Source of the DNA: Octopus sinensis
Lineage: Eukaryota
Length of the DNA stretch: 64,000 bases
NCBI RefSeq assembly: GCF_006345805.1
Contig: NC_043007.1
Location: 28,396,001 to 28,460,000, forward strand
Reading direction: 5' to 3'
Shown here: in pieces, positions 1 through 64,000 of the stretch
How positions within the stretch are numbered: position 1 is the stretch's first letter
Layout of the letters: the number at the start of each line of letters is the position of its first letter
Notes under the pieces: model-generated
Seen by the model: the letters and a program-made list of their open reading frames with translations, nothing else
Told to the model about the DNA's origin: nothing
Databases searched by the model: none
Program-made: the position numbers and the translations under genes

Positions 1-762
1 AAAATTATAGGCCTGGCTGAGTCATTGGGGTAATTCACAATCTTTTGGTATCAAAAATAATTCCTACAGGAACTCCTGGTAATCAGATTGTCTCCTACTC
101 ACAATCAACTAATAATGAAGATAATTTGAGCCTCATCGATTATTCCGATCAGGAATGACAGAATTATCTTGATAAACTGAAATACTCCAAAATGAAGTTT
201 AGTTGGAATGGATAGATCAAAGATGTGAAAAGAAAGATTTTAGGAACCACAATAACATGAGTAACCTACATTTTAGTTATACAAGCCTGTTGCAAAGAAG
301 GGGATAAAGGCAGTGAAATTTATAATTAAAAAAAAAAAAACTGAAGATAAATGTGATATATAAAGGCTGAATTTTGTTTTTACTCTTAACAGTGTTGCTG
401 TACAAAACAACCATCATCATCATCCTCATTTAACGTCGGTTGTCCATGCTGGCATGGGTTGGACAGTTTGAGTGGGTTGGCACTTTCAATTAATTCACAG
501 TTTCAATTTAGTCCGGGATTTTTTGTCTGCTTATTTAGGTTTGTATCTAATCATTTCACCGTTTGTGTGTTGAGTTGTACGTGATTAAGTAGCTATGTTG
601 TGTTTGTGTTTCACTGAATTTGTTTATCATCATCATCAGCATCATTGTTTAATGTCCACTTTCCATGCTGGCATGGGTTGGATGGTTTGACAGGCGCTGG
701 CCAGACAGGAGCCTGCACCAGACTTCTTTCTGTTTTAGCAGGATTTTTACAGCAGGATGCTC

Positions 763-1933
763 GGTACTTCTTCGGAATCACCTCCACCATAACTTTTGAA
801 CCAGTAATTTTTTTTTTTTTTTTCAGATTCATGTTTTCGATATCGGAGATTACAATTTAGCAAAGAAAAATAAATTTAATTCTAACCCCCCCCCCCAGCT
901 ACACCTATATCCACCCAATTTATTTGCTTTGTTTTCAGCTGACAGGACATGCTGTCGTGCACCAAATGAAAGCTTCCAAATCCTGTTTTCCCGATCAGGT
1001 GAAAATTATCAAATTTTAAGCCTCTGTAACATTTTAAAAACATTTTTCTGGAAGAAGGGAAACAACTCCTGCAATTTAGCTGGGAAATGTACATTATTGT
1101 GCAAAATTTTAAAATTTTTGATAAACTTCAATTTTTGAAATGTTAATTGCCAAACTCAACTGGATCTATTATAGAACCGTTAAAAGTTAGTGTCAAACAT
1201 ACAATGAAGTTGATTAAAAAGATATACAAGCACAATTCAACTTCATTATTTAATTATGAAGTTTATTGATCTCAGAATCTATAATAGCCATCAATTGCTT
1301 GACTCAACAGCAACAATTAAATTGACAATTACATTTTGCCAAGATATTGGACTGTTACATCGTGTGACAGTTTGTTGCACATGTAACCAAAATATGGAAT
1401 TGACAAAGGGTGGTAAAACAAAGGAACGATTGAGATGGAGATTCAGAAGGCCATGTAGAAAGGAAAAAGGTTTGAGATGTAACACATTCTTTGCCAATAG
1501 TAATCTGGATTTAAGAGAAAATTTAATGTTCATTTACTTCTGGGTACATGAAGAAGCATCTGAAAGAAAATATTAACAGAGGCTGAGATGGAATAGTGAG
1601 ACTATTTGTAATTGGAAGAATTCCCTCTGTGACATATGCACAGTTGTTTCACTTTTTCCAGAAAAATGTTTTTAAAAAATTATAGAGGCTTAAAGTTTGA
1701 TAATTTTCTCCTGCAGGAAACAGGATTTGAAAGCTGTCATTTTGTGTGTGACAGCATGGCTTGTCAATTGTAAACAAAGTAAATAAATTAGGTGGGGGGT
1801 AATTGAGATTAAAAAACATTTTTTTTTGGTAAATTGTAATCTTTGATATCGAATACATGAATCTGAAAAACATTTTTCTTTTTAAATTACTGGTAAAAAA
1901 GTTATAAGGTGGGGGGAATTCCAAAGAATTACT
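763..1933 (+). mobile_element. Merlin (IS1016/ISXO2-like) DNA transposon, internally deleted
   Basis: Identical 8-bp TSD GGATGCTC (755-762 and 1934-1941); left end GGTAC; diverged TIRs of about 300 bp (763-~1075 and ~1635-1933). ORF 1256-1576 encodes a CxxC zinc-ribbon plus FF-x-S-x-L...IYFW transposase N-terminus, with no DDE region. Inserted into an RTE 3'UTR. Confidence 0.82.
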
Positions 1934-2769
1934 GGATGCTCTTCCAAACACTGACCATCCGGCAGAGTGGACTGAGTGCTTTTTAGGTGGCACAAGCACA
2001 GGCAAGCTCAGTTTTGACAAGATTTTTACAGCTAGATGCCCTTCCAAACATCAACCACTTTACAGTGTGAAATGAATGCTTTTTACGTGGCTTTATCACT
2101 GGTAGGGTCACCAACTAACTTGCAACACAAAGATCTTTTGAGAGGGAAGGGTGTATTGGAGGAGGGGATCTTTTGTCAGTTGATGAAAAAGTATAGTGAG
2201 ACAGAGAGACAGAAACAGGTGTCTTGCTGTAGAGGAGGTACATGGTTACCCAAACAGAGAGAGTGAGAGTGATCAGGAATGAGGACAGAAACAGGTGTGC
2301 CACTGTAAAAGAGATACATGGTTACCCAAGCTGAGGGAAGGGCAGGAGAAGGAGAGAAAGAGAGTGGGAGACAGCAAAAGTACAAGGGAGCAGAGGAGAG
2401 ATGGTGGCAAAGTGCCAGGCATATTCCCAAGGGACTGGGATCAGAATATAAATGGGATAGTTGAGTAAAAGAAGAGAGTGATGGAAGTATGAAGGTAATA
2501 ATATGAGTGGCAGGACATTGCCAAAGAAGCATGAGTAAAGAACTGGGAGGGGGAATGCAGTGAATGGTGAAAACCTGGGTATATAGAGGGGGTGGTACCG
2601 GACAGCAATAATACAGTGAACAGGGCCATGAGGACAGGATTGGAGAGTGAGAGGTAAGCATAGTGTGTGAAAAAAGAGATGTGAGAAAGAGTTGAGATGT
2701 AGTTAGGTTTGTTGGGGTAGGACATGTGAAAAATGTTCTTGTTATGTGTGGGTGGAACACAGTGCTACT

Positions 2770-5525
2770 AGAACTCAGTTTTGCTGAAGTGGGCGAGTCT
2801 TCTCAAGAACTTCATTTCACCAGATATCTCAGTCCATTGTCATTTCCTCTGTGAGGTCCAGCATCTTGAGATCGGTCCATACCACTTCAGCCCATGTCTT
2901 CCTGGGCCTCCCTCTTCCATGGGTACCATCTACTTTCAATGAATGACACTTCGTTCATATATATTCTCTTGCATACTGCATTTGATTCCTATTATACCCA
3001 ACTTTTCTCTCAATACATCTGCACTTTGTCATACATGCACGCTGATGTTGTACATGCAATGGAACATACTGCCTTCATTTTCTCTCCAGTCTATGCATGT
3101 ATTCTGCATTCAGAGCCCATGTCTCATTACCATGAAGTACAGCCATTTGTACACAAGCATCGTACAATCTACCTGAGAGAATCTTTTTGTTGCCAACAGA
3201 GGTAATAGTTCTCTGAACTTCCTCCATCCTATTCTTATTCTAGAAACAATTTCAGAACATCCTCCATCATTGCTAATTTGGTCACCTAGGTAACAGAAAC
3301 TATCTACAACCTCCAAAGAGCCTCCTGGATATTTGTGAGAGACTAATGGATACATAAGAGGTAAAATAGAATCTCTCTGTGATTCTATTGTACCTCTTAT
3401 GTATCCATAGCTTATGTTGGATGCAGTGAATGGAATCACTTCCAATTGCTTGCCTACATATTGAGCAAGGCCATTTACCTGACAGAAAGAGTCTTATCTT
3501 CTTTCTTGACTTTAAAGCCATTTGATTCCAAGGTTTTGCTTCCATATCTGGAATTTCTTTTCCGATTCTGCTACAGATTCTGCAATAAGAGCAAGGTCAT
3601 CTGCATAAAGCAGTTCCCACAGGCGTCCAGTTTTGAATTCCTTTGTTATGGCCTGAAGGACTATAATGAATGAGAGTGCACTGAGAACTGAACCTTAGTG
3701 AACCCCTACTTGTATGCTAAATTAATTACTGTATTCATGGCCAACTCTCATCTTAGTGACAGCACCACTGTACATGGCTTGTACAGTTCTAACAAACCAC
3801 TGCTCTACTCCTAGCTTGCTCAGAGACCTCTAGAAACAGAGTGGGTAACTGTTGAAAGCTTTCTCTAGGTAAATGAAAGTTAAGTACAATAGCTTGCTTT
3901 TGGCCAAATACTTTTCCTGCAGCTGTCTCACTAGGAAGATGGCATCTTCCCAGGTGCAAAACCTGGTCTAGCAGTTTGATACCTCTGTAGTTGGTTTTAT
4001 CTGAGACATCACCTTTACTCTTGTAACAGCTAACTATAATACTACTACACCAATCATTGGGGGTGACACCTTCTTGAATAACCCGATTAACTATAAGGGC
4101 GACTAGGCTGTATCCTACACTACTGGATATTTTAATCATCCTAGAAGTGATTCCTGATGGTTCAGAGGCTTCCGCTGTCTTCATATTCTTAATTGCCTTA
4201 TCTATTATGCTGCTGTCAACTCTAATGGCTGGTCCCTCAAGTTGTTCGATATTTGAATGACTCTTCTTCTCCCATTCATTTTCCACATTTAGTAACCATT
4301 CATAGTGACACTTCCATGCATCTTTCTTCTCTGAGTCACCAAGCACAAGCATACCATTATCCATTTGCACACATTTCTCACCCACCACATCTCTATTCTC
4401 TCTGATACACTACTTTGCAATCCTGAAAGCTTCATGCCTCTGATCCTCATTTTGTAGAGCATTTGCAAATGTCTTACCTTCTACTGTTCCTTTTGCTATA
4501 TAAACCTAACATAGCTGTCCTTCTGGCAACCCTATTATAATTCTCTGCCTGTCTCTTTGCTTTTATAGCATTATCTACCTCCTTGCTCCATCACTATGTC
4601 ACTCTTGGCCGAGCTGGGATTCTGTACCAACCACAGAGCCCTCAGTAGATTCTCCTGCAGGAACTTCCAATTCTCCTCTAAGGTATATGTCTCCATTTCT
4701 TCCTCTCTCATCAGAAGCTTTCATTAGGAAATCTCTCAATGTTTGTCTGTTTGTTGGGTCTTTGAGTTTCCATGGTCTTCTTTTCCAGATTGGTTTATTT
4801 CTGTGAGTCTTTCTAGCTCTAATTCTGAAGTCACTAACTAGTAGCCTATGTTGGGTTGTACACTCTTTACCTAGAAAGATTTTGTATTTGCAAGCATCAG
4901 TCAACCTCATTGTCTGGTGAGGAGGTAGTCAATCTGGCTCATGTACCCATCAGACTGATAAGTGATTAGGTGGCTGGCTGGTTTTCTGAAGTTAGTGTTG
5001 CAGATTGTGAGATTATTTGCATCACAGAACTCCAGCAGTCTTGTTCTCTCCTCATTCCTAGGGCCAAAACCATAACCACCATGCACTCCATGGAATCCAT
5101 GAGGATGCTGTCCAACATGTCCACTGAAGTCACCAGCCACAATAATGAAGTCTCTGTTATTTGTTGTTGAGGTAGTCTGCAAAAGGACCTCATAGAATTG
5201 GTCCTGCTCATCAGCCAACCCAGACTGAGGAGCATAAGCAGAGATAAATGTAAGTGTTCATTTACCTATGATAAGTCTCATCTTAATTACCCTATCACAT
5301 ACTATGATTACCTCAATTACTTTATCTACTTACTTTTCTGCTAACAATATGCCTACACCATCCACTCCATCACTCCTGCTTACCCAGAAGAATTTGAATC
5401 TCTGTGCCTTACCCATGAGGGATCTAGCAGAGGCTTCTCTCCATCTTACTTCTTACACACCATACACATCAACATGACATCACTCCAACATTTCAATAAT
5501 CTCCCCACGCCTTCCTTTCATTGTG
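2770..5525 (-). mobile_element. Degenerate near-full-length RTE-clade LINE ORF (APE endonuclease + RT)
   Basis: Frameshifted segments: endonuclease (AGDFSGHVG, QIDYLL), YRGIKLL, ELLYADDL and C-terminal GRGRPRKTW. Confidence 0.88.
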
Positions 5526-6059
5526 ATGGTGAGAAGGCAGTTGTGGAAGTTTTGTCATCTGCTGAAAAGAAGATCTGCACAAACAAATGCTTTCCAGCCA
5601 GCATGAAGCTTTGCTACATAGTTTATTCAGTGAATTACAATAAATCAGTTTCCCCATTCCATACAATATCCAGAGCAAAAGCCCAGAAGAGATGAAGAGG
5701 GTATGAGAATAGAGCATGAAGGTTGACCAGGAAGAGAGGATAGGGCGGTTATGTAGGACAGTTTAAAATATATGTCTAAATGTTTATATATGTGGCACCT
5801 TTAACTGTATACAACACTCATCTGGATGCCTGCATGAAGGTATATGAGACAAAGAGAAAAGTAAGCAGAATATGTACTCACACTGGAGGAGTATGGGAGT
5901 CGTCAGGTGAAACAGTTCATGTACAAATTAAAATTGTGGTGGTGGGGGAGAGTGGGGGTATAACATATGCAAAATTGGACACTGTGCACAGACCCTATGC
6001 AAACGGGGTTTAGTCCCTACTTAGCTCAACAGGCTTATAAGAAAAAGTCATAATATTTA

Positions 6060-7690
6060 ACTATTTCTTTTATTTGTTTCAGTCATTTGACTGCAGCCAT
6101 GCTGAAGCACTGCCTTTAGTTGAACAAATTGACCCCAGGACTTATTCTTTGTAAGCCTAGCACTTATTCTATCAGTCTCTTTTGCTGAGCCACTAGGTTA
6201 CAGGGATGTAAACACACCAACATCAACTGTCAAGCGACGGTGGGGGGACAAACACAAACACTCAAACATATACATATACAGGGTACATAAGGTATTTGAG
6301 GACGTACCTTTTTGGGGTCACTGCAGCATATTTTGCTCACTGTATAATCTTTGTTTCAGAAAATAATAATGGCAGACCCTCAGCTTACTCAAGAAATAAA
6401 GAGGCATGCTGTTATTGTGGTTATAAAGTCTGAGCATAACAATTTAGAAATATCTTGAGTTTTAAAAGTTTCCAGATCTTTCATCTACAAAGTTTGTAAG
6501 GAGCTAGAGACTGAAGATGGAAACGTATCACCAGTATCAAAGCATAAAAAGCATTCTAAATGTTCTGAAATCATCAGAACACCTGAATTTATCCAGTAAG
6601 TTCAACAGACCTTTCATTACAATCCCAGAAAGTCCATGAAGTTAGTTGCAAAAGATCTCCATGTGTCAGAAGGAAAAGTCAGAAATGTTGTCCATGAAGA
6701 CATTAGTTATAAGTCTTATATGATGAGAAAAGGTCAATTTTTCAGAAAAGCAAAAGAAAATCACTACATCAGATCTAAAAGGCTCTTAAACAAACTGAAA
6801 AATTCAGCAGAAGATTTGATTTGGTTTTTCTCTAATGAGAAAAACTTCGACCAAGATCAAAAAGTTAACAGAAGAAATGACAGATGGTTATGTGCAAATG
6901 TTATGCATACAAAATTTCCTGCAACTGTCATGGTTTTTGGGGTTGTCAGCAATGAAGGACATGTGATGCCTCCTTACTTCTTTCCACAAGGCCTTAGAAT
7001 TAACTCTGCCACCTACATTGATGTCCTGGAAATAATTGTTAAGCCCTGAATAGACAGTGTATGCAATGGAAGGCCATATATGTTTCAGTAAAACTCAGCA
7101 CTATCTCACATGACTCTAGTAACACAGGAATGAATGGCTGAAAATTTTCATGATCACATAACCCCTAACATTTGACCTCCTAATTCCCCAGATCTCAATC
7201 CATTGGACTATTACATGCGGAGTGTTGTTGAGAGGGAGGTCAATGAACATGCCCACAACACCAAAGATTCTTTGAAAGCTGCCATAGTCAGAGTAATGTC
7301 CAGAATGAACCAGGACCACTTGATTCAAGCATGTAGATGATTTAGTTCTCATATAGAAGCAGTTGTTGAAGCTGAAGGAGGCTTTATTGAATAACATTAT
7401 AGAAAAGATTTATTTTTATCCCCATAGCATTTTTTGTAAAGTTATTATCTGTTATTATATATCTAATTTTTATTAACATAAATCTGTCCTCAAATATCTT
7501 ACACACCCTGTATGTATCTATATATACGACAAGCTTCTTCCAATTTCTGTCTGCCAAATCCACTCATAAGGCTTTGGTCAGCCTGAAACTACAGTAGAAG
7601 ACATTTACCCGAGATGCAATGCAGTGGGACTGAACCTGGGAGTATGTGGTTGGTAAGCAAGCTACTTACCACACAGCAACTCCTAAGCCT
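6060..7690 (-). mobile_element. tRNA-derived SINE split by the maT insertion (pieces ~6060-6278 and ~7511-7690)
   Basis: Minus-strand head with A-box-like TGTGTGGTAAG and B-box GGTTCAGTCCC near 7690-7620; the body resumes on the other side of the transposon. Confidence 0.65.
6279..7510 (+). mobile_element. Tc1/mariner-superfamily DD37D (maT-type) transposon, inactive full-length copy
   Basis: TA on both flanks; TIR CAGGGTACATAAGGTATTTGAGGA vs CAGGGTGTGTAAGATATTTGAGGA (20/24). The transposase frame 6369-7394 has premature stops, with FS(N)EK, Q*(N)SA and, 37 residues later, SPDLNPLD. Confidence 0.88.
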
Positions 7691-8199
7691 ATTATTATTA
7701 ACACTAAATTAATACACATGTACATTCAAATCGACAAATTTATTGTATAAACATTTTGCAATGAGGAGGGAGGCTGGCTGAAACTGAAACTGAAATGGAA
7801 TACATGTGGTTTTGGCAATTGAGATATTGAAAGAAGGGGGAAACCTAGATTTATTGACGATTTATTTGAATAATAATAAAAAAAACTTAGCTGTTGACTC
7901 AGGAGAGAGTGAGCTGTTGTTTCATGAATAGCAAACCAGCAAAGGAATGATATTAGAGGAAACTATTTTCTAAATATACGACAGATGCTGTGCACAGACC
8001 CTAAAGTTCAGTCCTATATATATTGTATAGATTATGCTTACCCTTGAAATGCACAGGATAAATACTCAATACAACCAGCTGTTACCTTGTAGCACACATA
8101 CATACACACACATGTGCATACGTACATACATATGTATGTCAGTACATACATACGCACAAACAAAAATACCCAGTTGTTGATCATGAAATTCCAATGAAG

Positions 8200-8655
8200 G
8201 AACCTTGGATCTAGGTTAGAAACTGGTTCTTACTCTATTGGCAAGAAATCTTGAAATAAAATGAATAATGACATACATACAAACATACATGCATGCATAC
8301 ATACATACATACATGCATGCATACATACATACATACATACATGCATGCAATGGTTGGCAGATACTTTCATGTAATGTAATCAAATGAAGTTTATTTTTCA
8401 TCACAGTTCGCTTGCAGTCCACATACATCTTCCATCAGTGTTGCAGTGCTTGGATGAAGAAGTTTTTGTCTTGTTGCTCAAATAAGTAAGCAACAGTAGA
8501 TATGATATCATCATCATTGTGATACTGGTTCCCAGTCAAGTGGGGGTTTTTTTCTTTTTTTTTTTTGGTGTTGGGGAATAGAAGATAGTCAGATGGGGTT
8601 AAATCAGTCGAATAAGGAGGGGAATCAACCAGTTCAAAGCCACAGTTACACACTG
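8200..8655 (-). mobile_element. mariner transposase C-terminal fragment
   Basis: SPPYSTDLTPSDYLLFP matches the mariner YSPDLAPSD motif. Confidence 0.7.
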
Positions 8656-10169
8656 CATAGACAGACAGACAGCCACATACAGTCAGACAAACAGACGGTC
8701 AGGAAGACAGACTTATTATTCCTACAAAAAAGATACATGTAATATAAAATCTCCCTTGGTATTATTGTTGAATTCTGAAAATCTTGATTCTGTTTGTTGG
8801 TGAAACTTAGTCTAAAAGGATTTTTTGAAGTTTGTAAAAGTGGATTTTGCTTTCTTGACTGTGATGTGAGTGTTTTATGATAACGATTGCTGTTGATGGG
8901 TTGTTTACCAAGACAGTGTGAGTTGAAAGAGAAGGTAATGTCCTGGGAAGAGTTGTCATAGGTTTGTGTGTGGATTGTTTAGGATATAAAGGGGAGTTAG
9001 TTGTGATATCACTTCTTGTTACCTGTGCTATTTGAAAACCAAATGTTTAATAAAATGAAATCTTCCAATGGTGTTTGGGTGTGCAACTTAGTGGGGTGTT
9101 ACAAGAAGAGGAGAGTCAGGTGGGAATGGATATTGTGCTAGTTATCAATCATATTCCTGATTTTACTGTTGTTGTAATGTAAATATTTCTGTCCAGGTTT
9201 TCAGAACTTCCTGACTGAGTCATTGATTTATCTTCACTAGACATTCTTGAATTCAGCAGCAAAAATATTTGTGGTCTACCCTCACTCACTTCTTCATAAC
9301 AGGCTTGTATGTCTACAAAGTACATTACTCATATCATTATGGTTCTAAAATCTTTCTTTGATCCAACATCTATATTCTGTCCATTACAACTAAACCTAAT
9401 TCTTGATCATTTTAGTTTGTAAAAATATTTCTGTTGATTTCTGATGGTAAAAAAAAAATGATGAAGCTCAAATTATTTTCATCATTGTATGTGGGAGGAG
9501 GGGGGGTACAATTGATTGTATGTGGCTGAAGGGGGTACAATTATCACTTAATAATAAATAGTGGTACAGGAATGAGTGCAGTGTTGTGTAGTTGTAGTGT
9601 GTAGTGGTGATTAACTCTGCCTATTCAGCTACAAGTTGATAACTCCAAAACTGAAATACTTAGCTTTTGGCAATGCATTCTACAAAAATACTCAACAAAT
9701 ATCAACTGATTGCTGGTCTTCATCTTGGAAGTACTTTCCCAATGTTTTCTGAGTTGACATAAAGGAAAATTGCTTCTACTGGTGACAAAGATATTCCTCA
9801 ATAAGGGCAACCATAAACTTATATATTTCTTTATTGATTTCCTTAATGTCCAAGTAATGAGGAGAAAGAGAGATATGAGGTACTACTGGCAGTTCACTGA
9901 TGTAGCCACATGCCAGATGTTGTAGTCTTTCCTCAAACTATGACACCAGTAATCACCATCAATATTTAACGTCCATTTTCCATATTGGCATGGGCCGGAC
10001 AGCTTGACAGGGGTCTTATGAGGTTCCACAATCTGTTTTGGCTTGGTTTCTATAGCTGGATGCCCTTCCTAAAACCAATCACTTTACAGAATGTACTGGG
10101 TGCTTTTTACATGGCACCATCACCAGTGTTTTTTATGTAGCACCTTGGTTTTAGGATCCCAATTCTGTC

Positions 10170-11215
10170 GCAGTGGGTGGGTCTTCTTTACAGTCCCAAA
10201 TGATGAGAAAGTCAATATAAGAGGTATAGAGAAAACAGCAAAGTACCAAGACCTGGCCACTGAATTACAAAGGCTATGAAAGGTGCAGGTAAAATGTATC
10301 CCAGTAGTTATATGTGCATTAGGATCTATACCTAAAGATTGGAACAGATAGATAAAGGAAATAGGCATAAAACCTAATTAAGTGCAACTCCAGAAAGCAT
10401 TGTTATTAGGGACAGCTAGGATACTTAGGAAGGTCCTTGGTATCTAAGGTTACTTGTTGTAATCCGATGTTAAAATTTTTTCCAACAGTTTAATTTGTTG
10501 TATGTATATGAAATAATAATAATACTAATAATAATGACAATCACACAGATATTATGGAAAGTGACAGCAGGGTACACTTCGAAAAGTGGGGGAAAAGTTG
10601 AATCATGTGTTGCATAGGAATGACATAGATCTGTTGTAAGAGTGAGTGTGAAATAAATGGTGTGGTCTCAACAGTGGAGATATTCTGTAATGATGTTAGG
10701 AAGAAATTTGGGATTAATAAGTGTGGTGTGCTTATCATAAACAAAGGGAAAGTAATGTCAACTGATGGTGTAGAGCTGGCTAACAGTGAGAGAATTAAGA
10801 ATGGTGAGGTGGATGGATTTAAGTATCTGGGTATTTTAGAGTGTGACAAAATTAAGGAGTGTGAAATGAAGGAAGGCTTTAGGTGAGAATACCTCAGAAC
10901 CAAATTAATTATGGAGAATAGATTCAATGGAAAGAACAAGATCAGAGAAATGAATACATAGGCTGTCTGCTTAATGTGATTTGGTGCAGGTGTTGTTAAT
11001 GGACAAAGAATGAGCTTGAGGAAATTGATGACAAAGAGCAAAGGATTGCACATTAAAAGCAATGTCAATAGATTGTATGTGTCCAGAAACAAGGCTGGAA
11101 GAGGGCTCATAGGATGCAAGATCTGTGTTATCGATGAAGAAAACTGTCTGGGATGGAACATAAAACAACAAATAGATGGCACATTTCTGTAGGTCTTGAG
11201 ATGTGAAAAGACTTG
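10170..11215 (+). mobile_element. R4/Dong-like (restriction-like endonuclease) non-LTR retrotransposon fragments
   Basis: EKTAKYQDL...IPVVICALG...LQKALLLGTARILRKVL followed by a (TAA)n tail at about 10512-10535; FKYLGILE and RLYVSRNKAGRGL further right. Confidence 0.7.
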
Positions 11216-12591
11216 CTGCCACTAAACCTCAAGATAACATTTCTGTTAAGTAAATTAAGATGCAATAGCTTGGCAGTGGTGGTAATGATGATGATGATGA
11301 TATTGTGGTCAAATAAATTGTACACAAGCAGTGGATCTTATACAAGGTAAACAAATAAATAGATTTGAATTTTTATTTACCCTTGCTATTATTAACTTTC
11401 ATGTGACAAGAAATATGTTAGGTTGTATGGTAGAATATGTCACAGCTGGAGCAAACCTCATCCAGTTTAAAAGTTTGACATGATTAGTAACAGAGATAAC
11501 CAAGATGAAATCAGTACATTGGGTTTAGTTTAGGAATAAGTTTTAAGCTGTTGACTCCTGTCATATAAGTGTCAGTATGATTATACAATGCAACACACGA
11601 AAATTTCAAACTTTGTAGCCGTGTCAAACCTATATCAGTAGTAGTAGTAGTAGTAGTAGTAGGGAGCTGTGCCATATATCAGCATATTGCTGACCCCCAA
11701 CCCCCCCCCCCCCGCCACATTTGTTGTCGATTACCTACTACTGGCAGATGACATCTTTGCCCCACTCAGGCAACAAACCTTCAACCCATGGGTCTCTTTC
11801 TTGGGTAAGTTGTTGCTAGTGAGGATTTTATGAGGTCAGAGTACAAACCCTACCTCAACCTCTTTTAGTCACTTTTTACGATATGCAGACGAAACATTGA
11901 GTCTATTCTTTGATATGCCGGTTTCCACACAATACTAGAGCAATGTAAAATGCAATGTTTTGCTCAAGAAAACAACACACTACTCAATCCAGGAAATGAA
12001 CACACGATCTGACGGTCATGAAAGCAACACACTAACTACTTGATCACATACTTTAACAGAATAGAAAAAATAATTTTTTTTAAACCCGAGATGCAGAAAA
12101 GGTTTTAAATGTACGAGAACATAGTTTTATTCATCCATATGATACATGGAACAATATGGATAAAGTTAGTTGAGGAAATATAAACACTGGTAGAGTACAG
12201 TTCAATAAGAGTACAAAAATATACCAAACATTTGAACACCTACAATCAGTCATAAAATAACATCTAATATTGCCATTACACTTTTCAACAGTAAAGGACA
12301 TTGCAGGAAAGTATAACACAAGAAACACTTGAATACAATTTATTGAAATATAACACACAGTAAGAAATTCAAGTATATTAAACCCAACCCTGGTGAATAC
12401 CACATCTCATCCTAGTGTCTATTACACATACACACACTCCCGCTTTCATTTTCTCTGGTTTCTAACTACATCTCACTTCAGTGTCTATCACACCCAACCC
12501 TGGTGAATACCACATCTCAGCCTGATGTCTACCTCATCTGACAGTAGATGAGATCCAGTGGTTGGTTGGTTTTCTCCACATTGTTATTGTC

Positions 12592-15030
12592 TCAGGACTG
12601 ATTTCGAAATTTTTCAATTTCACTCACCATAAAACTGATGGAGTCTGAAGGTTGCTTGTATGCCACATTCATTACCAACTCCTGAATAGAACAAAGAGAA
12701 AGAAAATTCATTTAATACAAAAACAGCTAAAGGAAACTGAAGTAATCATTCATTTCTCACAATTTATTAACATATGCATTGTGTACGTTCTACGAGTACA
12801 TGCGTGGTCACACAGTTTAGGAGTTCACAATCATCAGGTTCGCTGATTGATATCATCAAGTGACACCAGTGTCTTTAACCATAACTTGAGGAAGCTTTGT
12901 GAGTAAAATTGTGTAGAAGGAAACTGTTGGAAAACCAATGGATTGGTTGTAGTTGTATAACAAAGCTAGCTTGTCATACATCGTGTCAAATGATTCTTCC
13001 TGAGTATTACATAAAAGATACAAGTGTTAGTACCCAACCACTAACACTATAATTCAATCAAGAAGAAGTTCAGCTGATTGAACAACTGAATTTCCATCAT
13101 TAAAACCAATATAAGATTTATCATGTCATGGCTGTGTACTACAGAGTGGAAATGAGGAAAGCTTTCACTCCTCATGGCTTTCATTTTCAGCAGAAGTCAG
13201 GGAGAGAAGAATAAGCTCAATGAGGTTTACTTGCTTCCAAAAGAATGTGGAACTTGTTATTATGTGATAGGTTCCAAATACTGGACTGTTGGGTGGAGCA
13301 TTATTCATTCCATAATGACACACCTGAGAGAAGGTGGCCCTCAAGCCATTCAACATTAGGGAGGCTGAAGTCCTCCAGAAGTGTGTGCAGGCTGTTATCC
13401 AGGTTGGTTAATACTTCTTTCATTTTCTGGGGTCTCTCTTCAAATGAGTCCCCATGGTTTGGAGCATCTGGTGGGCGATATGTAGTACATATTACTATTT
13501 TCATCTGTTTAAAGTGTACCATCAGTTTGAGTGTGACAGTAGGACCACAGGCGTGACATCTTCCCAGGTGTACATTGCTACTCCACCATGAGTTCTTTCT
13601 CTCCTATCAGTTCAAAACACTACATACTTCGGTATGTGTATCTGAGCATCTGATACGTCCATGTTCAGATGTGTTTCTGTTAGTGCCATGCATAATACTT
13701 GATTGCATGTCACTAAGTCTCTCATTTACTGGGTTTTGCATTGGTGAGACATTATGAGGGCTCCTGCAGTCCAGAAGGAATACTGGTGTGACATACAGGG
13801 TGCCAGGAGTGGCCACTGTCCTGACATGTACAGGTGTGTTAGAGGCAGCCGTCCTGGATCCTTTATTGTTTGAAGTGGTCTTAAGTGCTGGTATGTGTTT
13901 CTTAGACTTGCTGTCTATTGAAGCCATGTCAGCTGCCTTACAATCCTCTATGCAACCTCCAGCAAAGCTCATTGTTCAGCAGCTGCTGTCTGGACTACAT
14001 CCACGGTTTATTTCCTCTTAGGAGCAGTGCATGTGCCATCCAAACATTCCCATGGTGGTGGCATTGCATCTTCTGCCCTGACCCTGTGTTGTTAGAGGCC
14101 ATTCTCCGTGGTCTTCAGGTGAGTGAAACAAGTATTGCTCACATAGGATTTGGGATGAGCAAATCTACAGCCTATCCCAATGTCCCCATGCCAGCAGGCA
14201 CTTTCTATTCCCCTTTCAGTGAATCCATAAATTGGTGCATTATAAACATAAAAAAGTTATTGGTCCATTGACAGTTTTGGTTGAAGGCTATTCTGTAGAA
14301 TAAAGACAGTTAAGCTTTATTTGTAATAAACAAAAACTATTTTGATAGATTTAGGATTTGGTAAAATTCTAGAATGGAGAGTTACATTTATAATTTGTTT
14401 TCTAGGGAGTGTTTGAAATAATATGAATGCAAAAAGAAAATACCCACACACATATACAGACATGCAAAGACACACACAGACTAACATAGACACAAACAGA
14501 ATTAACATATGGCAAAGTAGGGTTTTCCATTAACAAGTAAAATCTTTTGGATGCAATTCATGGTTTCTATCGACCCGGTTTCATTGACATGACTTGATTC
14601 TATGGTAAATAAGATGTTACACCAGAATTGAACTTAACTTTGTGAAACAAGCATCTTAAACACTCAATTAAACGCGTGGGCGCGCTTGCAGAAATATTTT
14701 TAAAAAGCCAGAAATACAGACAGAGAATGAGGTGGGGTGGGAAAAACACCTCACCTGAAAAAGCGAGAACAAATTATGCTTATATAAATATCTGTTGGCT
14801 TTTTCAAACGGATTTTCTGTCGTGGGAACGGTGTTGCGGACGTAAGTTGATTTAGCAGCGCTATCATTGCTCGACATCTGTATTAATCTGTCAACAGATT
14901 CGATCCCTTGTCCTCCTACACTACTGCTAGTTTCTGTTCTATTTATGGACCATGTTTTGTCGTTATCAGCTCCGTGTTGCAGTGTCTCTGCATCACAAGA
15001 AGACTGCTTCAAGTCACCTTCGTCAGCCAT
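12592..15030 (-). CDS. TEX55: TEX55/C3orf30-like protein with a C-terminal RIIa/Dpy-30-type dimerization-docking domain; 2 exons, 121 aa
   Basis: Exon 1 14755-15030 (MADEG...ENPFEKANRYLYKHNLFSLFQ, donor GTGAGG) and exon 2 12592-12681 (acceptor ttctattcag; ELVMNVAYKQPSDSISFMVSEIEKFRNQS*). The pattern PFE-A-Y-KH-(I/L)F-FQ...(P-D-x-x-FM) resembles the TEX55 C-terminus as I recall it. AATAAA at 12344-12339. An upstream in-frame ATG at 15108 would add 26 hydrophobic residues. Confidence 0.7.
13170..14260 (-). mobile_element. CR1/L2-like LINE 5' portion (ORF1 remnants + endonuclease)
   Basis: ICTTYRPPDAP...LEDFSLPNVEW (degenerate YRPP and GDFNLP-I-W motifs) at 13301-13522. Confidence 0.6.
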
Positions 15031-15035
15031 GTTTG

Positions 15036-15084
15036 GGTAACCTAGCAACAGTAATGTAATCAATAAAAGCGTTTCCTTGGTAAC
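15036..15084. promoter_or_regulatory. Tandem RFX X-boxes just upstream of the TEX55-like start codon
   Basis: GTTTCC-TT-GGTAAC (15071-15084) matches GTYNCY-N0-3-RGNAAC perfectly; GTAACC-T-AGCAAC (15037-15049) has one mismatch. Confidence 0.65.
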
Positions 15085-15267
15085 GTAAACAATAACAAAG
15101 ATCAACATGGTAGAAATAGCAGTTAGATCTCCCTCAAATCACACCATACAGTCTTAAAAAAGGGAAAGGCACACTGGATATTGTAGAACCCGATGCATTC
15201 TAAGGTGATATAAAATGTAAACATCGCGGGCCGAGGTTCGAGACTAGCGCATGCCATTTATAGTGAA

Positions 15268-15313
15268 CTAGACTACTAGTGGCCCGTTGGGTCACCGGGA
15301 AAGTCCGAGTTTC
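15268..15313 (-). mobile_element. Helitron-like 3' terminus, copy 1
   Basis: Minus strand GTGACCCAACGGGCCAC hairpin, 7-nt spacer, CTAG|T. Confidence 0.55.
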
Positions 15314-15849
15314 CCAGCAACAGAGTTTTGTTTCGTGTTTTTTTTTTTCCTTTTCCATGTTATTTTGCATGCTTTCAACGGACGTGACATCAAAATCAAG
15401 CGTAAGCAGTTCCTTTCCCCAGAAAAAGGAAATATTTGGCTGCTATTTCTTGCACGCCCTGCTACCACGTAACAGGCATTTCGGGTCCTTTATCGCAAAT
15501 AGCTGTTACATGGTAGCAGGGAGTGCTGGAAATAGCAACCAAATCTTTGGAAGTGAGATATGTTGAATGTACTCGAAATAAGCATACAGAAAAAAGTTAT
15601 TTCACACTGAGGTTACGAACGTATCTTAAAAATTAATTTTAAGATCTGTGATTGAGATGGAATAAATCCCCGGATCTTTTACGAAATATTTATGCCAAAA
15701 AGAATTTTTGTAATGGTATTCACTTGAAAATAATTTTAAAAACCATTAAAATATTGTCAGTTTAAAGAAAGCTAAATATTAATACTTATTGTATAAACAA
15801 CTCACATTTTTGAAATCCCATTCACTTAAAAATATTTCTAAATGATACA

Positions 15850-16225
15850 TTGAAACCCCGATGTCTGGCAGCTGACTTGGCAGACACCTATAAAATTATT
15901 AACCATCTTACAAATAATAACTCTGAGCACCTTTTCAAACAACACCTGTCTAACACCCATGGACATGTTTACAAAGTCAGAAAACAGCACAGCTCCCATG
16001 ACTTTAGGAAACATTTTTTCACGCTAAGAGTTGCTCAAGTATGGAACAAACTGCCGGCATCAGTTGTTAGTTGCCGGAGCACTGCATCCTTCAAAACTTC
16101 CATGCTTCCTGAGATTCGCCAACACTACACCTGATTTTCTTCCCTCCATACACACGCAAGCATGTATCTGACTCTGACAAGTTGTGGTGCACCTGAGCAC
16201 TGTATACAATAATTTCATTATTATT
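15850..16225 (+). mobile_element. CR1 LINE 3' end (5'-truncated)
   Basis: DLADTYKIIN...GHVYKVRKQ...RKHFFTLRVAQVWNKLP, plus 3'UTR and an (ATT)n-like tail. Confidence 0.85.
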
Positions 16226-16546
16226 TAAAATATTATATTTCAGAAAAGCGAAAATAGAAACATTTTTTGTTATCAAGTCATTGTATAATCGAAAGGGATG
16301 AGTTGCTTCCCTTCCAGGATCAAGTTAATATCGGAGACTTTTACCATTATGTACCGTTTTGGGTATTTATACTCCGGAAACCCTTACTATCTTCACAACC
16401 ACTTATCCAATTTACGCGAAATTTGTTTCATTCTGCTCGTATTTACATTTCAGGGAAATAATTCATAGTATTTTCCCATTATGCGCCAGTTTGTCTGAGT
16501 AACATTACAAGCAAGTAGGCATGATTCATTCTGACTTAATATATTA

Positions 16547-16592
16547 CTAGATTATCTGTGACCTGTTGGGTCACTGGGGAACTCTGAGTTTC
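16547..16592 (-). mobile_element. Helitron-like 3' terminus, copy 2
   Basis: Minus strand GTGACC-CAACA-GGTCAC hairpin, 7-nt spacer, CTAG|T; about 26/30 identical to copy 1 over the shared motif. Confidence 0.6.
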
Positions 16593-16639
16593 ATACTTTA
16601 TTTTTTGTCACAAGTTGGTGATCCCTTGTGATGCAAAGT

Positions 16640-17660
16640 GAGAATATTCAGCAATCAGTTCACTACCCCAATGCCACAATTTGTGAGAATGTGATCAACA
16701 AAATCTAACTGATAATGATTTCATGTGGTAAAGGTTCTAGCAAGGATTTCATCGTTTGATATGCTTCTTTCTGAGCCTAACCATCAGTGTACCTTGATTA
16801 CTTGACAGAAAGCTTGGAGAGACCGTTGAGAGACAACAAGATGGCAAACAGATGTGGACAGCTGACCCATGCTGGTAACAACCACAATGAATGATCAGTA
16901 ACAATATTCAGCAGCTAACTTTTTGACCACTACTACAATTACACCGAGAAGTGTTCAAACAACCATAACATTTTGTGATTTGCAGTAAATGATATTCATG
17001 TGCAAATACACCTATTCAAATGCAACTACTGATCCACTGGTAGATATGACACCAACTCAGTGGTGTCCATGTATATGACTATTTATGAGTCACTCACTCA
17101 TTCACTCAGTTGCACAATTAGCTGCACTCATCTGGTTCACACACATACATGTGTTCTCTTCAAACTTCTTTCCAAGTGTTTTTGCAATATTACTAACATT
17201 TAACCAGCATTTTTAGTCTTGCAGTTCCCCTCTTCTAATACACATTCCTTTATGCATTTCACATCTGCAGTTCCTGCACTAATCTCATTTTGTTCAATTC
17301 ATTGTGAAAGGAAATTTCGGTGACAGGAGAGTTATGCAGTGGGCATATTCAGCAGTCAGATCACCCAGTGTCACAATTTGTGAGAATATTACCCACATGA
17401 TCAACAAAATCTGACTGACCAATCATGACTTCGTGTAGAAAAGGCTCCAGCAAGGATTTTATCTTTTGGAATGCTTCTTGCTGAGCTTAACCATCAGTAT
17501 AAATTCAGTGCACCTTGACTTCTTGACAGAGAGCATTGAGAGACAGCAAAAAGACAAGGAGAGCTGCTGACCCAAGCTGACAACAACCACAATGAATAAT
17601 TGGTGACAGCAACACAACAACCAGCAAACTTCTTGACAATTGCTGCAGTTCTTTTAGAAC
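16640..17660. repeat. Diverged direct repeat pair (~320 bp each; ~16640-16960 and ~17340-17660)
   Basis: Colinear shared blocks: atattcagca.tcag, cacaatttgtgagaat, tgatcaacaaaatct, cagcaaggattt, taaccatcagt, gctgaccca.gctg, acaaccacaatgaat. Confidence 0.7.
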
Positions 17661-17699
17661 AACATTCAAACTCTCTCAACATTTTGTCAGTTATAGCAA

Positions 17700-18125
17700 T
17701 GACAGGCATCCATGCTAGTGGAGTGCTGAGAGCATCATCCAAGCGAGTTGCCAGAGCAGCTGACTGGCTTCCAATCGGGTGGCACGTAAAAGCACCGTTC
17801 GAGCATGATCATTACCAGTGTCGCTTTATTGGCACATGAAAAAATATTTGAGTGAGGTCATTGCCAGTGCTGCTGGACTGGCTCCTGTGCAGGTGGCACG
17901 TAAAAAGCACCATTTGAGCATGATCGTTACCAGTACCGCCTGACTGGCCCTCGTGCCAGTGGCACATAAAAGCACCCACTACACTCTTGGAGTGGTTGGT
18001 GTTAGGAAGGGCATCCAGCTGTAGAAAGTCTGCCAGATCAGATTGGAACTTGGTGCAGCCATCTGGTTCGCCAGTCCTCAGTCAAATCGTCCAACCCATG
18101 CCAGCATGGAAAGCGGATGATGATG
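17700..18125 (+). mobile_element. RTE LINE 3'UTR fragment ending in (GAT)n
   Basis: ttaggaagggcatccagctgtagaa...ccaacccatgccagcatggaaagcggatgatgatg, the same 3' end that follows RTE coding sequence elsewhere in the window. Confidence 0.75.
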
Positions 18126-19473
18126 AAAAAAAATTGTTTATCATAATGTCAACAGCCTTCTGTATTCTTCATACAAATGCACAATTTCCAGTAGTTTGCA
18201 GACTTCTCCTCTATGCTTGTTGGTTTACAGAAGACATCACAGCAAAAATTATATAATCTTCTCAAAGTCCTCAATATTATGTTCAGTTAGAATTTTAAGG
18301 GAATACATTAACTAAACAGGAAAATATTGATTCCATAGTGAAAGAAGGTGATGATTCAGTGTGCCACTACCTTAGCCAAGAGTGTTAAAGACATTTTCTT
18401 AACTGACAACATCATAAAAAATCTGCACCAGCAATCTATAGGATACCTATCTCTGCTGAAACAGACAGACTGAAATTGCTGGCCTTGTGCCAAAATTTGA
18501 CACAAACATTACTTAATGGGTAATTATTAAGGATTTTCTAACTCCTGTTTTTGCAAGTGTGGTGCAGTCATTTCACTGAGGAAAACACCCTTTTAACATC
18601 TTCTTTTATGTGATGGCAGGAGTTAGACCAAATTTGGGACAGATTTTCTCTATCTAGATGCACTTCCTGTCACCAACTTTCACCTGTTTTCAAGTAAGAT
18701 AATGTTTCAATTGATTAGACATCTTTTCACACACAGATAAATGTCACCAAGAGAACACACACACACTCACATACATGTATATATTTCTGTTTTTCTCAGT
18801 TTCTACAAAACCCATTCACAAAGCTTTGGTTGACCCCCACCCCAGGGTTATAAGACTCTTGCTCTAGGTGTTGTGCAGTGGGACTGAATCCAAAACATGT
18901 TTATGGAGTGAAATACTGAGATACAATTATTTCTAGATTTCTTAATGCTTCCTACATGAAATATGATAACAGAAATATGTTATTAACAGACTTGTCTGTC
19001 TGTTAGTAATGTCATATGTTTCGTTACTTCAACCCCCAGTATAACCCCCCCCCCCGTTCTTTATTTAATCAATCTCAGAAGGACAGGAGGCTTATAGTGT
19101 TGCAATTGCTTAGCACTAGGTCAGCTGAGATAGAACAGACTTATTTTCGAAGTTGTTCTGGCTTTGCCTACCCTGTCATTTGTGACATTCCCTTTTTAAG
19201 ATGGTGCACTTTATTTTGAAAGAGATTTAAGGTCAAACAACCCACATGGTGATGCTGATGACAGCTGTTGGAAGAAGGTGACTCTACTTAAGACCTATAT
19301 TCTATTGGTTAAAACTGCGGAATTTGAAATTGAACCAAACTGTTTATGGAGATATTTCTTAGTTATACACTCTGTCACTGCTCATGTGCACACACACACA
19401 CACACACTTATAAACAACAACAAAAATATTTACTTTTAAACACTACCTTAATTTTTCATGAATGTAATAAACT

Positions 19474-19479
19474 TTTATT
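19474..19479 (-). terminator. Candidate poly(A) signal (AATAAA) for SelL
   Basis: First minus-strand AATAAA I found downstream of the SECIS, about 500 nt after the stop codon. Confidence 0.4.
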
Positions 19480-19898
19480 AAAACAAGCAAATTAAAAAAA
19501 TAAAAATTTGAAGGACTAAATGTAGCAGTTGTAGTTAGCAGCCCTTTATGCAGTGGCAGACTGAGAGTAATAAGGGTCCTCAGGCATAACTGTTCACCAA
19601 GCCCCTTAGCATTGATATCAAAGAGAGTTAACAAGTAGAATGTGGAGCCCTTAGCATTGATATCAAAGAGAGTTAACATGTAGAGTGTGGGCCCTCAGGC
19701 AGTGCCCAATTGACCAACAGCTCAGTCCACCCCTGCTTCTATGTGCATTCAGGAATTCATTTAGAAATAAAAGACATCTGTATTATCAAAATCGATAGTG
19801 TTACCATTGATGATGGTCATGATGTTAACATCCGGTAAAAATAATTACAAATATAGTTGTTAATGTATATAATAAACAAATTAACAATGATCAACTTC

Positions 19899-19977
19899 AA
19901 GACATGCGTTGAGATTTCCAGCCCAAGGTTTCAATGTTAGTGCTTTCATCTGGGGCCTTCATAGATACCACATGCTT
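19899..19977 (-). promoter_or_regulatory. SECIS element candidate (Sec insertion sequence) in the SelL 3'UTR
   Basis: mRNA reads AAGCAUGUG-GUAUCU-AUGAA-GGCCCCAGAUG-AAA-GCACUAACAUUGAAA-CCUUGGGCU-GGAA-AUCUCAA-CGCAUGUCUU. Helix I is 9 bp with one bulge; core AUGA(19962-19959)/GA(19918-19917); 11 nt from AUGAN to the apical AAA; GGCCC/GGGCU helix II. Folded by eye only. Confidence 0.75.
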
Positions 19978-19981
19978 CGTT

Positions 19982-19996
19982 TTACACAGGAAAATT
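19982..19996 (-). CDS. SELENOL: SelL terminal coding exon 10 (NFPV*), followed by the SECIS-bearing 3'UTR
   Basis: Acceptor gatatttcag at 19998-19997, then AAT TTT CCT GTG TAA, directly followed by the SECIS candidate. Confidence 0.72.
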   Translation of the reverse strand, partial: NFPV

Positions 19997-22900
19997 CTGA
20001 AATATCATAAAATATTTAGACTTAATAAGTAATTAATGGCTACCAAAGCAGGATTAATACCAAAAAGAAATCTAGATTTCCAACTTAAAATGGATTTTGT
20101 GTTAAAAGATGGAATACTGTGTTAACTTTGAGATGACCTTTCATATGGACTCGTGGTATATTGAAGCACTTGTTACAGCCCCCAGAACTGCAAGATCCTG
20201 TGATTTCCCCCTAATACGGGTTCCTCAGTGACGTGCCTGAATAGACACCGAAATTGTTGACAAGAAATTTGGCTGATATTGGTGCTGCTGGACATTTGTC
20301 ACTGAGGAACCAAAAGCAGGATGAAATGAGGTGATTGGGCAGTTCCAGCAGTCATAGCAGACGATTCTTGTCGGTCAGCAATATCATTACGAGTACTTTT
20401 ATACACCATGAGTCCTGATGGGAGATACTCTCAAGGTAAATAAAGCAGAATTCTGTATTCCAATGCAGCTTCCATGTCAAGTTGGTGATCAAGATTATCT
20501 ATTTAGACTTAATGTTTCATTTTATCAATGTAGTTCCTAAATGTTGCAATATCAAAGAGCTGATTGGTAAAAGAGGGATGATTTTGGTGAAATATTGATG
20601 TTTCACTCCGATTGAGTGACAGGCTGTTTCTGTTTCACTTAGATCAATGTAAGAGCTTAAAGACACATCGATGGAAAGTGCAATAATTTAGACATTATTT
20701 CACAAAACACACTAGTGTCTCTTGTGAATGTATTATGAGACTCTCAAGGTGGGCATTTGTGCATAAACAGAATCACAAATGTATTCAGTATTAATCTACA
20801 TTTCTACACATTGACTCCATTAAAAAGAGGAAGAAAACAACCAAAGCTTGCAAGTTGAATTGAAATGAGAAAAGACCTCATTCATGTGTACGTGCACACA
20901 CACAAACACACAAACACACACAAGTTGTCTCACTTCATATTTGTTATTTTTATATCTACAGTGTTTTCTATGTGCCTGTACGTACGAGTGTTTTGGCATT
21001 TTCAATAAAGAGTATCTTCTTTGGAACTGTTGAAACTCAAGAGAAAGAGATGAAGAGAGAAAAGGTTGAAGGGGGGGGGCTTACTACACTTTCAGTAAAT
21101 GAAATCTTACAGATTTTCAAAGAAGGCAAATATTCAACATCTCTGCATTTAATTTAGAAAGATTCTCCTCTCCATTAACAGCCCTTTGAAGGAAACAGTT
21201 GTAATAATATTGAAGAATGCTTACAAACATCTCATATAGAATCTTTCTGCTAAAGCAGCAAATGAGGAAACTATTATCTTCTGTCTACCACAAAACAGTA
21301 GCCACTTGGGTCTACATTCAGGACATGATCAATGGAGAAATCATACTCAATCATACCATTTATATGAATTATGTAGATGACAGCTTCTTTGTGACAGATA
21401 CACAAAAAACAAGTTGATACAGTCACTGGAAGCTTAAGAGATATCTCTTATACACTTTAAAATCTTACTTATTCAGTCAATGTAACACTAAAATACTAAT
21501 CTACATACATGAAGATGATCATTATCAACACAACGGTTAAATCCCAATTATATAATACACACACACACAATTTATGCTTGAAAGAAATTAATTAATAGGC
21601 AAAAACAGACATTAGTTAATAATCAAATACTTTCAATCACTGAATAATTTAACTCTAACTAGAAAATTAAACAACAAAGAGACCTTAATACTTCTTTTAA
21701 ACACATTTAGTGTATTAGATGAACTAAATCAATCCTAACTATAAAAATAGCTCACCAAACAGAATTCCATTGTAAATTATCATTAATAATGATATATAAA
21801 GTATGAACTTTTAAAAATCAGCAAGGCACTGCAAGTCAATAAACTGCCAAAGAATGATGGATACAATTTACTAATATTTATAAAGCTCATGACATTGTTT
21901 CTTTAGACTTAAAAGATACAAGACACTCTCAGTGACTGAGCTGTAAATGTTAGCTACAACTGTACCACTATAACACAAGAAACCAAAATTGCAGAGAAAG
22001 GGAACAATATTCGGGTAGAGAGAGAGAGTGTGTGTGTGTGAAAGATAGAACTTAAATTTGCTTCAAAAAGGCTGTTGTTGAGTCTATCAATGTGATCATT
22101 ATAGTAGGTTTCTGTTGAAAGATCTATTTTGTCTTGACGAGGTTGTTATTCAGCAGCATAGCAATAGGTAACGACTAGTATTCTGTGAATTCTTATTAAT
22201 AACAACAAACAGAAGATGATTAGTATAAAGAAACACCAGAAATTTATTGTTCCAGACAAAACATGGATTATTTAAAAGGAAAGTAAAAACTGGAGAATAG
22301 CCATCATCATCATCATCATCATCATTTAATGTCCGCTTTCCATGCTAGCATGGGTTGGACGGTTCAACTGGGGTCTGGGGAGCCCGAAAGCTGCACCAGT
22401 CCAGTCAGATCTGGCAGTGTTTCTACAGCTGGATGCCCTTCCTAACGCCAACCACTCCGAGAGTGTAGTGGGTGATTTTATGTGCCACCGACACAGGTGC
22501 CAGACGAGGCTGACAAACGGCCACGCTCGGATGGCGTTTTTTATGTGCCACCGACACAGGTGCCAGACGAGGCTGGCAGACGGCCACGCTCGGATGGTGT
22601 TTTTTATGTGCCACCGACACAGGTGCCAGACGAGGCTGGCAGACGGCCACGCTCGCCTCCCCAACAAACACATAAAAGATGTGTGTATGTACATACACAC
22701 ATCTGCTAAATTATGTGTGGGTGGATGTGTTTGAGTATCGAAACAGGAGAAAAATCACTCAAATATAGATTATTCTGTCAGACTCATCTTTTTTGTTGTT
22801 TCTGAAGGATTCCATATGGGGAGAAACTAAACGGTACCAGAATAGATCATCAGATTCAAATCAATGGACATCTCTTAATTAGTAATAGCTAGAAGAAAAA

Positions 22901-25900
22901 GTGATTGTAGAAGACAAACTGAAATGAGAGAATATAATTGGGATAATAGTGTAGAAGAGGAAATAGTAAAGAAGGAGTGATGATGATGATGGAGCAGTAA
23001 TGACAGGGTGTAACAAGAGAGAGAGAGAGAGAGAGAGATTAATATCAGCAGCCGACAGTTTGTTGGTGAGAGCATAAGTGATGGTGGTTTTAAAAATGGG
23101 CAGTGGTAATGAATTCCTCCATTGGGAAGAGGGAATGGTAACTTGCAGTATTAAAGGGTAATGTCTGCTTTTCCATTTTTTGCTTTAGCTAAATGAAATT
23201 TGTTTAGGTGAATATTCAACAGCCAGGTGCCCTTCCTGACACCAACCCTCACTTGTTTCCAAGCACTGAGTATTTCCTCATGTCCAGACAAGTTATTTGA
23301 AAAGTGAAAATTATATCATTTGTATAATGGTGAGATGCTCATTTAGGACCATCATGTGACATCAAGACAAGGATACATACACATAATAGATTTCTTTCAG
23401 TTTCCATCTACCATACCCATTCACAAAGGCTTTGGTCAGCCCAGATCTATAACAAAAGACACTTGCCCAAGGTGACAATCTTGAGTTTAAAATGCAAGCA
23501 GTATTGTGTGTCTGGGTAGGTTGTTTCATTCTACACTCCTCAGTTCCCTTGACTCTTGAGAGCAATCTCACCCATCACTGCACCCATGTGTGATTAATGA
23601 ATAAGAAAAGATTTTGGTATTATGTTATTGGTTGATAAAAAAACAACTGTTGGTCGATTCCATCAAGTACTACTTTTCCATAGCAAAGGTAATAAACTTC
23701 TCCACTGTTTTAATACAGAAAAAATAGTTTCAATATTGAGTATTTCCTTCTCTAAATATTGTCACCATGGCAACAATATCAAATTTTTAATAATCTCAAA
23801 AATTTATAATGATTCAAAGGTTGTCAACAGCAATGAGGTTTACTGACCTTTAAGGTTCCTAAAATTTGCTCAGCAGAAGGTCGATCACTTGGAGTCTGAC
23901 TGCGATAGGTAAACAAGATTTTACCAGTTTGGTCAATGATGAAATCACCACCCATCTAGCAAGAAATAATAAAGTATTTTGGTTTAGGATCAGATTGTAT
24001 CAGGTTTTAATTTTCAGTCAATGCTCAGTGACTCTTAATATCACAAGTTGGGTGTCTGTACAAGTGTACAGTAATCTCTTGACTACCACCGGTGTTACAT
24101 TTGAAAACCTCCCACAGAAATAATTCAAATCTAAAAAAATATAAATACCTATCGACTGCAGAAATCCAGATATACTGAGGAGTTTGCAGTATAAATTTAC
24201 AAATATTAGCCAGAAAAATCCACGATGTACTGAGTGCATGACAAGTGAACCATGATATACTGAGTGCGCAAGAGGTGGACAGTGATATGACGAGGGACTA
24301 CTGTATATAGATTTGTGTGGTTTCTGCGATCCTTCTTCTCATGTAATTTGCATTATTTTGCTCAGATTTTAACATCCAGTCGTAGTCTTAAGTTTACAAT
24401 GGAAATATAAGAACTAAAAGCTATGATTTCCATCCTAAGTTATAATTTCAGAATAAGTTATCATATTTCATCTCACTCATCATCATCATCATCATCGTTT
24501 AACATCAGCTTTCATGCTGGCATGGGTTGGACGGTTTGACTGAGGGCTGGCAAGCCAGAAAGCTGCACTTAGGTTCCAATCCGATCTGGCAATGTTTCTA
24601 CAGCTGGATGCCCTTTCCAACGCCAACCACACTGAGAGTGTAGTGGATGCTTTTTACGTGCCACTGGCATGAGGGCCAGTCAGGTGATACTGGCATTGGC
24701 CACGCTCAAATGGAGCATTTTACATGCCACCAGCACAGGACCAGTCAGCTAGCACTGGCATCAACCACGCTTTAGAGGTGATCATTTAAATAAAATTGAG
24801 TGGTTAGATATTAAAATGTCCTTACTTGGTAAATATCTTCATTGAAATCTTTATATGGAGTTGGGATAATCCCATCAGAAGCCATTTCAGCAGCATAATA
24901 TTGTGTGGTCTTCATACAAAACACCTGTAAATAAATATATTAATATCATCAATTACTTGAGATTACAAATTGTACATTTATGGGAGGAAAATATACCTAG
25001 GTGGGGTTTCATCATAGTCCTCCAGGCAATAACAGAGGAATTCAAGACAGGATGCCCCTGGGAGCTCCTCTATGCTGATGACCTTGCTCTAATTGCTGAA
25101 TCACTATCAGAACTAGAGGGAAAGTTTCAGGTGTGGATGCAAGGATTAGAATCGAAGGCCCTTAGAGTCAACCTAGCTAAATCCAAAGTCTAATAAGTAG
25201 GAAGGCAGACAAACCACAAACCCCTTTCGGTAGATGGTCCTTTATAAAAGACTGGTGACAAAGGGCCTCTCTCTCAGAGTAAAAGGTAGACTGTACAATG
25301 CATATGTGCGAACTGCCATGCTACATGGAAGTGAAACATGGGCTGTGACTGCTGAGGACATGTGTAAGCTTGCAAGAAACGAAATCAGTATGTTCCACTG
25401 AATGTGTAATGTCAGCGTGAATACACGACAGAGTGTAAGTGCCCTGAGAGAAAAGATGGACTTAAGAAGCATCAGATGTGGTGTGCAAGTGAGATGACTA
25501 TGCTGGTATGGTCATATGTTGCGAATTAATGAGGACAGCTGTGTGTAAAAGTGTCACACCCTAGCAGTTGAGGGAGCCTGTGGAAGAGGTAGACCCAGGA
25601 AAACCTGGGATGAGGTGGTGAAGCATGACCTTCGAACATTGGGCCTTACCAAGGCAATAGAGATATGCTGTGCTTGAGAAGACCCAACAAGCCAAGTGAT
25701 ACCATAGCCCATGGTCTATGCCAGTGGGTGTAACCAGCCCATTTATGAATACCCCTCATTCATTGGATAATAAACCTTGCTTGCAAAGACCTGTTGAAGC
25801 AAGTGAAATCAAAATCAAAATTGCTGATGTGGCCGACGACAGTAGCGCTTGATTGGCACTCGTGCCAGTGGAATGTTAAAAGCACATCAGAGTGTGACCA

Positions 25901-26470
25901 TTGCCAGGGCCACAGATTGGCTCCTGTGCTGGTGGCACATGAAAAACTACATTCGAGCATGGTAATTGCCAGTGCCGCCGGACTGGCTCCCATGCAGGTA
26001 GTATGTAAAAACACCTTTTGAGCGTGAGTATGGTCATTGCCAGAACCGCCTGACTGGCCCTCATGCCAGTGTCAAGTAAAAAGCACCCACTACACTCTCA
26101 GAGTGGTTGGCGTTAGGAAGGGCATCCAGCTGTAGAAACATTGCCAGACCAGATTGAACCTGGTGCAGCCTCTGTCTCACCAGTCCCCAGTCAAACCCAT
26201 GCCAGCATGGAAAGTGGACGTTAAACGATGATGATCTCTAACAAAATTATGAAGCCTTAGATTTGATGGTAGGTTACAGGAGAATAGTATGGGATTATGT
26301 GATGTTCATGCTTCTCTTCCAATATATTAGTCTTCTCATTGATCTCAGACACAACTCTCTAAAGCCATTCCTAAAAACTACGTAAAAATGGAAATAAAAC
26401 AAGGAGTAGAATTTATCAAAGTAAGGTCTGACCCCAGCTAATGAAATATTTTCATTTATACATCAGTATT

Positions 26471-26506
<36 letters not shown>

Positions 26507-26782
26507 AAAGAGTATAATATAAATATCTTACTTCCTTGACAGATCTACGTAATCCAAGAGCAGAGTAAATCTAGAAAAAAACAAAACAAAATTTGTGATT
26601 AAGTGACAGAAAGTTACTAGCAAGATTACCCCCACCTCACGTATATATATATACATACATACACACATGCAGATCTATACACACACACATCTATATAGAC
26701 ATACACACATACACACATATACATACTCTCACATACATAAACATATATACACATATAAACACACACATATACATACACCCAC

Positions 26783-26815
<33 letters not shown>

Positions 26816-26831
26816 TAATACATACACCCAC

Positions 26832-26862
<31 letters not shown>

Positions 26863-29800
26863 CACACACATATGCATACAACTCCCCCCCCACACACACA
26901 CGTATATATGATGGCTGCCCAGTCGTGACCAAGGAAGACCATTGCTAACCTTCAGGAACATTGTGCAGTCGAGGACTAGCTTATATTTTGCATTTACGGA
27001 TCCATTGGTGGCTAATAAGCCCTGCTCTTGACAAGGATACACAGGTGCAAACACTGCAGACCAAGCTTTCCCCATTCACTAAGGAGAGCTGTGTGAAGAA
27101 GTGCCACACCCAAACAGTGGAAGGAACCCGTGGCAGAGGGAGACCCAGGAAGACATGTAATGAGGCGGTGAAGCATGACCTTCAAATGTTGGGTATCACA
27201 GAGGCAATGATGAAAGACCGAGACCTCTAGAGATATGCTGTGACTGAGAAGACCTGACAAATTAAGTGAGACCACAGCTGTAGCCTATGCCAGTGTCGCA
27301 TAACCAGTCACTTAACAAAAGTACCTTTCGATTGTAGGGCGACATGCTGTGCTTGGGGAGACCTATTGAATGAAGAACATCAACATCAAATCAAATGGAA
27401 ATTATAGTTGTGGCTGATGCCAGCGACACCTCTCTGTGCCAGTGACACGTAAAAAGCACCATCCAAACGTGGCGGGTGCCAGCCCTCTCTGGCCCCTGTG
27501 CCAGTGGCACATAAAAAGCACCCATTACACACAGAGTGGTTGGCGTTAGGAAGGGCATCCTGCTGTAGAAACACTGCCAGATCAGATTGGAGCCTGGTGC
27601 ATTCCCTTGGTTTCTTAGACCCCAGTTGAACTGTCCAACCCATGCCAGCATGGAGAACAGATGGTAAATGATGATGACGATGATTACACTTTAAATTCTC
27701 AATATTAAGGAATCTGCTTTATATATTCTACACATCTCAAATCATGTCTTGGAAATTTATACTAAACTGCTTTCTTATATTTTCTCATTTTTCGTATATT
27801 TTGATTCATTTCATGCTATATTTATGTATTGAATTATGCTTATTATATATTCTCTCGTTTTATTATTATTTTATTCTGTTTCAGTTCACCTTTTACTTGC
27901 TATTCTACTTTATCCTTTACATTACCTTATTTTACTTTATTCCATTATACTATTTTTAACTAATTTTTAATTATTTTTTTAATTCCTATAATATTATTTG
28001 CATAGTGACTATCTACCACTCACATTCTTTATTATTTTCCTAATTTTTTAATTAGAATCCTTATTTTATTATTATCCATTTGCTTTCATAACCCCTTTTA
28101 ATGTAAACTCCTTTATTTATCTAATGATGGCCACTCTTCTTATTTCATGCCCTCCCCCCATCGTATTATCAGATTTATCATCTCCTTAATGATCCTTCCA
28201 GCCTTAAAGGGGGTATATAGAGGGCTGTTAAGTGTATAAATAACTGGGTAACCTTAGCCTTTGTACTTAGTGCTAAAACTGCTTGTTGAATAGAATTAAA
28301 AGATAAAAGAAACTAATTTGATCATAGTTGTAGGGGGGAGATGCCTCACTATCTGATTGCCCCCTACTCCATCCACTAACCTCCTCTATTACTATAAATC
28401 TTCATTACCCACTACCCATGCATGACATTGCATTATTTTCTCCTATAATACTACCAAACTAAACAAATTAATTCTATGACCAGCAAGGGTTGTAGAATCA
28501 TGAAGGTGCACATCTCCAACCCACTGCCCTCTAAACAACAACTGTCTCAGAAAAGAAATTGTATACAAGGCCAAGGTCATGGATCCCAATGGAGTAGCAA
28601 AGACAGACAGAATGATGGGCAACTCATTCAAGAAGAGGTACACACAATAGCTGGCATCATTCAGAGACAAATAAAAGACACATAACATCCCTCTCCAATA
28701 ATGATATGGACATTGAAACAAGGTGGAATAAGTAAACCCCAGATAAAATGGAACATCATTGCTAAAGTCGGAAAATACAGAAGATGCAGTACCAAATGTG
28801 AACTCTGTATCACTGAAAAATTAAATATCATACAGTCAACAATTAACATTCTAAATATTAGGGGTGAAATCTCCTTGCATACATGAGCAATATTTTACTA
28901 TCAAACATTTCAAAGAAGAAACACTACCTGTGCTGCTAATCCCATCAGGATATCTCCTTTCCTGAATGTGAAATTTAAATATACATAATACATGAACTTC
29001 ACACACAGAAGGAACATGCCCCTATGAAGGACTACCTTGCTACACAAGCATATGAACATCACATACAACTAGAATATACTATATGATAATGCAAACAAAT
29101 TTACCATCCAACACAATTGTTGGCCCAAAAGTCAAACCTAAGAGAGACAACCACTTAAAAGATGTCATCCAAGAGTAGCATCTCATGATTTATTTATGAG
29201 AATCTCTGTGAATCTTCCCTCATGTGAAGCGGAATGTGGATTTACCTCTATGTAACAGAACTGGTAATGTAATTACATGGTTTTGTTCAATTCAAAATAA
29301 AAGAAAAATCCTGTTTTATACAATTCGACAATGATAATTATTAACAGTTAATATCTCTGAATCTTTTACATACGGCATTGGCATTTGAAAATAGATTTAA
29401 GAACATTTCACTTTTGGAAAAAGGGATAATCCAAACTGCCAGAAAAACATTAATTTCGTATAATGAAAAATATTGGACCCGTAGTGATATCCCAGATAAT
29501 TTCGATGTTACGATGGGATCTTCTCATTCCACCTAAATCACTGACATTGTTGGGCTATTCTTATTATCAATTATTAAGGAGAAATTTCCAAATATTAGCA
29601 GGGGATTATATAGAGATGACGCTTTATTTGTCATTTTGAACTTTCCCTTACGAAAAATTGATAGGAGTAGGAAACAATTAATTAGGGTCTTTAAGGGATA
29701 TAATTTAAATATCACTTCTGAAAACAGGTGTCTAAGATTGCAAATGTTTTAGACATTATCCTGAACTCGGAAAATGGCCTATTCTATCCTTATTTAAAGG

Positions 29801-31622
29801 ATAAGACTATCCAGTATATCAACATATTATCTAACCATCTAAAAAGTGTCATTAACAGAGTAATTAAAGGGGTATCAATTAGGATATCTAATCTATCTGC
29901 CAATGACTAGGTTTTTAATAATCACATACACACATGTATCTGGCCCTTATGAATAGTGGCTTTAACACGAAACATACATAAAAAAAATACTGTATTTAGA
30001 ATTAAGCTGGCTAGAATGATCCCAAAATTGGGTGATCTAAATATAGATATCCCATCTAATATTGACCTTCTTGAACTTGAACGATGTAGATATAATACAA
30101 AAAAATAAGAATTTAAATTATAATAATGTGGGTAATATTAATGTAACTAGGGAATTCTATAAAAAACAGCATGGAAATGGGATATTATTTGGTTCACCCC
30201 CCCTCCCCTCCTTACAGGTTAAAAACCTTCCCCAGTTATTCTTTAAATTAATAAATTGAGAATAATTTTCCTTCAACACATAGGAACCACTCTATTTTTA
30301 ACAAATCAACTCTGAAATTTTCTTATTCCACAACATTGAGCCTCGGATCGATTATTGCCACAAATAATAAGCCTAAAATATGAAATGTGACAAATACTAA
30401 CAGTAACAAAGGAAATAATAATAAAGAAATGGGTGGCTTTGCAAAAAACAGTTGTGATTATAGCTCTCAAAATAATTGTCCATTAGAGGGTCAGTGTCTA
30501 CACAACAATGTAGTGTATAAATGAATACTTTAAATGAGGTTAAAAAAGTATACACTGGAAGCACTACAAATTTCAAGATTAGATATAGGGCACAAGTGAA
30601 TAGGAAAAATTCAACTGCTTTGGTCATATAAAAAACAGTAATAGAATATACTCTCTAAAATGGTTTATCATGGGGGAGTATACTGCATATAACACCCAAA
30701 TAAAAACCTGTAGACTTTGTTTGAAAGAAGTCATAAATATATTAAGAACAGTTATTGCTGAATAAGATATCTGAGGTCTTGATCTCATGTCAGCACAATT
30801 TGCTATGAACTTTCAAATTTTTTAGAAAATAAAAAGATTTTTAAAATTTTAGAAAAAACAAAAAGTTTTTAAAATGCTGTGTTCTCCGATATAGATCTCC
30901 ACTCATCCTTATTCAGGCATATAATTTAGTATAGGTATAAATATAATTTTGTTATTTCTAGTAATTATAAGACATGAAAATTTATTTTATACATACCGGA
31001 CCACTTTTCATTTTTATTTTTTCCTTTAAACTCATTTACAACTCTTTCAGCTCTTCTATATTTATTACCAAGATCACACAGTTGTTGTGGGAAAAACTCT
31101 TTTAAAAAAACTTAAATTTAAAAAAAAACCTAAACTTTAAAAATTCTATCTCTGATGAAGGAAATGCAGCCACCAAAGTCAAAAGGAAAAGTTTTTGCTT
31201 TGTGTATTCCCTGAAATGATCGTAAGATATCTTACTTCATTATATTTTTATTTCAGCCATGAACTGCTTTATTTTTATTTCATTCGAGGACAGTTTAAAT
31301 TCGCCTTACTCTATTTAATTTTATTTCATTGAAAGGCTATTGTAAATCTTTTAAACATCTCACCTGCTTGTGATTTTAATTTATTTTATCGGATGTAATT
31401 TTCTGTATATATCTTGTGATCACCCAACCTTGGAATTATATAATAAAAATATATATGTATATATTTGATTGTATTCCCAATTTGAATATGTATTGGCCGG
31501 ATAAGGAGGATGATAAATTAATCTGTTTTCTCTCCCGCCATGAACTTTGATATTTGCTCAATATATTGAGCCCTTCCATGTTATTCCATGGAAAGAGTTA
31601 CACTCTTATTATTCAATTTTAT

Positions 31623-31659
<37 letters not shown>

Positions 31660-34600
31660 CATTGTAGCTCACTTGAAGCATTGTAGTAGAGAAGTAGAAA
31701 ATGAAAGAAAAGAGAAATAAGGAAAGCTTCTAATGATGCAGAGTTTTCAAAAGGTAAAAAAAGGCCTATCTTAAAAAGGAAGCAATCAAAGATCTGTGCA
31801 TTTGCATAGATTTTGTTATTTTCAACTGTTCAGCATTTGGGTTAGCAGCAGCAACTCTCCAACTGTTGGTAATATTTAGAATTCAACATTTCTGAAAAAT
31901 ATTTTAAAATGTCTCACATTTTTTGAAGAATCTTGAAAAGAAGGAAAAGAAGATTTTGTTTCTGCCAACCACTGCTTTATAGACTTCTGTGATCCAAAGA
32001 AAAGAAGTAGAACATCGCAGCCTAAAGCTTTCAAATCTGACTGCAAAATGAAATAAAACTGTGTCAGTCATTTTATCAATTTAAGTATTTAGGGAAATAA
32101 GGTGGAGAAAAGAACCAACATTTTTTAGGGTTAATAGTAAATTTAAATATCTTTTCAAATATTTCTTATATTAATGGCAGCTTAGCAGTTCTGAATAGAT
32201 ATCTTTAACTTCTTAGAAATATTGTTTATAATCTGGAAGGGTATATTCTGAGCAATGCAAGTGAAAAGTTAGGCAAAATATGTAAAATGACATCAATAAA
32301 TAAAAACCATAGAAAATATATTGTATAACTTTACATAGGTTGTTTAATACTTTTATAATATTTTGGGAAGCATTCCTCTTATCAAATAAGGGAAAGAAAA
32401 TAATCCATGAATTTAGAGCGAAGTGTTGTTACTGGCAGAGGCCATTTTGGTATGTTGGATCACAAGAAGGTTAACAGACAAAGAAGACCGTTTAAACCAG
32501 CCATATGGGCCGGCCCAAATATTCTAGATGGTTTATATTCAAACTGGCGATATCTAGCCTCTAACCTAAATTGACATTCTAAAAATAAACAATCACATCA
32601 TTGAAACTTCAAAGCTATAAGATAATGCATGATTAATTCAAAACCATTTGAGTGAAAAAGTATTACATTTAACAGAGTAATGTGAACACTAAACGGTTAA
32701 TATGCAACAGATGCAGAGGAGCAAAAACTAAAAACATAAAAGAGAGAAATTTTCTGAAATGCACAGATGGTTCTCTGGAGGCAGGCAATAGTTTCTATTA
32801 CCTATGTGATCTTATTAGCAATGGAGGAAAATTTTCTGCAAGTATAGATTCTAGAACAGAACCAGCTGGAGAAAGTGCTGTTGTGACTACTAGTTACTGC
32901 CACATTTGATGGTTACCACTGCCATTAGCCTGTCTGTAACCTATATATACATAAATACAGGATCACATGTAGGTTAACATGTAAAAACGCATGTTACATA
33001 ACATTTCTGCAGAAGAAAGTGAGACAACAAAAATGATGACTAGAGTTATCGTAGACTGGGGGGGGGGGAGAAGAAACAAGCTTACCTTCCAAGTTTCTAG
33101 CTCCATTACATGTTTACGTCAGGGTAGTCATGCAAAATGGCGCTGGAGAACAAGTAGTAAATAAGGAGAAGTGAAAACTGGGAGTAATTTGTCCAGAGTT
33201 ACTGAATTTCCCTCTAGTACATCAACAACTGTTAGTTGCTGGGATAAATAATCTCCAACCTCAAGTGTTTTAGTTTTCCCATGGGACTCACCATGGAGAG
33301 CAGTATCTACAGTGTGAAGAAACTGATCCCATTCTATCTGTAAAAGAATACAAACCAAAAGAGAATATTAAAGAAGATTGGCTAGGCACGAATTAGCCAA
33401 TTACAGAAGAAATGTAGGTGTGGCTCTTGAGGAGATGTGTAAATGTTTTAGGTTTGAATTGAGGCTTCCACCTCTTGTGTAACTTGCTAGTCTTGAAGTA
33501 ATTTCATGAGGTAAAGAAAATGTTTGATTAGCAGATGACTGCATACATATCCAAATATATACATAAATTGTAGGTTTTGTTAAAGAGGGTCTAATATATA
33601 TCCTCTTATACAAAATCAACTGTATAATTAGCTAGCTGTAAAAGAACAATTATTACAGCAGTAATGGAAATTGACAAATTTTGTCAAAGCAATATCAGCC
33701 ATGAAGATGATAGGTCTATATACACACACACACACACATATATAGAGAGAGTTTTTCTTCTCCTAGATGGGTTGCCATCACCATGGGTAAGGAGTCTCAT
33801 CTGCCCCATACATATATATACACACACGAAAAAAAGTAAAAATATGAGATTTAAGAATATATATATAAGATATGTAAAAGCAATATATACATATGTACAC
33901 CCATTTTTGTTGGATGACCATTGATTAGTCCTCCACCCTTTGACAGGTTTTGTTTTTTCGTCCACAGGGTGTCCAATAAACACCCTCTTCACAAAGCAAG
34001 TTAAGTGGGGTTGCCAATTTAGTCGCTGATGACTCGACTATGCAATAGGATGTGCTAGGTTACATGTTACCAGTAGCGCCTGAGTGTGACCTGACATATG
34101 CAACTTCTCTTTCGCTAATTCCCAACAGTAAGGTCAATTGGAAGGGGCCACTCTTGCACTTCAAAGACAAAGTAAAAGACAATCTGAAGCAAATCAATAT
34201 TCCCTTTTCTTTCTGGGAAAGCAAAGCATCAGAACACAGGACCCGGTACCAGTCCTGCTTCTACTCAGTTCAAAGATCTGGGCAAAATCGACTCCAACAT
34301 TGGGACCAACTTTGTACAAACATGAAGACACGCTAGCAAAATGCTGCTCCTCTCAATGGAAACCTTACCTATCATTGTGGTTTTGTGGCACAGCAGAATC
34401 ACTACCAGAACTAGAAAAGAAATTTCAGGTGTGAAAGCAAAGTTTAGAATCAAAAGGGCTTAGAGTCAATATTGCAAAAACCAAAGTCCTAGTAAGTAGG
34501 AAGGTGAACACACCACAAACTCCATCAGGTAGATGGCTCTGCTCAATCTCTAGAAAAGATGTACTCCATAAGATGTACCCAGTGTAAGCTATGTATGCAT

Positions 34601-37600
34601 AAGAGGTGCAGCAACATCAAAGGAAGGTCAACCAGGATGATAGCTTTTGTGTGCGTCAGATGCACAGGGACAATAAACACTGCAGATGCTCAGAAAACAG
34701 ACTCCATCACATGCCAGGGAGAGAAAGTAGTAGTAGTTGACAGCTTCTGCTACCTAGGTGACCAAGTCTGTAGTGTGGGGTGGAAGGCTCGGAGAGTGTT
34801 GCTTCTAGAATAAGAAAAGCCTGAACAAAGTTCAGAAAGCTCCTATCTCTACTGGTGACAAAGGGCCTCTCACTCAGAGTGAAAGGTAGATTGTATGATG
34901 CATGTGTGCAAACTGCCATGCTTTACAGCAGTGAAACATGGGCTGGGACTGCTGAAGACATGTGTAAGCTTGAAAGAAATGAAGCTAGCATGATCCGCTG
35001 GATGTGTAATGTCAGTGTGCATATACGACAGAGTGTAAGCACCCTGAGAGAAATGTTGGATATAAGAAGCATCAGATGTAGTATGCAAGAGAGACGACTG
35101 CACTGGTCATGTGCTGCGTATGGATGAGGAGAGCTGTGTGAAGAAGTGTCACTCCCTAACAATGGAAGGAACCCGTGGAAGAGGTAGACCCAGGAAGACA
35201 TGGGATGAGATGGTGAAGCACAACCTTCAAATGTTGGGTATCACAGAGGCAATGATGAAAGACCAAGACCTCTGGAGATATGCTGTGATTGAGAAGACCC
35301 AGCAAGTAATGTGAGATCAAAGCCATAGCCTATACCAGTGGTGCAAACCAGCCCTTTTAAAAAGTACCTTTTAATCGTCGGGCAACATGCCATGCTTGAG
35401 GAGATCTATTGAGCCAAGTAAAATCAAAATCAAAGCTCAATCAAAAATGGAAATTGTAGTTGTGGCTGATGCCAGTGCTGCCTGACTGGCTCTTGTGCTG
35501 GTGGCATGCGATGAGCACCATTCATGTGTGGGTCATTGGCAGTGTCGCCTGACTGGATCAGATTCGAGCCTGGTGCAGCCTCCTGGCTTGCCAGTTCCCA
35601 GTCAAAGCGTCCAACCCATGCCAGCATGGAAAACGGATGCTAAACGATGATGATGAAGCAGAGCAAGCCTTGCTGTTCACTCAAGAAAAGACACAGTAAA
35701 TAATCCACAAGCACTGAAGCAAACTGAGTCCTCAACACTTGTCCCATTTGCCGAAAGGCTTGCAAGGCACCAGCAGACCTCAAGAGACACATTCGTGCCC
35801 ATAGAACATTTTATTTTATTAACACAATATTTTACTGAACCCACATCTATCGTTCATGACAAGAGAATCCGTCATATATATACATACTTTAGTTGTGGAT
35901 TAACAAGGCTACTAATGGTAGCCACAGGAATATTGGTATTTGTCTCCATTTTGGATGAGAATACAAGATTTTGAGGAAGATAATATACATATTATAGTGC
36001 ACCTGAGCACTGTACACAATTATTATTATTATTATATCACGGGACGTAACTTGTAAGGAAATCTTAGTTGTTGCCTCCCCTGCATTAGCCCTGGGATATT
36101 CACAAGGAACTGCATGTTTTGTATGGATGTGCATGTACACATATACGTAATGTTTTTTTATAAATTTGGATGTGCACAAGCGTTCTCACATAAAATGATT
36201 CAAGAAGGGAGACAGGAATTAAGATTTCTTTATAAGTTACTTTCCATGATCTGTATATTTATTCATCCTGAAATTCCACACAGTCTCGTTTTTCCAAAAT
36301 GGGGATGAGCACTAGCGTTTCCATGTGACAGGCTCGAAAATTGATAAGAGATTTCTTTTTACGTGAAATCATTGGTAGCCTTCTTAACCCACAGATAAAG
36401 ATTTATTGACTAGTGTTGAACACTCATTATCACTGTTTGATATTAGCGTGTATGTATGTGTGTGTGCATAGATATAACAACATGAAGTATGCATACAAAT
36501 GAGTTAAATACGCAAACAACGAGACAAAAAAAAAACATGGAAAATAGGACAAGTAACACAAAGAACGACCCTTCATCAGTTGTTGACTGTCTATCTGCTC
36601 CTCATTCAACGGCAATATGAATCTTCGAAGACAGTTGCTTCCATAAATTCCAAAATAAAATTTTGGATTTATGGAGGCTCAAAGTTGGGAACAAAAACAG
36701 GACAGTGAAGACATACAAGGAAACTTAATGAAAACAAACATGGAGGGTCATTAGACCAGAACGAGAGGAAAATAGTAAATGCTGGATGAAATATTTTCTT
36801 TGAAAAGGGAAAAGATAGATGTCCAGTCCTTAGAAAGTCGTGCAGGAAAAGAAAGATGGATGATAGTCACGTGTGAGCAACGAGAGAGAGAAACTTACTT
36901 AGAAATGGATGCGTGGTATTCAATGAAATAATAATATAAATTCATCATCATCATCATCATCGTTTAACGTCCGCTTTCCATGCTAGCATGGGTTGGACGG
37001 TTCAACTGGGGTCTGGGAAGCCCGAAGGCTGCACCAGGCCAGTCAGATGTGGCAGTGTTTCTACAGCTGGATGCCCTTCCTAACGCCAACCACTCCGAGA
37101 GTGTAGTGGGTGATTTTATGTGCCACCGACACAGGTGCCAGACGAGGCTGGCAGACGGCCACGCTCGGATGGTGTTTTTTATGTGCCACCAACACAGGTG
37201 CCAGACGAGGCTGGCAGACGGCCACGCTCGGATGGTGTTTTTTATGTGCCACCGACACAGGTGCCAGACGAGGCTGGCAGACGGCCACGCTCGGATGGTG
37301 TTTTTTATGTGCCACCGACACAGGTGCCAGACGAGGCTGGCAGACGGCCACGCTCGGATGGTGTTTTCTTATGTGTCACCGACACAGGTGCTAGACGAGG
37401 CTGGCGGACGGCCACGCTCGGATGGTGTTTGTTACGTGCCCTCAGCACGGAAGCCAGTCATTGCGGTACTGGCTACGGTCACGTTCGGATGGTTTTCTTA
37501 TGTGCCACCGGCACTGGCACCACAAGGATACAAATTCCATTGATGTTCATCTATTTTGATTTGGTTCGATTTGATTTGATACGATTCGATTCGATTCTCA

Positions 37601-39329
37601 CTTGCCTCAACAGGTCTTCACAAGTGTCACAAGAAGGAAGGTATGCACAGGTGGACTGACTACGTCCCAGGTAGGGGCCACGGATTATGGCTTCACTAGT
37701 CTTGCGGGTCTTCTCACGCACAGCATACTTCCATAGGTCTCGGTCTCTAGTCATTTCCATGGTGAGACCTAACGTCCGAAGGTCGTGCTTCACCACCTCG
37801 TCCCAGGTTTTCCTGGGTCTACCTCTTCCACGGGTTCCCTCAACTGCTACGGATTGGCACTTTCTCACACACCTCTCTTCATCCATTCTCGCCACATATA
37901 TATTAGTAAAATTAAAAAAATGTTAAAGAAATGCTACAAAAATGTCATGCATTACCTCAAATTCAATGAGATTATTTGCCAGCTCTTTTACAGAAGAATT
38001 TCTAAAACAAACAAAAATATTGACATTTCAAATGAAGAAATTTGATTCATCATTTTTGATTACTTTCACCAACTTTAAGGCAGGGTGTAGTGCGGTGGGG
38101 TGGAGTATTGGTATGGTGCAGCGGGGGTGAAGTGTAGTTGACAGGGAACATTGACAATTGTGTTAGCTGAGGAAAGGGGCACTAATGATTTCTGGCCCAT
38201 AACTCTGAGCTCAGAATTTAAGATTTTGGCCATGGTACATGGTGCTTGTTAGTAATGTGGTTAGGAGCATGTAGATGTGCAGGATTCCTGGCAGATCTAT
38301 TCACAACCATCTCTTTCCTCAAGCAATACATCCCAAAGTAGATGACTATTAACCCTTTTGTTAACAACCCGACTGAAACCACCACTTGCTCTGAAGTACA
38401 AATGTCTCATTTTCATAAATCTTCCACCAAACTTTAGTCACAATTTATGTTTCTAACACTAGCTTAATGATAACTAAGTTATTTGACTAAATTCTCAGTT
38501 ATATTTAAAATTAATTGAAAGAAACACAGAGCATCTCAAAATAAATACGATAATGAAAGGGTTAAATATGGTTTTTATGAAGCTCTGATCCATTCGGATC
38601 AATCCAAAGCTTTAGACAAATTTGCCTATCAGTATTCAGTGCAACTAGTTTTGATTTTGTTTGTAGGTTGGGTCCCTTCAATGTCAAGAAGCTTTTTTGT
38701 TCTGTAACCAGACTAAATGGCCACTGGTCAAAACCATTTCAAATCTCATGCTTAATCCATGTCCTTTCACATTGCTCCTACATATTTTATCTCACGAGCC
38801 AGTGTTGCAGAAGAGGTGTTGAGGGGCATCCCATTTCATCTAGGATACAAGAAGGCTGTGTCAATGTATGCAGACAACATCACCACAGAAATCATGCTGG
38901 TCAGCACCACACTGAAGGAATAGGAAGGAGTAACACGAGGAAGCATTAATTAGTGGGTTTGCAATTCAGTAGCTTTCATCCCTCCTGCATCAAGCACTGG
39001 AACTGGAGGTGTTAACTAATCCCTCCCCTCAAAACAGCTGACCTTATGCCAAAGAAATCACTGTTAGAGTGGTGTGTGAGAGAATTCTTTATTTAGTTGT
39101 ATCTCTTTACATTCTGAGTTCAAATCCTGCTGTAGTCAACTCTATATTTCATCCTTTCAGAGTAAATAAAATACCCAACAGCTATGATTGAATTAACTAA
39201 AAACCCTTCACAAAAGTTGTGGCTTTGTACCAAAGTCAGATATTAATTTCAAGGACTTGTAAAATCAATAACACTAGACAAAGTATTTAAGTCCCTTCAT
39301 GTTTTGTTGATTTGGGTAAATAGCGAAGA

Positions 39330-39360
<31 letters not shown>

Positions 39361-42300
39361 ATAATAATAATAATGTTCTTGAATTGTCTCTAACTAACAC
39401 CATGCCAGTATGGAAAATGGACGTTAAATGATGATAACCCCTACACATTTCGGGTTAATGTAAGAATTCATCATCATTATTATTATTATAGCGTGCTCTT
39501 AGTGGGATCCACTCTGTTGTAAATATTTAAACTAGGGCCCCAGCTTAACTTCTTACTAGTGTTAAAATCTCTAGACCTAAATGGAAAATGAGATTGAAAA
39601 GCTGAGCTGGGCTGGAACTAATCCTATTCCTCTTTGGTGTTTGATTGGTGAAAAGGTGTTAGTATAGTTTTGTTAGCCAGAGACTATCATCTTGGACAAG
39701 GACACCCTCTGAATCGCATCCAATATTTACTGAGATTATTCCTCTGCTATCCAGCCAATCTACTACGAGGGGAATTCCAGAGTTTTGAGACTTTTTTTAA
39801 GAGAGGCAGTTATAACTGTCCTAGATTATTGTAATTTTGGTCTCTCATCACTACTTCATATATCTAATAAGCTGACCTGCCAACTCTTTTTTTAATTTTT
39901 ATTCCAGATTGAAGAAGTTGGAGAGTTTGATAAGATCTTGTTTGATAACAACACTTTGAACACACTCCACCAAACATTGCTTGTTACAGGTGACTAGTTT
40001 GCAGAATGCAATCAGGATGTAAATAAATCTGGAAGCTTGCTATGCAAACTGGGGACGGATGAACACGCACACACACATACACTACAGAAACTTATGAAAC
40101 TCTTCAGACTGCTTATGGATTAACTTGTCTGAGACGAGCATCTGTTTTATGCCAGAACAAGAGGTTCAAGGACAATAGAGAGGAGGTGAGTGACAATAAG
40201 AGGTGCAAGAAAGAAAGGAACATCAGAACTAGTTGAGAAAATTCACAATTTTTTGCATGAAGGCCCAAGTATTTTTATCATCATTAGAGTGTACTGGGTG
40301 CTTCTTTACAAGGTGCCAGCACAGGCACTATTTTATGTGGTGCCAGCACAGGTGATTTTTTACAAGATACCAGTATGGGAACTTTTTTATGAAGTGCTTA
40401 TGCGGCACCAGTACAGGTGCATTTTACATGGCAGCAGCACCCATGAAGTTGTGACTTGGCTACCCCAGTAGGACAAGGAAGTGTTGAGGCAGAAGCATAA
40501 GCTCCTCCACCTACACCCACCTCAATGTGGCAACTATACACAGAATTATTTATGAAGGTCTGAGCATGTGCAAAGTTTGTTCTCAGGGTGCTCAATGATG
40601 AACAGAAGGAAAGATGCATTGGTAACAGCAGGGAGATCGTTGAGCTCATTACTGCCAATCCAAGTGTACTTTTGAGTCTCTCATGACTTGTGAAAAAAGC
40701 TGGATCTGTTATGATCCAGAGACAAGGAGACAGTACCTAATGGAAGTATCCTGACCCTGCCAGACACAAGAAGGTCAAGCAAAGCATGTCCACTAGGAAG
40801 CTCGTGGTAGCCCATTTTTTCAACAGCAAGGGCATCATTTATATACACTGGGTCCACTCTGGTCAGATAGTCAACAAAGAGCACTTTGTGGAGGTTCTGA
40901 GAGAGTTGAGGAAAAAATTTCATCACAAAAGGGTCAGAGCTCTTCCACTTGGGTCAGTGGCCCCTGCACCAGGACAATACATCAGTCCATGATTCCATTC
41001 TGATTACTAACTACTTGATAAATATTGGTATCAGAACTGTCCTTCACCTTCCCTGCAGTCCAAACGTTGTTCCCTGTGACTTTTGATTGTTTCACAAGCT
41101 GAAGGAAAACCTCAGGGCTAGTTGTTTTGAAGATATTGAGATGAAGAAAGCTGTGACAAGGGTCCTGGGCACGTTCACTTTGGAGGATCTCCACCAGGCT
41201 TTCCTAAAATGACTCCTCGAATGCTACAATAAGAGCATTGAAGTCAGACAATCCTACTTTGAAGGAGATTAGAATTTTGTACTTCTTCTGGAATGAACCC
41301 CATATACTTTATCAATTCCTGAAGAATGAAAGGCCAAGGCAGTATTTGAACTGATGAAGTCATCATTTCTAACAGCTTTACCACTAGATAAAACAACCCA
41401 CAATATAATTTAGTTAAAATTATTTACCTGAAATGCTTTCCTAGCTGTAAATCCAGTTCCTTTCGATTTTGAGAGCCAATGCTGTTGTAAATTCAGTAAA
41501 ACAGGAAGATGTAAATAAAAAATGTTTTGTTAGATAAAAAAAGAATTTCAAACATTAAATATTATCACCACCATCATTACTATTATATACATCTACATTT
41601 TGTCCTCCTATTATAATAGAGCAGGAATATTTTTTGTTACAAACTCAAACTTCTATATATCATTAGAGAAATAGTTTTAAAATAAGTTCCCTTCTTATAG
41701 CAAACTAGTCATACATGATGTAGGAATTGTACCTGGGAAAAATAAGGAGACAAACAGTTTTATGGGTTCATCCTTAGAACAACCAAAAGTCTTTTGCTAC
41801 TGTTTTTTGTGACTTCAGTTAAATAATAGACAGATGCATTGAGTTATATTGAAATTGAAAAATTAAGTTTAATTTTCAGATGTCATTTTTGCAACAACAA
41901 TGTCACACTGCATCACCTTAACTGTTTACACTGCAATGTGAGTTTCAAATTTTGGCACAAGGTTAGCAATTTTGAGGGAGGAAGGAAGTCAATGACATCA
42001 CCCCCCCCCCCAGGGCCCAACTGATAATTATTTCACTGACTCCAAGAGGGTGAAAGGCAAAGCTGACACTGGCAGAATTTGAACTCAAAATATAAAGACA
42101 AACAAAATACTTGGCATCATTTTGTCTGGCATGCTAACAATTCTTCCAAATCACCTCTTGTTTATAAGACATATTAGGGAAGTTAACACTATAGATGATT
42201 TGGGAGGGGGTGATTTCTTCACACTAACATTGGTTGGATTTTTTAACTAAGTCTTTCAAAGTCACTTTTTTTCTCTACATTTAACAGGTTCTCACCCACA

Positions 42301-44162
42301 TGACTTTTTATCCATAGAATTATGTTTGGGTAGTTTAACTGTCAAATAAAGGACATTCTTGACCTAATAAGGTTCCTGTGCTGATCATAAGGTCTATATC
42401 ACAACACATTTACTACATAATCACTATATTAAACACTGAGTTAATGTCATCTTATGCTTTCAGAAATTCATCTTGCAAATATTGAATTTGAATACCTTAC
42501 CTTCTAAACAGTGTATTGTATGTTTTGGCGAGCTGAAACATTTTCCCCACTTTTGAAGAAATGAAATTTTCAAGACTGTCTGAAAAACACAAATTATATA
42601 AAGAAAAGTTAAATAGGGGTTTTACAAGCACATAAGGGCAAGACAAACAAATCACAGTTTTTCAAGCTCACAAATGCAGGTGCCATGAAAAAACACTCAG
42701 TGCATTCTGTATAATGGTTGTCTGGCAGTATAAACCATTCTCAAGCACTGAATGCTACACAGTCCTCTGACCTTTCAGATCTTATCAAACTCTCCAACTA
42801 ATGACAGCAAGTAAGAAGCTGATGGTGATATGCTATTTGATTTTTATTGAGGAAGAGACTCAAGGAAAATAGAAAGCAAAGACAATCTGGGCAGGATTCA
42901 AACATAAATCATTCTATTGATTTTGGCACTAATATGTTAATTATTTAGGTTCAAAGTCAATTGAAGTTGACTACATCGAATACAGTGTATAACTGGTGCT
43001 GCATATATCAACCTTAGTGTACCTTCCTGTTCCTTACTGATTATAAATTCCACTGATCTTAAACATTAAGATTGTAGAATTACTAAAATCCTAGCTTATG
43101 GAGCAATACGTATAGTAAAGAACGTTTCAAAGAAGGTACAACATTGGTAACATCAGTAATGCCGCCAAGGTCAGTGCTTGGGTACTCAGCACTTTCGATC
43201 AGCCCTACAATGTACACTACCAACTTCTTCAATAACACCTTCCAACTATCTTCACTACACCAGCAGGAAATTGCAGTTCAAAAATTATAAGCGATAAAAA
43301 AAAAAATCAATAAGTTTTATGATCAAGCACACCATGGAGTAAATTTGTAACTAGGCAAAATTTGAAATATTTCACACCAAATCGTGTGGCATAAAACCAC
43401 ACAAGCCTCTCGCCCCCCTCCATCCCTCAACCCATGTTGTCCAATCTTCTTTATTCCAAGAGTGCTCACATGTTCTTATTAAGTTGTTATTAACTGGATT
43501 AAAAAATTTTGTGTAAGTTATTTGAGTGCTGCAGGTGATCGTCCATTCAATAGAACCGGCTCTCGAGCGCCCAACATCTTTGCAGTATTTAGTTACCATT
43601 ATAATGTAATAGACGAACATATGCAAGCTGTGTACAAAAACTGTCCTGCAAAATGGAAACAGCAAACTGAATTTATTTACGCTTATATTTCACTGCACAA
43701 ATGTAAGAGATGAAATATGTAAAGAAAACTAGTTTTTTCTTTCCATTTACATTCTGTGATCAAATCTAGACGAGGTCACCCGTTCCTTTCATCCTTCTGA
43801 AGTGGATATTAAATATGCAACCAGTCAAGTATAAGGTCAATTGGGCGATTCTTACGTTAAATAGCCGACCAATTTGCACACCTCATACTCCTACTTTCTT
43901 CAAAAAGGAAGATGTATTAGAAAACGGTAAAACTAAGAAGCGACTTGGAATGCCTTTCATCATCTGCTCAATTCGGGCAAAACTGGGGTTAAACAGCAGA
44001 ATTAAATATCATACCTTTCCTGTTAAATTCTGCAATGCCATCTTCAAGAATGATTTTACCGTGTTTCAAGAATTCTCCAAGTGCAGCGGAAATATTTGAG
44101 GTGAAATCAGAATTTGATGCAAACGATTCTGACGTTTGACCTCGACATGTGTCGTTGGCCAT
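19982..44162 (-). CDS. SELENOL: Selenoprotein L (UxxU diselenide, PRXL2/AhpC-TSA-like thioredoxin fold), 10 coding exons, 320 aa
   Basis: Exons 44015-44162, 42501-42579, 41428-41481, 37956-38001, 33086-33337, 31918-32040, 26532-26570, 24826-24924, 23848-23955 and 19982-19996 join with GT-AG introns and compatible phases into 963 nt. Translation: MANDTCRGQTSESFASNSDFTSNISAALGEFLKHGKIILEDGIAEFNRKDSLENFISSKVGKMFQLAKTYNTLFRSIGSQNRKELDLQLGKHFRNSSVKELANNLIEFEIEWDQFLHTVDTALHGESHGKTKTLEVGDYLSQQLTVVDVLEGNSVTLDKLLPVFTSPYLLLVLQRHFAULPURKHVMELETWKSDLKALGCDVLLLFFGSQKSIKQWLAETKSSFPSFQDSSKNIYSALGLRRSVKEVFCMKTTQYYAAEMASDGIIPTPYKDFNEDIYQMGGDFIIDQTGKILFTYRSQTPSDRPSAEQILGTLKNFPV*. The RHFxUxxU motif, the C-terminal Q-MGGDF-x-D...G...S...DRP motif and the helical N-terminal domain match my recollection of SelL. 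Confidence 0.92.
22302..22655 (-). mobile_element. Young RTE 3'UTR copy with ~3 units of a 63-bp tandem repeat
   Basis: (CAT)n tail on the plus strand; near-identical to 36943-37180 and 52238-52410. Confidence 0.8.
23848..23955 (-). CDS. SELENOL: SelL coding exon 9
   Basis: Acceptor ttcttgctag; MGGDFIIDQTGKILFTYRSQTPSDRPSAEQILGTLK; donor AAG|GTCAGT. Confidence 0.9.
24826..24924 (-). CDS. SELENOL: SelL coding exon 8
   Basis: Acceptor ttatttacag; VFCMKTTQYYAAEMASDGIIPTPYKDFNEDIYQ; donor GTAAGG. Confidence 0.88.
25010..26234 (+). mobile_element. 5'-truncated RTE LINE (RT C-terminus + 3'UTR + (GAT)n)
   Basis: [29 protein letters not shown] and GRGRPRKTWDEVVKHDL, followed by the shared 3'UTR. 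Confidence 0.88.
26476..26910. repeat. Compound (TA)n/(CA)n microsatellite tracts flanking SelL exon 7
   Basis: (TA)n at about 26476-26503 and a mixed TA/CA tract at about 26640-26910; these produce the spurious YI/HT-rich ORFs. Confidence 0.9.
26532..26570 (-). CDS. SELENOL: SelL coding exon 7
   Basis: Acceptor ttttttctag; IYSALGLRRSVKE (the family's Y..LGL motif); donor GTAAGA. Confidence 0.88.
27060..27685 (+). mobile_element. 5'-truncated RTE LINE 3' end
   Basis: VEGTRGRGRPRKT...KHDLQMLG, 3'UTR and (GAT)n. Confidence 0.8.
28555..31620 (+). mobile_element. Penelope-like element remnants (GIY-YIG endonuclease and RT C-terminus; probably two partial copies)
   Basis: IKWNIIAK...KCELCITEKLNII...LNIRGE (28701-28886); FYPYLK...IQYINILSNH, IIWFTPP and STLKFSY (about 29750-30340); LEGQCL...VVYK...YTGST..FK.RY...CRLCLKE (about 30480-30730); ends at a (TA)n tract near 31625. 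Confidence 0.75.
31147..31229 (+). ncRNA. Type I hammerhead ribozyme motif associated with the Penelope-like element
   Basis: Stem I TATCT/AGATA; CTGATGA (31152-31158); stem II AGGAAATGCA/TGTATTCCCT with an extended internal hairpin; GAAA (31213-31216); near-palindromic stem III TGATCG; GTA cleavage triplet ending at 31224. Confidence 0.75.
31918..32040 (-). CDS. SELENOL: SelL coding exon 6
   Basis: Acceptor cattttgcag; SDLKALGCDVLLLFFGSQKSIKQWLAETKSSFPSFQDSSKN; donor GTGAGA. Confidence 0.88.
32488..32696. mobile_element. 209-bp MITE-like element
   Basis: Terminal CCGTTTA...TAAACGG, with TTAA on the right flank only. Confidence 0.4.
33086..33337 (-). CDS. SELENOL: SelL coding exon 5, carrying the UxxU motif (TGA at 33130-33128 and 33121-33119)
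   Basis: Acceptor ttcttttacag; 84 codons, phase 0 at both ends; IEWDQFL...LLLVLQRHFA-TGA-CTA-CCC-TGA-RKHVMELETWK; donor GTAAGC. Confidence 0.93.
34340..35655 (+). mobile_element. 5'-truncated RTE LINE
   Basis: [25 protein letters not shown] and RGRGRPRKTWDE, then 3'UTR and (GAT)n. Confidence 0.88.
36943..37895 (-). mobile_element. RTE LINE 3' end with an expanded 63-bp VNTR in its 3'UTR
   Basis: RTE C-terminal ORF at 37551-37895 (GRGRPRKTWDEVVKHDL); units start at 37118, 37181, 37244, 37307 and 37371, then diverge; (CAT)n tail. Confidence 0.88.
37118..37433. repeat. 63-bp minisatellite, 5 near-identical copies
   Basis: Unit atgtgccaccgacacaggtgccagacgaggctggcagacggccacgctcggatggtgtttttt; contiguous, with no unique spacers. 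Confidence 0.92.
37956..38001 (-). CDS. SELENOL: SelL coding exon 4
   Basis: Acceptor tttgttttag; (R)NSSVKELANNLIEFE; donor GTAATG. Confidence 0.8.
38353..38561. mobile_element. piggyBac-like MITE (209 bp)
   Basis: TTAA on both flanks (38349-38352 and 38562-38565); TIR CCCTTTTGTTA vs CCCTTTCATTA. Confidence 0.65.
40540..41271 (+). mobile_element. mariner (DD34D-type) transposase remnant
   Basis: YDPETRRQ, FFNSKGIIY..W...GQIVNKE.F, LHQDN and a degenerate YSPDLAP.DF region, ending YFEGD*. Confidence 0.8.
41428..41481 (-). CDS. SELENOL: SelL coding exon 3
   Basis: Acceptor tttacaacag; (S)IGSQNRKELDLQLGKHF; donor GTAAAT; phases fit both neighbours. Confidence 0.75.
42501..42579 (-). CDS. SELENOL: SelL coding exon 2
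   Basis: Acceptor gtgtttttcag; (D)SLENFISSKVGKMFQLAKTYNTLFR; donor GTAAGG. Confidence 0.85.
44015..44162 (-). CDS. SELENOL: SelL coding exon 1
   Basis: ATG at 44162; MANDTC...EFNRK+G; donor GTATGA (phase 1). Confidence 0.8.
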
Positions 44163-44382
44163 CACCGGAAGTAAACACCTCTTTCTACGCACTGCCTTCT
44201 GGGAGTCGGTACGTGGCAGCCGAGTCGTGTCCACGTCTCTCCCTCCCACTTTCTCTCTCTGCCTTATTTACTCACTCTCTCTCCGCCTTATCTACTCACT
44301 CTCTATCTCGCTCTATCTCACTCTCTCTCACTCTCCACCATTACATCAGGTCGACATCATTCTGATTATTTCTGACATCGAA
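44163..44382. promoter_or_regulatory. Putative bidirectional promoter SelL <-> Sec23, including a likely non-coding first exon of Sec23
   Basis: Locally CpG-rich; ETS/GABP-type ACCGGAAGT at 44164-44172; long CT-rich tract at about 44235-44335; strong plus-strand donor GAA|GTAAGT at 44383; SelL ATG at 44162 on the opposite strand. Confidence 0.55.
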
Positions 44383-45128
44383 GTAAGTAAATATTTTGGT
44401 TCAACGCGACACAATTTTTCGTAAACTTTATCACCTTTTCTTCTTTCATCATTAACTTTTATATTGTCTATTTTTTTCGTTTTAATTACTTCGTTTCCTC
44501 AAACGTCACTTTTCCTCCGTCAACACGGTCGTTCTTCAATCTGCTAGAAACAGCAGCTAATTCTCTCTCGAATTTCGCCCTAACCTAAGAATTAGGAAGT
44601 TCCTGTTGAATAAGGTAGTCCTGTTTTACACTGTCTTTGAAAAAGACGGAATGGTCATAACTAGATTAGAGAGGGAATCAGTCATTGTAAGGGGATCATC
44701 CCTTAAAAATAATTGCGAAGTCGCCTTTTTATAAAAATAACGTTTCTTATTCTTCATTCTCGTGAATTATTAACAATTCTGTGAGGAATCGCCAGACAGG
44801 TGTGTATAGCGATTGTCTAACACACCGGACAATGAAAATATGTGTGTGTGGATGTTGATTGTCTTCATATATTTACAGTTACATACAAAACCCAGTCGAA
44901 CAATAATTGAGAGAAGAACTCAACACAAATCTCAATTTTTTACACCGAAATGGTTGGCAATAACTTCCAACTTTCGCCGGTTTTTTATGCGAAGTCAGTT
45001 AGTCTTTTCCTTGTGTGTTGTCGACTCCTTGCGCAGAGTTTGACCACCTCTTCTACCTACATCTTATGTACACATACCGACGTACGTTCTTCAATCTTTT
45101 ACATTCGGCGTGTTTTGTGACACTGATG

Positions 45129-45132
<4 letters not shown>

Positions 45133-45188
<56 letters not shown>
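45133..45188. repeat. (TA)n microsatellite
   Basis: Long pure TA run. Confidence 0.95.
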
Positions 45189-45191
<3 letters not shown>

Positions 45192-46383
45192 TAACAGGGT
45201 GGGGGCGACTCCATTGTCTATTTATTGTATCACTTATTCAGGGCTGTCCACAGCGAAACGCATTCCTTTAGAGTGGGAATCAGACATGTATGGTTTCGGT
45301 ATCGTAGATTTAAAAAGCCTGATCCAAATGTTTTAGTGAACTCTGCTAGACATTGTCTTTCCCAGTGGAAACCTGACAAACTAGTTGCCTTCAATATCCA
45401 AACAATTATCTCATATGTCATGGGAGTAAAAGCGTGACATTCTATACCCAGTAACAACTAGAACCTAACAGATCGTGCCGATCTTGCATGGTTTCATCCG
45501 TGATGGCTAAAACAAACCTTTAAGAACCAATAATAACTGTTCTTTCATTGTAACTCTGTATCTATAACAGACAAAACTACATCTCAAAATTTCTCTTTAG
45601 AACGAAGAAACTACTTCAGCTGCTGACTCTATACAAGTCACAATGCCAATCTAGAATTTTTCTAATATCCCTGAGATAAAGCACCTGCTAAACGTACAAA
45701 TATTCTAGACCATCTCCTTAAAATAGCATCTGACAGTTTGGCACTCATACACATTCTACAAATACTAACATAGTGTCATCTGTTCCATCACAAAAATGGG
45801 TGACCTGTTTGGCCCTAACATTTCAAAGATGACAGAAAGAGTTGTAAACAATCATTTCTTTCATCACCAGGAATGTTTCTGTTCCTTTATATATACATAC
45901 ATATATATATACACTGGCATATTACTTCCATAGGCCAATACCTACTGAAGACTTTCTTACAGGTCACCAATGATCCTTCATTTTTGACAACTTCATCAAA
46001 AGCAGTATTGCTGACTGAACATCGGGTAAAACCTTCAGCTACATCTTGTAAGAATTTCCTGGCTATACTGCCTATCTCCGGTCTATATGGTTTTCTTGTA
46101 CCATGTCATTGCAGCATGTTGCAGTTGGCTCTCTCTAATCCACATTCTATCGACTCCGGTGTTCCCTAGAGTTTGTCTCCCCACAGCCATTCTACTGTAG
46201 ACTAAGGACCAACTTACATCTCTTTGAATAATACTTCTACTCAGATACGACAGGTATCCTGCACAAGCAACCCCAACCTCACGGAACCAAGCTGTGTGTC
46301 TGATTTATGTCACACTTTATAACTTTTGGTGTTTGTTTGCTTCGATGGATTTCTCAAAAAATATCTTTATATCTTCTTTTTAA

Positions 46384-61720
<15,337 letters not shown>

Positions 61721-63347
61721 TAATTATTGATATTGTCACTACCATCATCATTATCAACAACAATAATTCCACATTCACTATTTCCTTCGCTAATTTATGT
61801 AACTGTCTGTTTGGTTGGCAAACAGTTTCCATTCTTACCTTATGCTCAAATAGAGGCAAATATTCATTCTGTTCTTGGTTTCACCTATAACTTATAAAAG
61901 CATGTCATTGAACAGCCTTTATGTGTGTGTGTGTGTGTTTGAGTCCTTGAGGACAGAGATGATAATGTTGTATTACTGATCAAGGGTGAATAGTTTCCAT
62001 TGTACTATCAATGCTGTATTGCGTCCATAATCAAACATTTTTACTTACACTACCTCAGGCGACGTGGCTCTAAATAGATCACTTAGAGAAGAGAGGAATG
62101 AAGTGACTGTATAATTGATGAATGTATTGCTGTTAATTAGTTAAATACATTAACAAGACTTGATGCTTGTTCTCAAACAGTTCTCTATTACTACATTGAC
62201 AAACATTTTTGTTTGTTTACTTTGTCGTACAATCTCTACTTCTGAGACTTCATTGATGCTTGATAAAATAGAAACTTGTACAAAGTTGTCCTCCCATACT
62301 AGCTGGAAAGAAAATAAAAATATACAGTATTAATAATTGATTGATGTAATTCACAATAAACAGAAATACTTGACTTTAGATGAAGGTGTACATTATTATA
62401 AATTGAATGAATAACTCCTAGTTTATGATTTCAAATCTGCTGTTTCTGGACCCAACTGGCTCTGGTAAATTAATTACCTCACTGAATTGTCACCAACTGA
62501 CAATCTGGCATTGTTAATACACTAACACCATACCCAGGGGATTCATTTATTTGTTCCTGCATGTTCTGTGACTAGAACTAACCCATGGCTATCAGGATTC
62601 CCTCAAACATTAATACACATTGATTTTAGTGTCTACAGGTTTGGCTGTATCAGTAGAGCATTAGACAAAATGGCTTGCAACATATGTTTCAGCTCTTTAC
62701 CTTCAGATTTCAAATCCCACTCAGGTCATCTTTACTTTTCATCCTTCAAGCATCAGTAAAATAAAGTACCAGTCATTACTGGTGTCAATATAGTCAGCTG
62801 TCCATTTATATCAAGGCAGTCATCATAATCATCATTTAACAGCTGTTTTTCATACAGACATAGGTTGGATGGTTTGACTAGAGCTGGAGAACCTTCCAGG
62901 TTCCACTTATCCGTTTTGCCATGGTTTCTGTGGATGTCCTTCCTAATGTCAACCACTTTACAGAGTGTAATAGGTGCTTTATGTGTGGCACCAGCGCGGG
63001 TGCTTTTATGCATGGCACTATGCTGGAATTTTATTATGGTGTTTGGCAACAAAAATCTCCACGAATCTCGAGAATCTTCCCTAGGATTCTTGCAGAAAAT
63101 GTGGTATCAACACTATAAAGGGAATTACAAAATCTATGACCTTACACTGTTTATTTTGTCCTCAATATTCATGTCTGGTCTTCTTTCCTCAATAGTATCC
63201 AGCATCTCCAATTTATTAGCTGAATTGGTCATGCAATTTCCTCTCTTTCTAGCTATTTGTCCTGTTCCTTCTGGCCCAGAGGCTTTTTGATTTGGTATTT
63301 CCCTAAATATCTTTTTAATCTGTAGTATTTATACTCCTTATTATTAA

Positions 63348-63770
63348 GCCAGTTTGCTGGCAGAATTGTTAGTATGCCAGGCAAAATACTTAGCGACATT
63401 TCATCTATCCTCATGTTCTGAGTTCAAATTCTGCCAAGGTTGACTTTGCCTTTCATCCTTTCAGAGTTGATAAATTAAATACCATTGAAACTCTTGGGTT
63501 GATGTGATTGATTTATCCCCTCCCCAACAAATTTCAGTCTTTGTCCCTATAGTAGAAAGAATTATTATTAAATGGCAGGCTGACAGATTTGTAAGCACAT
63601 TTGGCCAAATGCTTAGCGGCATTTGAGTTCAAATTCCGCCAAGGTCAACTTTACTTTTAATCCTTTCAGGATCGATTAATTAAGTACCAATCAAGTACTG
63701 GGACCAATTGACTTACCCCCTCCCCACAAATTTCAGGTCTTGTACCTATATTAGAAAGGATTATTATTAA
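63348..63770 (+). mobile_element. Two tandem copies of the second SINE family
   Basis: Copies at about 63348-63570 and 63571-63770, each ending in (ATT)n. Confidence 0.7.
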
Positions 63771-64000
63771 ATGAGAAAGCAGGACATGCCATCAAAGTGA
63801 CACTGGGGTGCAAATATATGAAGCCCAATATACCCATCTTAACCACCCATCTGGTAAGGATACACCAGGCACATGCATCATAACCATATGTGCACAACAT
63901 GATGATCTCATGTCAAGATAAATAACATATGACCTTGCTGGTGGGGCCCAGCTAGAATTTTCTTTAGGTTGAGTAGCCCATCCCACTCAAACGGTCCCTG

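What the first reader, a model, noticed from the sequence alone, without database searches (positions are those of the whole stretch)
19899..19996. SECIS-like stem-loop starts ~4 nt after the stop codon in a 5-codon terminal exon 3.8 kb downstream
Seen: acceptor tttcag, then NFPV-TAA, then AUGAA-(11 nt)-AAA-...-GGAA closed by a 9-bp lower helix (AAGCAUGUG/CGCAUGUCUU). Established: eukaryotic Sec decoding needs a 3'UTR SECIS with a non-Watson-Crick GA/AG quartet and apical adenosines. Inference: this single SECIS serves both UGAs, about 415 nt upstream in the mRNA. Because it sits in its own exon, splicing of intron 9 would decide whether the mRNA can make the selenoprotein.
Basis: partly seen in the sequence, partly recalled or inferred. 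Interest (0 to 1): 0.75.

Follow-up and report, generated by a model that had tools for sequence, protein, structure and literature searches.

The report
Octopus SelenoL gene's SECIS element
The stem-loop is very probably the real selenocysteine-insertion signal (SECIS) of an octopus selenoprotein L gene that public annotation splits in two; it sits unusually close to the stop codon but is otherwise an ordinary member of a well-known RNA class.

Summary
On the minus strand, a GT-AG intron of 3851 nt ends at tttcag. The last exon then reads NFPV-TAA (19996-19982). A 79-nt stem-loop follows at 19977-19899 with AUGAA, AAA 12 nt later, and GGAA.

The gene is a 10-exon SelenoL orthologue (320 aa, AhpC-TSA_2 fold). 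Its two in-frame TGAs form the family's U-L-P-U motif.

In this window alone the stem-loop is unremarkable. It scores 14.1 bits against Rfam SECIS_1 (gathering 35). Its folding z-score is -0.77. About one pattern match of this quality is expected by chance in 128 kb.

The comparative evidence is what decides it:
- Argonauta hians has the same micro-exon (SFPI-TAA) and the same 19-nt spacing from stop to AUGA.
- Its element scores 30.5 bits (E 2e-4) against SECIS_1.
- Conservation is confined to the stem-loop, the exon and the intron end; the flanks are unalignable.
- The 134 codons after the UGAs have dN/dS 0.29, so they are translated.

No rival SECIS was found.

SelenoL genes of other organisms also have their SECIS within about 50 nt of the stop. 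I judge this a new member of a known kind, of modest interest.

The parts
19899..19977 (-). SECIS stem-loop. Helix I: 19977-19967 with 19910-19899. 5' core AUGAA: 19962-19958. Helix II 5' strand: 19957-19948. Apical AAA: 19946-19944. Helix II 3' strand: 19929-19920. 3' core GGAA: 19919-19916.
   Evidence: Sequence. MFE fold. SECIS_1 RF00031 full-length match 19971-19906 at 14.1 bits. The Argonauta orthologue scores 30.5 bits, E 2e-4. Pair counts: 84.8% of cells paired against 32-48% in slid controls. Alignment z-score 9.4 against flanks at 0.4, 1.3 and -1.6.
19982..19996 (-). Coding part of terminal exon 10: AAT TTT CCT GTG TAA (NFPV-stop).
   Evidence: Splice model reproduces P0002. Argonauta has AGT TTT CCC ATT TAA. 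O. bimaculoides protein P0122 also ends NFPV.
19997..23847 (-). Intron 9, 3851 nt, GTCAGT...TATTTCAG. Its last 30 nt are conserved with Argonauta, where the intron is only 816 nt.
   Evidence: z 4.7 for the last 30 nt; -1.6 for the 80 nt before them.
23848..23955 (-). Exon 9 (MGGDFIIDQTGKILFTYRSQTPSDRPSAEQILGTLK).
33086..33337 (-). Exon 5, carrying the two in-frame TGA codons (33130-33128 and 33121-33119) of the motif RHFA-U-L-P-U-RKHV.
   Evidence: The same TGA-CTN-CCN-TGA is found in O. vulgaris, Argonauta, a pufferfish and a sea anemone.
19982..44162 (-). Whole SelenoL coding region: 10 exons, 963 nt, 320 aa including 2 Sec. Exons: 44162-44015, 42579-42501, 41481-41428, 38001-37956, 33337-33086, 32040-31918, 26570-26532, 24924-24826, 23955-23848, 19996-19982.
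   Evidence: Exact splice solutions with GT-AG introns. PF13911 AhpC-TSA_2 on the C-terminal half.
19474..19479 (-). First AATAAA hexamer downstream, 503 nt after the stop. It is a possible poly(A) signal; the real 3' end is unknown.
   Evidence: pattern match only.

Best explanation
The stem-loop at 19977-19899 (minus strand) is the single SECIS element of an octopus orthologue of selenoprotein L (SelenoL).

The gene has ten coding exons. Exon 5 carries two in-frame UGA codons, three codons apart, which encode the Sec-Leu-Pro-Sec redox motif. After intron 9 is removed, the mRNA ends with NFPV-UAA, and the SECIS starts 2-5 nt after the stop.

By analogy with all eukaryotic SECIS elements, the expected mechanism is as follows:
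- AUGA and GGAA form the sheared G.A/A.G kink-turn.
- SBP2 binds that kink-turn.
- SBP2 recruits eEFSec with Sec-tRNA[Ser]Sec.
- Ribosomes reaching the two UGAs, 448 and 439 nt upstream, insert selenocysteine instead of terminating.

Shown here: the motifs and helices, the exon structure, the two UGAs, the conservation of both gene and element in Argonauta, and purifying selection on the codons after the UGAs.

Inferred: kink-turn formation, SBP2 binding, actual Sec insertion, and actual use of the 23848->19996 junction.
For: 1. The gene is SelenoL.
- It has an AhpC-TSA_2 domain.
- RHFA-U-LP-U is encoded by TGA CTA CCC TGA.
- The same U-L-P-U is present in Argonauta, a pufferfish and a sea anemone.
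- A profile search recovers 191 relatives, most of them fragments that start just after the UGA pair.

2. The codons after the UGAs are translated. Over 134 codons between window and Argonauta, dN/dS is 0.29 with dS 0.88, and exon sizes are identical. A working SECIS must therefore exist.

3. Window-versus-Argonauta blastn gives colinear blocks only for exons 2-9 and for 20025-19902, which covers the intron end, the micro-exon and the stem-loop. Alignment z-scores are 9.4 for the stem-loop against 0.4, 1.3 and -1.6 for the flanks.

4. Argonauta keeps AUGAAGGC, AAA at 12 nt, GGGCUGGAAA and the 19-nt stop-to-AUGA spacing. Its element matches Rfam SECIS_1 end to end at 30.5 bits, E 2e-4. SECIS_1 is also the only family matching the Octopus element.

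5. The core fits the published consensus UGAN/KGAW (PMC3753652): UGAA and GGAA.

6. Five substitutions in the stems are one-sided and keep pairing.

7. No other SECIS_1 match at E<=10 lies in 14000-24000. My strict pattern scan of the whole window finds nothing else on the minus strand between 50283 and 12672.

8. SelenoL genes of other organisms carry Rfam-supported SECIS elements equally close to the stop.

9. The element is single-copy, not a repeat.
Against: - The Octopus copy scores only 14.1 bits, against an Rfam gathering score of 35, and appears only when 93 nt are searched.
- Helix II has two mismatches in ten positions, and the small apical helix seen in Argonauta and other SelenoL SECIS (CUG...CAG) is degraded.
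- Folding energy is not unusual: z -0.77 in Octopus, -1.15 in Argonauta.
- No pair shows a change on both sides. With only two diverged lineages, covariation cannot be demonstrated.
- No transcript, junction read or proteomic evidence could be obtained. The exon junction rests on three annotations, consensus splice sites and conservation.
Confidence: 0.85

Rival explanations
1. The stem-loop is a chance match to the loose SECIS pattern. The real SECIS lies elsewhere in a longer 3'UTR or in another terminal exon.
For: The pattern is not rare: 0.95 matches of this quality are expected per 128 kb. The Octopus score is 14.1 bits. An energy-based descriptor ranks a site at 16022 slightly better, -20.1 against -18.7 kcal/mol.
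Against: The element is conserved in Argonauta at the same position, where it scores 30.5 bits. The 16022 site lies 4 kb downstream, past three poly(A) hexamers. It is not conserved and lacks a proper helix II and apical loop. No SECIS_1 match at E<=10 lies anywhere in 14000-24000.
Confidence: 0.04
2. The conserved block serves another purpose, such as terminal-exon definition, splicing enhancement or 3'-end processing. Its resemblance to a SECIS would then be incidental.
For: Conservation starts 30 nt inside the intron (z 4.7). That part is more likely a branch-point and polypyrimidine signal than a SECIS.
Against: The strongest conservation (z 9.4) covers exactly the stem-loop and stops at the end of helix I. 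The invariant letters are the SECIS-defining ones: AUGA, AAA and GGAA. Stem substitutions keep pairing. The gene needs a SECIS, and nothing else is conserved downstream.
Confidence: 0.04
3. The element is the ancestral SECIS but has decayed in the genus Octopus. Sec insertion would then be inefficient, and the gene would mostly yield a 178-aa truncated product or be on its way to loss.
For: It scores 16 bits lower than the Argonauta element. It has two helix II mismatches and has lost the apical mini-helix.
Against: Both TGAs and all ten exons are intact in the window. The post-UGA protein is identical in O. vulgaris and about 95% identical in O. bimaculoides. dN/dS is 0.29. Rfam scores are poor predictors of SECIS activity.
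Confidence: 0.07

Closest known systems
Eukaryotic SECIS element (Rfam RF00031 SECIS_1; SECISearch3 description, PMC3753652)
   Same: It lies in the 3'UTR after a UGA-containing ORF. It has helix I, an internal loop, the core UGAN/KGAW (here UGAA/GGAA), a helix II of 10 positions and unpaired AAA 12 nt after the core. The UGA-SECIS distance of 439-448 nt is well above the 51-111 nt minimum quoted in PMC3753652.
   Different: It is below the Rfam gathering score in both octopods. The Octopus helix II has two mismatches. The apical part looks like a form 2 mini-helix in Argonauta but is barely formed in Octopus. Helix I starts only 2-5 nt after the stop codon.
Selenoprotein L (SelL/SELENOL). Shchedrina et al. 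2007 PNAS 104:13919 (recalled, not held); described in PMC13134290, PMC2397514 and PMC3473315.
   Same: It has two Sec in a UxxU motif at the CxxC position of a thioredoxin/peroxiredoxin-like fold. The RHF[AG]-U-LP-U motif is identical to that of fish and cnidarian genes. There is one SECIS candidate for both UGAs.
   Different: It has not been reported from cephalopods in the papers I could search. SelL was not found in the one mollusc examined in PMC3473315, Lottia. Public octopus annotation splits the gene in two at the UGAs.
SECIS elements inside coding regions (fowlpox GPx4 homologue; Mix et al., PMC1802603)
   Same: That work shows a SECIS that ribosomes have to pass through can still work. 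A SECIS whose base is reached by the terminating ribosome is therefore within known tolerance.
   Different: Here the element lies entirely after the stop codon. Only the lower part of helix I would be entered by a ribosome that stops at UAA (inference).
Selenoprotein mRNA variants that differ in SECIS content (human SELENOP and SELENOS; PMC5133445)
   Different: In those cases the variants were observed experimentally. Here no alternative isoform has been seen, and retention of intron 9 would not remove the SECIS.

Membership tests
Eukaryotic SECIS element | Lies downstream of, and on the same strand as, an ORF with in-frame UGA, in the 3'UTR | tested here: met
   Exact splice model. The stop is at 19984-19982 and the element at 19977-19899. 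The UGAs are 448 and 439 nt upstream.
Eukaryotic SECIS element | Core letters UGAN on the 5' side and KGAW on the 3' side, facing each other | tested here: met
   AUGAA (19962-19958) and GGAA (19919-19916) lie opposite each other in the MFE internal loop. They are invariant in Argonauta. Consensus taken from PMC3753652.
Eukaryotic SECIS element | Unpaired conserved adenines in the apical loop or bulge, about 10-13 nt after the core | tested here: met
   AAA lies 12 nt after AUGA in Octopus and Argonauta, unpaired in both folds.
Eukaryotic SECIS element | Helix II of suitable length with few mismatches and little bending | tested here: inconclusive
   Octopus has 8 of 10 positions paired, with mismatches C.U and A.C. 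Argonauta has 9 of 10.
Eukaryotic SECIS element | Helix I below the internal loop | tested here: met
   Octopus has 11 standard pairs with one mismatch and one bulge. Argonauta has 4 + 7 pairs.
Eukaryotic SECIS element | Covariance-model score at or above the Rfam gathering score (35 bits for RF00031) | tested here: not met
   Octopus scores 14.1 bits and Argonauta 30.5 bits, E 2e-4. Other SelenoL SECIS also fall below it, at 26.4 and 19.9 bits. The threshold therefore misses this family's elements generally.
Eukaryotic SECIS element | Compensatory base changes supporting the helices | tested here: inconclusive
   There are 5 one-sided pair-keeping changes and 0 double changes. 84.8% of cells are paired against 32-48% when slid. 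Only two diverged lineages were available.
Eukaryotic SECIS element | Binds SBP2 and directs Sec insertion at UGA | not testable with these tools
   Needs a binding assay and a reporter or 75Se-labelling assay.
Selenoprotein L (SELENOL) | Thioredoxin/peroxiredoxin-like fold | tested here: met
   Precomputed Pfam PF13911 AhpC-TSA_2 on P0002 and relatives.
Selenoprotein L (SELENOL) | Two Sec codons forming UxxU at the redox motif | tested here: met
   TGA CTA CCC TGA lies in frame in exon 5. The same motif is present in Argonauta, a pufferfish and a sea anemone.
Selenoprotein L (SELENOL) | Sequence homology to fish SelL | tested here: met
   The profile search hits Takifugu and Pampus proteins at E 5e-23 and 1e-20. 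The Takifugu locus encodes LLLVLIRHFG-U-LP-U-RDHV.
Selenoprotein L (SELENOL) | Diselenide bond between the two Sec | not testable with these tools
   Needs protein chemistry.

The most novel reading that the evidence does not exclude
Placing the SECIS directly against the stop codon may be a selected feature of SelenoL genes. The core lies +20 nt after the stop in octopods and +27 to about +50 in five SelenoL genes from other organisms. A terminating ribosome would have to melt the base of helix I each time it finishes. That could couple termination or recycling to remodelling or reloading of the SECIS-SBP2 complex. Alternatively, it could help keep the complex near the ribosome for decoding two UGAs three codons apart.
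Probability: 0.1. Interest if true: 0.55.

Novelty: new member of a known kind. Interest (0 to 1): 0.3.

Why it matters
- It adds SelenoL, the selenoprotein known for a diselenide bond, to the cephalopod selenoproteome.
- It shows that public octopus annotations split the gene into two 'hypothetical proteins' at the UGA pair.
- It gives a usable gene model of 10 exons and 320 aa, together with its SECIS.
- It illustrates that Rfam's SECIS_1 gathering threshold misses every SelenoL SECIS examined here.
- It points to a possible family-wide habit of placing the SECIS within about 50 nt of the stop codon. That could be checked on a larger set of genes.
- None of this changes the understanding of how Sec decoding works.

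Tried and rejected
**Rfam searches**
- At gathering over the whole window there was nothing.
- At E<=10 over 501 nt and over 10 kb there was no SECIS. The Octopus match appeared only in a 93-nt search.

**Folding energy**
- Tested as evidence, it was not significant.

**Octopod-only covariance model R1**
- It found only the training loci. It was too narrow to recover non-octopod SelenoL SECIS, so it gives no independent support.
- It does show that the element is single-copy.

**An independent model from non-octopod SelenoL SECIS**
- The MAFFT alignment A5 misaligned the 3' GA core, so I built no model.

**Transcript evidence**
- The O. bimaculoides protein P0122 has no contig on record.
- P0002 is recorded only on the genome contig.

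**Literature**
- Shchedrina 2007 (PMC1955791) and Baclaocos 2019 (PMC6885538) are not held.

**SECIS elements in other loci**
- For the two transcripts closest to octopus (L003, L006), and for the pufferfish (L009) and anemone (L010) loci, neither Rfam nor my descriptors gave a convincing element. Nothing can be said about their stop-to-SECIS distance.
- In L014 the only candidate is weak, at +93.

**Rejected alternatives**
- The lower-energy site at 16022 is not conserved, lies 4 kb downstream and has poor geometry.
- A coding exon on the opposite strand cannot explain the conservation, because no ORF longer than 33 aa lies there.

Full report
**1. What is in the sequence**

Read on the minus strand, the window shows the following, in order:
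- the acceptor ...atgatatttcag;
- AAT TTT CCT GTG TAA (19996-19982);
- 19 nt;
- AUGA (19962-19959);
- 12 nt;
- AAA (19946-19944);
- 24 nt;
- GGAA (19919-19916).

A lower helix pairs 19977-19967 with 19910-19899. The minimum-free-energy fold gives this same architecture. AUGA and GGAA face each other in an 11x11 internal loop, between a lower helix of about 10 pairs and an upper helix.

**2. The gene**

A scan for in-frame TGA-NNN-NNN-TGA flanked by open frame found ...LLLVLQRHFA-U-LP-U-RKHVMELETWK in an exon at 33337-33086.

A protein search returned two adjacent Octopus vulgaris 'hypothetical proteins':
- P0001, 178 aa, ends in RHFA.
- P0002, 134 aa, has Pfam AhpC-TSA_2 and starts at MELETWK.

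The public annotation has thus split one gene at the UGA pair (accessions).

The window is about 98.8% identical to that O. vulgaris chromosome, so it comes from the same species complex.

Exact splice solutions with only GT-AG introns give ten coding exons:
- 44162-44015
- 42579-42501
- 41481-41428
- 38001-37956
- 33337-33086
- 32040-31918
- 26570-26532
- 24924-24826
- 23955-23848
- 19996-19982

That is 320 codons including two Sec. Intron 9 is 3851 nt.

The motif RHF[AG]-U-LP-U is encoded by two TGAs in Argonauta hians, in a pufferfish and in a sea anemone. A profile search finds 191 relatives, most of them fragments of 110-135 aa that begin just after the UGA pair.

This is selenoprotein L. 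The literature describes it as a selenoprotein with two nearby Sec that can form a diselenide, found in fish and aquatic invertebrates and lost in tetrapods (PMC13134290; PMC2397514). SelL was not found in the one mollusc, Lottia, surveyed in PMC3473315. I found no paper on a cephalopod selenoproteome.

**3. Is the stem-loop more than chance?**

Within the window alone, no.
- The folding z-score is -0.77.
- Rfam finds nothing at gathering.
- Rfam finds no SECIS at E<=10 in 501 nt or in 10 kb.
- Only a 93-nt search shows a full-length SECIS_1 match, at 14.1 bits and E 2.4, against a gathering score of 35.
- My SECISearch-like pattern requires [AG]UGAN, a helix II of 10-13 nt with at most 3 mismatches, AA, NGAN, and a 7-bp helix I with no mismatch. 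It hits once in the window. Dinucleotide shuffles give 0.95 hits per 128 kb.

The evidence that counts is position and comparison.

**4. Comparative evidence**

Argonauta hians is the other octopod for which DNA was obtainable (L002).

*Gene structure*
- It has the same exon sizes after the UGA pair: 21, 123, 39, 99, 108 and 15 nt.
- It has the same kind of micro-exon, tttcag AGT TTT CCC ATT TAA (SFPI-stop).
- The exon is followed by the same 19 nt to AUGAAGGC, the same 12 nt to AAA, and GGGCUGGAAA.

*Covariance model*
- The Argonauta element matches Rfam SECIS_1 over the whole model at 30.5 bits, E 2e-4.

*Extent of conservation*
- Window-versus-Argonauta blastn yields colinear blocks for exons 2-9 and one more at 20025-19902. 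That block covers the last 29 nt of intron 9, the micro-exon and the stem-loop, and it ends at the last pair of helix I.
- Global-alignment z-scores against shuffles are:
  - 9.4 for the stem-loop;
  - 3.7 for the 15 coding nt;
  - 4.7 for the last 30 nt of the intron;
  - 0.4 and 1.3 for the next two 80-nt stretches of 3'UTR;
  - -1.6 for the intron further upstream.

*Selection on the coding sequence*
- For the 134 codons after the UGAs, dN/dS is 0.29 with dS 0.88.
- These codons are therefore translated, which requires a working SECIS.
- Neutral sites between the two genera are close to saturation, so the localized conservation is meaningful.

*Base pairing*
- On the three-sequence alignment, 84.8% of cells are paired, against 32-48% when the 3' partners are slid.
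- Five substitutions are one-sided and keep pairing: U-A/U-G, G-C/G-U, U-G/U-A, and C-G/U-G twice.
- No pair changes on both sides, so true covariation is not demonstrated.

*Third annotation*
- The O. bimaculoides protein (UniProt A0A0L8FTW6, P0122) also ends in ...GTLKNFPV.

**5. Rivals for the SECIS**

- No other SECIS_1 match at E<=10 lies in 14000-24000.
- My strict pattern finds nothing else on the minus strand between 50283 and 12672.
- A looser, energy-based descriptor ranks the candidate second of 23 sites in the 12 kb downstream of exon 9. The first, at 16022, lies 4 kb further on, past three poly(A) hexamers. It has poor geometry and is not conserved.
- No ORF longer than 33 aa on either strand explains the conservation.
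- An octopod-specific covariance model finds one copy in the window and one in L002, so the element is not a repeat.

**6. How the Octopus copy differs**

Compared with Argonauta, and with SelenoL SECIS from other organisms, the Octopus element has two mismatches in helix II (C.U and A.C). It has also almost lost the small apical helix CUG...CAG that the others share. This explains the 16-bit deficit.

It could mean a weaker SECIS. However, the gene is intact in three Octopus genomes or annotations, so I treat 'decaying SECIS' as a minor rival.

**7. Mechanism**

What follows is inferred from established knowledge of eukaryotic Sec decoding.
- The core fits UGAN/KGAW and should form the AG-GA kink-turn (PMC3753652).
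- SBP2 binds the kink-turn and brings eEFSec with Sec-tRNA.
- Both UGAs are recoded. They lie far beyond the 51-111 nt minimum spacing quoted in that paper.
- One SECIS for two Sec is what was reported for SelL (my recollection of Shchedrina et al. 2007; the paper is not held).

**8. The splicing idea**

It is true that the SECIS reaches the mature mRNA only as part of the last exon. That holds for most selenoprotein genes, though.

A transcript that retained intron 9 would still contain the SECIS and would merely end in VSKPHCC. Only polyadenylation within the intron would give a SECIS-less mRNA. ATTAAA hexamers exist 57 and 134 nt into the intron, but there is no evidence that they are used.

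Variants with different SECIS content are known for human SELENOP and SELENOS (PMC5133445), so the concept is not new either.

**9. The stop-proximal position**

Helix I begins 2-5 nt after UAA, and the spacing is identical in Argonauta. This is not unique to octopods. In SelenoL genes or transcripts from other, unidentified organisms, the SECIS core starts at these distances after the stop:
- +27 (L008b; 19.9 bits);
- +30 (L011; 26.4 bits, -31 kcal/mol);
- +38 (L008a);
- +44 (L013);
- about +50 (L012, with a UUGA core).

For several other loci (L003, L006, L009, L010) I could not locate the SECIS, and L014 has only a weak candidate at +93. The trend therefore rests on a partial sample.

A ribosome stopping at UAA would enter the lower part of helix I (inference). 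SECIS elements placed inside coding regions still work (PMC1802603), so this is tolerable. Whether it has a function is open.

**10. Verdict**

The SECIS interpretation is well supported by comparative evidence, though not by the window alone and not at Rfam's curated threshold. The splicing-switch inference is unsupported.

This is a new, unannotated member of two known kinds, a SELENOL gene and its SECIS. It has one mildly unusual trait, the SECIS abutting the stop codon, which may be shared across the family.

Noticed in passing
window 19982-44162 (-); L001: The public O. vulgaris annotation splits this SelenoL gene at the UGA pair into two 'hypothetical proteins': CAI9730809.1 (178 aa) and CAI9730810.1 (134 aa). 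The Argonauta and O. bimaculoides entries likewise hold only the post-UGA fragment.
   Followed up: yes
L008 2264-2331 (-) and about 5408-5481 (+); L011 1703-1771; L013 about 1460-1540; L012 about 995-1050: SelenoL genes of other, unidentified organisms also have their SECIS core within about 27-50 nt of the stop codon. All examined SelenoL SECIS fall below Rfam's SECIS_1 gathering score.
   Followed up: partly
L012, about 45-95 nt after the stop at 954: This SelenoL 3'UTR has a SECIS-like element whose 5' core reads UUGA instead of A/GUGA (CUUGAUGCC...UGGCUGAUG).
   Followed up: no
window 15438-15540 (both strands): A near-perfect hairpin of about 100 nt matches several unrelated miRNA families on both strands (best 38.9 bits, far below gathering). 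It is probably an inverted repeat of a mobile element.
   Followed up: no
window 27683-27410, 26235-25956, 24771-24488, 22628-22315, 18119-17862: Copies of an interspersed repeat of about 290 nt (70-85% alike) lie in the introns and downstream of the gene. The O. vulgaris locus carries many copies too.
   Followed up: no
window 10276 (+): The sequence fits the loose SECIS pattern (AUGAA, 2 helix II mismatches). No associated UGA-containing ORF was looked for. It is probably chance, given about 7 such loci expected per window.
   Followed up: no
window 19997-20026 (-): The last 30 nt of intron 9 are conserved with Argonauta (23 of 29 aligned positions identical, z 4.7) although the intron differs five-fold in length. 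This is presumably the branch point and polypyrimidine tract of the acceptor for the tiny coding exon.
   Followed up: partly
window about 12600-14800 (-): Short blocks are conserved with Argonauta downstream of SelenoL. They correspond to the next annotated gene, which carries a Tex55 domain in O. vulgaris (L001 28889-31327).
   Followed up: no

Follow-up and report, generated by a model that had tools for sequence, protein, structure and literature searches.

The locus examined here raises the question of whether two in-frame TGA codons in a single octopus exon are read as selenocysteine (Sec) or end the reading frame. An initial annotation had assigned the exon to selenoprotein L (SelL/SELENOL) and predicted that automated annotation would mishandle the gene. 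SelL is a documented selenoprotein with a UxxU motif (PMC2397514, PMC12822975), and in fish its two Sec residues form a reversible intramolecular diselenide (PMC2397514, PMC12822975, PMC13134290). The protein was described from fish and aquatic invertebrates by Shchedrina et al. 2007, as cited in PMC2397514, PMC3316567 and PMC12822975. One survey lists it from fish, sponge, placozoan, cnidarian, annelid, amphioxus and tunicate genomes and records none in the gastropod Lottia (PMC3473315). Our literature search retrieved no report of a cephalopod SelL.

We analysed a 64,000-nt stretch of DNA, hereafter the window, which corresponds to C11:28396001-28460000 of the 2.72-Gb octopus genome. Judged from its sequence, the locus is very probably an intact, single-copy orthologue of SelL in this genome, with UGA codons that would be decoded as Sec under the direction of a SECIS.

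Structure of the gene

Joining ten exons on the minus strand, which span about 24 kb, gave a coding sequence of 963 nt that translates into 320 residues followed by TAA (Table 1). The joined sequence contains no frameshifts, and U179 and U182 are its only internal stops. All introns are GT-AG with a pyrimidine tract, and 18/18 splice sites are canonical. This model, running from 44162 to 19982 with the same two internal stops, had been proposed in the initial annotation and proved correct to the base, with agreement from Octopus vulgaris at the junctions. The O. vulgaris proteins P0002 (178 aa) and P0004 (134 aa) are independent annotations that agree with the exon junctions and, because together they define them, all exon borders are fixed. 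Counterparts of all ten exons were also found in Argonauta hians, an octopod of a different family from octopus.

One further open reading frame, at 31096-30998 (FFPQQLCDLGNKY...), had the look of an exon and was rejected because P0004 puts exons 7 and 8 at 26570-26532 and 24924-24826. Identity to P0004 fell to 78% in a draft protein that carried this wrong piece, and the conclusions were unaffected. Retroelement debris fills the introns of the locus.

Table 1. Positions, within the window, of the exons, in-frame TGA codons and SECIS-like element of the putative octopus SelL gene
Feature	Position	Strand	Description
Exon 1	44015..44162	-	ATG at 44162-44160; MANDTC...EFNRK + 1 nt; donor G/gtatga; matches the P0002 N-terminus
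Exon 2	42501..42579	-	DSLENFISSKVGKMFQLAKTYNTLFR; preceded by ttttcag and followed by gtaagg; orthologous exon in Argonauta
Exon 3	41428..41481	-	SIGSQNRKELDLQLGKHFR; counterpart in Argonauta
Exon 4	37956..38001	-	NSSVKELANNLIEFE; counterpart in Argonauta
Exon 5	33086..33337	-	UxxU redox motif, ...LLLVLQRHFA-U-LP-U-RKHV...
TGA, residue 179 (first putative Sec)	33128..33130	-	Also TGA in O. vulgaris and Argonauta; shares an alignment column with the first PRXL2B CxxC Cys
TGA, residue 182 (second putative Sec)	33119..33121	-	Also TGA in O. vulgaris and Argonauta; shares an alignment column with the second PRXL2B CxxC Cys
Exon 6	31918..32040	-	SDLKALGCDVLLLFFGSQKSIKQWLAETKSSFPSFQDSSKN; matches P0004
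Exon 7	26532..26570	-	IYSALGLRRSVKE; matches P0004; Argonauta orthologue 79% identical
Exon 8	24826..24924	-	VFCMKTTQYYAAEMASDGIIPTPYKDFNEDIYQ; counterpart in Argonauta
Exon 9	23848..23955	-	MGGDFIIDQTGKILFTYRSQTPSDRPSAEQILGTLK; bears the family-conserved QMGGDF and DRP motifs
Last exon, coding start	19982..19996	-	NFPV, TAA at 19984-19982; 3' UTR runs on downstream; P0004 ends ...GTLKNFPV
SECIS-like stem-loop, 3' UTR	19898..19979	-	AUGA 19962-19959; apical AAA 19946-19944; 3' GA 19918-19917

Conservation of the two TGA codons

Direct reading and translation of the minus strand bore out the 252-nt exon with strong splice sites and the reading HFA-TGA-LP-TGA-R that had first drawn attention to the locus. 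Exon 5 (33337-33086) follows ...ttttacag, opens with ATAGAATGG... and closes with ...ACTTGGAAG ahead of gtaagc, giving AG/GT borders. Its translation begins IEWDQFLHTVD... and reads IEWDQFLHTVDTALHGESHGKTKTLEVGDYLSQQLTVVDVLEGNSVTLDKLLPVFTSPYLLLVLQRHFA-TGA-LP-TGA-RKHVMELETWK, with the two TGAs as the sole stops; the remaining two frames contain many. An exon 5 with two TGA codons occurs as a single copy across the 2.72-Gb genome.

We looked at the codons in other cephalopods and found both TGAs kept in O. vulgaris and Argonauta. The Argonauta exon reads CAC TTT GCC TGA CTT CCC TGA CGT AAA CAT GTG ATG, and four codons near the TGAs differ synonymously from those of octopus. The frame is unbroken through both TGAs in the three species. 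We also estimated selection on either side of the motif by the Nei-Gojobori method. Between octopus and Argonauta, dN/dS was 0.17 upstream of U179 (150 codons) and 0.29 downstream of U182 (134 codons), and dN did not differ between the two segments (about 0.25). The downstream value indicates purifying selection, and the sequence past the TGAs is therefore constrained as protein.

More distant homologues carry traces of the same codons. Among the best 150 of 243 HMMER matches, 59 have ...LLRHFA as their very last residues, which fits truncation at a TGA, 9 have WxxW and 18 have CxxC, the last being mainly short proteins and fish paralogues. When WxxW proteins were traced to their contigs, 3/3 translated only 'with_TGA=W', such that each W is a TGA; the W at both positions of the database proteins merely reflects the TGA=W code applied by the callers. 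The three traced transcripts are intronless, and each has a SECIS-like element in its 3' UTR. Read together with the sequence evidence on the protein family given below, the two in-frame TGAs most likely encode Sec at a redox centre.

Annotation of the locus in other molluscs

A word-indexed search returned an O. vulgaris 'hypothetical predicted protein' of 178 aa that is 97% identical to the octopus product and ends ...LLLVLQRHFA, just before the first TGA. An exhaustive HMMER search added another protein from O. vulgaris; it has 134 aa and begins MELETWK... at the Met four codons past the second TGA. The octopus product is 97-98% identical to the O. vulgaris proteins, in line with the octopus origin that had been suspected for this DNA. 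Both O. vulgaris and Argonauta hians have two genes annotated at the locus, one stopping at the first TGA and the other starting at the Met after the second, so the predicted mis-annotation is what these genomes contain. The locus appears as two unrelated hypothetical proteins because gene callers take the first UGA as a stop. UniRef A0A0L8FTW6, which from its accession we take to be from O. bimaculoides, is a 134-aa C-terminal fragment of identical length, and the motif is also where a record from the bivalve Mactra antiquata breaks off. Mis-annotation of selenoproteins is widespread and well documented (PMC12822975).

Membership of the SelL family

The spliced octopus product aligned by BLASTP with Betta splendens selenoprotein L over 290 of its 320 residues (34% identity, E 2e-52), and the alignment keeps the motif in register (RHFA[U]LP[U]RKH vs RHFG[U]LA[U]RDH). 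Because a match of this strength to a fish selenoprotein L holds the motif in register, chance is excluded. Fish proteins named 'selenoprotein L' read LLLVLIRHFG-U-LA-U-RDHV, with U displayed as C, and the octopus query also matched a coelacanth record of that name, which is truncated at ...LLRHFA.

In the octopus protein, Pfam matched residues 189-300 to AhpC-TSA_2 (58.6 bits) and residues 151-256 to AhpC-TSA (36.4 bits), an architecture identical to that of Betta selenoprotein L. The full protein was required, as exon 5 alone gave no Pfam match. The N-terminal region of about 140 residues has no Pfam match and is common to animal SelL. In a maximum-likelihood tree, octopus, the invertebrate UxxU proteins, the named fish SelL and a fish CxxC paralogue form a clade with support of 99/98, and the identification of the gene as SelL made in the initial annotation is upheld by both this grouping and the BLASTP match. 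Short CxxC proteins fall outside the SelL clade; these are unnamed and of unconfirmed PRXL2 identity, and the tree contained no PRXL2 sequence.

A search of PDB sequences with the family profile retrieved the prostamide/PGF synthase PRXL2B (9us9, E 8e-9), the nearest solved structure of the PRXL2 family. RHFA-U-LP-U-R lines up in every column with its RRFGCVVCR, which puts both TGAs at the CxxC of PRXL2B, the PRXL2/AhpC-like position at which they had been predicted to lie. A deposited double mutant, 9usa, has Ser in both of the aligned motif columns. The octopus codons are TGA and not Cys codons, and the protein has 320 residues including the N-terminal region, which separates it from the Cys-type PRXL2A/B/C.

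A SECIS-like element and the Sec machinery

A candidate SECIS-like hairpin begins a few nucleotides past the TAA, with its AUGA 20 nt after the stop and its AAA 12 nt after the AUGA. Helix I pairs 19979-19969 with 19908-19898, and the element follows the two UGAs at distances of about 446 and 437 nt. Downstream of the stop codon, AATAAA signals occur at 19479, 19215 and 19069. The unconstrained minimum free energy fold has the arrangement of a SECIS: helix I, then an internal loop that holds AUGA and GA, then helix II capped by an apical loop. Shuffled sequence folds no less stably (z = 0.13), and helix II has 7 standard pairs only, plus a C-U mismatch.

Rfam SECIS_1 aligned over its full length with the octopus element (19971-19906) at only 14.1 bits (E 3.9), below the gathering score of 35 and reported only in a scan restricted to 151 nt. 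The orthologous Argonauta site also gave a full-length alignment, with 30.5 bits (E 1.3e-4), again below 35. No SECIS was found by Rfam in the whole window at the gathering threshold or in positions 1-24100 at E up to 10. A custom SECIS pattern scan found nothing at its initial settings; when loosened it found SECIS-like elements in three homologous transcripts and missed those of octopus and Argonauta, because the internal loop below the quartet was not modelled. We rejected the best pattern match in the window (6617-6574), which has no SECIS fold and is found 13 kb beyond the stop codon.

The Argonauta 3' UTR has an element at the matching place with AUGA, AAA and GGA cores identical to those of octopus, and five helix pairs are altered on one side with pairing kept (e.g. 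C-G to U-G). Covariation is weak, because only two lineages were compared and no pair changed on both sides. Over 7 kb, the only collinear conserved blocks between the two species are exon 9 and the last exon together with the SECIS-like element; the three other matches are short and repeat-like, and either break the order or fall on the other strand. Once these repeat-like matches are set aside, the block with the element is the only one past exon 9 in which conservation extends to non-coding sequence. On these sequence comparisons a SECIS-like element appears to be present and conserved, if degenerate in octopus, and we regard it as the weakest link of the argument. The genome does contain tRNA-Sec genes (77.7 bits against an Rfam cut-off of 47), and ARAGORN gave the anticodon as TCA.

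Alternative explanations

The public annotations would be right if translation stopped at the first TGA, leaving a product of 178 aa, and the downstream Met started an AhpC-TSA_2 protein of 134 aa in its own right. Precisely those two products are called in O. vulgaris and Argonauta, and a weak octopus SECIS makes some termination at UGA1 plausible. The 134-aa piece, however, would lack the redox motif and the first strand of the fold, and it has neither its own promoter nor its own 5' exon. The frame also continues through both TGAs in three species, homologous transcripts hold a full-length single ORF across the motif, and in the fish Cys paralogues the protein runs through without a break, all of which makes two separate genes extremely unlikely. 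Still less credence is due to a decaying pseudogene in which the TGAs are nonsense mutations, despite the pair of in-frame stops and the introns full of retroelement debris. Argonauta has both TGAs at the identical positions, and distant animal homologues also have TGA there; the gene has no further stops or frameshifts, keeps 18 canonical splice sites and is unique in the genome; and dN/dS is far below 1 on either side of the motif. Conservation of the TGAs and purifying selection downstream of them already refute the pseudogene reading as far as sequence analysis allows.

It may instead be that the UGAs are decoded, though not as Sec, either through A-to-I editing of UGA to UGG (Trp) or by near-cognate read-through (Trp, Cys, Arg). 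Coleoid cephalopods edit their mRNA heavily, which lends the editing route plausibility and nothing more direct. Against this, Trp is no substitute for a redox Cys or Sec, and homologues outside the cephalopods, where editing is not heavy, retain the same TGAs. The conserved SECIS-like element at the stop codon, the tRNA-Sec genes and the membership in a family documented as a UxxU selenoprotein (PMC2397514, PMC12822975) likewise argue for Sec, and we hold either form of non-Sec decoding to be highly improbable. A related possibility is that the locus works as a regulated three-way switch, in which selenium supply or editing selects among full-length diselenide SelL, the 178-aa product and an edited Trp isoform. 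The idea arises because the octopus SECIS is markedly degraded relative to that of Argonauta in a lineage with heavy A-to-I editing, and we consider it very unlikely. If it were true, the 178-aa product would be an N-terminal-only protein ending at UGA1, and the edited, Trp-containing isoform would be inactive.

Proposed mechanism and implications

Under the preferred reading, that of a Sec-containing SelL, a single mRNA assembled from the ten exons would span both UGAs. The SECIS-like stem-loop in its 3' UTR would recruit the Sec insertion machinery, and both UGAs would be recoded through tRNA-Sec. U179-L-P-U182 is predicted to begin the first helix of a PRXL2-type thioredoxin fold, at the position of the catalytic CxxC. 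By analogy with published work on fish SelL, the two Sec residues may alternate between the diselenol form and an intramolecular diselenide, forming a redox centre of very low potential.

If this reading holds, a real annotation error is corrected, since current cephalopod annotations split SelL into two bogus genes. SelL would then be placed in cephalopods, and apparently in bivalves too, such that molluscs join the distribution of the protein among aquatic animals. To our knowledge, SelL is the only known diselenide redox protein, and the octopus gene offers a cephalopod model for testing its function.

Comparison with known systems

Within its known family octopus SelL is unremarkable, and it leaves the understanding of that family unchanged. 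Like other SelL proteins, it has two Sec codons two residues apart within the motif hhhhh-R-H-F-[AG]-U-x-x-U-R-x-H; it likewise carries an N-terminal extension ahead of its AhpC-TSA_2 thioredoxin fold, together with the conserved W217, QMGGDF and DRP. Known SelL uses one SECIS for both UGAs, and octopus has a single SECIS-like candidate. The inner residues of the motif are L-P in octopus vs L-A or L-L in fish SelL. Unlike in known SelL, the octopus SECIS-like element abuts the stop codon and is degenerate.

The PRXL2 proteins (PRXL2B/9us9, PRXL2A and PRXL2C/AAED1) share with octopus the Pfam AhpC-TSA_2 subfamily and a CxxC that aligns to UxxU, a similarity at the level of profiles only. They differ in being about 200-230 aa long, in lacking the N-terminal region and in having Cys instead of Sec. 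A closer relative is the fish CxxC paralogue of SelL (P0008, P0015, P0172), which is annotated 'prostamide/prostaglandin F synthase-like' or 'uncharacterized'. It equals the octopus protein in length, shares its N-terminal region and domain and is 27-31% identical to it, whereas both motif positions are Cys (QF[AS]CLxCR). Because this paralogue is, in the tree, a fish-specific sister of the named SelL, the octopus gene would be a co-orthologue of both that predates the duplication and keeps Sec.

Gene neighbourhood of SelL

Upstream of selenoprotein L (SelL), and divergent from it, the window contains an ORF that we take, by its protein sequence, to be the N-terminus of a homologue of the COPII protein SEC23 (see table). 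SelL and this SEC23-like neighbour are syntenic between octopus and Argonauta because the same neighbour, carrying Pfam Sec23 domains, is the gene upstream of the Argonauta SelL. On the other side, a 167-aa gene (29055-29886 of Argonauta locus L006) sits downstream of SelL in Argonauta, and a short stretch of the octopus window matches part of it with 56% protein identity. This match suggests that the downstream neighbour of SelL is conserved between the two as well.

Features of the octopus window and of transcripts of distant UxxU homologues
Feature	Sequence	Position	Strand	Remark
SEC23-like ORF	window	46384-46632	+	~2.2 kb from SelL exon 1
Match to Argonauta downstream gene	window	12595-12711	-	protein level
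Intronic repeat/ORF debris	window	37922-37554	-	
Intronic repeat/ORF debris	window	35066-35374	+	
Intronic repeat/ORF debris	window	27000-27230	+	
Intronic repeat/ORF debris	window	25549-25707	+	
Further SelL intronic repeat/ORF debris	window	37368-36967 and 22754-22329		
Long near-perfect hairpin	window	15438-15540		
Long near-perfect hairpin	window	8270-8350		
Long near-perfect hairpin	window	8084-8155		
Long near-perfect hairpin	window	3330-3421		
SECIS-like element	L001 transcript	1733-1790		
SECIS-like element	L002 transcript	1035-1099		
SECIS-like element	L005 transcript	1414-1468		

Repeats and hairpins

The introns of SelL are long because they are filled with dense, recurring ORF debris, apparently left by retroelements, as well as tandem repeats that encode AWPSASLVWHLCRWHIKN. 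Elsewhere in the window, the four hairpins gave matches to assorted unrelated miRNA models, far under thresholds and on both strands. Rather than miRNA genes, these hairpins probably represent structures formed by inverted repeats or transposons.

Homologues of SelL

Public RNA data provided transcripts of three distant UxxU homologues, all of which carry a SECIS-like element 0-430 nt past the stop codon. One of the three elements is of the GUGA type, and only one is reported by Rfam.

Some fish database records of SelL deviate at the motif (P0168, P0206, P0210, P0191 and P0207). In several of them, among these Lates japonicus 'AAED1' and the Xyrichtys and spotted gar records, the whole UxxU segment is missing, and two that are named selenoprotein L give C..S instead of two Sec, where the Ser may be either real or an annotation artefact.

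Ray-finned fishes also have a CxxC paralogue (P0008, P0015, P0172), annotated 'prostamide/prostaglandin F synthase-like', which is placed in the tree as sister to named selenoprotein L (P0191, P0207, P0208). The pair looks like the product of a duplication specific to fishes, after which Sec was replaced by Cys in one of the copies.
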